A stretch of 64,000 nucleotides of DNA, from assembly GCF_054482595.1 (NCBI RefSeq), contig NZ_CM137008.1; one strand, given 5' to 3'. The notes beneath the pieces are model-generated. The model ran no database searches, had not been told where the DNA came from, and saw only the letters and a program-made list of their open reading frames with translations. The translations under genes were made by a program, and so were the position numbers. Numbering within the stretch: the first letter of the stretch is position 1; each line of letters begins with the position of its first letter. This document shows positions 1-64,000 of this stretch, piece by piece.

Positions 1-1327
1 AATTGTCGCCGACGAACGCACCAACAGTGTGATTGTCAGTGGTGACCCGGCCACGCGGGACAAAATGCGCCGCCTGATCCGTCGGCTGGACTCAGAAATG
101 GAGCGCAGCGGCAACAGCCAGGTTTTCTATCTCAAATACAGCAAAGCCGAAGATCTGGTCGATGTACTGAAGCAGGTCAGCGGCACGCTCACGGCGGCTA
201 AAGAAGAGGCGGAAGGCACGGTCGGTAGCGGGCGTGAGGTTGTCTCCATCGCCGCCAGCAAACACAGTAATGCCCTGATTGTAACCGCGCCGCAGGACAT
301 CATGCAGTCGCTGCAAAGCGTGATTGAACAACTGGATATTCGCCGTGCTCAGGTGCACGTCGAGGCGTTGATCGTGGAAGTGGCCGAAGGCAGTAATATC
401 AACTTCGGCGTGCAGTGGGCGTCGAAAGATGCCGGATTAATGCAGTTTGCTAATGGTACGCAGATCCCTATCGGTACGCTGGGCGCAGCCATTTCTCAGG
501 CGAAACCGCAGAAAGGCTCGACGGTGATCAGTGAAAACGGCGCAACCACCATTAATCCGGATACCAACGGCGATCTCTCCACGCTCGCCCAGCTTCTTTC
601 CGGCTTTAGCGGTACGGCGGTTGGCGTGGTGAAAGGCGACTGGATGGCGCTGGTACAGGCGGTTAAAAACGACTCCAGCTCGAACGTTCTCTCCACGCCG
701 AGCATCACCACGCTGGACAACCAGGAAGCCTTCTTCATGGTGGGTCAGGACGTTCCGGTATTAACCGGCTCTACCGTTGGCTCCAATAACAGCAATCCTT
801 TCAATACAGTAGAGAGGAAAAAAGTCGGCATCATGCTGAAAGTCACGCCGCAGATTAACGAAGGTAACGCGGTACAGATGGTGATTGAGCAGGAAGTCTC
901 GAAGGTGGAAGGACAGACCAGCCTCGACGTGGTGTTTGGTGAGCGCAAACTGAAGACCACCGTGCTGGCTAACGATGGTGAACTGATCGTGCTTGGCGGT
1001 CTGATGGACGACCAGGCGGGAGAAAGTGTGGCGAAAGTGCCGCTGCTGGGCGATATCCCGTTGATTGGTAACCTGTTTAAATCGACGGCGGATAAAAAAG
1101 AAAAACGTAACCTGATGGTGTTTATCCGTCCGACCATTCTGCGTGACGGTATGGCGGCAGACGGCGTGTCGCAGCGCAAATATAACTATATGCGCGCCGA
1201 ACAGATCTATCGCGATGAGCAAGGCTTAAGCCTGATGCCGCACACCGCGCAGCCGGTACTGCCAGCGCAAAACCAGGCCTTACCGCCGGAAGTACGTGCG
1301 TTCCTTAATGCCGGGAGAACGCGTTAA
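1..1327 (+). CDS. gspD: Type II secretion secretin GspD, C-terminal ~440 aa (5' end outside window)
   Basis: The frame is open from nt 2 ([16 protein letters not shown]...). It has the secretin C-domain ([14 protein letters not shown]). Stop TAA 1325-1327 overlaps the gspE ATG (TAATG). Confidence 0.9.
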
Positions 1328-2820
1328 TGGTGCCTGTAGCACAGGAAACCACCGCTAACACCGTGCGTCTGCCCTACAGTTTCAGCCGTCGGTTTAGCCT
1401 GGTGGCATGGTGCGAAGCGTCGCTGGAGATCCTCCATGTGCATCCGTTGTCGCTCTCTGTTTTGCAGGAGCTGCAGCGGGGGCTGAACGCGCCCTTTACG
1501 CTGCGGCAAATCGACGAGGCCGAATTTGAACAGCGACTGAATGCGGTCTGGCAGCGGGACTCTTCCGAGGCCCGCCAGCTAATGGAAGATCTCGGTTCTG
1601 CTGAGGACTTTTTTACTCTCGCTGAAGAACTGCCGGAAACGGAAGATCTGCTGGAAAGTGACGACGATGCGCCGATCATCAAACTGATCAACGCCATGCT
1701 GGCAGAGGCGATTAAAGAAGGCGCTTCGGATATTCACATCGAGACGTTTGAAAAGAGTCTGGTGATCCGTTTTCGCGTTGACGGCACATTACATGAAATG
1801 CTGCGCCCGGGGCGCAAACTGGCCTCGCTGCTGGTATCGCGTATCAAGGTGATGGCACGGCTGGATATCGCCGAAAAGCGCGTACCGCAGGATGGACGTA
1901 TTGCGCTGCTGCTGGGCGGTCGGGCGATTGACGTGCGTGTCTCCACCATGCCCTCCGCCTGGGGCGAGCGCGTGGTGCTGCGACTGCTGGACAAAAACCA
2001 GGCCCGCCTGACGCTGGAGCGTCTGGGGCTTAGCCAGCAACTGACCGCGCAGTTGCGCCAGCTGTTACACAAACCGCACGGCATCTTTCTGGTAACGGGG
2101 CCGACGGGTTCCGGAAAAAGCACCACGCTGTACGCCGGATTGCAGGAGCTGAACAACCATTCGCGCAATATTCTCACGGTTGAAGACCCCATCGAATACA
2201 TGATTGAAGGAATTGGTCAGACACAGGTTAACACCCGCGTCGGCATGACCTTTGCCCGTGGCCTGCGCGCGATTTTGCGTCAGGACCCGGATGTGGTGAT
2301 GGTCGGTGAAATCCGCGATACCGAAACCGCAGAAATCGCCGTCCAGGCTTCACTTACCGGACACCTGGTCCTTTCCACGCTGCATACCAACACGGCGGTG
2401 GGGGCGATCACGCGTTTGCAGGATATGGGCGTGGAGCCTTTCCTGCTCTCTTCCAGTCTGACGGGCGTGATGGCGCAGCGACTGGTTCGCACGCTGTGCC
2501 CCGACTGCCGCCAGCCCGCGCCTGCCACTGACGAAGAAAAACGCCTGCTGGGAATTACCGACGCGCGTACCGTCACTCTGTACCATCCGCAGGGCTGCCC
2601 CGCCTGTAATCATAAAGGTTTCCGCGGACGTACTGCCATCCATGAGCTGATCGTGGTGGATGCCACATTGCGTGATTTGATCCACCGTCAGGCCGGGGAA
2701 CTGGAGCTGGAACGTTATGTCCGGCAACACTCTGCGGGCATCCGCAGCAACGGCATTGAGAAAGTGCTCGCCGGAGAAACCTCTCTCGATGAAGTTCTGC
2801 GGGTAACCATGGAGGCGTAA
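1327..2820 (+). CDS. gspE: T2SS ATPase GspE
   Basis: 497 aa with Walker [10 protein letters not shown] and a C-terminal CPDC...CPAC zinc motif. It sits in the operon between the secretin and the platform protein. Confidence 0.93.
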
Positions 2821-4043
2821 TGGCACTGTTTTACTATCAGGCGCTGGAGCGTAATGGTCGCAAAACCAAAGGCATGATTGAGGCGGATTCCGCGCGTCAT
2901 GCCCGCCAGTTGTTGCGCGGTAAAGATCTCATTCCCATGCACATTGAAGCCCGGATGAATGCTTCGGCAGGGGGAATGTTGCAGCGTCGGCGACACGCAC
3001 ATCGTCGCGTGGCGTCGGCAGATCTGGCGCTGTTCACGCGCCAACTGGCAACGCTGGTGCAGGCAGCAATGCCGCTGGAAACCTGCTTACAGGCGGTCAG
3101 TGAGCAAAGTGAAAAACTGCATGTAAAAAGCCTCGGAATGGCGCTGCGCAGCCGGATTCAGGAAGGTTACACCCTGTCGGACAGCCTGCGCGAACATCCC
3201 CGCGTCTTTGATTCCCTGTTTTGTTCGATGGTGGCTGCCGGAGAAAAATCCGGGCATCTCGACGTGGTGCTTAATCGCCTGGCGGATTACACCGAACAGC
3301 GACAGCGCCTGAAATCACGTCTATTGCAGGCCATGCTCTATCCGCTGGTTCTGCTGGTGGTGGCAACGGGCGTGGTCACTATTTTGCTGACGGCAGTGGT
3401 GCCGAAAATCATCGAACAGTTCGATCACCTCGGACACGCGCTGCCCGCCACCACCCGCGCGCTTATCGCCATGAGTGACGCGTTACAGGCCAGCGGCGTT
3501 TACTGGCTGGCGGGATTGCTGGCGCTTCTGGTGCTGGGGCAACGGCTACTCAAAAATCCTGTTATGCGCCTGCGCTGGGACAAAACCTTGCTGCGCCTGC
3601 CCGTGACAGGGCGTGTTGCGCGCGGACTGAATACGGCGCGGTTTTCCCGCACCTTAAGCATCCTCACCGCCAGCAGTGTTCCGCTGCTGGAAGGGATTCA
3701 GACCGCTGCCGCCGTGTCGGCAAATCGCTATGTCGAGCAACAACTGCTGCTGGCGGCAGATCGCGTCCGCGAAGGAAGCAGTCTGCGCGCTGCACTGGCG
3801 GAGTTGCACCTGTTCCCACCGATGATGCTGTACATGATCGCCTCCGGCGAACAGAGCGGCGAACTGGAAGCCATGCTTGAGCAGGCAGCGGTCAACCAGG
3901 AACGGGAATTTGATACCCAGGTGGGGCTGGCGTTAGGGCTGTTTGAACCGGCGCTGGTGGTGATGATGGCGGGCGTGGTGCTGTTTATCGTCATCGCCAT
4001 CCTCGAGCCGATGCTGCAACTGAACAATATGGTTGGAATGTAA
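2820..4043 (+). CDS. gspF: T2SS inner-membrane platform protein GspF
   Basis: 407 aa polytopic membrane protein. Its ATG overlaps the gspE stop by 1 nt. The order matches a typical gsp operon. Confidence 0.9.
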   Translation: MALFYYQALERNGRKTKGMIEADSARHARQLLRGKDLIPMHIEARMNASAGGMLQRRRHAHRRVASADLALFTRQLATLVQAAMPLETCLQAVSEQSEKLHVKSLGMALRSRIQEGYTLSDSLREHPRVFDSLFCSMVAAGEKSGHLDVVLNRLADYTEQRQRLKSRLLQAMLYPLVLLVVATGVVTILLTAVVPKIIEQFDHLGHALPATTRALIAMSDALQASGVYWLAGLLALLVLGQRLLKNPVMRLRWDKTLLRLPVTGRVARGLNTARFSRTLSILTASSVPLLEGIQTAAAVSANRYVEQQLLLAADRVREGSSLRAALAELHLFPPMMLYMIASGEQSGELEAMLEQAAVNQEREFDTQVGLALGLFEPALVVMMAGVVLFIVIAILEPMLQLNNMVGM

Positions 4044-4059
4044 TTTACGGAGTTATCAC

Positions 4060-4515
4060 ATGAATTCGTTATCCCGCACACAAAAACCACGGGCAGGTTT
4101 TACCCTGCTGGAAGTGATGGTGGTGATTGTTATTCTTGGCGTCCTGGCAAGTCTGGTGGTGCCTAACCTGTTGGGCAACAAAGAGAAAGCGGATCGGCAA
4201 AAAGCCATCAGCGATATCGTGGCGCTGGAAAACGCACTGGATATGTACCGACTGGATAACGGGCGTTATCCAACTACCGAGCAGGGGCTTGAGGCGCTGA
4301 TCCAGCAGCCAGCCAATATGGCGGACGCCCGCAACTACCGTACTGGTGGATACATTAAACGACTGCCAAAGGATCCGTGGGGCAATGATTATCAGTATCT
4401 CAGCCCGGGTGAAAAAGGGCTGTTTGATGTTTATACCCTGGGGGCGGATGGTCAGGAAAACGGGGAAGGCGCTGGCGCAGATATCGGTAACTGGAATTTG
4501 CAGGAGTTTCAGTAA
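4060..4515 (+). CDS. gspG: Major pseudopilin GspG
   Basis: Prepilin leader followed by GFTLLEVMVVIVILG. ATG 4060 is preceded by ACGGAG. The track start at 4033 is an upstream extension. Confidence 0.9.
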   Translation: MNSLSRTQKPRAGFTLLEVMVVIVILGVLASLVVPNLLGNKEKADRQKAISDIVALENALDMYRLDNGRYPTTEQGLEALIQQPANMADARNYRTGGYIKRLPKDPWGNDYQYLSPGEKGLFDVYTLGADGQENGEGAGADIGNWNLQEFQ

Positions 4516-4518
4516 GCA

Positions 4519-5082
4519 GTGCCTGAACGCGGATTCACACTTCTGGAAATCATGCTGGTGATTTTCCTTATCGGCCTTGCCAGTGCGGGCGTGGTACAGA
4601 CGTTTGCGACCGATTCTGAATCGCCCGCGAAAAAAGCGGCGCAGGATTTTCTGACTCGCTTTGCGCAGTTTAAAGACAGGGCAGTGATCGAAGGGCAGAC
4701 ACTCGGTGTACTAATCGACCCGCCGGGATACCAGTTTATGCAGCGTCGTCAGAGGCAGTGGTTGCCCGTTTCTGCGACCCGGTTATCGGCACAGGTTACG
4801 GTGCCGAAACAGGTGCAGATGCTGTTACAACCCGGAAGTGATATCTGGCAGAAGGAATATGCGCTGGAGCTGCAACGTCGTCGCCTGACGCTGCACGATA
4901 TTGAACTGGAGTTGCAAAAAGAGGCGAAAAAGAAGACGCCGCAGATCCGTTTTTCGCCTTTTGAACCCGCCACGCCGTTTACGCTGCGCTTCTACTCAGC
5001 GGCGCAAAACGCATGTTGGGCGGTAAAACTGGCACACGATGGCGCGTTATCCCTCAGTCAATGTGATGAGAGGATGCCATGA
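4519..5082 (+). CDS. gspH: Minor pseudopilin GspH
   Basis: GTG start and an N-terminal prepilin motif RGFTLLEIMLVIFLIG. Confidence 0.85.
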   Translation: MPERGFTLLEIMLVIFLIGLASAGVVQTFATDSESPAKKAAQDFLTRFAQFKDRAVIEGQTLGVLIDPPGYQFMQRRQRQWLPVSATRLSAQVTVPKQVQMLLQPGSDIWQKEYALELQRRRLTLHDIELELQKEAKKKTPQIRFSPFEPATPFTLRFYSAAQNACWAVKLAHDGALSLSQCDERMP

Positions 5083-5450
5083 AGCGCGGATTTACCTTGC
5101 TGGAAGTGATGCTCGCACTGGCGATTTTTGCGCTGGCTGCCACGGCGGTGTTACAGATTGCCAGCGGTGCGCTGAGTAATCAGCACGTTCTTGAGGAGAA
5201 AACGGTAGCAGGCTGGGTGGCTGAAAACCAGACCGCGCTGCTCTACCTGATGACCCATGAACAACGGGCGGTCAGGCATCAGGGCGAGAGCGATATGGCT
5301 GGAAGCCGCTGGTACTGGCGAACCACACCGCAGAATACAGGCAACGCGCTGCTCCAGGCGGTGGATATTGAAGTCAGCCTTCACGAAGACTTTTCGTCGG
5401 TAATTCAGTCACGACGCGCCTGGTTTAGCGCCGTGGGAGGCCAACAGTGA
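5079..5450 (+). CDS. gspI: Minor pseudopilin GspI
   Basis: ATGA overlap with gspH. N-terminus KRGFTLLEVMLALAIF. Confidence 0.85.
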   Translation: MKRGFTLLEVMLALAIFALAATAVLQIASGALSNQHVLEEKTVAGWVAENQTALLYLMTHEQRAVRHQGESDMAGSRWYWRTTPQNTGNALLQAVDIEVSLHEDFSSVIQSRRAWFSAVGGQQ

Positions 5451-6052
5451 GAAGGACTCGCGCTGGTTTCACGTTACTGGAAATGCTGGTGGCGATAGCC
5501 ATTTTTGCCTCACTGGCACTGATGGCGCAGCAGGTGACAAACGGCGTCACACGTGTGAATAGTGCCGTCGCCGATCACGATCAAAAACTAAACCTCATGC
5601 AGCAAACGATGAGTTTTCTGACCCACGATCTGACACAAATGATGCCGCGTCCGGTAAGAGGCGATCAGGGCCAGCGTGAATCAGCGTTACTGGCGGGCGC
5701 TGGCGTGCTGGCGTCTGAGAGTGAAGGAATGCGCTTTGTACGCGGCGGCGTGGTTAATCCGTTGATGCGTCTGCCGCGCAGTAATCTGCTCACCGTCGGT
5801 TACCGCATTCATGACGGTTATCTCGAACGGTTAGCCTGGCCGCTGACCGACGCAGCAGGCAGCGTGAAGCCAACAACGCAAAAGTTGATTCCGGCGGATT
5901 CGCTCCGTTTGCAGTTCTACGACGGCACACGCTGGCAGGAGAGCTGGTCATCACTTCAGGCGATCCCAGTGGCGGTACGCATGACCCTGCACTCGCCGCA
6001 ATGGGGCGAGATTGAACGCATCTGGTTGTTACGCGGGCCGCAATTATCATGA
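5447..6052 (+). CDS. gspJ: Minor pseudopilin GspJ
   Basis: GTGA overlap with gspI. N-terminus RAGFTLLEMLVAIAIF. Confidence 0.85.
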   Translation: MRRTRAGFTLLEMLVAIAIFASLALMAQQVTNGVTRVNSAVADHDQKLNLMQQTMSFLTHDLTQMMPRPVRGDQGQRESALLAGAGVLASESEGMRFVRGGVVNPLMRLPRSNLLTVGYRIHDGYLERLAWPLTDAAGSVKPTTQKLIPADSLRLQFYDGTRWQESWSSLQAIPVAVRMTLHSPQWGEIERIWLLRGPQLS

Positions 6053-7026
6053 TCAGCTCACCACCAAAACGCGGAATGGCACTGGTCGTGGTGCTGGTAT
6101 TGCTGGCGGTCATGATGCTGGTAACCATCACGCTTTCCGGGCGGATGCAGCAACAACTTGGGCGAACGCGCAGCCAGCAGGAGTACCAGCAGGCGCTATG
6201 GTACAGCGCCAGTGCTGAAAGCCTGGCGTTGAGCGCGCTCAGTCTGAGTCTGAAAAATGAACAACGTGTGCATCTGGCACAGCCGTGGGCTTCTGGCCCT
6301 CGTTTTTTCCCACTGCCGCAGGGGCAAATCGCCGTCACTCTGCGTGACGCACAGGCCTGCTTTAACCTGAATGCCCTCGCTCAGCCGACGACGGCGTCGC
6401 GTCCGCTCGCGGTACAACAACTGATTGCCCTGATCACGCGCCTCGATGTGCCTGCTTATCGGGCCGAATTAATTGCTGAAAGCCTGTGGGAGTTTATTGA
6501 CGAAGGCCGCAGTGTGCAGACGCGTCTGGGGCGTGAAGACAGTGAGTATCTTGCCCGTTCGGTGCCGTTCTACGCCGCCAATCAACCGCTGGCTGATATC
6601 AGCGAGATGCGCGTGGTACAGGGAATGGACGCCGGACTTTATCAAAAACTGAAACCGCTGGTCTGTGCGCTGCCGATGACCCGCCAGCAAATCAACATCA
6701 ATACCTTAGACGTCACGCAAAGTGTGATTCTTGAGGCGCTGTTTGACCCGTGGTTAAGCCCTGTTCAGGCGCGGGCGTTATTACAACAACGTCCGGCGAA
6801 GGGCTGGGAAGATGTCGATCAGTTTCTTGCACAGCCGCTACTTGCTGACGTCGATGAGCGTACTAAAAAACAGCTAAAAACCGTCCTGAGCGTGGACAGC
6901 AATTACTTCTGGCTGCGTTCAGATATCACCGTGAATGAGATTGAACTGACGATGAACTCGTTAATTGTCCGCATGGGCCCACAACACTTTTCGGTTCTCT
7001 GGCATCAGACAGGAGAAAGTGAGTGA
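6049..7026 (+). CDS. gspK: Minor pseudopilin GspK
   Basis: 325 aa with N-terminal TM segment MALVVVLVLLAVMMLV. ATGA overlap with gspJ. Confidence 0.85.
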   Translation: MISSPPKRGMALVVVLVLLAVMMLVTITLSGRMQQQLGRTRSQQEYQQALWYSASAESLALSALSLSLKNEQRVHLAQPWASGPRFFPLPQGQIAVTLRDAQACFNLNALAQPTTASRPLAVQQLIALITRLDVPAYRAELIAESLWEFIDEGRSVQTRLGREDSEYLARSVPFYAANQPLADISEMRVVQGMDAGLYQKLKPLVCALPMTRQQININTLDVTQSVILEALFDPWLSPVQARALLQQRPAKGWEDVDQFLAQPLLADVDERTKKQLKTVLSVDSNYFWLRSDITVNEIELTMNSLIVRMGPQHFSVLWHQTGESE

Positions 7027-8201
7027 GTTCCATGCTTGAGATTTTTTTCCCGCTTTGCGCCTCCGACACCATCCGCTGGCAGCGCCGTACACCCGACGTG
7101 GAGCACGGTATCTGGCCTGACGTTGCTGACGAACGTCTCCAGCAATGGCTGCAAACTGATGCGATTCGACTCTACATTCCCGGCGAATGGATCAGCGTCT
7201 GGCAGGTTGAACTGCCTGATATCCCCCGCAAGCAGATACCGACTATTCTGCCCGCCTTACTGGAAGAGGAGCTGAACCAGGATATCGACGAACTGCATTT
7301 TGCCGCGTTGAAAATCGACCAGCAACAGGCAACCGTGGCAGTGATTCACCAGCAGCATATGCGCAACATTGCGCAGTGGTTGCAGGCAAACGGCATCACC
7401 CGCGCCACCGTTGCACCGGACTGGATGTCCATGCCTTGTGGTTATATGGCTGGCGATGCACAGCGAATTATTTGCCGCATCGATGAATGCCGTGGATGGA
7501 GCGCCGGGCTGGCGCTGGCTCCGGTCATGTTCCGCGCCCAGCTCAATGAGCAGGATTTACCGCTTTCGCTAACTGTAGTCGGCATTGCACCGGAAGAACT
7601 ATCAGCATGGGCTGGCGCAGACGCTGAACGCCTGACCGTTACGGCTCTGCCAGCCATTACCACTTATGGCGAACCGGAAGGGAACCTGCTAACAGGGCCG
7701 TGGCAGCCTCGCGTCAGCTACCGAAAACAGTGGGCGCGCTGGCGAGTGATGATTCTGCCGATATTGCTGATTCTGGTTGCGCTGGCAGTGGAACGGGGCG
7801 TGACGTTATGGAGCGTCAGCGAACAGGTGGCGCAAAGCCGCGACCAGGCTGAGAAACAGTTCTTAACGTTGTTCCCGGAGCAGAAGCGGATTGTGAATTT
7901 ACGCTCTCAGGTGACGATGGCGCTGAAAAAATATCGCCCACAGGCCGACGATACCCGGCTGCTCGCCGAGTTGTCAGCGATAGCCAGCACCCTGAAATCA
8001 GCGTCACTTTCCGACATCGAAATGTGTGGTTTCACCTTTGATCAAAAACGCCAGACGCTTCACCTCCAGTTGCGGGCAGCAAACTTTGCCAGTTTCGACA
8101 AACTGCGTAGTGCACTGGCAACCGATTATGTTGTGCAACAGGACGCGTTACAGAAAGAGGGTGATGCGGTTTCCGGCGGCGTAATGTTGCGGAGGAAATA
8201 A
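7023..8201 (+). CDS. gspL: T2SS assembly protein GspL
   Basis: 392 aa: a cytoplasmic domain plus one TM segment (WRVMILPILLILVALAV). GTG 7023 overlaps the gspK stop; ATG 7032 is an alternative start. Confidence 0.8.
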   Translation: MSSMLEIFFPLCASDTIRWQRRTPDVEHGIWPDVADERLQQWLQTDAIRLYIPGEWISVWQVELPDIPRKQIPTILPALLEEELNQDIDELHFAALKIDQQQATVAVIHQQHMRNIAQWLQANGITRATVAPDWMSMPCGYMAGDAQRIICRIDECRGWSAGLALAPVMFRAQLNEQDLPLSLTVVGIAPEELSAWAGADAERLTVTALPAITTYGEPEGNLLTGPWQPRVSYRKQWARWRVMILPILLILVALAVERGVTLWSVSEQVAQSRDQAEKQFLTLFPEQKRIVNLRSQVTMALKKYRPQADDTRLLAELSAIASTLKSASLSDIEMCGFTFDQKRQTLHLQLRAANFASFDKLRSALATDYVVQQDALQKEGDAVSGGVMLRRK

Positions 8202-8202
8202 C

Positions 8203-8739
8203 ATGTTACGCGATAAATTTATTCACTATTTTCAGCAATGGCGTGAACGCCAGTTAAGCCGTGGCGAACACTGGCTGGCACAACACCTGGCGGGGCGTTC
8301 TCCGCGTGAAAAGGGCATGTTACTGGCAGCGGTGGTGTTCCTGTTTAGCGTCGGATATTACGTCCTCATCTGGCAGCCGTTGAGCGAACGGATAGAACAA
8401 CAGGAGACGATGTTGCAGCAGCTGGTGGCAATGAACACCCGACTGAAGAACGCCGCGCCGGATATTATTGCAGCGCGAAAATCTGCCACAACAACGCCTG
8501 CGCAGGTATCGCGGGTCATCAGTGACAGTGCTTCCGCGCACTCGGTGGTCATCAGGCGGATAGCCGAGCGTGGGGAGAATATTCAGGTCTGGATAGAACC
8601 TGTGGTGTTTAATGACCTGCTGAAATGGTTAAACGCACTGGATGAAAAATATGCGCTGCGGGTGACACAAATTGATGTCAGTGCTGCTGAGAAGCCTGGG
8701 ATGGTGAATGTGCAGCGGCTGGAGTTTGGACGGGGGTAA
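8203..8739 (+). CDS. gspM: T2SS protein GspM (T2SS-beta; K-12 YghD equivalent)
   Basis: 178 aa with an N-terminal TM segment. The sequence matches my recollection of K-12 YghD. It is the last gene before the pheV locus, as in K-12. Confidence 0.85.
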   Translation: MLRDKFIHYFQQWRERQLSRGEHWLAQHLAGRSPREKGMLLAAVVFLFSVGYYVLIWQPLSERIEQQETMLQQLVAMNTRLKNAAPDIIAARKSATTTPAQVSRVISDSASAHSVVIRRIAERGENIQVWIEPVVFNDLLKWLNALDEKYALRVTQIDVSAAEKPGMVNVQRLEFGRG

Positions 8740-8765
8740 AGTATCAGGAGATTAATATCAATAAA

Positions 8766-8794
8766 ATTACTCTCGTTAACGTGGCGAGAGTAAT
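8766..8794 (+). terminator. Hairpin downstream of gspM (possible operon terminator)
   Basis: ATTACTCTCG-N9-CGAGAGTAAT forms a 10-bp stem. No clear T-run follows. Confidence 0.35.
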
Positions 8795-8845
8795 TCCCCC
8801 AGACTTTATAAGCTAATTTTTTTCGTGAAGGTTATTGTCAGATCC

Positions 8846-8875
8846 AAAAGCAAAAACCCGCCTTGTGGGCGGGTT
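8846..8875 (-). terminator. Rho-independent terminator of pheV (retained at island distal junction)
   Basis: On the minus strand, stem AACCCGCC/GGCGGGTT (8855-8862 / 8868-8875) is followed by TTTTTGCTTTT, immediately 3' of the tRNA-Phe end fragment. Confidence 0.65.
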
Positions 8876-8887
8876 CTTAAGAATTAG

Positions 8888-8909
8888 TGGTGCCGGACTC
8901 GGAATCGAA
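8888..8909 (-). repeat. 22-nt partial copy of tRNA-Phe 3' end: distal att direct repeat of a pheV island
   Basis: The plus strand reads TGGTGCCGGACTCGGAATCGAA. This is the reverse complement of the tRNA-Phe acceptor/T-arm end ..TTCGATTCCGAGTCCGG(G)CACCA with one C missing. No D-arm or anticodon arm follows, so it is not a tRNA gene. Confidence 0.8.
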
Positions 8910-9019
8910 GATTTCTTTTATCATATTGATATTAATATAATTTGTTTGGTTTGATTAAAAATGTACCCTCAATTATACCCGCAGTCCCTTTTGATATCGA
9001 AAGGGAATCACACTCGGGA

Positions 9020-9865
9020 TCAGGCTGAGAGCACAGAAGGAAAGTGCCTGGCTATTATATCGTTAATTCTGTCAATCAGCTCCAGCCTTTTGAAAGTGAT
9101 GTGTGCAGATCCCTTCTTAAAGTATTTAATGATGAACATCTCATCTTCATAGCGTCCTTTACCCTGAACGGATTGTATGTGGTCATCCAGATTAATGGTG
9201 ATATTCCCCCGGTTGTCGGGGATCGGTTTACCGCTGAGCAGATGCAACATTCTTTCCAGGTCAGCCAGGCGATCTGCCTGCATTCCACTGATAAGATGAA
9301 ATCCCCACTGGTCCCACCTCACCAGATTGTTGACGATAATTTTACTGCCAAATTTACAGGGTGAGTTGGTTTTGTAATCCCAGCTCAGCCCTTTGAAGAC
9401 GTTGAGCACTCCCCGCTCAAACACTTCATCCTTATTCTGGTGCAGTTGTTCAAATGTGCTCAGAATGTTCGCTTCACTGATTTCCGGAAAATTATCATAT
9501 TCCAGTGACCTGTACCATGTGTCCCGGGTCTGCGCATCCATCAGACTCTGCATCCCGGAACGTTGCATCAGGTCACGCCAGATTTCGCGATCGAGATTGC
9601 GTGTGATGGCTTTCATTGCGGTTTCCGGTTTCTCCATCAGCCAGCAGCCGCAGCGAAAATCCTGTTTCATCGCCCAGTCCAGGGCGGTTTTACCTCCAAT
9701 ACTTTCTGTCAGTACTGAGATTTCTGCCAGTTGCCGGATAAGTGTGTCGATTTGCAGCAGCGCACTCTTTCGTACAGCCAGAATGTGGCGGATACTGGTT
9801 GAGCAGATAACGTCCGTATGCCCGTTGACCAGTTCCGGGCGGGAGATTGTGATATCTGACATCAT
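9020..9865 (-). CDS. DUF4942-like island-end protein
   Basis: 281-aa ORF, the last gene before the att repeat. The family assignment comes from memory of similar island-terminal proteins. Confidence 0.55.
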   Translation of the reverse strand: MMSDITISRPELVNGHTDVICSTSIRHILAVRKSALLQIDTLIRQLAEISVLTESIGGKTALDWAMKQDFRCGCWLMEKPETAMKAITRNLDREIWRDLMQRSGMQSLMDAQTRDTWYRSLEYDNFPEISEANILSTFEQLHQNKDEVFERGVLNVFKGLSWDYKTNSPCKFGSKIIVNNLVRWDQWGFHLISGMQADRLADLERMLHLLSGKPIPDNRGNITINLDDHIQSVQGKGRYEDEMFIIKYFKKGSAHITFKRLELIDRINDIIARHFPSVLSA

Positions 9866-9946
9866 CGTTTTTCCTTTTGGTTTATAAACGAAAACGCCAG
9901 CCGTATTCAGGCTGGCGTCAGTGGAATGAAGTCTGGTGAGTGAGAT

Positions 9947-10144
9947 TCACCGGTTCTGGTGCAGAAGCGGCAGTTGGCGCAGGGTATGGATATCCTCCCT
10001 CGCCTGTTCAATACAGGACAACAGTGCTGCCGAATCCGTTTTATCCTCATTGTTGTCAAAGATAATTCCGGATTCGCAGTCGATATTGTCCTGCAGCCAC
10101 GCAATCAGAATATCCAGTGCGGTTTCCGTGGTTAATGATTTCAT
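9947..10144 (-). CDS. DUF957 family small protein
   Basis: MKSLTTETALDILIAWLQDNIDCESGIIFDNNEDK..., starting at ATG 10144. The track start at 10189 is an extension. Confidence 0.6.
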   Translation of the reverse strand: MKSLTTETALDILIAWLQDNIDCESGIIFDNNEDKTDSAALLSCIEQAREDIHTLRQLPLLHQNR

Positions 10145-10155
10145 GTTGCTCCTGG

Positions 10156-10644
10156 TTACCAGTTGAAAGTGGGTAAACCCGGCAGGCATTCAGCGCTGGC
10201 ATCCAGATGAATGAGACTGACACCATAACGTCGGGTAAGTGTGACAACCAGACGGCGGAACGTTTTTGACAGCCCCAGGCGCTTAAGCCGCAGAACCGGA
10301 TACGGCCACGCATCAGTACGTAACAGATAGCCGCTGCCGGTAAAATGAATCCATTCTGATTCACCGAAGTCACTGGTCTGGTGTGACAGCGAGTACAGCC
10401 AGGCGTTGTCCGTTTCCGTGATATGTGCGGTACTGCAGTGTATACCGGTCAGGACAGCAAATGGTGGCATGCAGTCTGTTGAGGCCCGGTCAGATGCATC
10501 AACAACACGAAGGGAGTGGCCATTATCACAGACCACGTTAATCAGTTCAGCGAGATTAACACCATCGACGTCAACGACAATGCGTCCCATGTTCAGTGCC
10601 TGCACGTTAATGCTGTCGGCTTCCAGCGTCAGGGCCAGTTTCAT
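10156..10644 (-). CDS. YeeW-like / DUF5983 protein downstream of cbtA
   Basis: 162 aa. Its ATG overlaps the cbtA stop (ATGA), matching the conserved position after CbtA-family toxins. Confidence 0.6.
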   Translation of the reverse strand: MKLALTLEADSINVQALNMGRIVVDVDGVNLAELINVVCDNGHSLRVVDASDRASTDCMPPFAVLTGIHCSTAHITETDNAWLYSLSHQTSDFGESEWIHFTGSGYLLRTDAWPYPVLRLKRLGLSKTFRRLVVTLTRRYGVSLIHLDASAECLPGLPTFNW

Positions 10645-11018
10645 TGTTTCGCCTCCGGATGTTTCCCCTGGGTAATGTTATTTACCGTTCTGTAGTTATC
10701 GCGGGTCATCAGGCCGGTTGCCCTGCGAGCCCGGAGAATATCAATACTGTTTATTAACTGAGAGCGGGTACAGGCGCTGAATCCCGGCTGGTCGGTACGT
10801 ATCAGTGCGTATTTTTCAACGAGAAAGTTCACCGTATCACACAGTGAAATGCCAGCTTCAATATGCTGCTCAATCACACGTTCATCGGCGAACGGTGTGT
10901 CATTCAGTGTGAGGCCATAGTGCTGGTCCAGCAACCGGGACAGCAGTGTCTGCCAGATGGTGACGGGAGGCGGGCAGCGCGATGCCTCCCGTACATGCGT
11001 GTCGGGTAATGTTTTCAT
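10641..11018 (-). CDS. cbtA: CbtA-family (YeeV/YkfI/YpjF) type IV toxin
   Basis: 125 aa. ...IWQTLLSRLLDQHYGLTLNDTPFADERVIEQHIEAGISLCDTVNFLVEKYALIRTDQPGFSA... closely matches the YeeV sequence as I recall it. Confidence 0.85.
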   Translation of the reverse strand: MKTLPDTHVREASRCPPPVTIWQTLLSRLLDQHYGLTLNDTPFADERVIEQHIEAGISLCDTVNFLVEKYALIRTDQPGFSACTRSQLINSIDILRARRATGLMTRDNYRTVNNITQGKHPEAKQ

Positions 11019-11107
11019 ACTGAAGATTTTCCTGATATGCAGAGATGAAAAATGGAAAAGTGGCGTGGTGAAAACACCAGGCCGGAGCAGAAGGTTATTC
11101 CGGAGAG

Positions 11108-11476
11108 TTAATTTTTCATTTCGGGTGTCGGATAAACAGCCAGATAAACGTAACCACAGGAGCCGAGGGTGTCGGCTTCACAGGTCAGCCCCTTCGCATA
11201 CAGTGTCACGGTATGCTGATGGCGGGGATTCAGTTCACCGCTGGTGAGCATGAGCTCCAGTTGTTTCATCAGCAGCGGAAAGGCCTGGTCCAGATGGTAC
11301 GCATCCGCGTCGCTGAACCGGCCTCTGATACCGGCGCGGTCGGCAAGGTAATGCAACTGATTGCCCTCCTGCACCAGACGGGCGCCGAAACAGGGCGTCA
11401 CGGTGCAGGGTAGTCCCCACCAGGGACGGTCATGATTGTCATCGGGATGCGTTGTCCCGGAGAGTGTGTCTGACAC
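11108..11476 (-). CDS. cbeA: CbeA-family (YeeU/YafW/YfjZ) antitoxin
   Basis: GTG start at 11476 (VSDTLSGTTHPDDNHDRPWWGLPCTVTPCFGARLVQEG...). 122 aa. The track start at 11584 is an extension. Confidence 0.85.
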   Translation of the reverse strand: MSDTLSGTTHPDDNHDRPWWGLPCTVTPCFGARLVQEGNQLHYLADRAGIRGRFSDADAYHLDQAFPLLMKQLELMLTSGELNPRHQHTVTLYAKGLTCEADTLGSCGYVYLAVYPTPEMKN

Positions 11477-11525
11477 GATAAAATCCTCACAGAAAATCGG
11501 TGAATGATAGTTTAACGATGACGGG

Positions 11526-12170
11526 TCAGCCGGCGCGCAGACCGGCTTCGGTGAAGGTGTATTCGTTGATGAGTAGGGCCTCATCCACAGCGGCGTCTGA
11601 GGTCAGCCAGTCGTACTCGTTTTCCAGTTGACGGTACAACCAGAAGGCCAGGCCGCGCAGGGCTTCGCTGACAGCGGCTTCCGCATCGGTTGTCATAGTC
11701 TGACCAGTCGGACTGTTCTGGGTGACGGTGATATCCATGCTGTACGGATGGCAGTAGCGTCCCCTGTGGTGGATTTCAGCCTGCAGTTGCCAGAAGTTAC
11801 GCTTTTGCACCGCCTGCAGGGCATCCGCGATACGATGAAGTTCATGCTCCTGTGGGGCATACTTCCGGATTCTTCTGACTGTCGCTGGCTGCCAGTGCCA
11901 GCGTCCTTCAAAACAGGCTCCGTCCCCCTGGCTGCAGAATCCGCTGAACCAGATGCTCGGCTCCTCCATAAACCTGCCGTTGCTGAGCCGGAAAACGCGC
12001 TGGCGGAGGTCAATTCCGAAAATGCCACAGACCTCCCTGAAGTCTTCATACACGTTTTCATACCAGTTGCTGTCAGCATGATGCTGACGGTACCCGTCGC
12101 GGGCTTTTTCCTGTGCGGTGGAGGATAGCTCATTCAGTGTATACACGGTGGTGGTGATAATTCTGTTCAT
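11526..12170 (-). CDS. Conserved hypothetical 214-aa protein inserted between the DUF987 gene and cbeA
   Basis: Long ORF with normal codon usage and a Cys/Trp-rich centre (FSGFCSQGDGACFEGRWHW). I cannot assign a function. Confidence 0.5.
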   Translation of the reverse strand: MNRIITTTVYTLNELSSTAQEKARDGYRQHHADSNWYENVYEDFREVCGIFGIDLRQRVFRLSNGRFMEEPSIWFSGFCSQGDGACFEGRWHWQPATVRRIRKYAPQEHELHRIADALQAVQKRNFWQLQAEIHHRGRYCHPYSMDITVTQNSPTGQTMTTDAEAAVSEALRGLAFWLYRQLENEYDWLTSDAAVDEALLINEYTFTEAGLRAG

Positions 12171-12188
12171 CAGAATTCCCTTCCTGGC

Positions 12189-12410
12189 TCAGTTCAGGGT
12201 GACGCTCATCAGCCGGACATACGGGCCAAAACTGTCCTTACGGCGTTCTGCAAACACGGCCAGTACACCGGGAATATCCTGCACTTCACGACCGGTATAC
12301 GCTTCAGTGCTGCCGTGCCAGCGGTATTTGCCGGTGCAGAACGGAAAAAGACGGGATGCAGGATGCTGTTGGTGAATACGCATGGCTTCACCACGGGTGA
12401 TGATTTTCAT
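12189..12410 (-). CDS. YeeT-like DUF987 protein
   Basis: 73 aa, MKIITRGEAMRIHQQHPASRLFPFCTGKYRWHGS.... It holds the conserved position upstream of the antitoxin. Confidence 0.7.
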   Translation of the reverse strand: MKIITRGEAMRIHQQHPASRLFPFCTGKYRWHGSTEAYTGREVQDIPGVLAVFAERRKDSFGPYVRLMSVTLN

Positions 12411-12478
12411 AGTGGGATACCTCTGAAGACAGAAGATAAAAGTGAAAACAGGTGTGATGTGGTTGTGACGGTGACGGG

Positions 12479-12955
12479 TTAAAGCAGACCATGTTCGGCA
12501 AAGGAGAAAACCTGGCTGCCACCGACTATCAGATGGTCCGGCACCCGGATATCCACCAGGCCCAGTGCCTGTACCAGACGTTCCGTGATAAGGCGGTCTG
12601 CCTTGCTGGGTGTGACTTCACCGGACGGGTGATTGTGTGTCAGCACCACAGCAGCGGCATTGTGATACAGGGCGCGTTTAATCACTTCACGGGGATGGAC
12701 TTCCGTGCGGTTGATGGTGCCGGTGAAGAGGGTTTCACCGGCAATCAGCTGATTCTGGTTGTTCAGATACAGCACCCGGAACTCTTCACGCTCCAGTCCC
12801 GCCATGTTCAGAATCAGCCATTCTCGTGCCGCACGGGTGGAGGTGAAGGCCACGCCGGGTTCATGAAGATGGCGGTCCAGGGTTTTCAGGGCCCGTTGAA
12901 TGAGGCTGCGCTCGCCGGGCGTCATCTCTCCGGGCAGAAAGGAAAGCTGTTGCAT
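12479..12955 (-). CDS. RadC-like JAB/MPN domain protein (YeeS/YkfG/YfjY family)
   Basis: MQQLSFLPGEMTPGERSLIQ... with the JAMM motif HNHPSG. ATG 12970 is an alternative upstream start. Confidence 0.8.
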   Translation of the reverse strand: MQQLSFLPGEMTPGERSLIQRALKTLDRHLHEPGVAFTSTRAAREWLILNMAGLEREEFRVLYLNNQNQLIAGETLFTGTINRTEVHPREVIKRALYHNAAAVVLTHNHPSGEVTPSKADRLITERLVQALGLVDIRVPDHLIVGGSQVFSFAEHGLL

Positions 12956-12970
12956 TGTACTTCTCTCCAT

Positions 12971-13456
12971 TCAGTCGATGATGCGCATAATGGCGCTGCA
13001 TTCCGGATGCTGCAGGGCGTAATCCCGTAGACGGTAATAATGAACCGTCATGGCATAATTCTCTGTACGACAGGCGTGATGGCTGTACGTCATCAGACAG
13101 GCGGCAATACCAGCAGCTTCCGGGCCCATTTCAGCGCGGTTACCATTCATGGCATTGAACAGCACCCAGGTTTCTCCATCATCTTCATCCGGTTCGGGCG
13201 CCATAAATGCGCCGCCGTTATTCAGGGTGTACAGATTCCAGATACCACCGCAGTAGTCTTCACACAGACGGTCCATCCAGCCGAAGACACGGGGCTCCAG
13301 GGTCACCCACTGTGGAATGAGGCCAAAGTGCTGCGGCCAGAAGCTGATACGTTGTTCATCAGGGACGGGAGTAGCAACCAGTTGGGGCTGGTTATTCCCT
13401 GGTGCAGTAGTTACGGAAACAGAAGGTGTGGTGGAGCTATGCGAAAAGGTTGTCAT
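12971..13456 (-). CDS. Antirestriction-family protein (YfjX/KlcA-like)
   Basis: 161 aa with an acidic patch PEPDEDDGETW. It holds the conserved position between the DUF932 and RadC-like genes. Confidence 0.65.
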   Translation of the reverse strand: MTTFSHSSTTPSVSVTTAPGNNQPQLVATPVPDEQRISFWPQHFGLIPQWVTLEPRVFGWMDRLCEDYCGGIWNLYTLNNGGAFMAPEPDEDDGETWVLFNAMNGNRAEMGPEAAGIAACLMTYSHHACRTENYAMTVHYYRLRDYALQHPECSAIMRIID

Positions 13457-13547
13457 GAGATTATTCCTTATAAAAAGTAAATGAATGGAAGAATGCCTGA
13501 GGACTGGTACAGACGTGAGTCAGGGCTGCACTTTCAGGGAAACAGCA

Positions 13548-14366
13548 TCAGCGCATGCTCTCCAGCAGCGTTTCTGCCATCACCCACAATGCGCGATTGA
13601 GCTTAATGTCCGTGTCGATGCTGTGAATGGCCCGGGTGTGGATACGTTTTCCTTTAGCGCTGCGACCGGAAATCCCGCCTTTCAGCATATTCTCCTGGAT
13701 GGTCTGATAAGCACTCCACAGGTCCTTACCGTAATCCTCCCGGCGTCGTGGCGTCAGAATGTCGGCGGTGGTGACGGGCTGATGTTCGTCACCATAACGG
13801 TAAGTCAGTGCCGCCTGTGCCAGCGCCTGACGTGCCGGTGGCGGCAGAATCAGCGACTGCATGGCATCACGCTTTTCCTCAATCCGGTCAAACACGCCCA
13901 CCACCTCGTAAGCCCCTTCGATAACTTTCTCCACTACATTTCCCCGGTGTGGAACACGCACTTCCCCCAGAGACTGACCACAGACGCAGCCGTTCTGGCA
14001 GACGAATCTGAAGTAACCCGGTAGCATCTGGTAGCTGGAGGTACCGTCATGGGAGTTGAGCAGAATAATTTCAGGGACATGTTGTCCGGTTATCTCCCCG
14101 TCACGCCGCAGACGCAGCATGTGTTTGGTGTATTCCCGGCGGCTCTGGTCGCGCACGCGGGTCTGGCAGGCAAAGAACGGCTGAAAGCCTTCCTGCTGCA
14201 GATTTTCCAGGACGGTGATAGTGGGAATGTACGCATAGTGTTCACTTCGGGAGGTATGTCGGTTTTCCCCAAAAATACTCGGTACATGGCGCATCAGTTC
14301 TTCGTGTGTCAGCGGACGGTCACGGCGTATCTGATTTACATGACCAAAACGACTGGCTAATTGCAT
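13548..14366 (-). CDS. DUF932 protein (YfjQ-like)
   Basis: 272 aa, MQLASRFGHVNQIRRDRPLTHEELMRHVPSIFGE.... This is a typical island DUF932 member. Confidence 0.65.
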   Translation of the reverse strand: MQLASRFGHVNQIRRDRPLTHEELMRHVPSIFGENRHTSRSEHYAYIPTITVLENLQQEGFQPFFACQTRVRDQSRREYTKHMLRLRRDGEITGQHVPEIILLNSHDGTSSYQMLPGYFRFVCQNGCVCGQSLGEVRVPHRGNVVEKVIEGAYEVVGVFDRIEEKRDAMQSLILPPPARQALAQAALTYRYGDEHQPVTTADILTPRRREDYGKDLWSAYQTIQENMLKGGISGRSAKGKRIHTRAIHSIDTDIKLNRALWVMAETLLESMR

Positions 14367-14455
14367 ACTTTGCTCCTTATGAATGAGTTAGCGGTATAAA
14401 TGAAAAGGCCGCGTCTCCCGGAGAAGACGCGGCCTGATGGATGAAATGAAGACGT

Positions 14456-14689
14456 TTATTGCCTGAGAATTCCCTCGCTGGCGAGATACGGGTTTAGCTG
14501 TTTTCCGGCATCAGGTTCAAAATTCCAGCAGCGCCAGCGTAGCTGGCCTTCAGCGTTGCGGATCACCAGCCGGAAATGCGTTCCCTGGTCATCTTCAATA
14601 AGCACATTAAGGTAAGCCGTTGTGACGGCAAGAGCCTGGTTGCGTGAGAAAGGGCCTTCGGGCAATAAACGTGATGTACAACCTGGCAT
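14456..14689 (-). CDS. DUF905 small protein (YkfF-like)
   Basis: [55 protein letters not shown] resembles K-12 YkfF. The start is probably ATG 14689. Confidence 0.6.
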
Positions 14690-14759
14690 ATCTGTTGCTC
14701 CCTGTAAGTAAAAGGCCCCGGTCATGATGACCGGGGCCTGAAGGGGAGTGACCTGATTA

Positions 14760-17606
14760 TCAGAAAGTCACATTCAGTGTGGCCTGACCGTTATAACCTT
14801 CAGCGCTGCTGCCGCTGACACTGTGGGCATAACCGGCCTGAACGCCCAGGGTGATATTTTCCCGGACACGGGCTTCCAGTCCGGCCTGCAGGTCCAGTGT
14901 CGTGCCATTCCGGGACGGTGAGAACGTCATGTTACTGCCGGCTGCGGCTGTACCCATGCTCATGTCCCCCCGGGAGCTGAAGGTGCGGATAACAGAAGGC
15001 TGTACCCACCAGTTCACCTGCAGTTCACGCACACTGTGTTTGGCACTGTCGCGCAGGGTGTCACGGGATGAGGTGCCTTTACCAAAGTTCATATCGTTGT
15101 GGCTGCCCAGACGGAAGCCGGCACGCACATGTTGTGCACTGCCATGCCCGAACTTCACATAACCGGCGTTATCCTGGCCGTCATCCAGGGAGAGTCCCTG
15201 CCAGGTGTACTGCAGTTGCGGCTCCAGCATCAGATTGTCAGTGATACTGAAGGGCAGACCGGTTTCCAGTGAGCCCAGCCAGCCCCAGCCCCGGGCGCGG
15301 AAGTCGTTATTGTCCGATGACGCTTTCATGCTGTGGCGGGTTCCCTGTGCCACAATGTCAGCCCACAGGCCGGAGGACGTGTGTGTCAGATTCAGGTATC
15401 CGCCCAGGCTGCCGGCATCATCCCGGACCGTGCCGGCGCGGGAACCGTCATCATCCTTAACATCAACGGAAGAATGGCCTGCAGCACCATATACCCCTGT
15501 CGTCAGAGACATACCGGCAACCTCTGTTCTCAGCAGGTCACCCTCCAGACGGACGAAGCCATAGCTGCCGCTGCTTTCCGGCGTGGCTCCACGGGCAATA
15601 CCGCCGTTGTTATCGTGACCGAGATGACCGCCCTGAATGCTGAGACGGACGCTGTTATTTTCACCGTTTACACCGGTCTGATGGCTGCGGGAGCCTGCCA
15701 GAATCCGGTCATAGTCCATTGCCTGTGTCAACATGGATGTATACAGGGGGACTTCAGCACGATAAGCATTTTCACTGCGCAGGTACCAGTCTTCATCGCT
15801 GTCACGGTTCAGGGTGTAGTTAAAGGCGCCGGCCTGAAGCGGGCGACTCAGAGCAAATGCACCTTCTTCTGTGGTGGCACCATTCTGTGCATCCACAACC
15901 CGGATACCCTGTCCGGAGGTTGCCACCCCGAGGTTACTGTTTCCGACATTTGTAAACGCAAGCCAGGTTTTGCCGGTTGCCTGACCACCATTAATCACCA
16001 GCTGGTCAGAGGCATTGCTGCCATCAAGGCGAACACGCATATTGATGGTGCCACCCTGACCGGTGAGGTTACTGGTGGTCAGTTTATGGAACGTTACCGG
16101 GGCGTCGCCTTTTGCAACAGCACGGCTCAGGACGGCATCCTGTGTCGTCTGATTATCAAAGCGAATCTCCCCTGCGTTAACAATATCGCCGGTACTGACC
16201 ACATCACCATTCAGTACCATGCTGGCGCCTTTACTGAGCTGTGTTCTGCCACTCAGACTTCCCCCGGCAGCCAGCGTCAGTGTTCCACGATGTCCGACAG
16301 TGGTGTTGCCAGCCTGTCCCCCGGCATTAACCGTAAAGCTGCCGCCATTTTCCAGCAGCAGGCCGCTGGCCTGACCGGATATGCCATCAATACTGAACTT
16401 ACCGCTGGCATTGGTCCCCTCAACAGTGGCACCACTGTCTGCAATCAGGGCACCACCGGATGTCATGGTGACACCTGTCGCCTTACCACCGGCAGACACT
16501 GCCAGGGTACCGCCGTCATCCACCCGTGTTTTCTGCGCTGAATGACCCTCCAGTACATCCAGACGACCGCCGGACTCCAGAACAACACCGTCAGCCTTAC
16601 CGTTTTCCACCGCGAAATTGCCCAGACGGTTGCTGCCGGTGACGGTTGCCGCCGTACTGGTGACCAGTGCGCCTCCCTGCTTCAGGGTGACATTCGTGGC
16701 TGTACCACCGGCGTTCACCTGCAGTTTGCCTTTCTGGTTAACGGTGGTGAAATCCGCCAGACCACCTTCCTTGATAATCTGCCAGCCGTCACTGTTCACA
16801 ACAGTGTCAGACGTTGTACCTCCGTTGTGCACATACTGGTACCCCCCATTCAGCGTGGTATCCAGTGCGTGACCATGTACCGTCTGGTCGCCGCCGGCAT
16901 AAACCACCGTGGTGTTTGCCACTCCGGTGGCTACCACAATCTGACGACCATTTTTATTGATGGTGGTACGTACGGCATCTCCGCGAACAAACTGTCCGGT
17001 ATCAGCATTTTCCGCATCCGGTCCTCCTTCTGCGCCGGTATTCACAACCGTGTCGGTTGCCATTGCGCCGGATTTGACGGCCTGCCAGCCCTTCTCATTA
17101 ATGACGGTACCCGTTGCAATCCCGCCTTCATGTACCCACTGCTCACCGCCGTTCAGAGTGGTGTTCACTGCCTGCCCCTGAAGGCTCTGTCCTCCTCCGG
17201 CACTGATAACCGTGTCTGAAACGCTTCCTCCGGCATTCACTCTCTGAAGACCACCACCGGTGACAGTAGTGTTGTTGGCGATACCGCCATTTTGTATCCA
17301 TTGTCCGCCGGTATTGGCCTCGTTATCCGGCCCATACTCCAGCCCGGTACTGATGGTCATTCCGTTGGCCGTACCGAGGACAATCTGGTTGTCATGATTT
17401 GTCAGTGTTCCGTCGTTCACGGTTTCTCCCGCCTGTACAACCGTGTCAGCAGCCAGTGCCGGGACTGATGTGACAGCAGCAAGAGACAGTGCAACCGCCA
17501 CACCGGCGCGTTTTCCCCGTGAGCGGGCCAGTTCGGAGGCCACCACCAGGGTGCCCGTAATGTGATTCCATACCAGCCTGTAGCTGGTGTTCAGATGTCG
17601 TTTCAT
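14760..17606 (-). CDS. flu: Antigen 43-type self-associating autotransporter adhesin
   Basis: Starts [18 protein letters not shown] (extended autotransporter signal peptide) at 17606. The passenger is built of G/T/V-rich ~19-aa repeats. The C-terminal beta-barrel ends ATLNVTF. The track start at 17681 is an extension. Confidence 0.9.
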
Positions 17607-17814
17607 CAGCTTTTCCTTACAGAGGGTGAATAAAAAAGCCGGTACCCACAAATGTGGATACCGGCAGGTACAAAACAGCATGGTCAGATAAAGTGGTTTT
17701 TCCCGGGCATAAATGCTTCCCTTCTCTCATCCGCCAGAGAAGTATCAGTCCGTTGTGTGCAATTCCGTTCTGCATGATGAAGAGATTCAGCTGCCTTTTC
17801 GCAGACCATTAACC

Positions 17815-17865
17815 ACTATAAACGATCGATAGTAACGATCGATACCTGTTTTATCGATCGTTTTA
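17815..17865 (-). promoter_or_regulatory. agn43-type Dam/OxyR phase-variation switch
   Basis: Three GATC sites (17824, 17837, 17856) sit inside ACGATCGATAGTAACGATCGATACCTGTTTTATCGATCG, about 220-250 nt upstream of the antigen 43 start. Confidence 0.8.
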
Positions 17866-17977
17866 TTCTATTAACGACAAGGCGGTCACGCAAGAGAAAC
17901 AGGAGGAGTATGAGGGGTTTGTGTCATGTTTTCAGTTGGTTAACGTAATGTTATCAGGCATTTCCCTGGCAGACTGT

Positions 17978-18850
17978 TCAGAAGAAAATCCAGTTCCATA
18001 CAGCGCGGGCAACAGAGACCACCGTGTCACGGACGGCACGCAGAACCGTGCGTGCAACAGAGGCAATACAGACGCTCTCCGCTGTGTCAAATATCCGGTC
18101 CACCGCACCGGTAAACTGTTCACGGGCCTGAGACCGGACAGATTCCGTGCGCAGCTCGTCCTGCAGGCGGGTCATCAGGGGACTGGCGGCATGGTCGGGA
18201 AGCGCTGTCATGAGCGCACTGACCAGCGTATCCAGTTCCCAGCCGGTGCGGGCCGATACGGCCACAACCGGATGTACGGGCCGGAACAGACGGAATACCG
18301 CCTCCGTTTTTTCGCGAATATTCTGTGCCTGTGCGGGAGAAGGCTGAATGCCGGCCATATCCCATTCATGGCAGGGCTCCGTTTTGTCGGCCTGCGTCAC
18401 CACAAACAGCACCTGCTGATGTCCCCGGTGCAGGATGTGTCGCCAGAAATACTCATCCACAGACAGGGCACGGTCATCGGCTTTAATCAGCCACAGTACC
18501 AGGTCAAGTTCAGGCAGAATGTCACGGTACAGGGCTTCATACTCTGCATCCCTGTCCCGGCTCTCGCCCACCCCGGGCAGGTCAGTGATAATCATACTGT
18601 GACCGTGGCCACTCAGACGGAAGCGCCGCACTTCCCGGGTGCCGGCGTGAACATCACTGACCGGGGTGACCTCCCCCTGAAACAGTGCATTACAGAGTGA
18701 GGATTTACCGGCCCCGCTTTTCCCCATAATGCCAATCACGGGTTCGTGACTGGTGAGTTTGCGCAGATGTTCCAGGATGTGACGGGAAAGTGAGTAAGGC
18801 AGGGAGGAGAGCGGTTTTTCAATTGCCTCAATGGCATCAGACGGATTCAT
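17978..18850 (-). CDS. YeeP/YkfA/YfjP-type island GTPase
   Basis: P-loop GKSGAGKSS, starting MNPSDAIEAIEKP at 18850. It lies immediately upstream of antigen 43, as in CP4-44. Confidence 0.8.
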   Translation of the reverse strand: MNPSDAIEAIEKPLSSLPYSLSRHILEHLRKLTSHEPVIGIMGKSGAGKSSLCNALFQGEVTPVSDVHAGTREVRRFRLSGHGHSMIITDLPGVGESRDRDAEYEALYRDILPELDLVLWLIKADDRALSVDEYFWRHILHRGHQQVLFVVTQADKTEPCHEWDMAGIQPSPAQAQNIREKTEAVFRLFRPVHPVVAVSARTGWELDTLVSALMTALPDHAASPLMTRLQDELRTESVRSQAREQFTGAVDRIFDTAESVCIASVARTVLRAVRDTVVSVARAVWNWIFF

Positions 18851-18987
18851 ACATGTATTCCCGGTGAAAAAAGACAAAACCCCCGCACACCGGAAAGGTG
18901 GCGGGGGACTCACGGAGATAATATATGTCTGAAATTATTTGGAATGCAGGTATATGTGGCTGATACAGGTCTGAATCTAATCTGACA

Positions 18988-19011
18988 GTCCGCTCTGTGC
19001 CAGTAGCGGAC
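18988..19011. repeat. Hairpin repeat copy A (GTCCGCT-N10-AGCGGAC)
   Basis: 7-bp perfect stem at the transition from island DNA of normal composition to AT-rich DNA. Confidence 0.6.
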
Positions 19012-19204
19012 GTTACTAACATAATTCAAGAAGATTAAAGTATTCCGGAAACGATTTTGTTAGAATGTTTTAATTATGTAACCAAGATACATTTTCTTAT
19101 GAGAGTATATGCGAGTTTTTATCTTATAATCAGAAGATTACAATCTGAACTTGTGATAGTAAAGTTACATAATTAATTATGTTAACATTGAAAAAATCAT
19201 AGGA

Positions 19205-19945
19205 ATGCTAGTGATAAAGCCTGAAATTACATCTCTATTCAAATACTGCCCTATCGGTAAGAATCAATTAAGTGCTCTTGCACAGCGGAAAATCTGGTAC
19301 TCAAAACCGGCAGGATTTAACGATCCTTTTGACACCCAATTTTATGTGAGAGGACAAAGGCATGTGTACGAACGGGAAATGGACTCTGAAAAATTATCAG
19401 CCATTTTTGGTGAAGATATGTCAGATGTAATGGTTTCCAAAAAACGTTCTCTTGATGAACTTTTGGACAGATTTAAAAGCGGTTTAGAAAAGTTAGGTAT
19501 TCTTTCACTAGCAAGCAGTAACAAAAATTTGCTGATGTGGTCGCATTATGCTTCTGAACATAAAGGTATGTGCTTAGAGTTTAAACGCATCGCCGGCACA
19601 GCCTTAGCAGATGATAAAATAACTAGGCCGATGAATTACAATGATAATTATCCATCGATACAGGCAAGTTCAATTTTAAATGAAGTCGATACATTATCTA
19701 ATAAAATTAGAATATTACATACAAAATCTAAACATTGGGAATACGAGCAGGAGTGGAGGCATGTAGTTGAGCAAGGTAATGAGTTACATCCTTGGCCCGC
19801 AGAATTAATTTCTGTTTATTTCGGCTGCAAGACAGATATGTCAGATATACATTTGGTAAGAAGTATAATTACGGACCCAAATGTTAATTACTATAAAGGA
19901 AATTTGTACAGTGATAAATTTGACATTTATTTTCAACCGATATAA
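19205..19945 (+). CDS. DUF2971-like orphan protein
   Basis: 246 aa in very AT-rich DNA. Motifs LFKY...WYSKPAGFNDPFD, LLMWSHYASEHKGMCLEF and KHWEYEQEWR fit DUF2971 as I remember it. GTG 19211 is an alternative start with better SD spacing. Confidence 0.6.
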   Translation: MLVIKPEITSLFKYCPIGKNQLSALAQRKIWYSKPAGFNDPFDTQFYVRGQRHVYEREMDSEKLSAIFGEDMSDVMVSKKRSLDELLDRFKSGLEKLGILSLASSNKNLLMWSHYASEHKGMCLEFKRIAGTALADDKITRPMNYNDNYPSIQASSILNEVDTLSNKIRILHTKSKHWEYEQEWRHVVEQGNELHPWPAELISVYFGCKTDMSDIHLVRSIITDPNVNYYKGNLYSDKFDIYFQPI

Positions 19946-20006
19946 TTACGTAAAAACATATATACATTAACTAATGTTAAGTATTGTAAATACATCACGA
20001 TCGATT

Positions 20007-20076
20007 GAATGTCTGCTGTTCGCTCGCAGCGGACCTTCAGTTCATGTAACTTTTCCGCTTCGTACCAAAAGCGGAC
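20007..20076. repeat. Hairpin repeat copies B1+B2
   Basis: GAATGTCTGCTG-ttcgctcg-CAGCGGAC (20011-20034) and TCCGCTT-N8-AAGCGGA (20054-20075), between the DUF2971 gene and the GNAT fragment. Confidence 0.6.
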
Positions 20077-20090
20077 GTCAAAATGTATGT

Positions 20091-20438
20091 TCAGCTAGCG
20101 TAAGTTGAGCGTTTCATAATGATGTCTCTCTGCGGGTCTGACCCAACCTGACAAATATGCTCTCCAACCTCGGTAAACCCAAGCTTACGATAAAAAGAGA
20201 TTGCCCTTGGGTTATATTCCCAGACACCTAACCAGACAGGATCCGATCCCTTTGCCTCAAATTCAGCAAAGCACTTTTGCATCAGTGCTTGCGCAAATCC
20301 TTTACCATGGTAGGGCTCATCGACATACAGGCACAGAATTTCTCTGGCATAGATGCTATTGACACAGGGAGGAAACTCTTCCCACCTTAGTTGAGCGTCA
20401 ATTTGTGGCGAAAACCCATGAGTTAGAAATTCAATCAA
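20091..20438 (-). pseudogene. GNAT acetyltransferase, N-terminally truncated
   Basis: Only the C-terminal ~115 aa remain, including the acetyl-CoA motif (HGKGFAQALM). The frame is closed by TAA immediately upstream of a TTG pseudo-start. Confidence 0.6.
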
Positions 20439-20528
20439 TTACAGGAAGGAAAAGTAAAGGAGGGGGTGGCTCTCTTTAGGAGAGCCATGAGTGGAAATGG
20501 ATATTAGAAGAAAGGAGTTGTTTCCACA

Positions 20529-21665
20529 TTAAAAATTAAGTTCATACCTATCAATTACACCATTTTTTATTCTGTAAATAACATTAGATGAAATTGACTC
20601 AAAGTAAACATACCCAACTGCTTGGATTATATTTATTAGCATGCAAGAAAATGAAACAATGAATAGTGGCAGCGAGGATGTGTTGTAGTTTACCAGGTAA
20701 ATAAATTCGCCATAATACAATGGCCCACACATTGCGAGTGCTAATGATATAAATAAAAAACCTTTTATTGCTTTAATTAAAAATATAGAGGCGTTTATTT
20801 GTTTTCTTATCTTTTCATCGCCTAAGAGATAAAGGTTGAAATCTTGAGATTTTGTTGTGTCCACTGAGAAGATATTAAGAATATGTGGGTATATCAATGA
20901 TATATCCTTTGTTTTCATAAGATTCATCATCTCTATTCTCCGCGTGACGAACAGTGAACCCAACCAAAAAACCATGAATACAGGCATAGCATAACTAGCT
21001 ATTTTGGCTATACTTATCAATGATACACTAGATGCCATGTCACCTATTTTAAATGGGATAATTAAGGTTGATTCTATGTTGACTATCTCTATCTTTGAAT
21101 TACTCTCATCTTTTATTTTTCCATCCAACCAGTTCATTGCATCATGATAGTTTGCGATTTTATCTTTTTCAGGAAGGGCCGATTCTATTTTATCCCTTAC
21201 AATATAGCCCACACTTGATTTTTCAATCTCTTTTTTCAACACATCGTACATAAAGTATTTTAACTCATTAATTGAACTCACCTCATCAAGGTCTATTTCA
21301 CGCAATCCCTCATTTATCATTTTTTTTCTAATGGAAAAGAATTCATTTTCTATTTCTGATTTATATCTTACTGTGTCCATCTCTGATTTATTTATTCTTT
21401 TTCGAAAGTCTAGAATATCAGATACGCTTTCATTAACAGCTGAAATTTGTGTTTCGATAAATTCTATTTTTCTTCTTTTTGTTTCAATTTGTTGTTTTAT
21501 ATCTTTGTATGAGGTTATTAAAGCAAATAGGTTTTGGCTGCTTAATGTAATTAATAAAGAGCAGGTGAGGAAACTAAAAATAACAACAACAATACTCATG
21601 TATAATAATCTATCAAATCTCTTTCCCAGTTCGTACAACCTATCCACTATTCTTCTCACTTTCAA
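20529..21665 (-). CDS. Orphan membrane protein: N-terminal TM, ~150-aa coiled-coil/charged region, C-terminal multi-TM domain
   Basis: 378-aa uninterrupted ORF in AT-rich DNA. Hydrophobic segments at about aa 22-50 and in the last ~150 aa. KE-rich heptad-like middle region. I recognise no family. Confidence 0.6.
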   Translation of the reverse strand: MKVRRIVDRLYELGKRFDRLLYMSIVVVIFSFLTCSLLITLSSQNLFALITSYKDIKQQIETKRRKIEFIETQISAVNESVSDILDFRKRINKSEMDTVRYKSEIENEFFSIRKKMINEGLREIDLDEVSSINELKYFMYDVLKKEIEKSSVGYIVRDKIESALPEKDKIANYHDAMNWLDGKIKDESNSKIEIVNIESTLIIPFKIGDMASSVSLISIAKIASYAMPVFMVFWLGSLFVTRRIEMMNLMKTKDISLIYPHILNIFSVDTTKSQDFNLYLLGDEKIRKQINASIFLIKAIKGFLFISLALAMCGPLYYGEFIYLVNYNTSSLPLFIVSFSCMLINIIQAVGYVYFESISSNVIYRIKNGVIDRYELNF

Positions 21666-22144
21666 AGGCGATATAGATAGGTTATATCATGCCTTCATCT
21701 TTTGAACTAAACAATCTATATCAGATAACAGTTCTCTTCGCAGTTGTGTCCCTACTCTTTGGTGGCCCGTAGGCTCCTGAGCTGGACATCGTGCGGGACT
21801 ACCTCACAGTCAATTGTAAGCAGTAAAGAGGAACGAGAACCATTCATAGAGCCTAACACACTAAATGCCGCATTGAATCCCACGACTCGGCACGATCAAC
21901 GTAAGATAATCGGAGCTTGCTGCATGGTGACAAATGGAAAATGTGAAGGTAAAGAAAACGACATTACTAACTGACGTTTGTATCTAACACTGGGGACAGG
22001 TCACCTTGAATCGATGGAAGTCTCATTATTCAGAAGCCGTGCTTCTCAGGGTTCTCCTGCAGTGGATAGTTTGTACGATTTGCTCCTCCGGACACTACGG
22101 GCCAGAAAAGTTGAAAATTGAGACTATGTACCAGGTGCCTCAAC

Positions 22145-22215
22145 GTCCGCTCATCGCTCACAACGGACCTTCAGCTCAGCCGCTCCGGCCGCTTCATGCA
22201 ATGAATGTACGCAGC
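22145..22215. repeat. Hairpin repeat copy C (degenerate)
   Basis: 22155-22180 matches 20021-20046 at 21/26 positions (CGCTC.CA.CGGACCTTCAG.TCA). GAATGTACGCAGC follows at 22203. Confidence 0.5.
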
Positions 22216-22508
22216 CAGTCAGAATATTAAGGTGCGGATTTCAGTTCACTTGTCAGCCCTGTGATGCAACAAGTTGCGGCTCCGGTTCGTGGGAGAGATG
22301 AAACGACGGTAGCTGAAGTTACTGAAATGAAGAATTCAGAGAGACTGAATGATATGCCTCACCTTTAGTGAATAGTGTAAAAACGGGAGACTCTCACCCG
22401 GGATTATCCACTCATGCTCAATGTATAATTTTCGTGTCCCTCACAGGTAAGGGCCGGATACATTTGTTGAGTACGCTGCAGAATTGGTAATCGGGGACCC
22501 TGCCGTCT

Positions 22509-22721
22509 TTAACTCCGGGTCTTATGCTGCTCATTTGCCACAAAATCCAGGTGCGCCTGCTCAATCATTTCATTCAGCATTTTTTTTGGGGGGACACCAC
22601 GACTTCGGGCAATACTTTCAAGCTGTTTGTGGATTTTTCCGGACAGTTTCAGCGGGACGGAACCATCAGCACGTTCATCACGCCTTTTTTGTTGCTCCCT
22701 GGCACTTTTCAGTTCATCCAC
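22509..22721 (-). CDS. Small ribbon-helix-helix (CopG/ParG-like) protein, orphan
   Basis: 70 aa, GTG start. A basic tail is followed by VPLKLSGKIHKQLESIARSRGVPPKKMLNEMIEQ, a strand-helix-helix pattern. No partner ORF lies downstream. Confidence 0.4.
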   Translation of the reverse strand: MDELKSAREQQKRRDERADGSVPLKLSGKIHKQLESIARSRGVPPKKMLNEMIEQAHLDFVANEQHKTRS

Positions 22722-23896
22722 AATATAGCTGCTCTTCTCGCATTTTTGCCGATTTTAAAAATGCGAACAAAACATCCGTACATGATGTACAGATTAAACT
22801 GCCAGGGACTGGTGTCAGAAAACCTCCGGTTAGCCTGCTCTTTCCGGAATGTGCCGGTTATGAAAAACCGGAAATTCAGTCTCTGTTGTAAGATGTACCC
22901 TCTGATACTACGTTTTCGTTTTCTCTGTGTATTTAACTCACTGTATTTATTTTCTTTTTAAGCCTGACTGATATTCTCCGGTCATAGTGTGCCTGATAGA
23001 CATCCCGTAACCTTCTCATTTTTATATAAAAATACCTGCACTGTCTTCAGCGCATCTGTCTCCTTTAAGTAAAAAATGTTTTCACGTATTGCTGTAAATT
23101 CATTTTAAATCAGTATGTTATCCTGATATTGCTGTCTCCTGGTTTGATGCGTAATCGTTCTGCCTTTCTGGATGATTCTGGTGCTTCCGGGTGCATTCTC
23201 CTCTGCACATGCAACAGTTCGTCATCGCCACGTGCCCAAAAGCATATAAAAACGAATCGAATCTGATCGTTTTTTCAATCGTTTTTCACAGGAATTTCGT
23301 AGGGTGTTCTCCGCTATAGCCTCCATATTTGCTGTCTTTTTCTTCATAAATCGTATGCAATATAACCAGTCTGTCAAGACATCTTCCCTGCTGTTGAGGT
23401 GACGATCTCATTTCTGGTCTTTTCCGGGAGAGAGACGGTCAGATGAGCGAGCCGGATTTACTGCCAGAGGTACTCCCCGCGGCAGAAAATAGTGCTCCTG
23501 TTTCCGCAATCCGGGATCGGCAACGTCCCATGGTTAATGCCACTTGCAGCGTCAGGCACTGCAGGTTTACGTCGTGATCTGATTTCTTCTGCACTTATCC
23601 CGATCACGGAAGTTCCCCCTGCGCAGACATCGGTTCCTGCCGACATCTCACAATACCGCCAGGCAGTCATGCAGTAACACCCGCAATGCGGTCTGCGGTT
23701 TTAAGCGCACTCTCCTGTATTCAGTGCACCGATAATGCATCATAGAAAGTCCGGGGGGAGTTACTGAATGTCTGTTAAGTGGTGCCGTGGGTGGAGACTG
23801 CTTACTTTTCCACAGTAACTGCAGTCATTCAGGATGCTCAGGAGAGAATATGTCAACGCCACGGGCCGGGCCATTTTCATGCCAGCCAGGATATTT

Positions 23897-24060
23897 TCAA
23901 TATTGATGCTGTCTGCTTTTCACCATTTCATCCTCACTGACTGATGTTGTATTTTTGTGCAGCACTACAGATTTGCGTTTCTCTTTTAACTGGTCACGCT
24001 CTCCTTTGATATTCAGCGTGGTTGAGTGATGCAGCAGTTGATTCAGGATTGCTGTTGCCC
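23897..24060 (-). pseudogene. IS21-family istB 3' fragment
   Basis: The minus-strand translation AILNQLLHHSTTLNIKGERDQLKEKRK resembles the IstB C-terminus (AILDRLLHH..I.IKGESYRLKEK). The upstream part is out of frame. Confidence 0.45.
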
Positions 24061-24429
24061 TGCAACCACCATATCAACTTCTTCCCGGCATGCCGGCGCT
24101 GGTATCCAGGCCGGGTTTCGAAGTGAAGCGTTCCTGACGGACTCATTGATATCCGGGCCGGATGTAGTCATGCAGCATGGAACGTCTACCCGTATACACT
24201 GACGGCGTCCGGCCGTGTACATCTCTTCCGCGGTTCAGGGAGCGCTGTCGCCATGTACTTATTGTCACCAGGAGAGGCATGTACCGCAGCATGCCAGCTC
24301 AGCAGTGACAGGATGCCCTTAAGACATCCGTCATGGCTCAGTATGACGACGCCCCCGCTCTGCAGGTGAGCATGCGGGGCCGGGAGCAGCATTCCCGTAT
24401 TTTGCCGCACCTTCCGGAAGCAACCGGCA

Positions 24430-25032
24430 TCAGTTACGGTTATCGTCAACCGTTGTGCGGTATGCCAGGAGCACGTACTGATCCATCAGATCCGCCAGTG
24501 CTGCGTTCTGCTTCTGACGGTCGATGATCCATTCCCCCAGCTCTTTTTCTGATTTACGTTTCAGGTTCTCCGTCCAGTCGTCAAGGCTGTTTCCGGTCAT
24601 TAAATCAAGCCAGCAAAGCCAGACCAGTTTGAGGCGCAACTCAGTGCCACCAAACTGACGGAAGAGGCTGATCAGTTTATTTGCCAGAGAACGCCGCCTC
24701 AGACGTTCACATTCAGACAGCAGAATGCCTTCCAGCATCGGATGATGAACCAGCAGATGTTCGCTGGTGCATAAGTTCACCACCAGATCATCATCCAGGG
24801 GCGGCGTGGCCCGTTTGTCAGAGCCATAAATCAGCCGGTGCAGACTCCGGGGGACGATGGCAATCTCCGGTTTTTCACCATTGAATGACACCCACCCGGG
24901 CGTCAGATTATGGAAGTAGTGGATATTCGGATGACATACGCCCCAGGATACGGCGTGCCGGGTGAAGCCGGTCAGCCATTTCTGGTAGCTTTCGTGGAGC
25001 AGCTCGTAACGGGTCTGATACTGTGGTTTCAT
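24430..25032 (-). CDS. Hypothetical island protein downstream of alpA
   Basis: 200 aa from ATG 25032 (AGGA 8 nt upstream). I recognise no family. Confidence 0.5.
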   Translation of the reverse strand: MKPQYQTRYELLHESYQKWLTGFTRHAVSWGVCHPNIHYFHNLTPGWVSFNGEKPEIAIVPRSLHRLIYGSDKRATPPLDDDLVVNLCTSEHLLVHHPMLEGILLSECERLRRRSLANKLISLFRQFGGTELRLKLVWLCWLDLMTGNSLDDWTENLKRKSEKELGEWIIDRQKQNAALADLMDQYVLLAYRTTVDDNRN

Positions 25033-25125
25033 TTTCATATTCCTCACGGGGGATAACAGGCAGCAGAACGCCGCCGGCAGGCCGGAGATTGCGTCTGCTG
25101 TGGGTGAAGGGGCAGTGGTTAAAAA

Positions 25126-25335
25126 TTACGGACGGGACTGTGCAATACGCGCCTGCAGCCAGGCTTCCACTTCACTTTTCAGCCAGCGGGAGCTGCGGCC
25201 AAGTTTGATGGGAGCCGGAAAGGCCCCATCCTTGATGAGCTTGTAAAACCACTTATCGGTCAGGCCGGTCAGCTGAGTGATAAACGCCATATCGACCATC
25301 TGGTCATCCATCAGCGAAACTGGGGGGGGGGTCAT
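25126..25335 (-). CDS. alpA: AlpA-family (prophage CP4-57-type) HTH regulator
   Basis: 69 aa, FITQLTGLTDKWFYKLIKDGAFPAPIKLGRSSRWLKSEVEAWL. SD GGAGGAG lies 6 nt upstream of the ATG. Confidence 0.85.
   Translation of the reverse strand: MTPPPVSLMDDQMVDMAFITQLTGLTDKWFYKLIKDGAFPAPIKLGRSSRWLKSEVEAWLQARIAQSRP
25322..25331 (-). repeat. Homopolymeric C10 (G10 on plus strand) tract in codons 2-5 of alpA
   Basis: Counted directly: ATG ACC CCC CCC CCA GTT. Confidence 0.95.
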
Positions 25336-26409
25336 AAAAATCTCCTCCGGATGTTGTTAATCTCAACCGGCGTTGATGATGAAAACAACGCACCACCTTC
25401 ACCGGCATAACAACCGGGGAGAAACGTAAAAAATCAGTAGGGGAATATTCCTGCCAGGAGAGAAACGGTTGTGTACAGGCAATACAGGTTGTCTGTTTTG
25501 TCAGTGAAGCCGGTATAAACGGAAGATGATTTTGTGTTGCCGGAATATGGGATGGTATTTTGTCGTGACGGAATCAGTATTTTCAGTGATGATTATTACT
25601 GCGCAGGGGAGTACCGGAGAGAAACCACGCCCTGTACCTGCCAGAGCGGTGGTTTGTATTGACTGAACGGAAGATAAAGCGAGGTAAACACTGTTGTGGT
25701 GAGCGGAGAAGACTGAGATTATTCTCTGTAATTACAAACAACAGTGATCTTATCCGGTTTTTTTACCGTTACGGGTTTCAGGGGATCAATTTTATAGACC
25801 GGGGTAATGACCACGCCGTAATTTATGGAGAAAAGCGGGATCCAGCAATAAACGTCAGGATATTTCTGTGTCTCCGGAATACCTTTTGTGCCAGAGGCCA
25901 TCAGATCTTTAACGCTCACGAAAAATGACTTCCGCAGATCAAAAAAGTACTCGTTATATATCACATCCTTTGCCAGCAGGATGACTGCATTACCAACAGC
26001 CGATTTTACAGGTGTTTCATCAGGTGGATTATCGTGATTGTATATTGTTCTTTCTATATAAATAAAACAGGCATATTTCGTCTTCTCCCCGGATAGTTGC
26101 ATCTGGTATTCGCAAATGTCTTTGATATACCGACTTTCAACCCTTCCAATCATCTTATCCCGGCGATAGTGTCTTTTATGTTTCAGCGCGTACAGAACAC
26201 CATTTGAACTGTCAAACTCCAGGACACTTCTGGTGAAAAGTTTGTTTTCCCAGATCTCCAGACAATACTTCTCTGCACTGACGACATTGCGTTTGTGGGG
26301 AAGATTCCGTTGATACACTCCATTTAATAAGCGTGACTGCAGTTCGCCTGCAAGTTGATAGTAACAGTTAATGTCATTAAGGACAGGTGCTGTGGCGTTG
26401 GATTTGCCC

Positions 26410-27315
26410 CTATATTTCCAGACACCTGTTATCACTTAACCCATTACTGGCTTGCTGCCGTAGATATTCCCGTGGCGAGCGATAACCCAGTGCACTATGC
26501 GGATGCCATTCGTTATAATGCTCGAATGCCTCTGCAAGGTTCTTTGCTGCCGTTAACCCGTCTGGTTTGGGCATGACACTGATGTAGTCACGCTTTATCG
26601 TTTTCACGAAGCTCTCTGCTATGCCGTTACTCTCCGGACTCCGCACCGCCGTGTTCTTCGGTTCAAGCCCCAACATCCGGGCAAACTGCCGTGTTTCATT
26701 AGCCCGGTAGCATGAACCATTATCCGTCAGCCACTCTACTGGAGACGCCGGAAGCTCGTTGCCGAAACGGCGTTCCACCGCTCCCAGCATGACGTCCTGT
26801 ACTGTTTCACTGTTGAAGCCGCCCGTAGTGACCGCCCAGTGCAGTGCCTCACGGTCACAGCAGTCCAGCGCGAACGTGACTCGCAGTTTTTCTCCGTTAT
26901 CACAGCGGAACTCGAACCCGTCAGAGCACCATCGCTGATTACTTTCTTTCACAGCCACTCTGCCGGTATGTGCCCGTTTCGATGGCGGTACAGCGGGTTT
27001 TCGCTCAAGCAACAGCGCATTCTGGCGCATGATCCGGTAAATACGTTTGGCATTGATCGCAGGCATACCATCAAGTTCGGCCTGTCTGCGAAGCAGCGCC
27101 CATACCCGACGATAACCATATGTGGGCAGCTCTCCGATAACATGGTGTATACGGAGAAGCACATCCGTATCATCTGAGTGACGGCTGCGGCGACCATCTT
27201 TCCAGTCATCGGTTCGTCTGAGAATGACGTGCAACTGCGCACGCGACACCCGGAGACAACGGCTGACTAAGCTTACTCCCCATCCCCGGGCAATAAGGGC
27301 GCGTGCGCTATCCAC
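26410..27315 (-). CDS. insD: IS2 transposase OrfB (InsD)
   Basis: 301 aa with a DDE integrase core. It matches IS2 InsD as I recall it. Confidence 0.9.
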
Positions 27316-27638
27316 TTTTTTGCACGCCCGTATTCAACGGCTTCTTTAAGGAGTTCATTTTCCATCGTTTTTTTGCCGAGCAGGCGCTGGAGTTCTTTAA
27401 TCTGCTTCATGGCGGCAGCAAGTTCAGAGGCAGGAACGACCTGTTCTCCTGCGGCCACAGCAGTAAGACTTCCCTCCTGGTATTGCTTGCGCCAGAGAAA
27501 TAACTGGCTGGCTGCCACACCGTGTTGCCGGGCAACAAGGGAGACTGTCATTCCCGGTTCAAAACTCTGCTGAACAATAGCGATCTTTTCCTGTGTAGTA
27601 CGCCGTCTGCGTTTCTCCGGTCCTAAGACATCAATCAT
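27273..27638 (-). CDS. insC: IS2 OrfA (InsC)
   Basis: [41 protein letters not shown]..., 121 aa. It overlaps insD as required for -1 frameshifting. Confidence 0.9.
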
Positions 27639-28176
27639 CTGCTCTCCAATGACTAGTCTAAAAACTAGTATTAAGACTATCACTTAAATAAGTGATATTG
27701 GTTGTCTGGAGATTCAGGGGGCCAGTCTAGGCGTTGAGTAATGTGTTGATTACCTTAGAGCGCGAAAGTTTGTGGGTATGACAGTACTCATCCACAATTC
27801 GCAGTGTCTCATCACTGGTCATATTGAAAGTTATACGTGTTGTCATGATGAAGTTTTCTGTTAATCATACTGGTTGATATGCATAACATTTCATAAAAAA
27901 TACTGTTAATTCATATAATTGATTTTTTGACTGGTTTTATCCTCGTGTGGTGGAAAGCAGTATTACTGCCACTGTAGTCAGCATAAATCTATCACACAGA
28001 ACCACCGAAAATGAAGCATTGCTCAGGGGGAAGCTGCCACTCGTATGAGTTCTCTGAACCATGATAACCAGTATTTTTCGTTTTGGGTGATTTGTTTATC
28101 GTTACAGCTACATACAGTTCATGTACCATTAAAAAATAATAAAGGTTAATTAGTATTATTTATAGAAGTATGTTTA

Positions 28177-28254
28177 TGTAATTCTACCGTGTAAATGAAC
28201 CCTGTAATTCTACCTTGTAAATACACCTTGTAACCAAGTCCTGTAGAAGTCTGT
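28177..28254. repeat. Array of six TGTA(A/G) motifs phased at exactly 13 bp (two 26-bp tandem units plus degenerate units)
   Basis: The motif starts at 28177, 28190, 28203, 28216, 28229 and 28242. Segments 28177-28202 and 28203-28228 are identical at 22/26 positions. Confidence 0.85.
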
Positions 28255-29262
28255 CTCATAGAGGTATCTGTGCAGTGATATTCTCTGTAGTAGTACTTGT
28301 AACTCTGTTCTTAACTCTCTCTTCAGTAATGTAGTCCCGCAACACCTGAATATAAATCTGTAATGTTCACACACTGACTGTAACGTGCTTTGTTAAGTAA
28401 TGTCTGCTATTTTTTTTCTGTTATTTTTCCTGTTGTTTTCTGTATTTTGTTGTATGGTGTAATAACTATTCTGAACCCGTCATCACCTTTATAGCTAAGA
28501 GTATGACTTCGCCAGTGTTGATACTGTGGATAACGGTGATTAAGGAATTACTGTTAATGATCTGTTCCTGCAGCTCACCTGATGAGTTTTGGTAGTAATA
28601 CGTAAAAGAGTATGCCTCATGTCATTAAAAAGTCTTCCGGAGTGTTGTTTAACCCTGTACCTCTGTTACTCATGTAGTACGTTGCGGAAAGCTACGTTAA
28701 TTGTAATATCTGGTTATGGCGTTATGCCTTCAGTATTAAAAACATCTTTTACCGGAGAAACTGGGAAGTGGAAAGGCTTTCGGGATAACGTCAGGCCATT
28801 ATGACGATATTACGTTAATCACAGTACAAGATAACGAGAGGGTAATGGAATTTTAAACCAGAGTAGTTCCACTGTTGTTCACTGGAAAAAGTGATTTCCC
28901 ACGCGCGTTATAAGCTTACTCCAGAGGAGATGGAAGCCTTCAACTCTGCGGTCGATCACCGGCTGGCAGAACTGACCATGAACAAACTTTACGATCGTGT
29001 TCCCGCTTCAGTCTGGAAATATGTTACCTGATAAATGTTTCTGATGAAGTACAGTCGTCACAATGACATCACTTCAGATATTATCTGCGCTGTGATTGAC
29101 TGTCACGTATGCCGTTCTCTGTATGGTTCTGATACCCGGGTGTGGTCCCACTTTCTCTGTGGCGCCCGGGGAGTTGTGAACCTGCACGTCTTCGTGTGAT
29201 AACGTTTTCTTCAAAAATTACGCCAGCGCTTCTTCCTGTGTTACAGAACACGAGGAAGAAAC

Positions 29263-29862
29263 ATGAAGACTTACAACACCAATCCCGGTTACGAAATGGA
29301 TCCCCAGCTCCTGACACACTTTAACCAGCATCTGGATTCATTATTCGGGGTATATTCGAAACTGTTACCGTTCAGAATGGATTTTGCTTACCGAAAAAAC
29401 ACCCTCAGCTACAGATGTGCCTGCAGGTACGCCATGTGCGCGGAGATACTGCGACTGATTAACGAAGTGGGAGAGAAACTGGTCGGGTATGCCTGGGTAA
29501 TGGAATATACGGAACGTAAAGGGCTTCACATTCATTTTGTGGGCTATCTGAACGGTCAGAGCCACAGGAGTTCGTATCTGGTATCCAGATTGATGGGAGA
29601 TATCTGGAGGCGGGTTACCGGGGGTGATGGTTACTACCACTGGTGCCGGTTTAATAAAAATTATCCGGTAAACATTAACCACGTCATTCACTATTCAGAT
29701 CACAAAGCGGTGAATGCCTTACGCTATGCCCTCAGCTACCTGGCCAAACGAGAACAGAAAGAATGTGGCATCATCCTGAAATGCAGCGGGCTTCCTGAAA
29801 AAAGTAACCGGGGTCGACCGCGACTGGGCAGCACCCTGCCGGAGACTTATTCTCTGGTGTAA
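29263..29862 (+). CDS. YagK/YfjJ-family (inovirus Gp2-like) protein
   Basis: 199 aa. LLPFRMDFAY, YAWVMEYTERKGLHIHFVGYLNG and LRYALSYLAKREQK parallel the K-12 YagK motif order. Confidence 0.7.
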   Translation: MKTYNTNPGYEMDPQLLTHFNQHLDSLFGVYSKLLPFRMDFAYRKNTLSYRCACRYAMCAEILRLINEVGEKLVGYAWVMEYTERKGLHIHFVGYLNGQSHRSSYLVSRLMGDIWRRVTGGDGYYHWCRFNKNYPVNINHVIHYSDHKAVNALRYALSYLAKREQKECGIILKCSGLPEKSNRGRPRLGSTLPETYSLV

Positions 29863-30227
29863 GACCCTGAACGACAACTACGGGCTGGCGCTAATTGTTA
29901 CGGTCGGTTCCGGAGGCCACTTCAGGGACTCTGCGCATTTTTTACGACATGGCTATTCCGTATGAACCATACGGAGATTTAACCATGGCACATTCTTTAC
30001 CATTCCTTCCGGCAACCGATACAGCGCATCCTCCGATGTCCATCCCTGCCTGCTGACAGTTTTTTACGCCGGTGGGCCATTGTGTGACAACCACAGTGCT
30101 GTAACAGCAACCAGCCTGCTTTACCCAAACTCCAGTCCAGATTTTAACTGAACCGCCATTCACACCCTGACCACACTGCCCGTACCGGGACAGCTGTTGC
30201 CTGCGTGTCGTCTGGCTGCTGAGGAAT

Positions 30228-30617
30228 ATGACGATGTACGCAAAATCCTTTATTGCATTTGATGGCAACGGGCGTCTGACGGGTGCCCGTACCGCACAGA
30301 CTGCACCTTACGATCGCTACACTTGCCACCTTTGCGGCAGTGCGCTCAGATACCACCCGCAATACGACACTGAGCGTCCCTGGTTTGAACACACTGACAA
30401 CGGGCTGACGGAGCACGGTCAGCAGTGCCCTTATGTCAGACCGGAACGCAGGGAGATACAACTGATTAAGCGTTTGCAGCAATTCGTACCGGATGCCTTA
30501 CCCGTGGTGCGTAAAGCCAGCCGGCACTGCAGACAATGTCATCACGATTATTATGGGGAGCGGTACTGCACGCACAGCCATACCGGGCACTTCAGTGAGG
30601 AGGGGGTGGCAGAATGA
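30228..30617 (+). CDS. Zn-ribbon protein (CxxC...WFEH...CxxC)
   Basis: 129 aa with CHLC...PWFEH and HCRQCHHDYYGERYC. Its stop overlaps the next gene's ATG (ATGA). Confidence 0.6.
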   Translation: MTMYAKSFIAFDGNGRLTGARTAQTAPYDRYTCHLCGSALRYHPQYDTERPWFEHTDNGLTEHGQQCPYVRPERREIQLIKRLQQFVPDALPVVRKASRHCRQCHHDYYGERYCTHSHTGHFSEEGVAE

Positions 30618-31039
30618 ACGGTATAAAAACGGGGCTGGGGATCACGCCGGGTGAACACATTATCAGTGCTGATTCTGCGCTCAGCAGAAATATCCGGCAG
30701 TGTTTCTGCCTTTCCTGTCATGGCCGGTTGATTTTGCAGACAGATGCTCAGGGGGCGTGGTTTGAGCACGATTTACATGTCCTGAGCGAGCAACAGAAGG
30801 CAGCCTGCGTGGTGCTGAATCCGGAAAAGTCCCACCCTTACATTGAGGATATGGAGATGTTTTTATCGCCATTACCGGTCGTGCTGGAGTGGCATTGTGT
30901 GATGTGTGAGCAGTTTTTTCATGGGAAGAAATTCTGTGAGGCCTGTGGTACGGGGATTTATTGCAGAGCGGTATGTACGAAGTCTGTTTACAGCTACCAG
31001 CCAGACTTGTTTCAGGACTGCGGAGGTGCGAGTACTTAA
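30614..31039 (+). CDS. Zn-ribbon protein, paralogue of the preceding gene
   Basis: 141 aa with CLSC...AWFEH and CVMCEQFFHGKKFCEAC. Translationally coupled to the upstream gene. Confidence 0.6.
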   Translation: MNGIKTGLGITPGEHIISADSALSRNIRQCFCLSCHGRLILQTDAQGAWFEHDLHVLSEQQKAACVVLNPEKSHPYIEDMEMFLSPLPVVLEWHCVMCEQFFHGKKFCEACGTGIYCRAVCTKSVYSYQPDLFQDCGGAST

Positions 31040-31191
31040 TCCGAAATCTCCGCTCTGCGCAGGGCGTTCAGAGATATCGCAACCTGCATTTTATCCGGTG
31101 TTTCGCACCTGCCCCGTTCGTGACACAAAGGCGTGACACCGGATATCCGCAGTCCTGCTTACCTGAATAAAACCCGGGGTATTGATTGTGT

Positions 31192-31246
31192 ACTGTGGTG
31201 CGAAATCGCACCGTGATCGCGGATTCGCCGAATCCGCACTGTGGTG
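31192..31246. repeat. Two adjacent hairpins flanked by 9-bp direct repeat ACTGTGGTG
   Basis: GTGCGAaaTCGCAC (31198-31211) and GCGGATTCgccGAATCCGC (31219-31237). The direct repeats are at 31192-31200 and 31238-31246. Confidence 0.6.
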
Positions 31247-31510
31247 TCAACCAACCATACGCGAGAGTCCTCTCCGTATTTATCAGTGCCTCAGGACGAT
31301 TTCTGCATAGTTAATCCAGGGGGCTGCATTGTTTATTTCCCTGCTAATGGATGTGACATCCAGGATATTCATGATCCTGATTTCCCTGAGCAGTATCAGC
31401 GCTTATTGGCACGTCTGGATTATCTGACGAAGCCCGATGCTAAAGCATCAGGTCAGCGTAACTCTGGCTACAGCGGTTTTTGACCTGTTGTAACTGTAAG
31501 GTGATTTATT

Positions 31511-32077
31511 ATGTATACAGAATCAAACGTTAAGCTTTCCTGTAACGCCCTCTGGCAAAAGTGTGTCCTTGCAACTCTGTATCGGGCTGCAGCCACACAT
31601 CCTGAAATTAAATTATTACAATTTAAATTAATACCAGGACAGGGTATTAATAAGGCCATTCCCTCTCTGATGGCTGATTTTACTGGTGAACTGCATAGAC
31701 TCATTTCTGAATATTTGCAGTGTAAGCGACGTAAAGATAAATCTGTTGAGCCCACCCCTTTATATTATCTCTGGAGTAGGGAGGCTGTGGCTAACGATAC
31801 CACTCCTTATCTTATGGTGCTGCTACTTAATAACGATGTCTGGTGTAAGAGTCGTGAGGTGGTGGTTCTCAGAAATCTGATTGAGCAGGCGTGGGGAAAA
31901 GTATTGGGTGAAGATAACTCCATTACACATCTGGTTGTGTATCCTGAAGTGCTGTCGTTGGTATTTGATGCAGCTAACACATACAACGCTGAGCCTGGTG
32001 TACTGGAACAGACGGCCCAGGCTTACATTGAATCGCATGGTGCCATTGAACGTCATCTTGGGTGTAGTGACTTTTAA
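31511..32077 (+). CDS. YagK/YfjJ-family (inovirus Gp2-like) protein, second paralogue
   Basis: 188 aa. HPEIKLLQFKLIPGQG, LYYLWSREAV...PYLMVLLLNND follow the same motif order as the family. Confidence 0.55.
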   Translation: MYTESNVKLSCNALWQKCVLATLYRAAATHPEIKLLQFKLIPGQGINKAIPSLMADFTGELHRLISEYLQCKRRKDKSVEPTPLYYLWSREAVANDTTPYLMVLLLNNDVWCKSREVVVLRNLIEQAWGKVLGEDNSITHLVVYPEVLSLVFDAANTYNAEPGVLEQTAQAYIESHGAIERHLGCSDF

Positions 32078-32422
32078 CGTCAGGTGATGCATAAGGGCCT
32101 TTCGCTGAGAGGCCCTGTTTACACAATTAAATAAATCGAGCCCGACCAACAATTTTGATGTTAACAGCAGGATTATTGAGGGGCAATCAATGTGTTCTTC
32201 GGTAGCGATTACGGTAGTGAACGGACCTGCTGTCTGAATGGCATCGATCCGCAAGCGTATCGGCGCCATATTCTGAGCGTACTACTGAAATGGCTAATGG
32301 CAGTAAAGAGAGACTTTACGTATATTTGCATAAAGCAGGATTTTACGACTAGTCAACATTCTTTATAATTCTTCAGGTTCAGAGTATCTGACATATAGGG
32401 TTATGTATTGGGGAGACATTTA

Positions 32423-33124
32423 ATGTTTGGCCATCTGTTACGATACTTTAGTTTCTGTAAAAAAGATTTATTAGTATTTCATCCTGAATCTGATTACTCA
32501 GATAATTTACATAAAGCCTTCTCTTTTACAAAAAGGCTAGGATTTAATGAAGAATGGAATGGGGTCACAAAAAACAAAGAATATGATTATCAGGATGTCT
32601 TCAGTCATGTCTGTCTGCAGTCTGGTGTGACAGACTTTTCCGCTTCAGCAGGACAATGCTTAAAGTGGAGTCATTATTTTCAGCCATATTTTGAGAATAT
32701 CCTTGAATGTCGGGTATGGGTTACCGTTGGACAACTCTGGAAACAGGAACGATTTATTTACAATCCGTCAGTTGCGGATTTTCAGCGCTGGTCTGAAAAA
32801 GGGATTCAGCCTGAAGATTTTAGACATCACTCGGGGTTTAACTTTCATGCGTGGTTGACGACGGAAAATGGTGTGATTGTGGATGTTTCCTTTATGAGTA
32901 CGTTATCGCGGCGATTACCTGAACACCTGAGTGAAGTCAGTGGAAGTGTGATTATTGGCACGCCAGAGACGGTTCTTCCTGAGTATAAATATGTTCCCAT
33001 GATTGTCGGTCAGAGGATTGTTGAGAAAATAGAAAAACGCTCTTTCATTGGTTTTCTGGCGCACGACGATATTGATTTATATACAGTACCTGCAATCTTG
33101 GTTCCGGTATGGAAAGAATGTTAA
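32423..33124 (+). CDS. Orphan protein with possible papain/transglutaminase-like Cys-His-Asp signature
   Basis: ATG 32423 follows GGGGAG; the track TTG 32408 is less likely. Contains SAGQCLKWSHYF ... FNFHAWLTTENGVIVDVSF. AT-rich. Confidence 0.5.
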   Translation: MFGHLLRYFSFCKKDLLVFHPESDYSDNLHKAFSFTKRLGFNEEWNGVTKNKEYDYQDVFSHVCLQSGVTDFSASAGQCLKWSHYFQPYFENILECRVWVTVGQLWKQERFIYNPSVADFQRWSEKGIQPEDFRHHSGFNFHAWLTTENGVIVDVSFMSTLSRRLPEHLSEVSGSVIIGTPETVLPEYKYVPMIVGQRIVEKIEKRSFIGFLAHDDIDLYTVPAILVPVWKEC

Positions 33125-33443
33125 AGCACGGAATAACACTATGCACTTACCGCTTTCCGGAACTCAGCTTGTTACCTGAGCGGTCAACAGAGCAGTCTTT
33201 CAGTGTCTGCACTTGGTTGCCACTAAACCGGAGTCATTTATCAGAAGTATATGTTCATGGAAGGATATTGTCAGCGCCAGTGATATAAGACGGTAATGAG
33301 GATAGCCATCCCGCATGGGTTTCCTCAACACTGGTCACTGTGACAAGCGCACCATGATCGTCTTTGTATCGCTGATTGACTTTCGATAATAGAACATCTT
33401 CTGACATAAATTTTAGTACGGTAACAATTAACTAAATTTTCAT

Positions 33444-33800
33444 GTGGTAGCACTGAATCAGGAGACTGCGTTTCCTGATGTGTGCTTCTGCAGCCGTTAC
33501 CGGATACAGACTTCGATACCAGTTACTTCGACATCCGCCATGTGTCCTGGGACCCGCTATAACGAAGTTGGAGGTAATCAGTACAGCGTTCCCGAAATGC
33601 TGTGTGGTCAGCCAGTCTCGATACGAATATCGCTGAACGATGAGTTGCGGATCTACAGTAATGAGAAACTGGTGGCCTCACATCGCCTCTGCTCAGTGTC
33701 GTCTGGCTAGCAGATAGTACCGGAACCTCACGCCCCGCTCTGGCAGCAGATCAGTCAGGTGGAACATCGACCACTGAGTGCCTATGAGGAGCTGTTGTGA
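33444..33800 (+). pseudogene. IS21-family istA 3' fragment
   Basis: ...GGNQYSVPEMLCGQPVSIRISLNDELRIYSNEKLVASHRL then, after a stop, ...PLWQQISQVEHRPLSAYEELL*. This is the IstA C-terminus. No 5' part is present. Confidence 0.6.
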
Positions 33801-33826
33801 TGCATGTGTCAACGACGGATGAAAGT

Positions 33827-35590
<1,764 letters not shown>

Positions 35591-35859
35591 TACACCAGCG
35601 AAACCACACAGGTAGCTATTACCATATGTGGTAATACACTAGTTACAGGAAAAACATGCAGGTTCCGCAATACGTTGTGTGTTGCTGCTTAGTCAGGATC
35701 TTTTCTTCCATGCGAGATACGACAACACTTTTGAGGAAAGATGTTCACAACTGGTGGGGCGATTGCAACAGGTTTGTGCAGAACTCCCCCCGGATGGCAA
35801 TGCAGGGGGGAAAGGATTTTTCAGGTTGACCGCCCAGGTACATCAAATCAGTATGCTGC

Positions 35860-36585
35860 TCACGCCTGACGGTGCGATGAGTAATGTATTTCATACTCTT
35901 CCCGGTAGAGAGTTTCCCCCCAAAGAACCGGTTTATTCTCAGCAGTCAAATAAGTATGTTGTCGTACCAGAATTGGGCGGGAACGCTTTATTTTCAGCTT
36001 CTGGGCCGCATCCCGGCTGGGCAGCGCCACATGAACCTGGTTGGCAATTGTCTGTATCTCTATGCGAAGTGCCTGCTCAAAAATGTTTTGCAACGCATGG
36101 ACTTCCAGTTCCTGCTTATCTATTTGCAGGGCAAGAATTGAAGGCATATAACGAATTTCGAATGCAATTGGCTGCTGATTTATCAAGCGCAACCTTAACA
36201 GCCGATGGATGCTCTCTTTGCCTGATAACATCAGTTTTGTCCGTAAGAGTTCTGACGTTGAGACAGGTGCGAATTCGACGAGTTGATATTCGAGGTGTTT
36301 GTCGACACCAACCAGATCTTTTTCAAAAAATCCAAGAGATTGCGTATCCATTACGGTGATAATGGAAGGTTTTTTAACGAAGGTTCCACGTCCCCGAATG
36401 CGTTCAATCAATCCATCCGTAAGAAGACCCTGCATCGCATGGACCACTGTCGCTCGGGTGGTATTAAATTGGGCTGCAAGTTCGTTTTCAGAAGGTAAGC
36501 GTTCGCCTTGTTTATATACATTTTGTGCTATTCCATTGCGTAATGCTTCTCTGATCTGCAGGTAAATTGGCAAATTGCGATGCAT
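35860..36585 (-). CDS. GntR/HutC-subfamily transcriptional regulator
   Basis: 241 aa with an N-terminal winged HTH (LPSENELAAQFNTTRATVVHAMQGLLTDGLIERIRGRGTFV) and a UTRA-like C-terminal domain. Divergent from the lactonase gene. Confidence 0.85.
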   Translation of the reverse strand: MHRNLPIYLQIREALRNGIAQNVYKQGERLPSENELAAQFNTTRATVVHAMQGLLTDGLIERIRGRGTFVKKPSIITVMDTQSLGFFEKDLVGVDKHLEYQLVEFAPVSTSELLRTKLMLSGKESIHRLLRLRLINQQPIAFEIRYMPSILALQIDKQELEVHALQNIFEQALRIEIQTIANQVHVALPSRDAAQKLKIKRSRPILVRQHTYLTAENKPVLWGETLYREEYEIHYSSHRQA

Positions 36586-36608
36586 GTCAAATTAATCCTT
36601 CATTCTAA

Positions 36609-36630
36609 GTTGCATAGTCAACTATACAAC
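36609..36630. promoter_or_regulatory. 22-bp near-perfect palindrome in divergent promoter region: candidate GntR operator
   Basis: GTTGCATAGT-CA-ACTATACAAC. The half-sites differ at 1/10 positions. It lies between the GntR start (36585) and the lactonase start (36708). Confidence 0.5.
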
Positions 36631-36707
36631 TTCAAGGGTGACGGTATGTCATTTTAGCAGATATCACCTTCAGGTGTGGTCAGTTAAACATAAATGAGTT
36701 AGAGAAA

Positions 36708-37505
36708 ATGATTTTTGATACGCATGCGCATGTTTTTGTTCGAGGATTACCATTAGCGGAACATTGCCGATATGTTCCTGATTACGACGCCACACCGGAG
36801 AGTTATCTGACTCACTTGGATCGGTTTGGCATTGATGTTGGTATTCTGGTGCAACCCAGTTTTCTGGGGACGGATAACCACTATATGCTTGAGGCTCTTC
36901 GCCGTTACCCTACCCGGTTTCGTGGTGTAGCCGTTGTGGATCCAAACATTACGCGCTGTAAACTGGATGAAATGGCAAAATTAGGGGTCACTGGTATCCG
37001 CTTAAATTTAGTCGGCGTGGAAATTCCCGATCTTACGCAACCTGCATGGCAACACCTGTTAGAACATATTAAAGCCCTGGGATGGCATGTTGAGCTACAC
37101 AGAGCTGCGCGCGACTTGCCAGCGTTAATTACGGTATTACTTAAATCCGGTGTAAAGATTGTCGTTGACCATTTCGCGTTGCCTTCTCAGGAAGAGAAAC
37201 AAAACGATCCCGGATTTCAGTTTCTCCTTGAGCATGCAGAAACGCAGCAAATCTGGTTGAAACTTTCTGGCGCCTATCGCAATGGCAGTACTGAAACTCT
37301 CAACGATAACGTGGCACCGTTAATTCCTCTCCTGCTGCAGCATTTTGGACCTGCACATTTATTGTGGGGTAGCGACTGGCCACATACTCGATACGAAAAT
37401 GTCGTCAATTATCAAAAAACGTTCGAGTTACTGACGCAGCAAATACCTGATAAAGAAATGAGAAATAAAATTTTATCGGTTAGTGCAGAATCACTTATCG
37501 ATTAG
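36708..37505 (+). CDS. Amidohydrolase_2 (LigI-like) putative lactonase
   Basis: 265 aa. DTHAHVF, GVAVVDP, GIRLNL, GWHVELH, VVDHFALP and WGSDWPHT are colinear with the 2-pyrone-4,6-dicarboxylate lactonase LigI motifs as I recall them. Confidence 0.7.
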   Translation: MIFDTHAHVFVRGLPLAEHCRYVPDYDATPESYLTHLDRFGIDVGILVQPSFLGTDNHYMLEALRRYPTRFRGVAVVDPNITRCKLDEMAKLGVTGIRLNLVGVEIPDLTQPAWQHLLEHIKALGWHVELHRAARDLPALITVLLKSGVKIVVDHFALPSQEEKQNDPGFQFLLEHAETQQIWLKLSGAYRNGSTETLNDNVAPLIPLLLQHFGPAHLLWGSDWPHTRYENVVNYQKTFELLTQQIPDKEMRNKILSVSAESLID

Positions 37506-37536
37506 TTGGATTGAGAATATAGTCGAAAGGTATATC

Positions 37537-38886
37537 ATGAGCATATTTTATAAAAAAAGCTGGTACAAGTGGATTGTATTGGTGGTTTGTATTCTTGCCT
37601 ATTCATCAGGAAACCTGGTGCGCTGGAATTATACGGGAATATCGCAATATCTTATTGGTGAATGGCACATTGGAAAAGAAGAATTGGGGATCCTTGGTTC
37701 CGCATTCTTTTATGCCTACGCGATTGGGCAAAGTCCCTGGGGAACACTTACCGATATATTAGGCGGACGCAGAGTTATTTCTATCGGTATTTTAATTACC
37801 GCTATTATGTTCTCTCTCTTTGCTTTTGCGGGTGGCTACCATGCCGCTATCATCATTCGAGTATTAATGGGATTTGTTGGGGCGGCAACATTTGTGCCTT
37901 GTATGGCGGTACTTTCTCGCTGGTTTAGTAAAAAGGAGCGAGGTATGGTGCTGAATATCTTCTCTGGCACAGGTGGTGGATTAGGTGAGCTGTGGTCCTT
38001 TTTATTAATGCCATTGATTTCATTATTTATGGTAGGCGGCGCTACCGTGCTTGGCCTGAGCTCCTGGCGTGCATCTACGCTAATTATGGCGTTTGTCACA
38101 CTGGCGATCATGATCCTCTGTTTTGTCGGTATGCGCTCCGACCCGTCGGAATTAGGTCTTCCGTCCGTTGTTGAACAGGAGACGCGTAAGCAGGCGAAAG
38201 AACATAGCTATGCCAGGACACTGCTTAATGCGTTGCGCGATCCGTGGTTCTGGGTCATTACATTCGCCTGGCAAGGTTTTACCGTTTCTCTGCGTCTGCT
38301 ACCGGCCTGGTTGCCTATCTATGCGGCAGCTTACTACAAACAGACACAGGGATTATCCAGCGTTGAGGCGATGGTCGCAGGAGGTATGATAGCATCAGTG
38401 TATGTTGCCGGACGTATTTTGGGAACGCCTGTCTTTGGCAAATTATCTGACTTTTTGCTTGTCAGTTATAACGTACCAAGAACATTGATTATTGCTTGCT
38501 TCCATATCTTTATTACCGTCTCAATGTTTGCTCTTAGCCATCAAATGCCTTCCACATTTTTATTTGCAGTTCTGGTTTTTGTGATTGGTGCCGCGATAAA
38601 TATGTTCCCTCTGGTTAATGCAGTCGTCGCAGAAATCTGGCCGGTTAAAACGGGGGGCGCGTTAATGGGGATGGTGAATACGGTTGGGCAGTTAATAGGT
38701 GCCTCAGCGTTGGCCTACAGTGGTTTTATGGCAGAAAAATTTTCCATAGCCGGAGCAGGATACAGTTTTGAGTATCGTGGCATTTGGTATTTGGCAATGA
38801 TATTCAGTTCAATATCTATCCTGGCGTCTCTGTTGGCGATGCATCGCGAAAAACAAAGTATTCGGGAAAATGCCTTGAGTCATTAA
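37537..38886 (+). CDS. MFS transporter, anion:cation symporter (organic-acid) type
   Basis: 449 aa from ATG 37537 (SD GAAAGG) with about 12 hydrophobic segments. N-terminus YKWIVLVVCILAYSSGNLVRW. The stop is 5 nt before the citC ATG. Confidence 0.75.
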   Translation: MSIFYKKSWYKWIVLVVCILAYSSGNLVRWNYTGISQYLIGEWHIGKEELGILGSAFFYAYAIGQSPWGTLTDILGGRRVISIGILITAIMFSLFAFAGGYHAAIIIRVLMGFVGAATFVPCMAVLSRWFSKKERGMVLNIFSGTGGGLGELWSFLLMPLISLFMVGGATVLGLSSWRASTLIMAFVTLAIMILCFVGMRSDPSELGLPSVVEQETRKQAKEHSYARTLLNALRDPWFWVITFAWQGFTVSLRLLPAWLPIYAAAYYKQTQGLSSVEAMVAGGMIASVYVAGRILGTPVFGKLSDFLLVSYNVPRTLIIACFHIFITVSMFALSHQMPSTFLFAVLVFVIGAAINMFPLVNAVVAEIWPVKTGGALMGMVNTVGQLIGASALAYSGFMAEKFSIAGAGYSFEYRGIWYLAMIFSSISILASLLAMHREKQSIRENALSH

Positions 38887-38891
38887 GCATA

Positions 38892-39947
38892 ATGTTTAAT
38901 CATATATTTACCCAGGTCAAACGTTCAGAAAATAAAAAAATGGCGGAAATCGCCCAATTCCTGCATGAAAATGATTTGAGCGTTGACACCACTGTCGAAG
39001 TATTTATTACCGTAACCCGCGATGAAAAGCTTATCGCGTGCGGCGGAATTGCCGGAAATATTATTAAATGCGTTGCTATCAGTGAATCCGTTCGCGGTGA
39101 AGGACTGGCGCTGACATTAGCCACCGAACTGATAAACCTCGCCTATGAGCGGCACAGCACGCATCTGTTTATTTATACCAAAACCGAATACGAGGCGCTG
39201 TTCCGCCAGTGCGGTTTTTCCACGCTGACCAGCGTCCCCGGCGTGATGGTGCTGATGGAAAACAGCGCCACGCGACTGAAACGCTATGCCGAATCGCTGA
39301 AAAAATTTCGTCATCCAGGGAACAAGATTGGCTGCATTGTGATGAACGCCAATCCCTTTACGAATGGTCACCGTTATCTGATTCAACAGGCTGCGGCACA
39401 GTGCGACTGGTTGCATCTGTTTTTAGTCAAAGAAGATTCTTCACGCTTCCCCTATGAAGACCGGCTGGATCTGGTGTTAAAAGGCACCGCCGATATTCCA
39501 CGCCTGACCGTGCATCGCGGCTCCGAATACATCATCTCCCGCGCTACGTTCCCTTGCTACTTCATTAAAGAACAGAGCGTCATTAACCATTGTTACACCG
39601 AAATTGATCTGAAGATTTTCCGTCAGTACCTCGCTCCCGCGCTGGGTGTAACTCACCGCTTTGTCGGTACTGAACCCTTTTGTCGCGTTACCGCCCAGTA
39701 CAACCAGGATATGCGCTACTGGCTGGAAACGCCGACTATCTCCGCACCGCCCATCGAACTGGTTGAAATTGAGCGGCTGTGTTACCAGGAGATGCCGATA
39801 TCCGCTTCCCGGGTACGCCAACTGCTGGCGAAAAACGATCTCACGGCTATCGCGCCGCTGGTCCCTGCAGTCACGCTGCATTATTTGCAGAACCTGCTTG
39901 AGCACTCCCGCCAGGACGCGGCAGCTCGTCAAAAGACCCCCGCATGA
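38892..39947 (+). CDS. citC: Citrate lyase ligase ([citrate (pro-3S)-lyase] ligase)
   Basis: 351 aa. ...KRSENKKMAEIAQFLHENDLSVDTTVEVFITVTRDEKLIACGG... matches E. coli CitC. The track ORF from TTG 38784 overlaps the MFS gene and is an extension. Confidence 0.88.
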   Translation: MFNHIFTQVKRSENKKMAEIAQFLHENDLSVDTTVEVFITVTRDEKLIACGGIAGNIIKCVAISESVRGEGLALTLATELINLAYERHSTHLFIYTKTEYEALFRQCGFSTLTSVPGVMVLMENSATRLKRYAESLKKFRHPGNKIGCIVMNANPFTNGHRYLIQQAAAQCDWLHLFLVKEDSSRFPYEDRLDLVLKGTADIPRLTVHRGSEYIISRATFPCYFIKEQSVINHCYTEIDLKIFRQYLAPALGVTHRFVGTEPFCRVTAQYNQDMRYWLETPTISAPPIELVEIERLCYQEMPISASRVRQLLAKNDLTAIAPLVPAVTLHYLQNLLEHSRQDAAARQKTPA

Positions 39948-39961
39948 GAAACAGGTGAAAA

Positions 39962-40258
39962 ATGAAAATAAACCAGCCCGCCGTTGCAGGCACCCTTGAG
40001 TCTGGGGATGTGATGATACGCATCGCCCCACTCGATACGCAGGATATCGACCTGCAAATCAACAGCAGCGTTGAGAAACAGTTTGGCGATGCCATTCGCA
40101 CCACCATTCTGGACGTTCTCGCCCGCTACAACGTGCGCGGCGTACAGCTGAATGTCGATGACAAAGGCGCACTGGACTGCATTTTACGTGCACGACTGGA
40201 AGCCCTGCTGGCACGCGCCAGCGGTATCCCGGCTCTGCCATGGGAGGATTGCCAATGA
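39962..40258 (+). CDS. citD: Citrate lyase acyl carrier protein (gamma subunit)
   Basis: 98 aa, [24 protein letters not shown].... As far as I can recall, identical to K-12 CitD. Confidence 0.92.
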
Positions 40259-41163
40259 TTTCCGCTTCGCTGCAACAACGTAAAACTCGCACCCGCCGCA
40301 GTATGTTGTTTGTACCTGGTGCTAATGCCGCGATGGTCAGCAACTCCTTCATCTACCCGGCTGATGCCCTGATGTTTGACCTCGAAGACTCCGTTGCATT
40401 GCGTGAAAAAGACACCGCCCGCCGCATGGTTTACCACGCGCTGCAACATCCGCTTTATCGCGATATTGAAACCATTGTGCGTGTAAACGCGCTGGATTCC
40501 GAATGGGGTGTTAACGACCTGGAAGCCGTCGTTCGCGGTGGTGCGGACGTTGTGCGTCTGCCGAAAACCGATACCGCTCAGGATGTTCTGGATATCGAAA
40601 AAGAGATCCTGCGTATCGAAAAAGCCTGTGGTCGTGAACCCGGCAGTACCGGCCTGCTGGCGGCGATTGAATCTCCGCTGGGCATTACCCGCGCGGTAGA
40701 AATCGCTCACGCTTCCGAGCGTTTGATCGGTATCGCCCTCGGTGCAGAAGACTATGTGCGCAACCTGCGTACAGAACGCTCCCCGGAAGGAACTGAACTG
40801 CTGTTCGCTCGCTGCTCCATTTTGCAGGCCGCGCGTTCTGCGGGTATTCAGGCGTTCGATACCGTCTATTCCGACGCTAACAACGAAGCCGGATTCCTGC
40901 AAGAAGCCGCCCACATCAAACAGCTGGGCTTTGACGGCAAATCGCTGATCAACCCGCGTCAGATTGATCTGCTGCACAACCTCTACGCACCGACCCAGAA
41001 AGAAGTGGATCACGCCCGCCGCGTCGTAGAAGCCGCTGAAGCCGCCGCTCGCGAAGGCCTCGGCGTGGTTTCCCTGAACGGCAAGATGGTGGACGGTCCG
41101 GTTATCGATCGCGCCCGTCTGGTGCTCTCCCGCGCAGAACTTTCCGGCATCCGCGAAGAATAA
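40255..41163 (+). CDS. citE: Citrate lyase beta subunit (citryl-ACP lyase)
   Basis: Starts [24 protein letters not shown] with an ATGA overlap with citD. 302 aa. Confidence 0.92.
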
Positions 41164-41173
41164 GGCAATCAAA

Positions 41174-42706
41174 ATGACGCAGAAAATTGAACAATCTCAA
41201 CGACAAGAACGGGTAGCGGCCTGGAATCGTCGCGCTGAATGCGATCTTGCCGCTTTCCAGAACTCGCCAAAGCAAACCTACCAGGCTGAAAAAGCGCGCG
41301 ATCGCAAACTGTGCGCCAACCTGGAAGAAGCGATTCGTCGCTCTGGTTTACAGGACGGCATGACGGCTTCCTTCCATCACGCTTTCCGTGGCGGTGACCT
41401 GATCGTCAATATGGTGATGGACGTCATCGCGAAGATGGGCTTTAAAAACCTGACTCTGGCCTCCAGCTCCCTGAGTGATTGCCATGCGCCGCTGGTAGAA
41501 CACATTCGCCAGGGCGTGGTTACCCGCATTTATACCTCTGGCCTGCGCGGTCCACTGGCGGAAGAAATCTCCCGTGGTCTGCTGGCGGAACCGGTGCAAA
41601 TCCACTCTCACGGCGGACGTGTGCATCTGGTACAGAGCGGCGAACTGAATATCGATGTGGCTTTCCTCGGCGTCCCGTCCTGTGATGAATTCGGTAATGC
41701 CAACGGCTACTCCGGTAAAGCCTGCTGCGGCTCCCTCGGCTATGCAATGGTTGATGCCGACAACGCAAAACAGGTCGTGATGCTTACCGAAGAACTGCTG
41801 CCTTATCCGCATAATCCGGCAAGCATTGAGCAAGATCAGGTTGATCTGATCGTCAAAGTTGATCGCGTTGGCGATGCTGCAAAAATCGGCGCTGGTGCTA
41901 CCCGTATGACCACTAACCCGCGCGAACTGCTTATTGCCCGTAGCGCTGCGGATGTGATTGTTAACTCTGGCTACTTCAAAGAAGGTTTCTCTATGCAGAC
42001 CGGCACCGGCGGCGCTTCGCTGGCGGTAACCCGTTTCCTGGAAGACAAAATGCGTAGCCGCGATATTCGCGCCGACTTCGCCCTCGGCGGTATTACCGCA
42101 ACGATGGTTGATCTGCACGAAAAAGGTCTGATCCGCAAACTGCTGGATGTGCAGAGCTTTGACAGCCATGCTGCGCAATCGCTGGCCCGTAACCCCAATC
42201 ACATCGAAATCAGCGCCAACCAGTACGCTAACTGGGGGTCGAAAGGCGCATCGGTTGATCGTCTCGACGTGGTGGTACTGAGTGCGCTGGAAATTGACAC
42301 CCAGTTCAACGTTAACGTGCTGACCGGCTCTGACGGCGTACTGCGTGGTGCTTCCGGTGGTCACTGCGATACCGCAATTGCCTCTGCGCTTTCCATCATC
42401 GTCGCGCCGCTGGTACGCGGTCGTATTCCGACGCTGGTGGATAACGTGCTGACCTGCATCACCCCGGGCTCCAGTGTCGATATTCTGGTCACAGACCACG
42501 GCATCGCTGTTAACCCGGCACGTCCGGAGCTGGCAGAACGTCTGCAGGAAGCGGGGATCAAAGTGGTTTCTATTGAGTGGCTGCGTGAACGTGCGCGTCT
42601 GCTGACCGGTGAACCACAGCCGATTGAATTCACCGACCGCGTCGTTGCCGTTGTGCGTTACCGCGATGGCTCGGTGATCGATGTTGTGCATCAGGTGAAG
42701 GAATAA
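41174..42706 (+). CDS. citF: Citrate lyase alpha subunit (citrate CoA-transferase)
   Basis: 510 aa, following citE after 10 nt. Matches E. coli CitF. Confidence 0.92.
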   Translation: MTQKIEQSQRQERVAAWNRRAECDLAAFQNSPKQTYQAEKARDRKLCANLEEAIRRSGLQDGMTASFHHAFRGGDLIVNMVMDVIAKMGFKNLTLASSSLSDCHAPLVEHIRQGVVTRIYTSGLRGPLAEEISRGLLAEPVQIHSHGGRVHLVQSGELNIDVAFLGVPSCDEFGNANGYSGKACCGSLGYAMVDADNAKQVVMLTEELLPYPHNPASIEQDQVDLIVKVDRVGDAAKIGAGATRMTTNPRELLIARSAADVIVNSGYFKEGFSMQTGTGGASLAVTRFLEDKMRSRDIRADFALGGITATMVDLHEKGLIRKLLDVQSFDSHAAQSLARNPNHIEISANQYANWGSKGASVDRLDVVVLSALEIDTQFNVNVLTGSDGVLRGASGGHCDTAIASALSIIVAPLVRGRIPTLVDNVLTCITPGSSVDILVTDHGIAVNPARPELAERLQEAGIKVVSIEWLRERARLLTGEPQPIEFTDRVVAVVRYRDGSVIDVVHQVKE

Positions 42707-42709
42707 GTC

Positions 42710-44123
<1,414 letters not shown>

Positions 44124-44148
44124 ATCATTAATATATCCGGAGTTAACT

Positions 44149-46746
44149 ATGTTAAAAGAATACCGTAAGCATGTAGCTGAGCGTGCCGCTGAGGGGATTG
44201 CGCCCAAACCCCTGGATGCAAACCAAATGGCCGCGCTTGTAGAGCTGCTGAAAAACCCGCCCGCGGGCGAAGAAGAATTCCTGTTAGATCTGTTAACCAA
44301 CCGTGTTCCCCCTGGCGTTGATGAAGCCGCCTATGTCAAAGCAGGCTTCCTGGCTGCTGTCGCCAAAGGTGAAGCCAAATCCCCACTGCTGACACCGGAA
44401 AAGGCCATCGAACTGCTGGGCACCATGCAGGGTGGTTACAACATTCATCCGCTGATCGACGCGCTGGATGATGCCAAACTGGCACCGATCGCTGCCAAAG
44501 CACTTTCTCACACGCTGCTGATGTTCGATAACTTCTATGACGTAGAAGAGAAAGCCAAAGCAGGCAACGAATATGCGAAGCAGGTAATGCAGTCCTGGGC
44601 GGATGCCGAATGGTTCCTGAATCGCCCGGCGCTGGCTGAAAAACTGACCGTTACCGTCTTCAAAGTCACTGGCGAAACCAACACCGATGACCTCTCTCCG
44701 GCACCGGATGCGTGGTCACGCCCGGATATCCCACTGCACGCGCTGGCGATGCTGAAAAACGCCCGTGAAGGCATCGAGCCAGATCAGCCTGGTGTTGTTG
44801 GCCCGATCAAACAGATTGAAGCTCTGCAACAGAAAGGTTTCCCGCTGGCGTACGTCGGTGACGTTGTGGGTACGGGGTCATCGCGTAAATCCGCCACGAA
44901 CTCCGTTCTGTGGTTTATGGGCGATGATATTCCACATGTGCCGAACAAACGCGGCGGTGGTTTGTGCCTCGGCGGTAAAATTGCACCCATCTTCTTTAAC
45001 ACGATGGAAGATGCGGGTGCACTGCCAATCGAAGTCGACGTCTCTAACCTGAACATGGGCGACGTAATTGACGTTTACCCGTACAAAGGTGAAGTGCGTA
45101 ACCACGAAACCGGCGAACTGCTGGCAACCTTCGAACTGAAAACCGACGTGCTGATTGATGAAGTGCGTGCTGGCGGCCGTATTCCGCTGATTATCGGGCG
45201 TGGCCTGACCACCAAAGCGCGTGAAGCACTTGGCCTGCCGCACAGTGATGTGTTCCGTCAGGCGAAAGATGTCGCTGAGAGCGATCGCGGCTTCTCGCTG
45301 GCGCAGAAAATGGTAGGTCGTGCCTGCGGTGTGAAAGGCATTCGTCCGGGCGCGTACTGCGAACCGAAAATGACTTCTGTAGGTTCACAGGACACCACCG
45401 GCCCGATGACCCGTGATGAACTGAAAGACCTGGCGTGCCTGGGCTTCTCGGCTGACCTGGTGATGCAGTCTTTCTGCCACACCGCGGCGTATCCGAAACC
45501 AGTTGACGTGAATACGCACCACACGCTGCCGGACTTCATTATGAACCGTGGCGGTGTGTCGCTGCGTCCGGGTGACGGCGTAATCCACTCCTGGCTGAAC
45601 CGTATGCTGCTGCCGGATACCGTCGGTACCGGTGGTGATTCCCATACCCGTTTCCCGATCGGCATTTCTTTCCCGGCAGGCTCCGGTCTGGTGGCATTTG
45701 CTGCTGCAACTGGCGTCATGCCGCTGGATATGCCGGAATCCGTTCTGGTGCGCTTCAAAGGCAAAATGCAGCCGGGCATCACCCTGCGCGATTTGGTACA
45801 CGCTATTCCGCTGTATGCGATCAAACAAGGTCTGCTGACCGTTGAGAAGAAAGGCAAGAAAAACATCTTCTCTGGCCGCATCCTGGAAATTGAAGGTCTG
45901 CCGGATCTGAAAGTTGAGCAGGCCTTTGAGCTGACCGATGCGTCCGCCGAGCGTTCTGCTGCCGGTTGTACCATCAAGCTGAACAAAGAACCGATCATCG
46001 AATACCTGAACTCCAACATCGTCCTGCTGAAGTGGATGATCGCGGAAGGTTACGGCGATCATCGTACCCTGGAACGCCGTATTCAGGGCATGGAAAAATG
46101 GCTGGCGAATCCTGAGCTGCTGGAAGCCGATGCAGATGCGGAATACGCGGCAGTGATCGACATCGATCTGGCGGATATCAAAGAGCCAATCCTCTGTGCT
46201 CCGAACGACCCGGATGACGCGCGTCCGCTGTCTGCGGTACAGGGCGAGAAGATCGACGAAGTGTTTATCGGTTCCTGCATGACCAACATCGGTCACTTCC
46301 GTGCTGCGGGTAAACTGCTGGATGCGCATAAAGGCCAGCTGCCGACCCGCCTGTGGGTGGCACCGCCAACCCGTATGGACGCCGCGCAGTTGACCGAAGA
46401 AGGCTACTACAGCGTCTTCGGTAAGAGTGGTGCGCGTATCGAGATCCCTGGCTGTTCCCTGTGTATGGGTAACCAGGCGCGTGTAGCAGACGGTGCGACG
46501 GTGGTTTCCACCTCTACCCGTAACTTTCCGAACCGTTTGGGTACTGGCGCGAATGTCTTCCTGGCTTCTGCGGAACTGGCCGCTGTTGCGGCGCTGATTG
46601 GCAAACTGCCGACGCCGGAAGAGTACCAGACCTACGTGGCGCAGGTAGATAAAACCGCCGTTGATACTTACCGTTATCTGAACTTCAACCAGCTTTCTCA
46701 GTATACCGAGAAAGCGGATAGGGTGATTTTTCCTAGTGTGGTTTAA
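44149..46746 (+). CDS. acnB: Aconitate hydratase B / 2-methylisocitrate dehydratase, full length
   Basis: 865 aa, colinear with K-12 AcnB ([26 protein letters not shown]...; Fe-S ligands in CSLCMGNQ). GGAG lies 6 nt upstream of the ATG, which is only 25 nt after the citG stop. Confidence 0.92.
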
Positions 46747-46815
46747 GAAGTCAGTGTGCTGCGTATAAAAAGCTAATACCAGGCTGCCTGTCATATCGAT
46801 TTCATGCAGGATAAG

Positions 46816-46846
46816 TAGAACTCCGTCTAATCTAGACGGAGTTCTA
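46816..46846. repeat. Perfect 14-bp-stem palindrome, homologous to IS66 left-end sequence at 58007-58037
   Basis: TAGAACTCCGTCTA-atc-TAGACGGAGTTCTA. The copy at 58007-58037 has two mismatches and runs into the orfA ATG. Confidence 0.8.
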
Positions 46847-46953
46847 TTGTATTGATGGCTTTGGTAGAAGCGTAAGTGTACAGCGAGAGCTGTATTGACA
46901 GGAATGCGTTATTCAGTTGGCAGTGTATTGCGCAGGGGGAGCCGTTCGCTGAC

Positions 46954-47590
46954 GTAAGCGGCTCGTCAGAACCGTATTGATATTTACTGAGCGGTCAGTT
47001 CAACTTTCCAGGGCAACAGATCACGTACCCGGTTTGCCGGCCAGTCCTGGATATGTTCAATGACGTAACGCAGCCATTTTCTGGCTCCTCATTGTTCAGA
47101 CGGCATGTGCCGATCAGCGAGTACAACACCGCCGCATGTTCGCCACCGTTGTCGGAACCCACGAAGAGCCAGTTTTTCCGGCCTACGGCCACTCCCCGTA
47201 AGGCGTTCTCTGCGATGTTGTTGTCGATTTCCACCCAGCCATTGCTGCAGTACACATTCAGGCCATCCCACTGTTTCAGCAGGTATGCGAACGCTTTTGC
47301 CGTATCCGAGTGACGCGACAGTGTTTTCATCTGAGTCTGTATCCAGTCATACAGTGACTGCATCAGTGGCGCAGCTCTGGCTTTTCTTGCTGCCAGACGC
47401 TGTTCTGCTGAACATCCCCGGACTTCTGCCTCGGTGGCATACAGTTCACCGATACGCTGCAGGGCTTCCGTGGTGATGTCGGTTGGCACTCTTACATGCA
47501 CATCGTGGATTCTTCTCCGGGAATGAGCCATACACGCGGCTTCCGTTACTCTGCCGGATTCGTATAACGCCTAAGCATCGGCCTGAAGCA
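46954..47590 (-). mobile_element. IS66-family right-end fragment carrying tnpC 3' part (pseudogene)
   Basis: The plus strand starts GTAAGCGG at 46954. The minus-strand translation reads ..[30 protein letters not shown]...[25 protein letters not shown], the IS66 TnpC C-terminal half. A frameshift near 47070 alters the last ~30 aa. Confidence 0.75.
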
Positions 47591-47997
47591 CACCACAAAG
47601 ACTGGCCTTCAGGCTGTACACGCAGCCAAAGCGTTTATCGTTGAACACCACATTTTTCTGGCTGATGTCCCATTCTTCACGCAGCATAGCAATCAGTTGT
47701 GGTGTGCAGGTAAGCAGCAAGCGAAAAGGCAGTTCAAAACTGGTGACGTAATCCACATTCAGCAGGGCAATACGCAGCAGTTCTTCTGGCCCTGCCTCTG
47801 TCTGCCGACACTCCTCCAGAACATCCTGCTACTGCCGACGAAGATATGGAGATTCATTCAATTCTGTAAAACCGTATTTATCCGCCAGATAGTCAATTCG
47901 TGTACGCATACTGAAAAGAATTCCGTATAAAAATTCAGCAGACAAAACTTTATCAGCCCATAAGAATCAACGGAAGAGCCAGTAACGTACCAGATTA

Positions 47998-48510
47998 TCA
48001 CCTGGCTATTGTTGCCATAACGGGTAACATAAGGGACTGAACAGTTGTCTTTAGCACAACGAACTGATCTAATGTACCTGAACGGTCAACCTGAAAACAG
48101 CTTTCCAACCGACATTGTCCGCCAGCGTTTATCCCCGACCAGGTCTGTTGCAGTAAATCCACCACTTGCGAACATTCTTCATCAACTGTGGCACTGACCC
48201 GCAGATGGCAAATGCTCGCCTGGCTGAGCAGCAACAGGCATCGTATTGTTGCTTCTCCATGTTGTTCCAGCAACCAGCGTAATACCACCGGCGGTGCTGG
48301 ACTGGCAGTGTGATTACGCTCAGTAATATGTTCTTGCACCTGTCGGTAAAAGGCAGTACAGAATGCATGAATCTGTTGCCCGTTGATGTTTCCTTCTGCC
48401 GAATAGAGCGTGAAGTGGACTGCCAGCAGACGCGGCCAGTGGTCCACCGCCTGCTGAACAAAACGCCAGATATCTCCCGGCTCTGAAAGTAACGCTTCGG
48501 TTATTTGCAC
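47998..48510 (-). CDS. YagK/YfjJ-family (inovirus Gp2-like) protein, third paralogue
   Basis: 170 aa. HWPRLLAVHFTLYSAEG ... VVLRWLLEQHGEATIRCLLLLSQ follows the family motif order. Confidence 0.45.
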   Translation of the reverse strand: MQITEALLSEPGDIWRFVQQAVDHWPRLLAVHFTLYSAEGNINGQQIHAFCTAFYRQVQEHITERNHTASPAPPVVLRWLLEQHGEATIRCLLLLSQASICHLRVSATVDEECSQVVDLLQQTWSGINAGGQCRLESCFQVDRSGTLDQFVVLKTTVQSLMLPVMATIAR

Positions 48511-48669
48511 GGAATACTACTCCTTCAGACTCTGTTAAGTTTTGTTTGTTAAACCGGTGCAGACCTGCAGGAAAGCACGCCAGCACCGGCACTGTACGAT
48601 ATAAACATCCGGTACCGGGGATACGAATGGAATGACGAATACGCCAGAAAAGGGATAACAACCTTCCTC

Positions 48670-49827
48670 ATAATGGTGAAATCATTCGCTATCGGTTACA
48701 CGGTACGCGATGTCGCCAAAGGCAGCTGGATCGACGAATCCACGGTCACGCTACCGAAAGCGCCGCCGCTTAACACCCTGCCTCGGGCGACCAAAGTGCC
48801 GGAGCCACTGCCGCCGCAGGAAGATTACACCTTTGAAGGTTACCGCAACGCCGACGGCAGCGTGGGCACCAAAAACCTGTTGGGTATTACCACCAGCGTG
48901 CACTACATGGCAGACGTTGAGGACTACGTGGTTAAAATTATCGAACGCGACCTGCTGCCGAAATACCCGAGCATCGACGGCGTGGTCGACTTGAACCACC
49001 TCTACGGCTGTGGCGTAGCGATTAATGTACCGGCCGCCGTGGTGCCAATTCGCACCATCCATAATATTGCGCTGAACCCAAACTTCGGTGGCGAAGTGAT
49101 GGTGGTGGGCATGCAGTGCGGTGGCAGCGACGCGTTCTCCGGCGTTACCACTAACCCCGCTGTCGGCTACGACTCTGACCTGCTGGTGCGCTGCGGCGCA
49201 ACGGTGATGTTCTCCGAAGTCACTGAAGTACGCGACGCCATTCATCTGTTAACGCCACGCGCCATCAATGAAGAAGTGGGCAGGCGTCTGCTCGAAGAGA
49301 TGGCCTGATACGATAACTATCCCGATATGGGCAAAACCGACCGCAGCGCCAACCCTTCGCCGGGCAACAAAAAGGGCGGCCTCGCCAACGTGGTAAAGAA
49401 AGCACTCGGCTCCATTGCTAAATCGGGTAAAACCGCAATTGTTGAAGTGCTGTCGCCCGGTCAACACCCGACTAAACGCGGATTAATTTACGCCGCGACG
49501 CCAGCCAGCGATTTTGTCTGTGGCACGCAACAGGTGGCTTCGGGTATCACCGTGCAAGTGTTTACGACCGGCCGTGGTACGACGTACGGCCTGATGGCGG
49601 TACCCGTCATTAAAATGGCGACCCGCACCGGGCTGGCGAACCACTGGTTTGATTTAATGGATATTAACGCAGGCACTATCGCTACCGGCGAAGAGACCAT
49701 TGAAGAGGTGGGCTGGAAGTTGTTCCACTTTATTCTCGACGTCGCCAGCGGGAAGAAGAAAACTTTCTCGGATCAATGGGGATTGCATAACCAGCTGGCA
49801 GTGTTTAACCCGGCACCGGTGGCCTGA
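48670..49827 (+). pseudogene. garD: Galactarate dehydratase garD, 5'-truncated with internal deletion and premature stop
   Basis: Homology starts at about K-12 codon 60 (NGEIIRY). [13 protein letters not shown] collapses about 90 aa of K-12 GarD. EEMA-stop at 49306-49308 replaces EEMEWYDNY. The 3' part (49327-49827) is intact. Confidence 0.8.
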
Positions 49828-49856
49828 TATTCTCTTCATACATTAAGTTGTATTAT

Positions 49857-49881
49857 GCCCGATAACGCTTGTTTATCGGGC
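49857..49881. terminator. Bidirectional hairpin between convergent garD' and agaR
   Basis: GCCCGATAA-N7-TTATCGGGC. Confidence 0.5.
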
Positions 49882-49889
49882 ATAGTGAA

Positions 49890-50714
49890 TCACAGCGAAG
49901 ACGCGAGCTCCCCGACCAGAATCACTTCAACCCCAGCCTTTCGCAAGCCTTCCAGACTATCCGCAGGAATGCCTTCATCAACAATGATCATGTCGATACG
50001 TTTAGTATCAATGATCTTATGTAAACTGGAACGATTGAACTTACTGGAATCGGTGACCACGATGATCCGTTCCGCAACTTCGCACATCCGGCGGTTTAAA
50101 CGGGCTTCATCTTCATTATGCGTGCTGACGCCGCGCTCCAGATCGATCGCATCTACACCAAGAAACAGCATATCGAAGTGGTAATTTTGCAGCGATTGCT
50201 CAGCCTGATCGCCGTAAAAAGATTGCGACTGACGGCGCAAATGCCCGCCGGTCATCAGCAGCTCAACGCCTTCCGCTTCCAGCAACGCATTAGCCACGTT
50301 CATACCGTTGGTCATCGCAATTACGTCAGTGTGCTTGCGCATCAGACGAGCAATCTCAAAAGTGGTGGTCCCGGAATCGAGGAGCACCCGATGACCTGGC
50401 TGAATCAACTCAACGGCAGCTTTCGCAACGCTGCGTTTCATCGCGGTGTTCAGTGCGCTTTTGTCTTCCACTGATGGCTCGACTGACGGCGTCGTGCTAT
50501 CGCAGATCAACGCGCCACCATAGGCACGCACAGCGATCCTCTGCTTTTCCAGAAACGCCAGATCGTTGCGGATCGTCACAGTAGATACGCCATACAATGC
50601 CGACAGATCGTTAACCTGCACACTCCCTTGCTGTCGCAGACGCTGAATGATCTGTTCTCGTCGCTCGCTGGTGCCTGTCACTCGCTTCTCACCTGAAGCG
50701 TCGGTATTACTCAT
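49890..50714 (-). CDS. agaR: DeoR-family repressor of the N-acetylgalactosamine regulon
   Basis: 274 aa, [44 protein letters not shown].... Near-identical to K-12 AgaR as I recall it, with a slightly longer C-terminus. Confidence 0.9.
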
Positions 50715-50721
50715 AGTAAGT

Positions 50722-50932
50722 CCTTTCGTAAAACTTTCGTTTCATTTCGTTTTGCCTATTAACGCCTTTCTATTAAGCAAATGCAAGCCCACCTTGCCCA
50801 TTGGCGCAAGCTACTCTCGTTTCACTGACTTTCATTATGTTTCTTTTGTGAATCGGATCAGAAAACCATTATCTTTCGTTTTATTTTTATCTCACCATGA
50901 CGCAGTATGAACTGAAACAAAACGAAAGATTA
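50722..50932. promoter_or_regulatory. agaR-kbaZ divergent control region with AgaR-type TTTCGT operator repeats
   Basis: CTTTCGTAAAACTTTCGTTTCATTTCGTTTTG (50722-50756), ATCTTTCGTTTTATTTT (50871-) and the inverted AAACGAAAGA (50920-). Confidence 0.55.
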
Positions 50933-50962
50933 ATATCGCAGCAATCTGAACTGGAGAGGAAA

Positions 50963-51301
50963 GTGAAACATCTGACAGAAATGGTGAGGCAGTACAAAGC
51001 GGGCAAAACAAATGGAATTTATGCCGTTTGTTTTGCCCGCTTTGTGCTGCATGGGGCGAGCGATGTGCCGGATGAGTATGTTCGTCGCACCATTGGGCCA
51101 GGCGTCTGCAAAGTCAACGTTGCAACCGAGTTGAAGATCGCCTTCTCTGACGCCATCAAAGCTTGGTTTGCTGAAAATCAGCAGAGCAACGATCCGTGCT
51201 TTTACATGCGGGTTGGCATGGACGCCATGAAAGAGGTGGTCAGAAGCAAAATCGCCGTCTGCGGCTCGGCAAATCGATTACGGCTACCGGCGGAGGCCTG
51301 A
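50963..51301 (+). pseudogene. In-frame kbaZ'-'kbaY deletion fusion
   Basis: (V)[22 protein letters not shown] (KbaZ N-terminus) is joined to [17 protein letters not shown]...VATELKIAF...[24 protein letters not shown] (KbaY C-terminus). agaVWEFA and agaS are missing. Confidence 0.8.
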
Positions 51302-51414
51302 TCCAACAGCGTATTACCTCAATATTTCAAAATAATTATAAGTCTCACAAATATGAAGGCGCGTCCTTAAACCGGGTAGCGCCTTCCATTATCCTAAAAT
51401 TCGAGGAGCCCTAT

Positions 51415-52986
51415 ATGACACAAAAAAAATCTTTTAAATCAAAATTATGGGAGTTTTTACAAAGTCTGGGAAAAACCTTTATGTTCCCGGTTTCGCTTCT
51501 TGCCTTTATGGGATTGCTGCTGGGTATCGGTAGTTCAGTCACCAGCCCTTCCACCATTACTAGTTTTCCCTTTCTGGGCGGCGAATTTACCCAGTTGACC
51601 TTTGGCTTTATCGCTATGGTCGGTGGCTTTGCTTTTACCTATCTGCCGCTGATGTTTGCCATGGCGATCCCCATGGGGCTTGCCAAGCGCAACAAAGCGG
51701 TCGCTGCCTTTGCCGGGTTCGTTGGCTACATGCTGATGAACATGAGCATTAATTATTACCTGACGGCTACCCACCAGCTTGCCGACCCCGCCACCATGAA
51801 ACAGGTAGGACAATCGATCGTGCTGGGCATTCAAACCCTGGAGATGGGGGTATTAGGTGGCATTGTGGTTGGGGTTATCACCTATTTTCTGCATGACCGT
51901 TTTCAGGACACGGTTCTGCATGACGCCTTCGCCTTCTTTAGCGGCATTCGTTTCGTGCCGATTATTACCGCGCTCACCCTGTCGCTGGTGGGTCTGTTCA
52001 TTCCCATGCTGTGGGAATACGTCGCGCTGGGCATCGCGGGTATTGGGCATATCATCCAGAGCACCAGCGTTTTCGGCCCCTTCCTCTACGGCGTAGGCGT
52101 GCTGCTGCTTAAACCTTTTGGTCTGCACCACATCCTGCTGGCGATGGTGCGTTTTACCCCAGCAGGCGGCATTGAAATGGTAAATGGCCATGAGGTCGCC
52201 GGGGCGCTGAATATCTTCTACGCCGAGCTCAAAGCCGGCCTGCCGTTTAGCCCGCACGTTACCGCGTTTCTGTCACAAGGGTTTATGCCGACCTTTATCT
52301 TCGGTTTACCCGCCGTGGCTTACGCCATCTACCGCACCGCGCGTCCGGAAAATCGGCCGGTCATTAAGGGGTTGCTGCTTTCCGGCGTGCTGGTTTCCGT
52401 CGTCACCGGTATTTCAGAGCCGATTGAGTTCCTGTTCCTGTTTATCGCCCCCGCGCTTTACGCCTTCCATATCGTCATGTCTGGCCTGGCGCTGATGGTA
52501 ATGGCCCTGCTGGGAGTGACCATCGGCAATACCGACGGCGGCATTCTGGATCTGCTGATTTTCGGCGTGATGCAGGGAATGTCGACCAAATGGTATCTGC
52601 TGTTCCCGGTTGGTATTGCCTGGTTTGCCATCTACTTCTTTGTCTTCCGCTGGTACATCCTCAAACACAACATCAAAACGCCGGGCCGCGAGGTGGATGT
52701 TCAGGGGGCACAGCAAGCCGTCGAGGCGAACACCCGCGCGCGCGGAAAATCAAAATACGATCACGAGCTTATCCTGCGTGCGCTCGGAGGTAAAGAGAAC
52801 ATTGAGTCGCTTGATAACTGTATTACCCGCTTGCGTCTGGTGGTGAAAGATATGGGCCTTATCGATCAGCAGGCGCTGAAAGCGGCAGGCGCGTTGTCAG
52901 TGGTGGTGCTTGATGCGCATAGCGTGCAGGTGATCATCGGACCGCAGGTACAGAGCGTCAAAACCGGCATTGAAGCCTTAATTTAA
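51415..52986 (+). CDS. PTS EIICB component, glucose/maltose (MalX-like) family
   Basis: 523 aa from ATG 51415 (SD GAGGAG): a polytopic EIIC followed by a C-terminal EIIB with NCITRLRL (phospho-Cys motif). The track start at 51196 is an extension. Confidence 0.8.
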   Translation: MTQKKSFKSKLWEFLQSLGKTFMFPVSLLAFMGLLLGIGSSVTSPSTITSFPFLGGEFTQLTFGFIAMVGGFAFTYLPLMFAMAIPMGLAKRNKAVAAFAGFVGYMLMNMSINYYLTATHQLADPATMKQVGQSIVLGIQTLEMGVLGGIVVGVITYFLHDRFQDTVLHDAFAFFSGIRFVPIITALTLSLVGLFIPMLWEYVALGIAGIGHIIQSTSVFGPFLYGVGVLLLKPFGLHHILLAMVRFTPAGGIEMVNGHEVAGALNIFYAELKAGLPFSPHVTAFLSQGFMPTFIFGLPAVAYAIYRTARPENRPVIKGLLLSGVLVSVVTGISEPIEFLFLFIAPALYAFHIVMSGLALMVMALLGVTIGNTDGGILDLLIFGVMQGMSTKWYLLFPVGIAWFAIYFFVFRWYILKHNIKTPGREVDVQGAQQAVEANTRARGKSKYDHELILRALGGKENIESLDNCITRLRLVVKDMGLIDQQALKAAGALSVVVLDAHSVQVIIGPQVQSVKTGIEALI

Positions 52987-52997
52987 CAGGAGGAGTG

Positions 52998-54173
52998 ATG
53001 TTTGATTTCGACAAAATCATTGAGCGTCAAAGTGATAAGTGCCGTAAATGGGACCATACCTTTGTTTGCTCGCGTTTCGGTGACGTCCCGGAGTCCTTTA
53101 TCCCCCTGTGGATAGCCGATATGGATTTCACCTCACCACCTGCGGTGATTGACGGTTTCCGGCGCATCGTGGAGCACGGCACCTTTGGTTATACCTGGTG
53201 CTTTGACGAATTCTACGACGCGGTCATTGCCTTCCAGCGCAAACGTCATCAGGTTGAGGTGGAAAAGTCGTGGATCACGTTGACCTACGGCACCGTATCC
53301 ACGCTGCACTACACGGTTCAGGCATTCTGCAAACCGGGTGACAGCGTGATGATGAACACGCCGGTCTACGATCCTTTTGCGATGGCGGCACAGCGCCAGG
53401 GCGTGCAGGTACTGGCTAACCCGCTGCGCGTGGAGGAAAACCGCTATCAGCTTGATTTTAATCTGATAGAAGAACAGCTCAAAACCCACCGTCCAACGCT
53501 GTGGTTCTTCTGCTCGCCACATAACCCGTCCGGCAGGATCTGGCGCGAGGAAGAAATACGCCAGGTGTCCGATCTCTGTCAACGCTACGGCACGATTCTG
53601 GTGGTCGATGAGGTTCACGCTGAACACATTCTGGATGGCAAATTCGTCAGTTGTCTCACCTCTGGCTGTGCCGCCCAGGACAACCTGATCGTGCTCACAT
53701 CGCCCAACAAAGCGTTCAATTTGGGCGGGCTGAAAACCTCCTACTCCATGATTCCAGACGACTCGCTGCGCCAGCGCTTCCGCCAGCAGCTCGAGAAGAA
53801 CTCCATTACCTCGCCCAATTTGTTCGGGGTATGGGGAATCATTCTGGCCTATCAACACGGTCTGCCCTGGCTCGACGCGCTGAACGGTTATCTGCAAGGC
53901 AACGCCCGGTATCTGGCGGATGCCCTCCAGACCCACTTCCCGGCGTGGAAGATGATGAACCCGGAATCGTCGTATCTGGCGTGGATAGACGTAAGCGCGG
54001 ATGAGCGTAGCGCAACGCAGCTAACCCAACATTTCGCACGGCAGGCAGGCGTGGTCATAGAAGACGGCAGCCACTATGTACAAAACGGTGAAAACTACCT
54101 GCGGATTAATTTTGGCACCCAGCGCTACTGGCTGGAGCAGTCCATTAACCGAATGCTGAAAAATGACAAATAA
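52998..54173 (+). CDS. MalY/PatB-type PLP-dependent C-S lyase (aminotransferase class I/II)
   Basis: 391 aa with DFDKIIERQSDKCRKWD and WIADMDF. It follows the EIICB gene after 11 nt, the same pairing as K-12 malX-malY. Confidence 0.75.
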   Translation: MFDFDKIIERQSDKCRKWDHTFVCSRFGDVPESFIPLWIADMDFTSPPAVIDGFRRIVEHGTFGYTWCFDEFYDAVIAFQRKRHQVEVEKSWITLTYGTVSTLHYTVQAFCKPGDSVMMNTPVYDPFAMAAQRQGVQVLANPLRVEENRYQLDFNLIEEQLKTHRPTLWFFCSPHNPSGRIWREEEIRQVSDLCQRYGTILVVDEVHAEHILDGKFVSCLTSGCAAQDNLIVLTSPNKAFNLGGLKTSYSMIPDDSLRQRFRQQLEKNSITSPNLFGVWGIILAYQHGLPWLDALNGYLQGNARYLADALQTHFPAWKMMNPESSYLAWIDVSADERSATQLTQHFARQAGVVIEDGSHYVQNGENYLRINFGTQRYWLEQSINRMLKNDK

Positions 54174-54186
54174 GGATCTTACCCCG

Positions 54187-56076
54187 ATGAAGAAAGTGCT
54201 CACTCTCTCACTGCTGGCTCTCTGCGTTTCTCATGGTGCAGCGGCAGCAAACTACGCGCTCAATAACGACAATATTGCCCTCTTGTTTGATGATACAAAC
54301 TCAACGGTCGTGGTGAAGGACAACAAGGCTAACCATCCGCTCACGCCGCAGGAGTTGTTCTTTCTGACGCTGCCGGATGAGAGTAAAATCCACACCGTGG
54401 ATTTCAAAATCAAGCACGTCGAAAAGCAGGATAACGCGATTATCATCGACTTTACGCACCCGGATTTTAACGTCACGGTGAAGCTGAACCTAGTGAAGGG
54501 AAAATACGCCAACATCGGCTACACCATTGCCGCCGTGGGGCAGCCGCGCGACGTCGCTAAAATCACCTTCTTCCCGACCCAAAAACAGTCTCAGGCTCCT
54601 TACGTAGACGGCGCAATCAATAGCTCTCCGATCGTTGCGGACTCGTTCTTTATCCTGCCGGATAAACCGATCGTGAATACCTACGCCTATGAAGCCACCA
54701 CCAATCTCAACGTAGAGCTGAAAACGCCGATTCAGCCAGAGGCGCCGGTCAGCTTTACTACTTGGTTCGGCACTTTCCCGGAAACCAGCCAGCTGCGCCG
54801 CAGCGTGAACCAGTTTATTAATGACGTACGTCCACGCCCATACAAGCCTTATCTGCACTACAACAGCTGGATGGATATCGGCTTTTTCACTCCCTACACT
54901 GAACAGGATGTGCTGGGGCGTATGGACGAGTGGAACAAGGAGTTCATTACGGGCCGCGGCGTGGCGCTGGACGCCTTCCTGCTGGATGATGGCTGGGACG
55001 ATCTGACCGGACGCTGGCTATTTGGCACGGCATTCAGAAACGGTTTTAGCAAAGTACGGGAGAAAGCCGACAGCCTGCACAGCTCCGTTGGGCTATGGCT
55101 TTCACCGTGGGGTGGCTACAACAAACCGCGCGACGTTCGCGTTTCGCATGCAAAAGAGTATGGGTTCGAAACCGTGGACGGCAAACTGGCGCTGTCGGGA
55201 GCGAACTACTTTAAAAACTTCAATGAGCGGATCATCAAGCTTATCAAAAACGAGCACATCACCTCGTTTAAACTCGACGGGATGGGTAACGCCAGTTCGC
55301 ATATCAAAGGCAGCTCGTTCGCCTCAGATTTCGATGCATCAATCGCCCTGCTGCACAATATGCGCAGCGCAACTCCGAATCTGTTTATCAACCTGACCAC
55401 CGGCACCGACGCCAGCCCGTCCTGGCTGTTCTACGCTGATTCTATCTGGCGTCAGGGAGATGACATCAACCTGTATGGTTCCGGTACGCCGGTGCAGCAG
55501 TGGATGACCTACCGCGATGCCGAGACGTACCGCTCCATTGTCCGTAAAGGCCCTCTGTTCCCGCTGAACTCGCTGATGTACCACGGGATAGTCAGCGCCG
55601 AGAATGCCTATTACGGGTTAGAGAAGGTGCAAACGGACAGCGACTTTGCCGATCAGGTCTGGAGCTACTTCGCGACCGGCACCCAGCTGCAGGAGCTGTA
55701 TATTACCCCGTCCATGCTGAACAAGGTGAAGTGGGATACGCTGGCGAAGGCTGCAAAATGGTCGAAGGAAAATGCCAGCGTGCTGGTTGATACCCACTGG
55801 ATTGGCGGCGACCCAACGGCGCTTGCCGTGTACGGCTGGGCATCCTGGAGCAAAGACAAAGCCATTCTCGGTTTGCGCAACCCATCGGATAAGCCACAGA
55901 CCTACTATCTGGATTTGGCGAAGGATTTCGAAATACCGACAGGAGACGCGGCGCAGTTTAGTCTGAAAGCGGTATACGGCAGCAATAAAACCGTGCCCGT
56001 TGAGTATAAAAACGCGACGGTGATTACGTTGCAGCCGCTGGAAACGCTGGTGTTTGAGGCGGTGCCCGTTAACTAA
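54187..56076 (+). CDS. Exported putative glycoside hydrolase (alpha-galactosidase-like DDGWD motif)
   Basis: Signal peptide MKKVLTLSLLALCVSHGAAAANY. Contains FLLDDGWDD and KLDGMG. 629 aa from ATG 54187. Confidence 0.5.
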   Translation: MKKVLTLSLLALCVSHGAAAANYALNNDNIALLFDDTNSTVVVKDNKANHPLTPQELFFLTLPDESKIHTVDFKIKHVEKQDNAIIIDFTHPDFNVTVKLNLVKGKYANIGYTIAAVGQPRDVAKITFFPTQKQSQAPYVDGAINSSPIVADSFFILPDKPIVNTYAYEATTNLNVELKTPIQPEAPVSFTTWFGTFPETSQLRRSVNQFINDVRPRPYKPYLHYNSWMDIGFFTPYTEQDVLGRMDEWNKEFITGRGVALDAFLLDDGWDDLTGRWLFGTAFRNGFSKVREKADSLHSSVGLWLSPWGGYNKPRDVRVSHAKEYGFETVDGKLALSGANYFKNFNERIIKLIKNEHITSFKLDGMGNASSHIKGSSFASDFDASIALLHNMRSATPNLFINLTTGTDASPSWLFYADSIWRQGDDINLYGSGTPVQQWMTYRDAETYRSIVRKGPLFPLNSLMYHGIVSAENAYYGLEKVQTDSDFADQVWSYFATGTQLQELYITPSMLNKVKWDTLAKAAKWSKENASVLVDTHWIGGDPTALAVYGWASWSKDKAILGLRNPSDKPQTYYLDLAKDFEIPTGDAAQFSLKAVYGSNKTVPVEYKNATVITLQPLETLVFEAVPVN

Positions 56077-56143
56077 ACGCTTGTCCCAATGAGCAGACCG
56101 AGTAAGGCGCAAGCGCCACCCGGCAAAACCGGCAGCAGGGGCT

Positions 56144-56400
56144 TATTCCCCCTGCTTTTCCAGCGCATACTTATACAACGCATTCTTCTTCACTCCGTGG
56201 ATTTCTGCCGCCAACGCCGCCGCTTGCTTCAACGGCAGCTCAGCCTACAACAGCGCCAGCGTACGCAGCGCATTGGCGGGCAGTTCGTCATCCTGGGCTT
56301 TATGGCCTTCAATAATCAGCACCATCTCGCCTTTGCGAGGGTTTTTATCTTCTTTGATCCACGCCAGCAGTTCGCCGACCGACGTGCCGTGGATGGTTCC
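56144..56400 (-). pseudogene. rsmI: rsmI (yraL) 3' fragment with in-frame TAG
   Basis: The minus strand reads [83 protein letters not shown]. This is the RsmI C-terminus. The 5' part is replaced by IS66 tnpC. Confidence 0.75.
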
Positions 56401-56404
56401 CAGG

Positions 56405-57191
56405 CGGGTGTTCATCACATAACGGTATAGGGCATCATTCAGCGGAGCCATTAACTGGCAGCACGCGTCAACCCAGTTGGAGAGTAATGCACGGCTCAGC
56501 TCGACGCCCTAACGGGCAAAGATTTCACTCTGACGGTACAGTGGCAGATGTTCGCAGTATTTCCCGTTAACACACGGGCAAGCAAGCCGGGACCTGCGAT
56601 ACCACGCTCTATCGGACGGGACGGCGCCGGTGCTTCAACAATACAGTCACATTTTGTACAGGCTTTTTTTACCCGAACAGTGCGGATCACTTTCAGGGCA
56701 CTGCTCACCAGTTCCAGCTGCTCAGCACTGACTTCCCCCAGATAATCCAGCTCACTGCCACACTCCTGGCAACAACTTTCTTCAGGTTCCAGGCGGTGTA
56801 TTTCACGGGGAAGATGTGCCGGTAACGGACGACGATGACGTGACTGTCGCAACTGGCGGGGAACCTGCGGGTCATCCTCTCGCCCACTGTAACGATCGCT
56901 GTCCTGTTCTCGTTGTTTCAGTTGGGACTCAGCCTGTTCAACCTCACGCTGCAGTTTTTCAGAACGGGTACCGAACAGCATCCGGCGCAGTTTTTCTATC
57001 TGAGCCCGAAGATGTTCTATTTCCCGTTCCTCCTCTTCGATCTTTTCTTCGGCGCGGGCCAGCGCAGAGCGCAGGAAGGCCTCCGTCTCTTCAACCAGAC
57101 TCAGTTGCTGGTCTTTCTGACGGAGGGCTTCAGCCTGCTCAGAGAGCAACCTTTCCAGTTCTGCAATGCGAATGAGGTATTTCTGACTCAT
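56405..57191 (-). pseudogene. IS66 tnpC, 5' half, frameshifted and with in-frame TAG
   Basis: 231 aa are in frame (coiled-coil N-terminus, CCQECGSELDYLGE zinc motif). GKYCEHLPLYRQSEIFAR*GVELS.. then continues in another frame. Confidence 0.75.
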
Positions 57192-57221
57192 GACCGTTTT
57201 TATAATGCGGTCAGGAGTTTT

Positions 57222-57572
57222 TTACAACATTGTCAGTGAGTTAAGGCGGGATGTTTTTGGCTGACGCCAGTCCAGCTTATCGAGGAGCATTGCCAGTTGC
57301 GAGCGGGTAATGGATACCTTGCCGTCACGTACCGCAGGCCAGATAAACTGGCCTTCCTCCAGGTGTTTGGTGAACTGGCACAGACCATCAGAATCGGCCC
57401 AGAGTATTTTAACAGTGTCACACCGTCGGCCACGAAAGATAAACAGGTGACCTGAGAAGGGGTTCTCATCCAGCACATGTTGTACCTGTTCTCCCAGACC
57501 GTTGAAGGATTTACGCATATCGGTAACGCCGGCAACGAGCCAGATGCGGGTACCTGATGGGCGTGAGATCAT
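57222..57572 (-). CDS. IS66 OrfB (TnpB accessory protein)
   Basis: 116 aa, IWLVAGVTDMRKSFNGLGEQVQHVL.. The ATGA overlap with orfA is typical of IS66. Confidence 0.85.
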   Translation of the reverse strand: MISRPSGTRIWLVAGVTDMRKSFNGLGEQVQHVLDENPFSGHLFIFRGRRCDTVKILWADSDGLCQFTKHLEEGQFIWPAVRDGKVSITRSQLAMLLDKLDWRQPKTSRLNSLTML

Positions 57573-58003
57573 CTTCCCCTCCCGGTCAGTTCACGGATCA
57601 ACACAGTGAGCAGCTCTGGTGAAGGATTTTCCAGTGTCATTTTACCGTAATGGAATTCCACATGGCAGGAAGCCGCACAAGCAACTGATAATGCCTCCGG
57701 AGCAGGAGCATCTGTAGCACAGAGCGGGGTGTCGGTAAGTTCCACTGGAACCAGAGTCGGAGAGGCCGGAAAAGATTGTGGTACTGTAGGGCCTACAATA
57801 GTTGGAGGTATTCTACGAGAAATACGTATTTCTCTTTGCCAGAGGCGTAGCCATTTAAAAATCAGGTTGTTATCAACGCCATGTTCCCGGGCCAGTTGTG
57901 CAACATTGGCATTTGGTTTCGAAGCCAGTTCAACCATATGAAGCTTAAATTCATTAGAAAATATCCGGCGGGTCCCAGTGCGCCAGTCTGTAGATTTATC
58001 CAT
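57569..58003 (-). CDS. IS66 OrfA (TnpA accessory protein)
   Basis: RRIFSNEFKLHMVELASKPNANVAQLAREHGVDNNLIFKWLRLWQ is an HTH. ATG 58003; the track uses TTG 58006. Confidence 0.8.
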   Translation of the reverse strand: MDKSTDWRTGTRRIFSNEFKLHMVELASKPNANVAQLAREHGVDNNLIFKWLRLWQREIRISRRIPPTIVGPTVPQSFPASPTLVPVELTDTPLCATDAPAPEALSVACAASCHVEFHYGKMTLENPSPELLTVLIRELTGRGR

Positions 58004-58348
58004 CAATAGAACTCCGTCTAATTTAGAAGGAGCTCTAATTTAGTCTGCAAGGATCAGGTGTTACAGACGGCACTGGCTTTACGTTTACAAACAGTACGTG
58101 ATGAGTATGAGGCTTTTTTATCTGTATATAATCCCTCATTCTGTAAATTGGGATAGGGCAATTTCACAATCATCCTCCTCCCATATCACCAGTATATACT
58201 GAGCCGTGTTTATCTATTTGGTTAAAATTCGCTACAATCCCATTTTCTCTTTTGGGAATATAACAGTCTCCATTGTCTCTTTATTGGTTAATGGAGACTG
58301 TGTTTAAAGGAAGAAATCAGGAGTGATTGACAGGGTACCTGTCAGCAA

Positions 58349-59659
58349 TCAATACAATTCAGATTCCAGTTTTCCGTTCCCTGCAATTTTATTTAGTCCG
58401 GGAGAGTTCAATCTCTCCAGACATAACGAAAACAGTTCAACACCTGTATCCAGCACATTTTCATCAAAATCAAAATCAACTTCGTGATGACCTGCTTTTA
58501 AATCACTGCCAAGTATTATATATGCAGCTTTTCCTCCTCTCTTCTGTACACGGCGAATAAGGATCGTTGCATCTTCACTGCCCCCAAATGATTTATCTGT
58601 CAAAGACATGTTCATATCTTCTTGTGCTATATAGTGTATCAGATTGACAAGTAAAGGGTCATTATGTAAATCCGTTGCTTCACCAACCACTTTGTACTCA
58701 AAACGTAAACCAAATATGGAAGAAATACCTTGTGCTATTTTTAGAGCATGTTCACGCATGTATTGATTTATTGTTTCCGTTTCTCCACGAACTTCAAGCT
58801 GCATCCTTGCAAAAGACGGGATTATGTTCCTTCCTTCACCTGCGTTTAGAGTGCCAATATTTATCCGGGACATACCTTCACCATGGCGTGGAATGGCAAG
58901 TAATTGCGTTGCACAGTGACAAGCTGCTGCCAGTGCATTATTTCCCAGGTGAGGATTTACACCAGCATGTGCCGGAGTACCATAGAAAAAGAAATCCATT
59001 TTTGTCGTACACAACAAATCTGTAGGTGAAGCGACAACATTTCCTGTAGGAACTCCCATACCAATATGTGCAGAAAGGAAGTAGTCGCAGTCATCAAGAA
59101 TACCACCTTCTGCAATAGGTTTTGCACCGCGAACGCCTTCTTCTGCAGCCTGAAAAATTAGCTTAATTTTCCCGCATAACTTATGGTTATTTTCAGATAC
59201 CCATTGTGCCAATCCTAAACCAATCGATATATGACCATCATGTCCACATGCATGCATTAAGCCAGAGTGTATGGATGCAAATCCCATTTTTTCAGGAATA
59301 TGATCTTTCGATTTTGATTCACTTACCTGTACACAATCAATGTCAAAACGAAACGCAGTGACAGCTCCATTTTTTCCTGTATCCCATAAAGCAACACACC
59401 CTGTAAAGCCATCCATTTCATCCAGCAATTCATGGGGAACGCCTGAATCAACTGCACGTTTTATACTATCTGCAACTTCAGTTGCATTACGGCCCATAAT
59501 ATATTCTATTGACAGGTATTTATTCCCCGTAATAACCTGCCATCCCATACCACGCAGAATAGTAATTATCTTTGACGTTGTGATAAATTCGCACCACCCA
59601 CTTTCCGGAATATGGTGAAATTCTCTCCGCCATTTTTGTAACTGATTCAGTTCAGACAT
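58349..59659 (-). CDS. M20D-family amidohydrolase (AbgA/HipO-like)
   Basis: 436 aa with the metal-binding motif MHACGHDGH and EEGVRGAKP. Confidence 0.75.
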   Translation of the reverse strand: MSELNQLQKWRREFHHIPESGWCEFITTSKIITILRGMGWQVITGNKYLSIEYIMGRNATEVADSIKRAVDSGVPHELLDEMDGFTGCVALWDTGKNGAVTAFRFDIDCVQVSESKSKDHIPEKMGFASIHSGLMHACGHDGHISIGLGLAQWVSENNHKLCGKIKLIFQAAEEGVRGAKPIAEGGILDDCDYFLSAHIGMGVPTGNVVASPTDLLCTTKMDFFFYGTPAHAGVNPHLGNNALAAACHCATQLLAIPRHGEGMSRINIGTLNAGEGRNIIPSFARMQLEVRGETETINQYMREHALKIAQGISSIFGLRFEYKVVGEATDLHNDPLLVNLIHYIAQEDMNMSLTDKSFGGSEDATILIRRVQKRGGKAAYIILGSDLKAGHHEVDFDFDENVLDTGVELFSLCLERLNSPGLNKIAGNGKLESELY

Positions 59660-59671
59660 ATACGCCTCCTG

Positions 59672-60961
59672 TTAAAGGAATAATAATGCAATAAACAATA
59701 CCGTCACAATCATTCCGGGGGCAGTGCGTTTTGCAATTTCAACTGGATTAACTCCAGCCAGACCGGCACAGATAATAGTTGCACCAGCCAACGGAGACAT
59801 GTTTCTCCCCAGCGCAGAAGCCAGCATAACTGCAGCACCCAGAGTATTTGTATCGTAACCAAAATTGTTCGCATGTGGTGTGACAACTTCATTGAATGCG
59901 AATGCAGTCGCATCCCCTGTTCCGGTTATAAGTCCCATCAGGAATGGCCCCAATGTACCGCCCCAGCGGGCAAATTCTGGTGAGTCAATAAGAAATCTGA
60001 TAAACACATCAATGATACCAACAGATTTTAAACCTTCAATGAAAACAGCTGCGGCAATTATGATCCCAAGAATATTTGCATATGATGTCCCCATACCCTC
60101 AAAGAAGCTGGAAACTAATTCTTTGGGATTGGATTTACTGACAATCAGGGCATAAAGACAACCGAGAATCATTGCGGCTGGAACGGTTATTTTAGTCTCT
60201 CCAAGAAAACCAAATTCAGCCAGCATAAGTAATGCTATGGGAAGAAATGGTGCTACAGATTTCAGATAAAAACAGATACCACGGTCAGTGAACTCAACCT
60301 GTGTTTGTTCTGATATGTTTCCTGCAGAATCACATTTTGTTTCTTTTCTTACAATAGCAACAACTGTAAGAATAACAGCACATATTACACCACATGTTAT
60401 CGTAGTCGGAGTATGGAATACAACGAATTCCATTAATGGTGTTTGTGATATTTTAGATATAAATGCATTATGTGCAACACCGGGATTGAGGTAAGCACCT
60501 ATAGTTCCTGAAAGGATAGCTGCCCCGGCTATTGCAGGATGAATACGTGCTGAAATAAGTAATGGTATCAACGTTGCACCAACAGCAGCTGATGCGCCAG
60601 CAGCAGATGGAATCGCGATGCAAATAATAAAACTGACGGTAACCGCAGCAGGAATAAGAAAGATACCAAGACGAGATAATCCTTTCGTTAGAAAATGAAC
60701 CAGGCATGTATCACAACCAGTGAATTTCATAACACAGGCAAAGCCCATACTGGTACAAATAGCCTGAATAAGGCCGGACTCAGTCATTCTGCTTGCAAAT
60801 GCCGAAAATGCGTTTAAAGGTGACATGGCAACTATACATAGCAGAAGACCTGCACCAATTAGTGTCGTTCGTGTGTCGTATCTTTTTATCAAAAGCACAA
60901 CTGTGATTATCAGAATCACACATCCAGTTATCACGTTAAACATGAGATCCACCTCCTTCAA
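59672..60961 (-). CDS. DcuC/YfcC-type (anaerobic C4-dicarboxylate carrier-like) membrane transporter
   Basis: 429 aa, highly hydrophobic throughout. Located 12 nt upstream of the M20 gene. ATG 60943 is an alternative start. Confidence 0.55.
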   Translation of the reverse strand: MKEVDLMFNVITGCVILIITVVLLIKRYDTRTTLIGAGLLLCIVAMSPLNAFSAFASRMTESGLIQAICTSMGFACVMKFTGCDTCLVHFLTKGLSRLGIFLIPAAVTVSFIICIAIPSAAGASAAVGATLIPLLISARIHPAIAGAAILSGTIGAYLNPGVAHNAFISKISQTPLMEFVVFHTPTTITCGVICAVILTVVAIVRKETKCDSAGNISEQTQVEFTDRGICFYLKSVAPFLPIALLMLAEFGFLGETKITVPAAMILGCLYALIVSKSNPKELVSSFFEGMGTSYANILGIIIAAAVFIEGLKSVGIIDVFIRFLIDSPEFARWGGTLGPFLMGLITGTGDATAFAFNEVVTPHANNFGYDTNTLGAAVMLASALGRNMSPLAGATIICAGLAGVNPVEIAKRTAPGMIVTVLFIALLFL

Positions 60962-61078
60962 AGATAGATAATCTTTACTTTATGTGATTTGCTCAAATAT
61001 TGATCATGAACAAAAAAAACAATTAACCGGGGATACTATTATGATGGAGGTGATAACAGAAAATTATCAGGCGAAAAA

Positions 61079-61996
61079 ATGAAACATATGCCTAAACTTC
61101 AACAAATTAAATTTTTTAATGAAATAGTCCTGTGCGGAAGTTTAAGATCTGCCGCCCGTAAAATGAATATATCTCAGCCAGCATTAAGCAGAACGATAAA
61201 AGAATTGGAGAATGTATTAGGATGTAACCTTCTGATTCGAACAAGGGATGGTATCGTTTTAACAGAAGCTGGAAAGATATTCTCGGTCCATTCACGTATG
61301 ATTCTTGAAGAGGTTGAAACTGCAGCTCTTGAAGTTGCGAAAGTAAATATAGATAACACAGGGAAAGTAGCTTTTGGAATTTCTTCGCTGTTTGGCGTAA
61401 CAATACTGAATAATGTACTTGATAACTTCCGGATGAAATATCCGAAAACGCGTGTGATGATAAGAGAGGGACAGTTGTCTTCCCTTATCCCTTACCTGAG
61501 AGAAGGTGTTCTGGATTTTGCAATGGGTACATTAACAAAAGACATGCCAGTTGGAGATTTTATTGCGGTTGAATTGTTTAACGCACCGTTCACTATAGTG
61601 GCAAGAAAACACCATCCTTTAAGGAACTGTACATCAATTGATGAACTTGCAACTGCAAGATGGGTATTCCCGGAAACTCAAATGGGATACTATCATTATA
61701 TATCCCGTCTTATTCCCTTTGGACATCCTGATGAACCATATGCTCCAATATTTACCGATTCGGTAGTTTGTATTATGAATCTTGTTCTCTATGATGACTA
61801 TATAACGGTTCTCTCCAGAGCAAGGTTACAGGAAGCAAGATTCAAAGAAATATTGTGTTCAATTCCTGTTAAGTATCAACTACCCGTTAGCCAGTACGGG
61901 CTTATTTATCCACGAAAAAGGTTAATGACGGCACCAGCACAAATAATGATTGAATATTTTCAACAAGAGATACAACGATATGACTGGAATGGATGA
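61079..61996 (+). CDS. LysR-family transcriptional regulator
   Basis: 305 aa with N-terminal HTH FNEIVLCGSLRSAARKMNISQPALSRTIKELE. Divergent from the transporter/M20 operon. Confidence 0.85.
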   Translation: MKHMPKLQQIKFFNEIVLCGSLRSAARKMNISQPALSRTIKELENVLGCNLLIRTRDGIVLTEAGKIFSVHSRMILEEVETAALEVAKVNIDNTGKVAFGISSLFGVTILNNVLDNFRMKYPKTRVMIREGQLSSLIPYLREGVLDFAMGTLTKDMPVGDFIAVELFNAPFTIVARKHHPLRNCTSIDELATARWVFPETQMGYYHYISRLIPFGHPDEPYAPIFTDSVVCIMNLVLYDDYITVLSRARLQEARFKEILCSIPVKYQLPVSQYGLIYPRKRLMTAPAQIMIEYFQQEIQRYDWNG

Positions 61997-62103
61997 GCAA
62001 TACCCGGAATGATGGTGCCGTTACGGGGAAGTCATCTTCACAGAAATTTTCAGTCCATTAGCATTCCGGTATTCGTACAACTTCCTTTGGTGGAGAGTAA
62101 ACA

Positions 62104-62433
62104 ATGACCAGGATGCGATGGACGCTTGACCAGAAAAAACATCACGTTGCTGCATGGCGTGCCAGTGGTCTTACACGCCAGCAATACTGTGAACTCAACG
62201 ATATTCCCTTCACATCACTTCGCGAATGGCCGCAGGATGTCGCAAAAGCTGAACGCCGGGCAAATGAACCGACCGTTCTTCCCGTTCATATTGCGCCACC
62301 ACTGCATGCTGATGTATCACAGCCCGTCACGAATGAGCCAGTCACGCTCTTCCTCCCCGGCGGAGTACGGATGTGCTGTCAGCCGTCACAACTTACCGAT
62401 GTCTTCAGGGCGCTCAAATGTGCTCAGTCCTGA
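62104..62433 (+). CDS. IS66 OrfA
   Basis: 109 aa, WTLDQKKHHVAAWRASGLTRQQYCELNDIPFTSLREW. Confidence 0.7.
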   Translation: MTRMRWTLDQKKHHVAAWRASGLTRQQYCELNDIPFTSLREWPQDVAKAERRANEPTVLPVHIAPPLHADVSQPVTNEPVTLFLPGGVRMCCQPSQLTDVFRALKCAQS

Positions 62434-62779
62434 TAATGTCTTCATCGCGATTAAACCTGCTGATATGCGCCGGGGCATCGACACACTGACGCAGTATATA
62501 CAGGATGAACTCAGGTCGACATGGCATGAGGGAGCCGCCTTCGTCTTTGTTAACAAAGCCCGTTCGCGTATCAAAGTTCTGCGCTGGGATAAACACGGGG
62601 TGTGGTTGTGTACCCGTCGTCTGCATAAAGGCAGCTTCCGCTGGCCACGTACAAATGACGTTGCCTGGCACCTCACTCCCGACGAGTTTAATTGGCTTAT
62701 TGCCGGTGTTGCCTGGCAGCAAGTTAAGGGACATGACCTGACGAAATGGGTCTGGCTGAATGAAGCTGAACTGCGTGCT
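62420..62779 (+). CDS. IS66 OrfB (no separate stop; frame runs on into tnpC)
   Basis: GTG 62420, VLSPDNVFIAIKPADMRRGIDTLTQYIQDEL...VLRWDKHGVWLCTRRL. The 3' limit is approximate. Confidence 0.55.
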
Positions 62780-63752
62780 ATGGCACTTGCCATGGTGCAA
62801 AAAGTCATGTCGGAGAATGCCGAAAAAGAGCGGGAATTACTGGAGAAAAGCCGGCGCATCCAGCTTCTGGACGAAATGCTGAAACTGGTTCGTCAACAGC
62901 GCTTCGGTAAAAATGTGAGACGCTGGCTGGTATGCAACGCTCCCTGTTCGAAGAGGATGTTGATGCCGATATCGCCGCGCTCACCGCACATCTGGATAAA
63001 CTGCTCCCGCAATCCCCTGAAGAAGACGAAAAAGCGCCCCGTTCATGCCCGATACGCAAACCCTTACCGGTCCATCTTCCACGGGTGGAAAAAATTATCC
63101 AGCCGGACACTGACCATTGCCCTGAATGTGACGAGCTGCTGCACTATATCCGTGATGCGGTGAGTGAAAAGCTGGAGTATATTCCCGCTCACTTCGTGGT
63201 GAACCGTTATGTCCGTCCGCAATACAGTTGTCCCTGTTGCCTGAAGGTGTTTAGCGGTGAAATGCCGGCACATATCCTCCCGAAAAGTGCCGTTGAGCCG
63301 TCAGTCATCGCACAGGTGATCATCAATAAATACAGTGACCACCAGCCTCTGTATCGCCAGCAACAGATCTTTGCCCGTTCAGATGTCGGGCTGCCCGTCA
63401 GTTCGATGGCTGATATGGTTGGCGCGTCGGGAGCCACATTATCCCCCCTGGCGGCGTTACTCCATCGCGAGTTGATAAGCCGTCAGGTGGTGCATGCAGA
63501 TGAGACTACCCTGAAGATCCTGAACACGAAGAAAGGCGGTAAATCCTGCTCCTGTTATCTGTGGGCATACGTCAGTGGAGAAAGGACAGGACCGTCAGTT
63601 GTGTGTTTCGACTGCCGGACCGGACGTAGCCATGAGTATCCTGAAAACTGGCTTCAGAGCTGGGTCGGGACACTGGTTGTTGACGGACATAAAGCTTACC
63701 GGACTCTGGCAAACAAAGTGCCGGAGATCACGCTGGCCGGATGCTGGGCCCA
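62780..63752 (+). pseudogene. IS66 tnpC, frameshifted (~62905) and truncated
   Basis: ..LVRQQRFGKN shifts frame to MQRSLFEEDVDADIAAL...CPECDELLHYI...YSDHQPLYRQQQIF...VHADETTLKIL. It ends at LAGCWAH. Confidence 0.7.
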
Positions 63753-63849
63753 TGTCAGTCATGCCAGTGAAACTGGTGATGTAGTTCATGTCGATCAGTA
63801 GAGTGTTGGCACGCAGCAATACGCTGTCGTGGCTTGTTGTGGCCAACAT
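63753..63849 (-). pseudogene. alpA-like regulator, 5' 32 codons only
   Basis: MLATTSHDSVLLRANTLLIDMNYITSFTGMTD parallels MVDMAFITQLTGLTDKWFYKL of the alpA at 25126-25335. The rest is replaced by IS66 sequence. Confidence 0.6.
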
Positions 63850-64000
63850 GGTCAGAATGTCCTCTGTGAGATTTATGAAGGTTGTGCGAATGCGGGGGAA
63901 TCTGCTGAACGGTGCTTTCAGAGCTGGCCTGCTACGGGATACCCGGGATTACCTGCGAGGTAATGGGCTTCCGGATCGCACACCTCACGACGATCGCAGG

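Follow-up and report, generated by a model that had tools for sequence, protein, structure and literature searches.

In the inoviruses (Ff), the origin is ordered as nick, gpII-binding repeats and enhancer. In M13, about 225 nt separate the (+) origin from gene II downstream of it, and the origin hairpin has an 8-bp GC-containing stem. PICI and PIME islands carry short iterons beside an AT-rich region, by the replication gene (PMC6092414; bioRxiv 10.64898/2026.01.12.698999). The RHH repressor RelB reads hexads of the form [A/T]TGT[A/C]A; relO carries two of them per strand, in palindromic half-sites of 12 bp, and their spacing cannot be changed (PMC2812701). The hha2 and hha3 paralogues have also been treated in the literature (PMC4864382, PMC6480617). 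Here we compare with these systems a TGTA array of the window (the whole 64,000-nt stretch of DNA analysed), which lies between a PF27701 gene with an RHH-like N-terminus and a Gp2-type gene (Table 1). New here is a deeply conserved box upstream of the array, which was missed in the original prediction for this locus, as were an hha remnant and an IS2 disruption.

Table 1. Features of the spacer and its flanking genes in the window
Feature	Position	Strand	Sequence, description or basis
PF27701/UCP007319 gene, 5' fragment	27731-27846	-	About 39 codons, RHH-like N-terminus; tblastn
Conserved block beside the UCP007319 start	27857-27894	.	TGTTAATCATA...TGCATAAC; allele and cross-genus alignment
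Deeply conserved AT-rich box	28141-28171	+	Core AGGTTAATTAGTATTAT (28143-28159), extended ...TTTATAGAAGTAT
Direct repeats bracketing the array	28162-28171; 28258-28267	+	ATAGAAGTAT; ATAGAGGTAT; read from sequence
TGTA array, six 13-nt units	28177-28254	+	TGTAATTCTACCG / TGTAAATGAACCC / TGTAATTCTACCT / TGTAAATACACCT / TGTAACCAAGTCC / TGTAGAAGTCTGT; TGTA[AG] starts 28177, 28190, 28203, 28216, 28229, 28242, a step of 13 every time
Dispersed (C/T/A)TGTA(A/G) copies, unphased	28286, 28298, 28330, 28359, 28379 (28286-28383)	all +	
T-tract repeat	28412-28448	+	11-12-nt period, helically phased T-runs; TRF
DnaA-box 9-mer, perfect	28525-28533	-	TTATCCACA; only perfect copy in the 64-kb window, single post hoc site
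hha2/hha3-type Hha/YmoA gene, truncated	28845-29031	+	Alignment; annotation of identical or near-identical records
Gp2-type gene leader, conserved	29213-29262	+	AAAAATTAC motif and hairpin 29230-29240 / 29249-29260
Gp2-type (YagK/YfjJ-related) gene, intact	29263-29862	+	199 aa; PGAP product name, motifs

The array is a genuine, non-random, same-strand repeat. Its six TGTA(A/G) motifs had been predicted to lie exactly 13 bp apart and they do, whereas shuffling the 1-kb region 2000 times with dinucleotides preserved gave no run of TGTA[AG] at this spacing longer than three. TRF recovers the period both as 26 nt (2.2 copies, 87% matches, score 86) and as 13 nt (3.7 copies at 28177-28233), and a repeat-family search found the 26-mers at 28177 and 28203 identical at 22 of 26 positions (85%), confirming the two predicted 26-bp tandem units. 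The unit consensus is ACC-N-TGTAA followed by a variable 4-nt spacer. Across the five unit types, whose mean pairwise identity is 55%, positions 1-4 (TGTA) are the only invariant columns. Four contiguous invariant columns have a P of ~0.014 under a uniform-rate star model, a modest statistic for a repeat register that had been seen before testing. The unit motif was found nowhere else in the 64-kb window.

Downstream of the array, the four further copies of the original prediction (28286, 28298, 28359 and 28379) were found again, with one more at 28330. Between 28247 and 28400 there are five TGTA(A/G) copies against 1.6 expected in dinucleotide-preserving shuffles (P = 0.012), and over 27847-28845 the motif occurs 15 times on the plus strand and twice on the minus strand. 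Part of this excess may be compositional because, in all lineages, the sequence after the box shows a strand bias for many T/G-rich k-mers. In the E. coli allele alignment, conservation of the dispersed copies is about the same as that of the neighbouring sequence. The T-rich tract predicted to follow them is likewise a repeat and is likely to be intrinsically bent. It is allele-specific, with unrelated sequence in its place in L003, L004, L006-L008 and L010. The perfect DnaA box further right is conserved in most E. coli alleles and mutated in L005. Half-site resemblances to TyrR, CpxR, ArcA and LexA motifs were dropped for wrong spacing or orientation.

The array is a hypervariable VNTR, with head-to-tail units and strain-to-strain copy-number polymorphism. 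Among 25 alleles from about 50 loci (E. coli and metagenome), the copy number ranges from 0 to ~13 units. The A and B units change in number across alleles, and the terminal C-D-E units are fixed, with cores that are often mutated (CGTA, TATA, TGCA). Some alleles contain sub-expansions of 8 nt (TGTAATTC) and 6 nt (CTACCT) which disrupt the 13-nt phase. Array-less alleles look like deletions between the bracketing direct repeats: both repeat copies are present, 4 nt apart, in L006, L037 and L067, and a single copy is left in L122. In all four the PF27701 gene and hha are intact, as is the Gp2-type gene in L122. The array is not required by the gene pair.

We found the array in a single E. coli island lineage; 753 genomes bear it. 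It is absent next to the homologous genes in Citrobacter, Klebsiella, Kluyvera, Hafnia, Cedecea, Enterobacter and Pectobacterium, upstream of K-12 yfjJ, K-12 yagK and the window's second paralogue, and in a 63%-identical E. coli paralogue lineage. The spacer in other lineages with the same gene pair measures ~300-390 bp; in six other genera with intact spacers (369-387 bp) there is no TGTA array, and the conserved element adjacent to the gene is TGTTAATCATA. Lack of conservation next to homologues had been named in advance as speaking against a functional array, and the search upstream of other YagK/YfjJ genes largely gave this outcome. The spacer at 27930-28850 has no match in phages, and among plasmids it matches only three records, including two chromosome-like copies.

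It is the box, not the array, that accompanies Gp2-type genes. Of 5426 E. coli genomes, 2102 (39%) carry the box, in every case without annotation, and in the 64-kb window it is single-copy even with three mismatches allowed. At 23 of 25 box-bearing loci, one co-oriented box lies 126-1120 nt upstream of the Gp2-type gene; at the other two, which lack the gene, the contigs are too short to hold it. The conserved 17-25 nt are maintained across these loci, whose proteins span 42-100% identity, and the variant in Citrobacter, Klebsiella and Pectobacterium (ACATTTGGGTTTTTAGTATAATTA) is invariant among the three. In the window, the AT-rich box region (28125-28171) directly abuts the array, with 18 nt from the end of the box core to the array start and 5 nt from the end of the extended box to the first TGTA unit. 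DNA folds gave no hairpin at or near the box in four lineages (z -0.7 to +0.7). The nanovirus/circovirus nonanucleotide and the M13 nick region were considered as counterparts of the box core TAGTATTAT and discarded, the resemblance being post hoc or too weak and a hairpin being absent. One copy of a conserved inverted core motif, GTTACAG (28101-28107), is located on the opposite side of the AT-rich box.

Other repeats occupy the place of the array in a sister E. coli lineage with the order alpA-yfjI-gap-Gp2. There, the box lies inside an ORF-free gap immediately 3' of yfjI (DUF3987), and short repeats start at +11 after the box, the same position as in the window. They comprise GTTATGTTATCT twice, GTGGTGGTAT two to three times (the copy number differs between close relatives) and other GT-rich units. 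The generalization that tandem repeats follow the box in every lineage was rejected: shuffle tests find them significant in the main lineage only, with a weak signal (P 0.005-0.08) in the yfjI-type E. coli lineage and nothing significant in the other lineages. The Gp2-type protein remains 89-96% identical where the hypervariable repeats change completely, and the two do not co-vary.

The left neighbour of the element in the window is the PF27701 gene, and the Gp2-type gene lies 1.0 kb to the right. The RHH fusion gene of the original prediction holds as to its start (27846); as an uninterrupted gene it does not. The gene is split by an IS2 copy (~26400-27730), identified by its InsC/InsD ORFs and an IS2 end sequence, and its remainder is located at 25722-26399. 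With the intact 263-aa homologue of L003, tblastn places residues 1-43 at 27846-27715 and residues 38-263 at 26399-25722. The family assignment comes from precomputed Pfam. The RHH indication is a single NCBIfam hit (aCcr1, E = 0.0025, residues 6-33) far below its cut-off, with no Pfam RHH match. The AlphaFold model, with helices at 12-25 and 29-38, has a pLDDT of 43 and is unusable, and sequence and profile searches of the PDB returned no match. The conserved block beside the gene start is invariant in the E. coli alleles and is the sole left-end stretch alignable with the Citrobacter and Pectobacterium spacers. This block is probably the -10/5'UTR region of the UCP007319 gene (TATGAT on the minus strand). 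No TGTA motif occurs near the gene's own promoter in any genus examined. Three of the four window copies of CTGTTAAT fall within this spacer, all on one strand.

The gap had been described as AT-rich and ORF-poor. The GC content of 0.33-0.39 across 27800-28500 agrees with the former; as for the latter, 28589-28804 is indeed the only ORF of at least 60 codons, but the gap is not empty, since it contains the hha remnant. The hha ATG at 28845 is followed by a stop three codons later, and the gene is truncated because of 14-nt and 12-nt deletions. What is left is a C-terminal remnant of 46-49 aa (the PGAP CDS is 49 aa, 28882-29031), which lacks about the first 21-24 residues and does not match the HHA domain over its whole length. 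In strain 536 the homologue is complete, with 70 aa, and hits both Pfam HHA (7e-27) and NCBIfam Hha (1e-30); the 70-aa form (WP_000453335.1) is identical in many loci. A 170-nt segment upstream of hha (28697-28866) matches an IncHI plasmid, and the match is limited to those 170 nt. Three further coding candidates were rejected: the 71-aa ORF at 28589-28804, broken by non-3n indels in relatives; a 54-aa ORF that crosses the array on the minus strand and is disrupted between alleles by non-3n indels or by changes of the VNTR; and frames across the poly-G tract, which shift between alleles. The truly non-coding stretch is 27847-28844. With the RHH fusion gene split by IS2 and hha truncated, the system is decaying in the window; strains 536 and E24377A are examples in which the module is intact.

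As predicted, the array is flanked on one side by a gene whose N-terminus is RHH-like and on the other by a Rep-like gene. In sequence alignment, the Gp2-type protein has HUH (LHIHFVGYL) and YxxK (SYLAK) motifs, which are conserved in relatives from other genera and shared with K-12 YfjJ and YagK; the window's second paralogue has lost both. The Pfam matches of the Gp2-type protein are below the gathering scores (REP_ORF2-G2P 5.5e-5, YagK_YfjJ_C 1.3e-4). A PDB profile search with the Gp2-type alignment found nothing, PHROGs gave one family of the function-unknown class, and PADLOC assigned none of seven neighbouring proteins to a defence system. The leader of the gene is the sole right-end stretch alignable with other genera. 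Five of the seven pairs predicted for its hairpin are kept through changes on both sides (RNAalifold, eight lineages), and the hairpin is predicted to sequester the Shine-Dalgarno sequence of the Gp2-type gene.

We favor, at a probability of about 0.38, the explanation that the array consists of lineage-specific, dispensable direct repeats of a protein-binding type, expanded by slippage just downstream of the box, and that the box is the real Gp2-coupled cis-element. The setting of the box is AlpA-type enterobacterial islands with HUH/Rep-like Gp2-type genes. We infer a mechanism in which the box would be a control site of the rightward hha/Gp2 unit, acting as a promoter-proximal element, as an origin-like site of melting or in both roles. 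The phased units would then offer a variable number of sites to an island-encoded DNA binder. For this role the divergently encoded PF27701 protein would be the first candidate, through its RHH-like N-terminus, and the Gp2-type protein the second. Binding could build a repressing or organizing protein array over the start of the hha/Gp2 unit. The non-random repeat itself, the invariant TGTA core, the downstream same-strand copies, the fixed place after a box that is coupled to Gp2-type genes, the sister-lineage repeats and the HUH and YxxK motifs of the Gp2-type protein support protein-binding repeats, as do, by analogy, the RelB hexads and the PICI/PIME iterons. The span of 0 to 13 units, the phase-breaking insertions, the mutated terminal cores, the intact neighbours without an array, the missing array in other lineages with box and gene pair, the want of TGTA motifs near the PF27701 promoter in every genus, the lack of co-variation with the Gp2-type protein, the modest core statistic and the weak RHH assignment weigh against them.

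Nearly as likely as binding repeats is a neutral minisatellite without sequence-specific function, which at most alters spacing. The 13/26-nt unit would have been amplified, by replication slippage or unequal recombination, in a non-coding, AT-rich spacer silenced by H-NS/Hha, on an island in decay. Islands of this kind have been reported as H-NS/Hha-repressed (PMC6480617), which counts for neutrality. So do the extreme copy-number polymorphism including total loss, the 8- and 6-nt sub-repeat expansions, and the homogeneous variable centre of A/B units with degenerate fixed ends. Loss of the array fits as well, because the flanking 10-nt direct repeats explain the deletions. All other lineages lack the array, the flanking genes are intact without it, the window copy sits in a module with two pseudogenes, and the TGTA excess is perhaps partly compositional. 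However, a neutral repeat does not readily account for a contiguous invariant TGTA core when the rest of the unit has diverged by ~50% (P ~0.014), for a same-strand TGTA excess that survives dinucleotide-preserving shuffles, or for a second, unrelated hypervariable repeat at the same box-relative position in the sister lineage. It is unlikely that the locus is a strict replication origin, with the box serving for melting or nicking and the TGTA units serving as iterons of an island initiator, either the Gp2-type HUH protein or the YfjI/DUF3987 primase-helicase-like protein, as in the oriV of PICI/PIME or the inovirus (+) origin. Iteron logic would match a conserved box with adjacent lineage-specific repeats, here six direct repeats of one family where an iteron set has at least three. 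The sister-lineage box in the ORF-free gap 3' of yfjI is at the canonical PICI/PIME ori position, HUH and YxxK are retained in the Gp2-type protein (by sequence motifs only), and the only perfect DnaA box in 64 kb is 270 nt from the array. The inverted GTTACAG lies across the AT-rich box from the array, and in compact relatives the box is 126-200 nt upstream of the gene, to be compared with the distance of the M13 (+) origin from gene II. Against an origin, the 13/26-bp phasing amounts to non-integral helical turns, with 8-/6-nt insertions in addition, where one-face phasing would give ~11 or 22 bp. A rolling-circle nick site is expected in or next to a stable hairpin, and none was found at or near the box in any of the four lineages (z ~0); neither the M13 origin, compared with box and array, nor the phage search with 27930-28850 gave a meaningful similarity. 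The repeats are absent or not significant in compact lineages that keep box and gene, they are neither conserved nor co-varying with the Gp2-type protein across relatives, no yfjI lies beside the box in the window, and the array is dispensable and hypervariable. The iteron origin suggested in the original prediction is left unsupported in its canonical form.

Two explanations at the transcript level appear less probable still. Tandem leftward sigma-70-like promoters, giving a long-leader PF27701 transcript or an antisense RNA with unit number as dosage, are improbable. The A/B unit pair does read (A/G)TTACA-N16-TAGAAT on the minus strand, four overlapping minus-strand sites (28234, 28208, 28195 and 28182) in or at the edge of the array match at 9/12 each, and a promoter scan counted 11 sites in the region against 4.5 expected. 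Yet AT-rich DNA often gives 9/12 matches, and in all genera another, conserved -10-like element stands right by the start of the PF27701 gene. The search showed neither a terminator nor a conserved leader structure, and other lineages lack the array. Most improbable of all is an action as RNA, either as a structured ncRNA or with the six YC-containing 13-nt units as a Rho-loading (rut-like) site in an untranslated leader. The length of the array (6 x 13 = 78 nt) agrees with the size of a classical Rho site. In addition, C exceeds G across 28200-28500 (GC skew -0.14), and the region is ORF-free, with UAA triplets that rotate through the three frames as read from the sequence. Nevertheless, the conserved part of the unit is TGTA and not the YC dimer, and the copy number is unconstrained. 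A Rfam 15 scan of 24000-33000 at E <= 1 matched nothing. The RNAalifold sliding scan of 18 alleles on both strands gave weak energies, mostly within those of shuffles, and no convincing structure in 27950-28800. The earlier idea of an unannotated RNA in the gap therefore finds neither a Rfam match nor a conserved structure behind it.

Taken alone, the array is an intergenic VNTR of an ordinary kind that varies between strains, and a possible typing marker for such islands. More interesting are the box across ~40%-identical Gp2-type genes, the covarying SD-sequestering hairpin, the HUH/Tyr motifs in a 199-aa protein, and the insertion of an island-borne Hha paralogue between box and Gp2-type gene. 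If the box is an origin or a key operator, it would provide a handle on the control or past replication of the common cryptic AlpA/YfjI/YfjJ-type modules of E. coli pathogenicity islands. There is a small chance that the box and the lineage repeats are a replication or transfer origin of very widespread, unstudied AlpA-type islands, in which a miniature HUH initiator of 190-200 aa, the Gp2-type protein, would act alone or together with a YfjI helicase-like protein. In that case, the TGTA units would be the iterons of this lineage, the copy-number polymorphism would reflect tolerance or tuning of initiator loading, and cryptic CP4-57/PAI-type modules (~39% of E. coli genomes) would carry an unrecognized origin type.

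Among described systems, bacterial intergenic VNTRs and minisatellites share the polymorphic head-to-tail units, the degenerate ends and the loss between short direct repeats; the array differs in keeping an invariant 4-nt core across diverged unit types and a fixed place beside the box. RHH operators (RelB/relO, and the tandem subsites of omega, ParR and MetJ) resemble it in their short subsites at about one-turn spacing (13 bp here) beside a gene with an RHH-like N-terminus, and the core (C/T)TGTA(A/G) fits the RelB hexad, which is a resemblance only. Unlike relO, the array consists of direct repeats, 0-13 of them, spaced by 13 bp; the PF27701 protein is not homologous to RelB and its RHH fold is weakly indicated, and such sites, which autoregulation would call for, are not seen beside the PF27701 gene in other genera. 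With the island-borne hha2/hha3 of pathogenic E. coli, the locus shares a paralogue inside the "ORF-poor" gap, truncated here; the upstream spacer, box and array are undescribed in those papers (PMC4864382, PMC6480617).

The gene next to the array is annotated as inovirus-type Gp2 and has HUH/YxxK. As in the Ff origin, the box is upstream of and co-oriented with this gene, and repeats follow on the 3' side of the box and then an AT/T-rich stretch. In contrast to Ff, there is no hairpin like M13 GAGTCCAC...GTGGACTC and no sequence similarity, and the Gp2-type protein has 199 aa versus ~410 aa for gpII, with Pfam scores below threshold. From the PICI/PIME/SaPI origins, the window element differs in not being preceded by a replication gene and in having one clear repeat set rather than two flanking the AT-rich region. 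Its repeats are hypervariable and dispensable in one lineage, and the compact relatives have the box without repeats. Common to both are the AlpA-type context, a conserved AT-rich segment, short direct repeats which differ between lineages and an ORF-free place and, in the sister lineage, a position immediately 3' of the DUF3987 (YfjI) gene.

Short direct repeats, dispensable, lineage-specific and prone to slippage, make up the array, which in the best description is a block added to a conserved box that is associated with the Gp2-type gene. The repeat itself is real. TRF detects periods of 26 nt (x2.2) and 13 nt (x3.7), the 22/26 identity of the two tandem 26-mers was confirmed, and the longest run comparable to the six exactly 13-nt-spaced TGTA[AG] copies was three in 2000 dinucleotide-preserving shuffles. 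No copy of the unit motif was found elsewhere in the 64-kb window. Downstream there are five extra TGTA(A/G) copies on the same strand (P = 0.012), not in phase; across 1 kb, the strand ratio of TGTA[AG] is 15:2. The region is ORF-poor literally, by ORF listing, but a remnant of hha lies inside it.

Features in and around the spacer, with positions in the window
Feature	Position	Strand	Remarks
IS2 copy	~26400-27730		interrupts the PF27701 (RHH-fusion) gene after ~codon 39
CTGTTAAT copies	27858, 27903, 28551		all on the same strand
13-codon ORF	27978-28019	minus	MLHFLWFCVIDLC
Poly-G run	28025-28029		G4 to G7 among alleles
Box	28141-28171 (core 28143-28159)	plus	core AGGTTAATTAGTATTAT; AT-rich, deeply conserved, directly upstream of the array
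Array	28177-28254	plus	six TGTA(A/G) units
DnaA-box 9-mer	28525-28533		TTATCCACA; 270 nt right of the array
hha remnant	28845-29031		
Gp2-type leader hairpin	29230-29260 (leader from 29213)		predicted to sequester the Shine-Dalgarno (SD) sequence
Gp2-type gene	29263-29862	plus	199 aa, Rep-like
Second YagK/YfjJ paralogue	31511-32077		HUH histidines gone (TPYLMVLLL)

We aligned nine annotated loci, in which array units are gained and lost and the whole array is deleted once, and scanned metagenome contigs for the exact 17-mer adjoining the array, which gave ~40 further copies of the region. Together they hold 25 array alleles with 0 to ~13 units. The left A/B units (TGTAATTCTACC / TGTAAATGAACC) differ in number between alleles; the right C-D-E units are fixed in number, with cores that are often mutated (CGTA, TATA, TGCA). 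Four adjacent columns are invariant among five diverged unit types (P ~0.014), although the terminal-unit cores do mutate at the population level. Sub-expansions of 8 nt (TGTAATTC) or 6 nt (CTACCT) break the 13-nt phase in some alleles. Direct repeats of ATAGAAGTAT flank the array on both sides, and the alleles that lack it resemble products of deletion between these repeats. In these array-less alleles the PF27701 gene and hha are intact, as is the Gp2-type gene in one of them (L122). The array is a hypervariable VNTR, and it is confined to one E. coli lineage.

Conservation of the array beside homologous genes was not borne out. In Citrobacter, Kluyvera, Klebsiella, Hafnia, Cedecea, another enterobacterium, and Pectobacterium, the PF27701 gene and a Gp2-like gene point away from each other, and the 369-387-bp gaps between them hold no TGTA array. 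None precedes K-12 yfjJ, K-12 yagK, or the window's second paralogue either. Homology between the other genera and the E. coli spacer is detectable at the two spacer ends only; therefore, lineage-specific sequence accounts for ~1.1 kb of the E. coli spacer, with the array and hha inside it. An inverted repeat whose arms both differ between genera (Citrobacter CACGATA...TATCGTG; Klebsiella CACAGTA...TACTGTG) lies ~60-100 nt before the Gp2-like start (~5690-5730 in locus L011, ~3690-3730 in L019), and probably either forms a hairpin in RNA or ssDNA or serves as a palindromic operator.

The box, not the array, accompanies the Gp2-type gene. Its core is single-copy in the window, and the box occurs in 2102/5426 E. 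coli genomes and is annotated in none. Of the 25 box-bearing loci examined, 23 have one box, which precedes a Gp2-type gene by 126-1120 nt in the same orientation; the contigs of the remaining two (L095, L140) end before the gene would be reached. The Gp2-type proteins of these loci are 42-100% identical. Loci retrieved by the 17-mer carry it by construction, and the unbiased evidence comes from the independent loci L154, L159, L161, L163, and L164 and from those derived through PF27701. The Citrobacter, Klebsiella, and Pectobacterium group shares one identical variant, ACATTTGGGTTTTTAGTATAATTA, and a recognisable variant is present in Hafnia, whose locus was retrieved via a 38%-identical protein and not via the box. 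The box holds TATTAT (TATAAT in other genera) without a -35 element. A 63%-identical Gp2-type paralogue sits in an alpA-yfjI(DUF3987)-gap-Gp2 arrangement, also found in O157:H7 (L164). The ORF-free gap of this lineage (800-970 nt) has one 45-nt stretch alone in common with the window, namely the one that adjoins the array on its left.

Other short GT-rich repeats occupy position +11 after the box in this yfjI-type lineage, including GTTATGTTATCT x2, GTGGTGGTAT x3 versus x2 between close relatives (the one clear difference in copy number), and further variants. The hypervariable segment (4265-4290 in L154; same position in L033, L127, L062, L030, L124, and L163) differs wholly between sub-lineages, while its flanks are ~90% identical and the Gp2-type protein 89-96%. 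It is therefore unlikely to encode the binding specificity of that protein. In shuffle tests, post-box repeats were strong in the main lineage only; the signal was weak for the yfjI type (P 0.005-0.08) and did not reach significance in compact lineages. The ORF-free leader has a T-rich sense strand in all 13 lineages, and T/G-rich words are strongly strand-asymmetric over the 300 nt downstream of the box (ATGTT 15:0, TTATG 26:2, TCTGT 21:4, GTAAT 21:3).

The Gp2-type protein keeps the HUH (LHIHFVGYL) and YxxK (SYLAK) motifs common to K-12 YfjJ and YagK. Five of the seven predicted pairs in its leader hairpin, which follows a conserved AAAAAT(T)AC motif, survive two-sided changes among eight lineages. 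This covariation suggests that SD sequestration controls translation of the Rep-like gene.

The window is an E. coli genomic island. A 1.7-kb query matched 2333/5426 complete E. coli genomes partially and 653 over most of its length; its 1034-nt non-coding core matched 753 genomes at 75-100% identity and is annotated in none. Leftward, the conserved module carries a ~190-203-aa hypothetical gene, AlpA, and the 263-aa PF27701/UCP007319 protein, whose family is narrow. About 1 kb of non-coding DNA separates these from the rightward hha, Gp2-type gene, two DUF7828/zinc-ribbon genes, and YagK/YfjJ gene. The module is decaying in this window: IS2 splits the PF27701 gene, and hha has lost 14 nt and 12 nt just past its ATG (28845), so that a stop follows the third codon and the gene is truncated. 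The hha product is 70 aa in strain 536 (Pfam HHA 7e-27), and other alleles have the gene intact (70 aa) or wholly deleted (e.g. L005, L091, L125); the 170 nt before it have a match in an IncHI plasmid. The gene is an island paralogue of the hha2/hha3 type described earlier (PMC4864382, PMC6480617), in papers where the upstream spacer is not discussed. Elsewhere the same spacer has taken up further insertions (an IS3-family element in strains L001 and L009, IS2 in L016/L017), which makes it an IS hot spot.

The poly-G run lies within an otherwise strongly conserved block (AGAAAATGAAGCATTGCTCAGGGGG) and is a second slippage-prone tract. In three alleles translated by eye, the 13-codon ORF has the same start, length, and stop; one of the three, L112 (MLHFLCFFMIDSY), ranks among the two most divergent alleles. 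No convincing Shine-Dalgarno sequence precedes the ORF, and its conservation may simply reflect that of the DNA block. The spacer has three of the four CTGTTAAT copies of the whole window, and the leftmost overlaps a conserved -10-like element adjoining the PF27701 start. The DnaA-box 9-mer, a single post hoc site, is the sole perfect copy in 64 kb; most alleles retain it, and L005 carries a mutated form.

The original proposal, that the array could be an iteron or origin or an operator, or that the region could encode an RNA, is partly supported overall. We tentatively favour a protein-binding role (probability about 0.38), with a neutral minisatellite only slightly less likely. As operator sites for the RHH protein, the units have a core compatible with the RelB hexad [A/T]TGT[A/C]A; however, the RHH assignment of PF27701 is weak, and TGTA sites are absent beside its gene in other genera. 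Read on its minus strand, the array resembles a stack of promoters, (A/G)TTACA-N16-TAGAAT, although such 9/12 matches are common in AT-rich DNA. An unannotated RNA found no backing in the region, with neither an Rfam family nor a conserved structure detected. The box, the covarying hairpin before the Gp2-type gene, and the retained HUH/Tyr motifs are better leads than the array.

A bona fide iteron origin is improbable. The HUH (HIH) and YxxK (YLAK) motifs of the Gp2-type protein speak for it, but by folding the box lacks a hairpin in every lineage, and 13/26-bp phasing is atypical. The M13 origin has no similarity to the box or the array. In the sister lineage, the box is situated 3' of yfjI, which agrees with the origin position in PICIs and PIMEs.

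Follow-up and report, generated by a model that had tools for sequence, protein, structure and literature searches.

The core chromosome of Escherichia coli K-12 carries the ordered locus garD-prlF-yhaV-agaR-kbaZ...kbaY-agaBCDI-(yra)-rsmI-lpoA. A different arrangement, kbaZ-aga-kbaY-malX-malY-637-aa gene-rsmI-lpoA, is found in Kluyvera genomosp. 3 YDC799 and, in the same order, in Enterobacter sp. MGH 24. A gene named malX also serves as a 'PAI marker' of ExPEC, recognized by the Johnson & Stell RPAi amplicon, for which the RPAi f/r primer sequences are available (PMC12058657). Among insertion sequences of the IS66 family, the two reference elements relevant here are ISEc43 and ISCro1 (IS names rest on the RefSeq/PGAP annotation of reference copies), whose TnpC proteins share 51% amino-acid identity and which are ∼64–74% identical to each other in nucleotide sequence.

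We analysed a 64 000-nucleotide stretch of contig NZ_CM137008.1 (assembly GCF_054482595.1), referred to below as the window, in which genes resembling the K-12 locus lie between two IS66-type pieces. We interpret this interval, with a probability of about 0.9, as a mosaic stretch of an E. coli tRNA-Phe island in which two different IS66 relics bound a decayed foreign copy of the garD–aga–rsmI region.

The two IS66-family relics

The right-hand relic (56404–58088, minus strand), delimited by nucleotide and amino-acid identity, Pfam domains and junction alignment, contains orfA (58006–57569; Pfam HTH_Tnp_1), orfB (57572–57222; TnpB_IS66) and codons 1 to ∼263 of tnpC (57191–56405; LZ_Tnp_IS66 and zf-IS66). 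These domains bear out an earlier preliminary description, made from the sequence alone, which had placed orfA, orfB and a 5′ half of tnpC on the minus strand. The orfA-orfB-tnpC order is shared with ISEc43 as well as ISEc47, ISEc23 and IS682 (RefSeq E. coli), and both the left terminal repeat and the internal hairpin of ISEc43 are also present. The repeat, GTAAACGTAAAGCC... (GTAAACG...), has its outer edge at 58088 rather than 58082 as first reported, and the terminus there reads GTAAACGTAAAGCCAGTGCCGTCTG compared with GTAAGCGTAAAGCCAATGCCGTCTG in ISEc43, an outer inverted repeat of the GTAAGCG type. The relic is 93.5% identical to ISEc43 over 1686 bp, with 95% amino-acid identity for TnpC residues 1–210, whereas in nucleotide sequence it hardly resembles ISCro1 (73% over just 96 bp). 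Its 6.5% divergence marks it as a relative of ISEc43 and not a copy. No more than the 5′ 63% of the element remains: tnpC is frameshifted near 56565 and breaks off at about codon 263 without reaching the DDE domain, and neither a complete DDE transposase nor a second terminus was found in the relic. At 56404/56405 the sequence changes abruptly from tnpC to the 3′-terminal ∼86 codons of rsmI, with the two matches overlapping by 1 bp, which agrees with the switch first reported.

The left-hand relic (46954–47597, minus strand; nucleotide and amino-acid identity, Pfam) comprises tnpC codons ∼313–523 together with the right terminal repeat (...GCCGCTTAC), which is intact and forms a GTAAGCG-type terminus at 46954 that differs from that of ISCro1 by one base. 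It matches the C-terminal half of Pfam DDE_Tnp_IS66 (profile positions 153–283 of 284, E = 1e-40), in keeping with the 3′ half of tnpC recognized previously, although it begins at ∼47597 and not at 47590. Nucleotide identity is 94.2–96.1% to ISCro1-type elements (94–96% to ISCro1 itself over the last ∼640 bp) compared with ∼65% to ISEc43 and 65–73% to ISEc43/ISEc23, and the TnpC part is 90% identical to that of ISCro1 but 50% to that of ISEc43. Just the 3′ quarter of the element is left; it has lost 12 bp close to its inner end and is frameshifted near 47078, and the window is devoid of ISCro1-type tnpA/tnpB. The nearest intact relative is a complete ISCro1-type IS with the 8-bp target duplication ACAGGAAC, and its 5′ region matches the right-hand relic of the window in short stretches alone (72–75%).

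A 41-nt palindrome (46811–46851), 83–86% identical to 58002–58042, sits between the end of acnB and the ISCro1-like terminus; when a few adjacent bases are included, it is similar to the ISEc43-type left-end hairpin and orfA start, and is thus a tiny third IS66-type scrap. Several IS66-family scraps are present in the window. Inward of the left-hand relic, and cut by it, is a DNA-binding protein pseudogene of the island backbone (47589–47909, minus strand; RefSeq annotation of an identical genome), which is 86% identical at the nucleotide level to a homologous pair in CFT073. The 170-aa ORF that follows (47998–48510, minus strand) had been labelled Gp2-like, but it has no Pfam or NCBIfam match and no similarity to the annotated Gp2 protein of the island.

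The preliminary description took the two pieces for same-strand halves of one IS66 element, as would result from insertion of the 8.8-kb block or from a rearrangement. Both pieces indeed belong to the IS66 family, lie on the same strand, keep one outer terminus each and are roughly complementary; counted in aligned TnpC residues, the 5′ piece stops at ∼263 and the 3′ piece resumes at ∼327, a gap of ∼60–63 codons and not the 70–80 previously estimated. We nevertheless consider a split element very unlikely. The tnpC parts belong to different family members, ISEc43-like and ISCro1-like, an outcome named in advance as refuting a single origin, and cross-comparisons give only ∼50% amino-acid and at most 73% nucleotide identity. 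Intact relatives do carry 8-bp target duplications, but the outer flanks here (GTACTGTT and GTCAGCGA) do not match. The inner joints have very unequal distributions (517 genomes for the right, 23 records for the left), and the block with its tnpC′ joint is found in other islands without the ISCro1 piece. Both relics are 4–6% distant from their nearest full-length relatives, and a never-sampled hybrid IS, ISEc43-like in its 5′ and ISCro1-like in its 3′ part, is formally conceivable. Mobilization of the block as a composite transposon by two direct IS66 copies would account for same-strand pieces with intact termini facing outward, but is extremely improbable: instead of two transposition-competent copies around a cargo there are two truncated and frameshifted ones, of different IS members and without a flanking target duplication, neither of which has a complete transposase and neither of which can therefore move, and elsewhere the block is carried with no left piece.

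The gene block between the relics

In the garD pseudogene (48660–49827, plus strand) the 5′ end is missing, ∼205 bp have been deleted internally and there is a frameshift/stop. By identity to E. coli the pseudogene consists of two parts: up to ∼49350 it is 77–81% identical, whereas from ∼49400 it is 92–97% E. coli-like, with a jump from ∼79 to ∼97% near 49350–49400. This jump opens an E. coli-like patch of ∼1.65 kb (∼49400–51032, defined by identity windows) that runs from the 3′ end of garD through agaR into kbaZ, of which it takes in the first 70 nt. Most of its 100-bp windows show 96–100% identity to K-12 (one shows 92%); the patch is without prlF-yhaV and has foreign-type DNA on either side. 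Within it, agaR (49890–50714, minus strand) is intact and encodes a second AgaR repressor of 274 aa (NCBIfam AgaR equivalog, 457 bits) with 98.3% nucleotide identity to K-12. Sequence comparison identifies the next feature (50963–51301, plus strand) as a fusion of kbaZ′ (75 bp) and ′kbaY (258 bp), and a 30-nt inverted repeat (50989–51018/51021–51050) lies exactly on the deletion joint. The preliminary description had recognized garD with its three lesions, agaR and the kbaZ′–′kbaY fusion, as well as the malXY-like pair described below, and these readings are borne out. The order and orientation of garD, agaR, kbaZ, kbaY and rsmI are those of the K-12 core; the island version differs in being a decayed second copy that lacks prlF-yhaV and the kbaZ–kbaY interior, in having malX, malY and the 637-aa gene in place of agaBCDI/yra, and in the low identity (77–84%) of its garD 5′ part, kbaY′ and rsmI′.

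From ′kbaY onwards, the block (51044–56404) is a chromosomal segment of Kluyvera/Enterobacter type. It includes a malX-type PTS IIBC gene (51415–52986), a MalY/PatB C–S lyase gene (52998–54173), the gene for the 637-aa protein (54163–56076) and rsmI′ (56143–56404, minus strand). The whole segment gives a single collinear match of 5363 bp to the YDC799 chromosome at 94.4% identity, compared with 83–88% for most Enterobacter loci (87.8 plus 83.3% for MGH 24) and 77–84% for E. coli. In Kluyvera genomosp. 3 the order kbaY-malX-malY-637-aa gene-rsmI is native and adjoins lpoA, and in Kluyvera/Enterobacter genomes an intact rsmI is followed by lpoA-yraN-diaA-dolP (seen in loci L064 and L009). Collinearity and core-gene flanks thus identify the segment as orthologous to this locus; kbaY and rsmI are complete among core genes in YDC799 and MGH 24, whereas both are truncated in the window, where the segment resides in an island. 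As the best match reaches just 94.4%, the true donor lineage is unsampled.

The 637-aa protein has no match in Pfam, NCBIfam or the PDB, leaving the earlier label 'glycosidase' without backing; RefSeq names its gene either 'enterotoxin' or 'alpha-galactosidase'. The RPAi f/r primer sites have no match in the window at up to three mismatches, and its malX is not the ExPEC marker in this sense. Intact genes, which may be expressed, are agaR, malX, the malY-like gene and the 637-aa gene; the remainder of the block is dead.

Distribution and origin of the module

Of 5426 complete E. coli genomes, 517 have the rsmI′/tnpC′ joint; it lies in several kinds of island, the iro/serX type among them, and many carriers retain just 86–117 bp of tnpC. 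The joint at the ISCro1 relic occurs in just 23 records; the window arrangement is carried by 23 complete genomes, seven of which are identical along the entire 13 kb compared, while the other 16 match to 57648. In the serX/iro islands of E. coli SCU-104, MEI4BO-21 and CU39ES-1, the module shares with the window the rsmI′/tnpC′ joint and the block from agaR to the 637-aa gene (98.2–99.5% identical in two strains), but has only 86–117 bp of tnpC and no ISCro1 relic on the left; two strains carry an IS421 insertion. The CU39ES-1 module is 5.7% different and has other deletions, with more of kbaZ kept and malX lost. Two versions that are 5.7% apart in the foreign part and yet share the same joint imply a long or complicated history.

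Three origins had been proposed for the block: fusion of core DNA to the island by deletion or inversion, capture of a second, decayed core copy, and mis-assembly at IS66 repeats. A genome that matches the window at 100% along the 13 kb compared has an intact garD-prlF-yhaV-agaR-kbaZ...kbaY-agaBCDI-rsmI-lpoA core at 617–632 kb, present once and ∼200 kb away, to which most of the block is only 77–90% identical. A rearrangement of the strain's own core is hardly credible against these two observations, even though the block looks like the K-12 core in gene order, its agaR shares 98% identity with that of K-12 and the outer flanks of the island derive from the surroundings of pheV and pheU, which indicates that large rearrangements occur here. 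The capture proposal holds in that the block is a decayed second copy, but fails in that most of it is not from E. coli. Duplication of the E. coli core would fit the 96–100% identity of the ∼1.65-kb patch and the 96.6% identity of the neighbouring island acnB to K-12, but we regard it as unlikely: a core duplicate should show at least ∼97% identity along the block, a level attained only at ∼49400–51032, while the segment beyond it is closest to Kluyvera genomosp. 3, the 5′ part of garD is only 77–81% identical to E. coli, and the 637-aa gene stands beside an intact rsmI in none of the 5426 E. coli genomes. Mis-assembly might be suspected from the several IS66-family scraps; however, the 23 independent complete genomes agree, 517 carry the right-hand joint, both joints fall within unique sequence and the IS pieces are not similar enough in nucleotide sequence to lead an assembler astray, which makes an artefact exceedingly unlikely.

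In the mosaic that we favour, an old illegitimate deletion would have joined the middle of tnpC of an ISEc43-like element (5′ 1685 bp) to the middle of rsmI. This joint probably arose once and now resides, with adjacent genes, in different islands of ∼10% of complete E. coli genomes, whereas the 3′ 0.64 kb of an ISCro1-like element on the left would be a later, lineage-specific relic (23 genomes). The right 5.4 kb of the block would derive from a Kluyvera/Enterobacter-type chromosome, in which malX, malY and the 637-aa gene are native between kbaY and rsmI, and the 5′ end of garD is likewise of foreign type. The patch around agaR was most likely produced when an Escherichia core copy recombined with this DNA (gene conversion), but could instead reflect assembly of the module inside an Escherichia chromosome. 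Deletions inside the block, one from kbaZ to kbaY and one in garD, would together with truncations have completed the decay. A more speculative possibility, to which we give low weight, is that the module is a long-lived, selectively kept sugar-utilization cassette of Kluyvera/Enterobacter origin (malX, malY-like gene and the family-less 637-aa protein) that moves between E. coli islands together with a second AgaR; gene conversion against the core version would have preserved the E. coli-like character of this AgaR, and the island copy might then cross-talk with the core aga regulon.

Two different IS66 relics and a decayed foreign copy found in about one in ten E. coli amount to ordinary island mosaicism, an already known phenomenon, and the significance is slight beyond annotation hygiene. 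Same-strand fragments of one IS family call for a check of the IS to which each belongs before they are called one split element, and genes that look 'core-like' in an E. coli island can turn out to be xenologues derived from a neighbouring genus and patched through recombination by the resident core copy. The rsmI′/tnpC′ joint offers a handy clonal marker for tracing the module through pheV/pheU- and serX-type islands.

Two different IS66-family relics

The interval is bracketed by two IS66-type remnants, both on the minus strand. The 5' part, an ISEc43-like relic (58088–56404), starts with an IS66-type left terminus (GTAAACGTAAAGCC...) at 58088, not at 58082 as given in the preliminary description, and retains orfA (58006–57569; HTH_Tnp_1), orfB (57572–57222; TnpB_IS66) and a frameshifted 5' part of tnpC (57191–56405; LZ_Tnp_IS66 and zf-IS66). 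The last ~86 codons of rsmI take over from tnpC at 56404/56405, which confirms the switch reported earlier. The 3' part, an ISCro1-like relic (47597–46954), carries the C-terminal half of DDE_Tnp_IS66 and ends with ...GCCGCTTAC. About 60–63 codons separate the two tnpC parts, instead of the 70–80 previously estimated, and nothing in this interval is capable of transposition.

The two parts had been taken for halves of a single IS66 element, a reading refuted by their affinities. The 5' part is 93.5% identical to ISEc43 over 1,686 bp and to ISEc23 over a match of 1,269 bp, and is essentially without nucleotide similarity to ISCro1. The 3' part shows 94–96% identity to ISCro1-type elements, compared with only 65–73% to ISEc43/ISEc23. 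Compared as protein, the 5' part has 95% identity to ISEc43 TnpC against 50% to ISCro1 TnpC, while the corresponding values for the 3' part are 50 and 90%; the two reference TnpC proteins are 51% identical. Identical copies aside, the closest relative of the 3' relic is a complete ISCro1-type IS inserted in agn43, where it is flanked by an 8-bp duplication; the 5' region of this IS is dissimilar to the 5' part of the window. The outer flanks of the window, GTACTGTT and GTCAGCGA, lack a shared target duplication. On these sequence comparisons, the two parts are different IS66 members and do not form one element.

A third IS66 copy (about 62105–63754, plus strand), considered as an inversion partner of the ISCro1-like relic, was rejected because it is a different member again; it is truncated (tnpA, tnpB', tnpC') and without nucleotide similarity to ISCro1, ISEc43 or ISEc23. 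A 78-bp IS66-family scrap at 32218–32294 shows 85% identity to the 3' end of ISEc43/ISEc23 tnpC. The only repeat bracketing the interval is a 41-nt palindrome, with copies (83–86% identical) at 46811–46851 and 58002–58042. The latter sits within the ISEc43-like left end; the former lies directly past acnB, some 100 bp beyond the ISCro1-like terminus. The TATTGATGG that comes next is also seen where orfA starts, and this copy is probably a ~50–60 bp scrap of a further IS66-type left end.

Content and largely foreign origin of the block

Nearly all of the genes previously listed for the interval are present in the ORF map and sequence. The block between the relics contains, in order, a DNA-binding pseudogene, a 170-aa ORF, garD', agaR, kbaZ'/'kbaY, malX, a malY-like gene, a 637-aa gene and rsmI'. 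Four of these are intact genes with possible function: agaR, malX, the malY-like gene and the 637-aa gene. Profile and PDB searches with the 170-aa ORF and the 637-aa protein gave no match; the former label 'Gp2-like' for the 170-aa ORF finds no support in profile or sequence comparison, and 'glycosidase' for the 637-aa protein (54163–56076) is unsupported by Pfam, NCBIfam and PDB sequences. RefSeq names the latter protein 'enterotoxin' or 'alpha-galactosidase'. It has close homologues throughout Enterobacteriaceae (74–97% identity across Enterobacteriaceae and Yersinia/Serratia), and homologues of 36–45% identity occur in Gemmatimonadota metagenome-assembled genomes. The ExPEC 'PAI marker malX' has been equated with CFT073 locus c2013 (PMC3203889); identification of malX of the window (51415–52986) with this marker was rejected, the RPAi primers of Johnson & Stell (sequences taken from PMC12058657) having no site in the window.

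Two proposed origins of the block, the strain's own core DNA fused to the island and a decayed second copy of that core, can be weighed against GTEN_97 (NZ_CP113493.1), one of seven complete genomes 100% identical to 46000–59000 of the window, the source of which is E. coli. GTEN_97 keeps an intact core at 617–632 kb (garD-prlF-yhaV-agaR-kbaZ-agaVWEF-nagA-agaS-kbaY-agaBCDI-rsmI-lpoA), so the block is not the strain's own core. A second copy does exist, but it is mostly foreign and not E. coli's own. Scored against the GTEN_97 core copy and K-12, identity to the E. coli core is 77–80% for the 5' part of garD', ~90% for its 3' part, 97.5–98.3% for agaR and kbaZ', 77% for 'kbaY and 84% for rsmI'. 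In 100-bp windows, identity to K-12 is about 79% until around 49350–49400, where it jumps to about 97%, and persists at 96–100% until the kbaZ'/'kbaY joint at 51032.

Beyond this joint, 51044–56404 ('kbaY-malX-malY-637-aa gene-rsmI') aligns collinearly in one piece with the Kluyvera genomosp. 3 YDC799 chromosome at 94.4% identity, compared with 83–88% to most Enterobacter loci. Kluyvera genomosp. 3 and Enterobacter sp. MGH 24 both show the order kbaZ-aga...-kbaY-malX-malY-637-aa gene-rsmI-lpoA-yraN-diaA-dolP, a locus that is native there and corresponds to the E. coli region. In many loci of Enterobacter, Klebsiella and Raoultella, prlF-yhaV is missing and garD-agaR-kbaZ lies immediately upstream. 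The 637-aa gene adjoins an intact rsmI in none of 5,426 complete E. coli genomes. The block is thus a xenologue of the entire locus that has been truncated and has lost internal parts, and that is E. coli-like in a patch surrounding agaR.

The kbaZ'/'kbaY deletion joint (51032/51044) coincides exactly with a 30-nt inverted repeat (50989–51050; 2-nt loop), whose right arm repeats authentic kbaZ 5' sequence in inverted orientation. The structure resembles a fold-back scar left by the deletion, and SCU-104 and MEI4BO-21 carry it too.

Age and spread of the joints

Probed with 201 bp spanning it, and counted when at least 80% of the probe was covered, the rsmI'/tnpC' joint was detected in 517 of the 5,426 genomes; the joint of the ISCro1 relic with the DNA-binding pseudogene (~47597) was found in only 23 records. 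The iro/serX-type islands of SCU-104, MEI4BO-21 and CU39ES-1 have the same rsmI'/tnpC' joint with only 86–117 bp of tnpC left, and lack the ISCro1 relic on the left side of the module. IS100 further truncates the ISEc43-like orfA at 57648 in 16 genomes. Thus, the rsmI'/tnpC' joint is old and the window is its most complete known state, the left relic being a later local addition. Matches on either side of the joint overlap by 1 bp, which is more in keeping with illegitimate deletion than with an event at an IS end.

The CU39ES-1 module (serX island, record positions 5383–12231) has the joint and the E. coli-like patch in common with the window, yet it keeps 624 bp of kbaZ (more than the window), no longer has malX and is 5.7% divergent across malY-637-aa gene; the module is therefore old and diversified. 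Among E. coli island modules, divergence this deep is unusual. In the stretch of the CFT073 serX island examined the block is absent, and only the pair of 170-aa ORF and DNA-binding pseudogene is present (86%). Literature searches, in which 'agaR' collides with 'agar', found no specific description of the module.

Island setting and proposed history

Sixteen further genomes match the window at ≥99.8% as far as 57648. In GTEN_97 the window occupies 826–890 kb of a very large mosaic island that begins next to yghD and kps/kfi capsule genes, carries Ag43, CP4-type modules and a citCDEFXG-acnB cluster, and has genes for an integrase and tRNA-Phe at its other end. Its left flank (815 kb; yghD/kps) is the pheV neighbourhood, and its right flank (917.8 kb; integrase, tRNA-Phe, dicD(yjdC)-dsbD-cutA-groESL) corresponds to the surroundings of pheU in K-12; the remaining pheU neighbour, cadC, is located 1.3 Mb off at 4.709 Mb, beside another island of >100 kb. 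These flanks are consistent with a large inversion via pheV/pheU island recombination. The island acnB (44149–46769; 96.6% nucleotide identity to K-12 acnB), with citCDEFXG upstream, is another core-type gene set located in the island. An Rfam scan of 46500–58500 gave no match.

In the history that we propose, a Kluyvera/Enterobacter-type chromosomal segment would have been placed beside an ISEc43-like element, and an illegitimate deletion would have produced the tnpC–rsmI fusion. Inter-island recombination would then have spread the module among tRNA-associated islands of E. coli, a stretch of about 1.65 kb surrounding agaR would have been replaced by recombination with an Escherichia core copy, and the aga interior would have been lost through independent deletions. 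Finally, an ISCro1-like element would have inserted on the left in this lineage and been truncated itself. The interval is ordinary island mosaicism, all pieces of which are already annotated in RefSeq genomes as partial genes.
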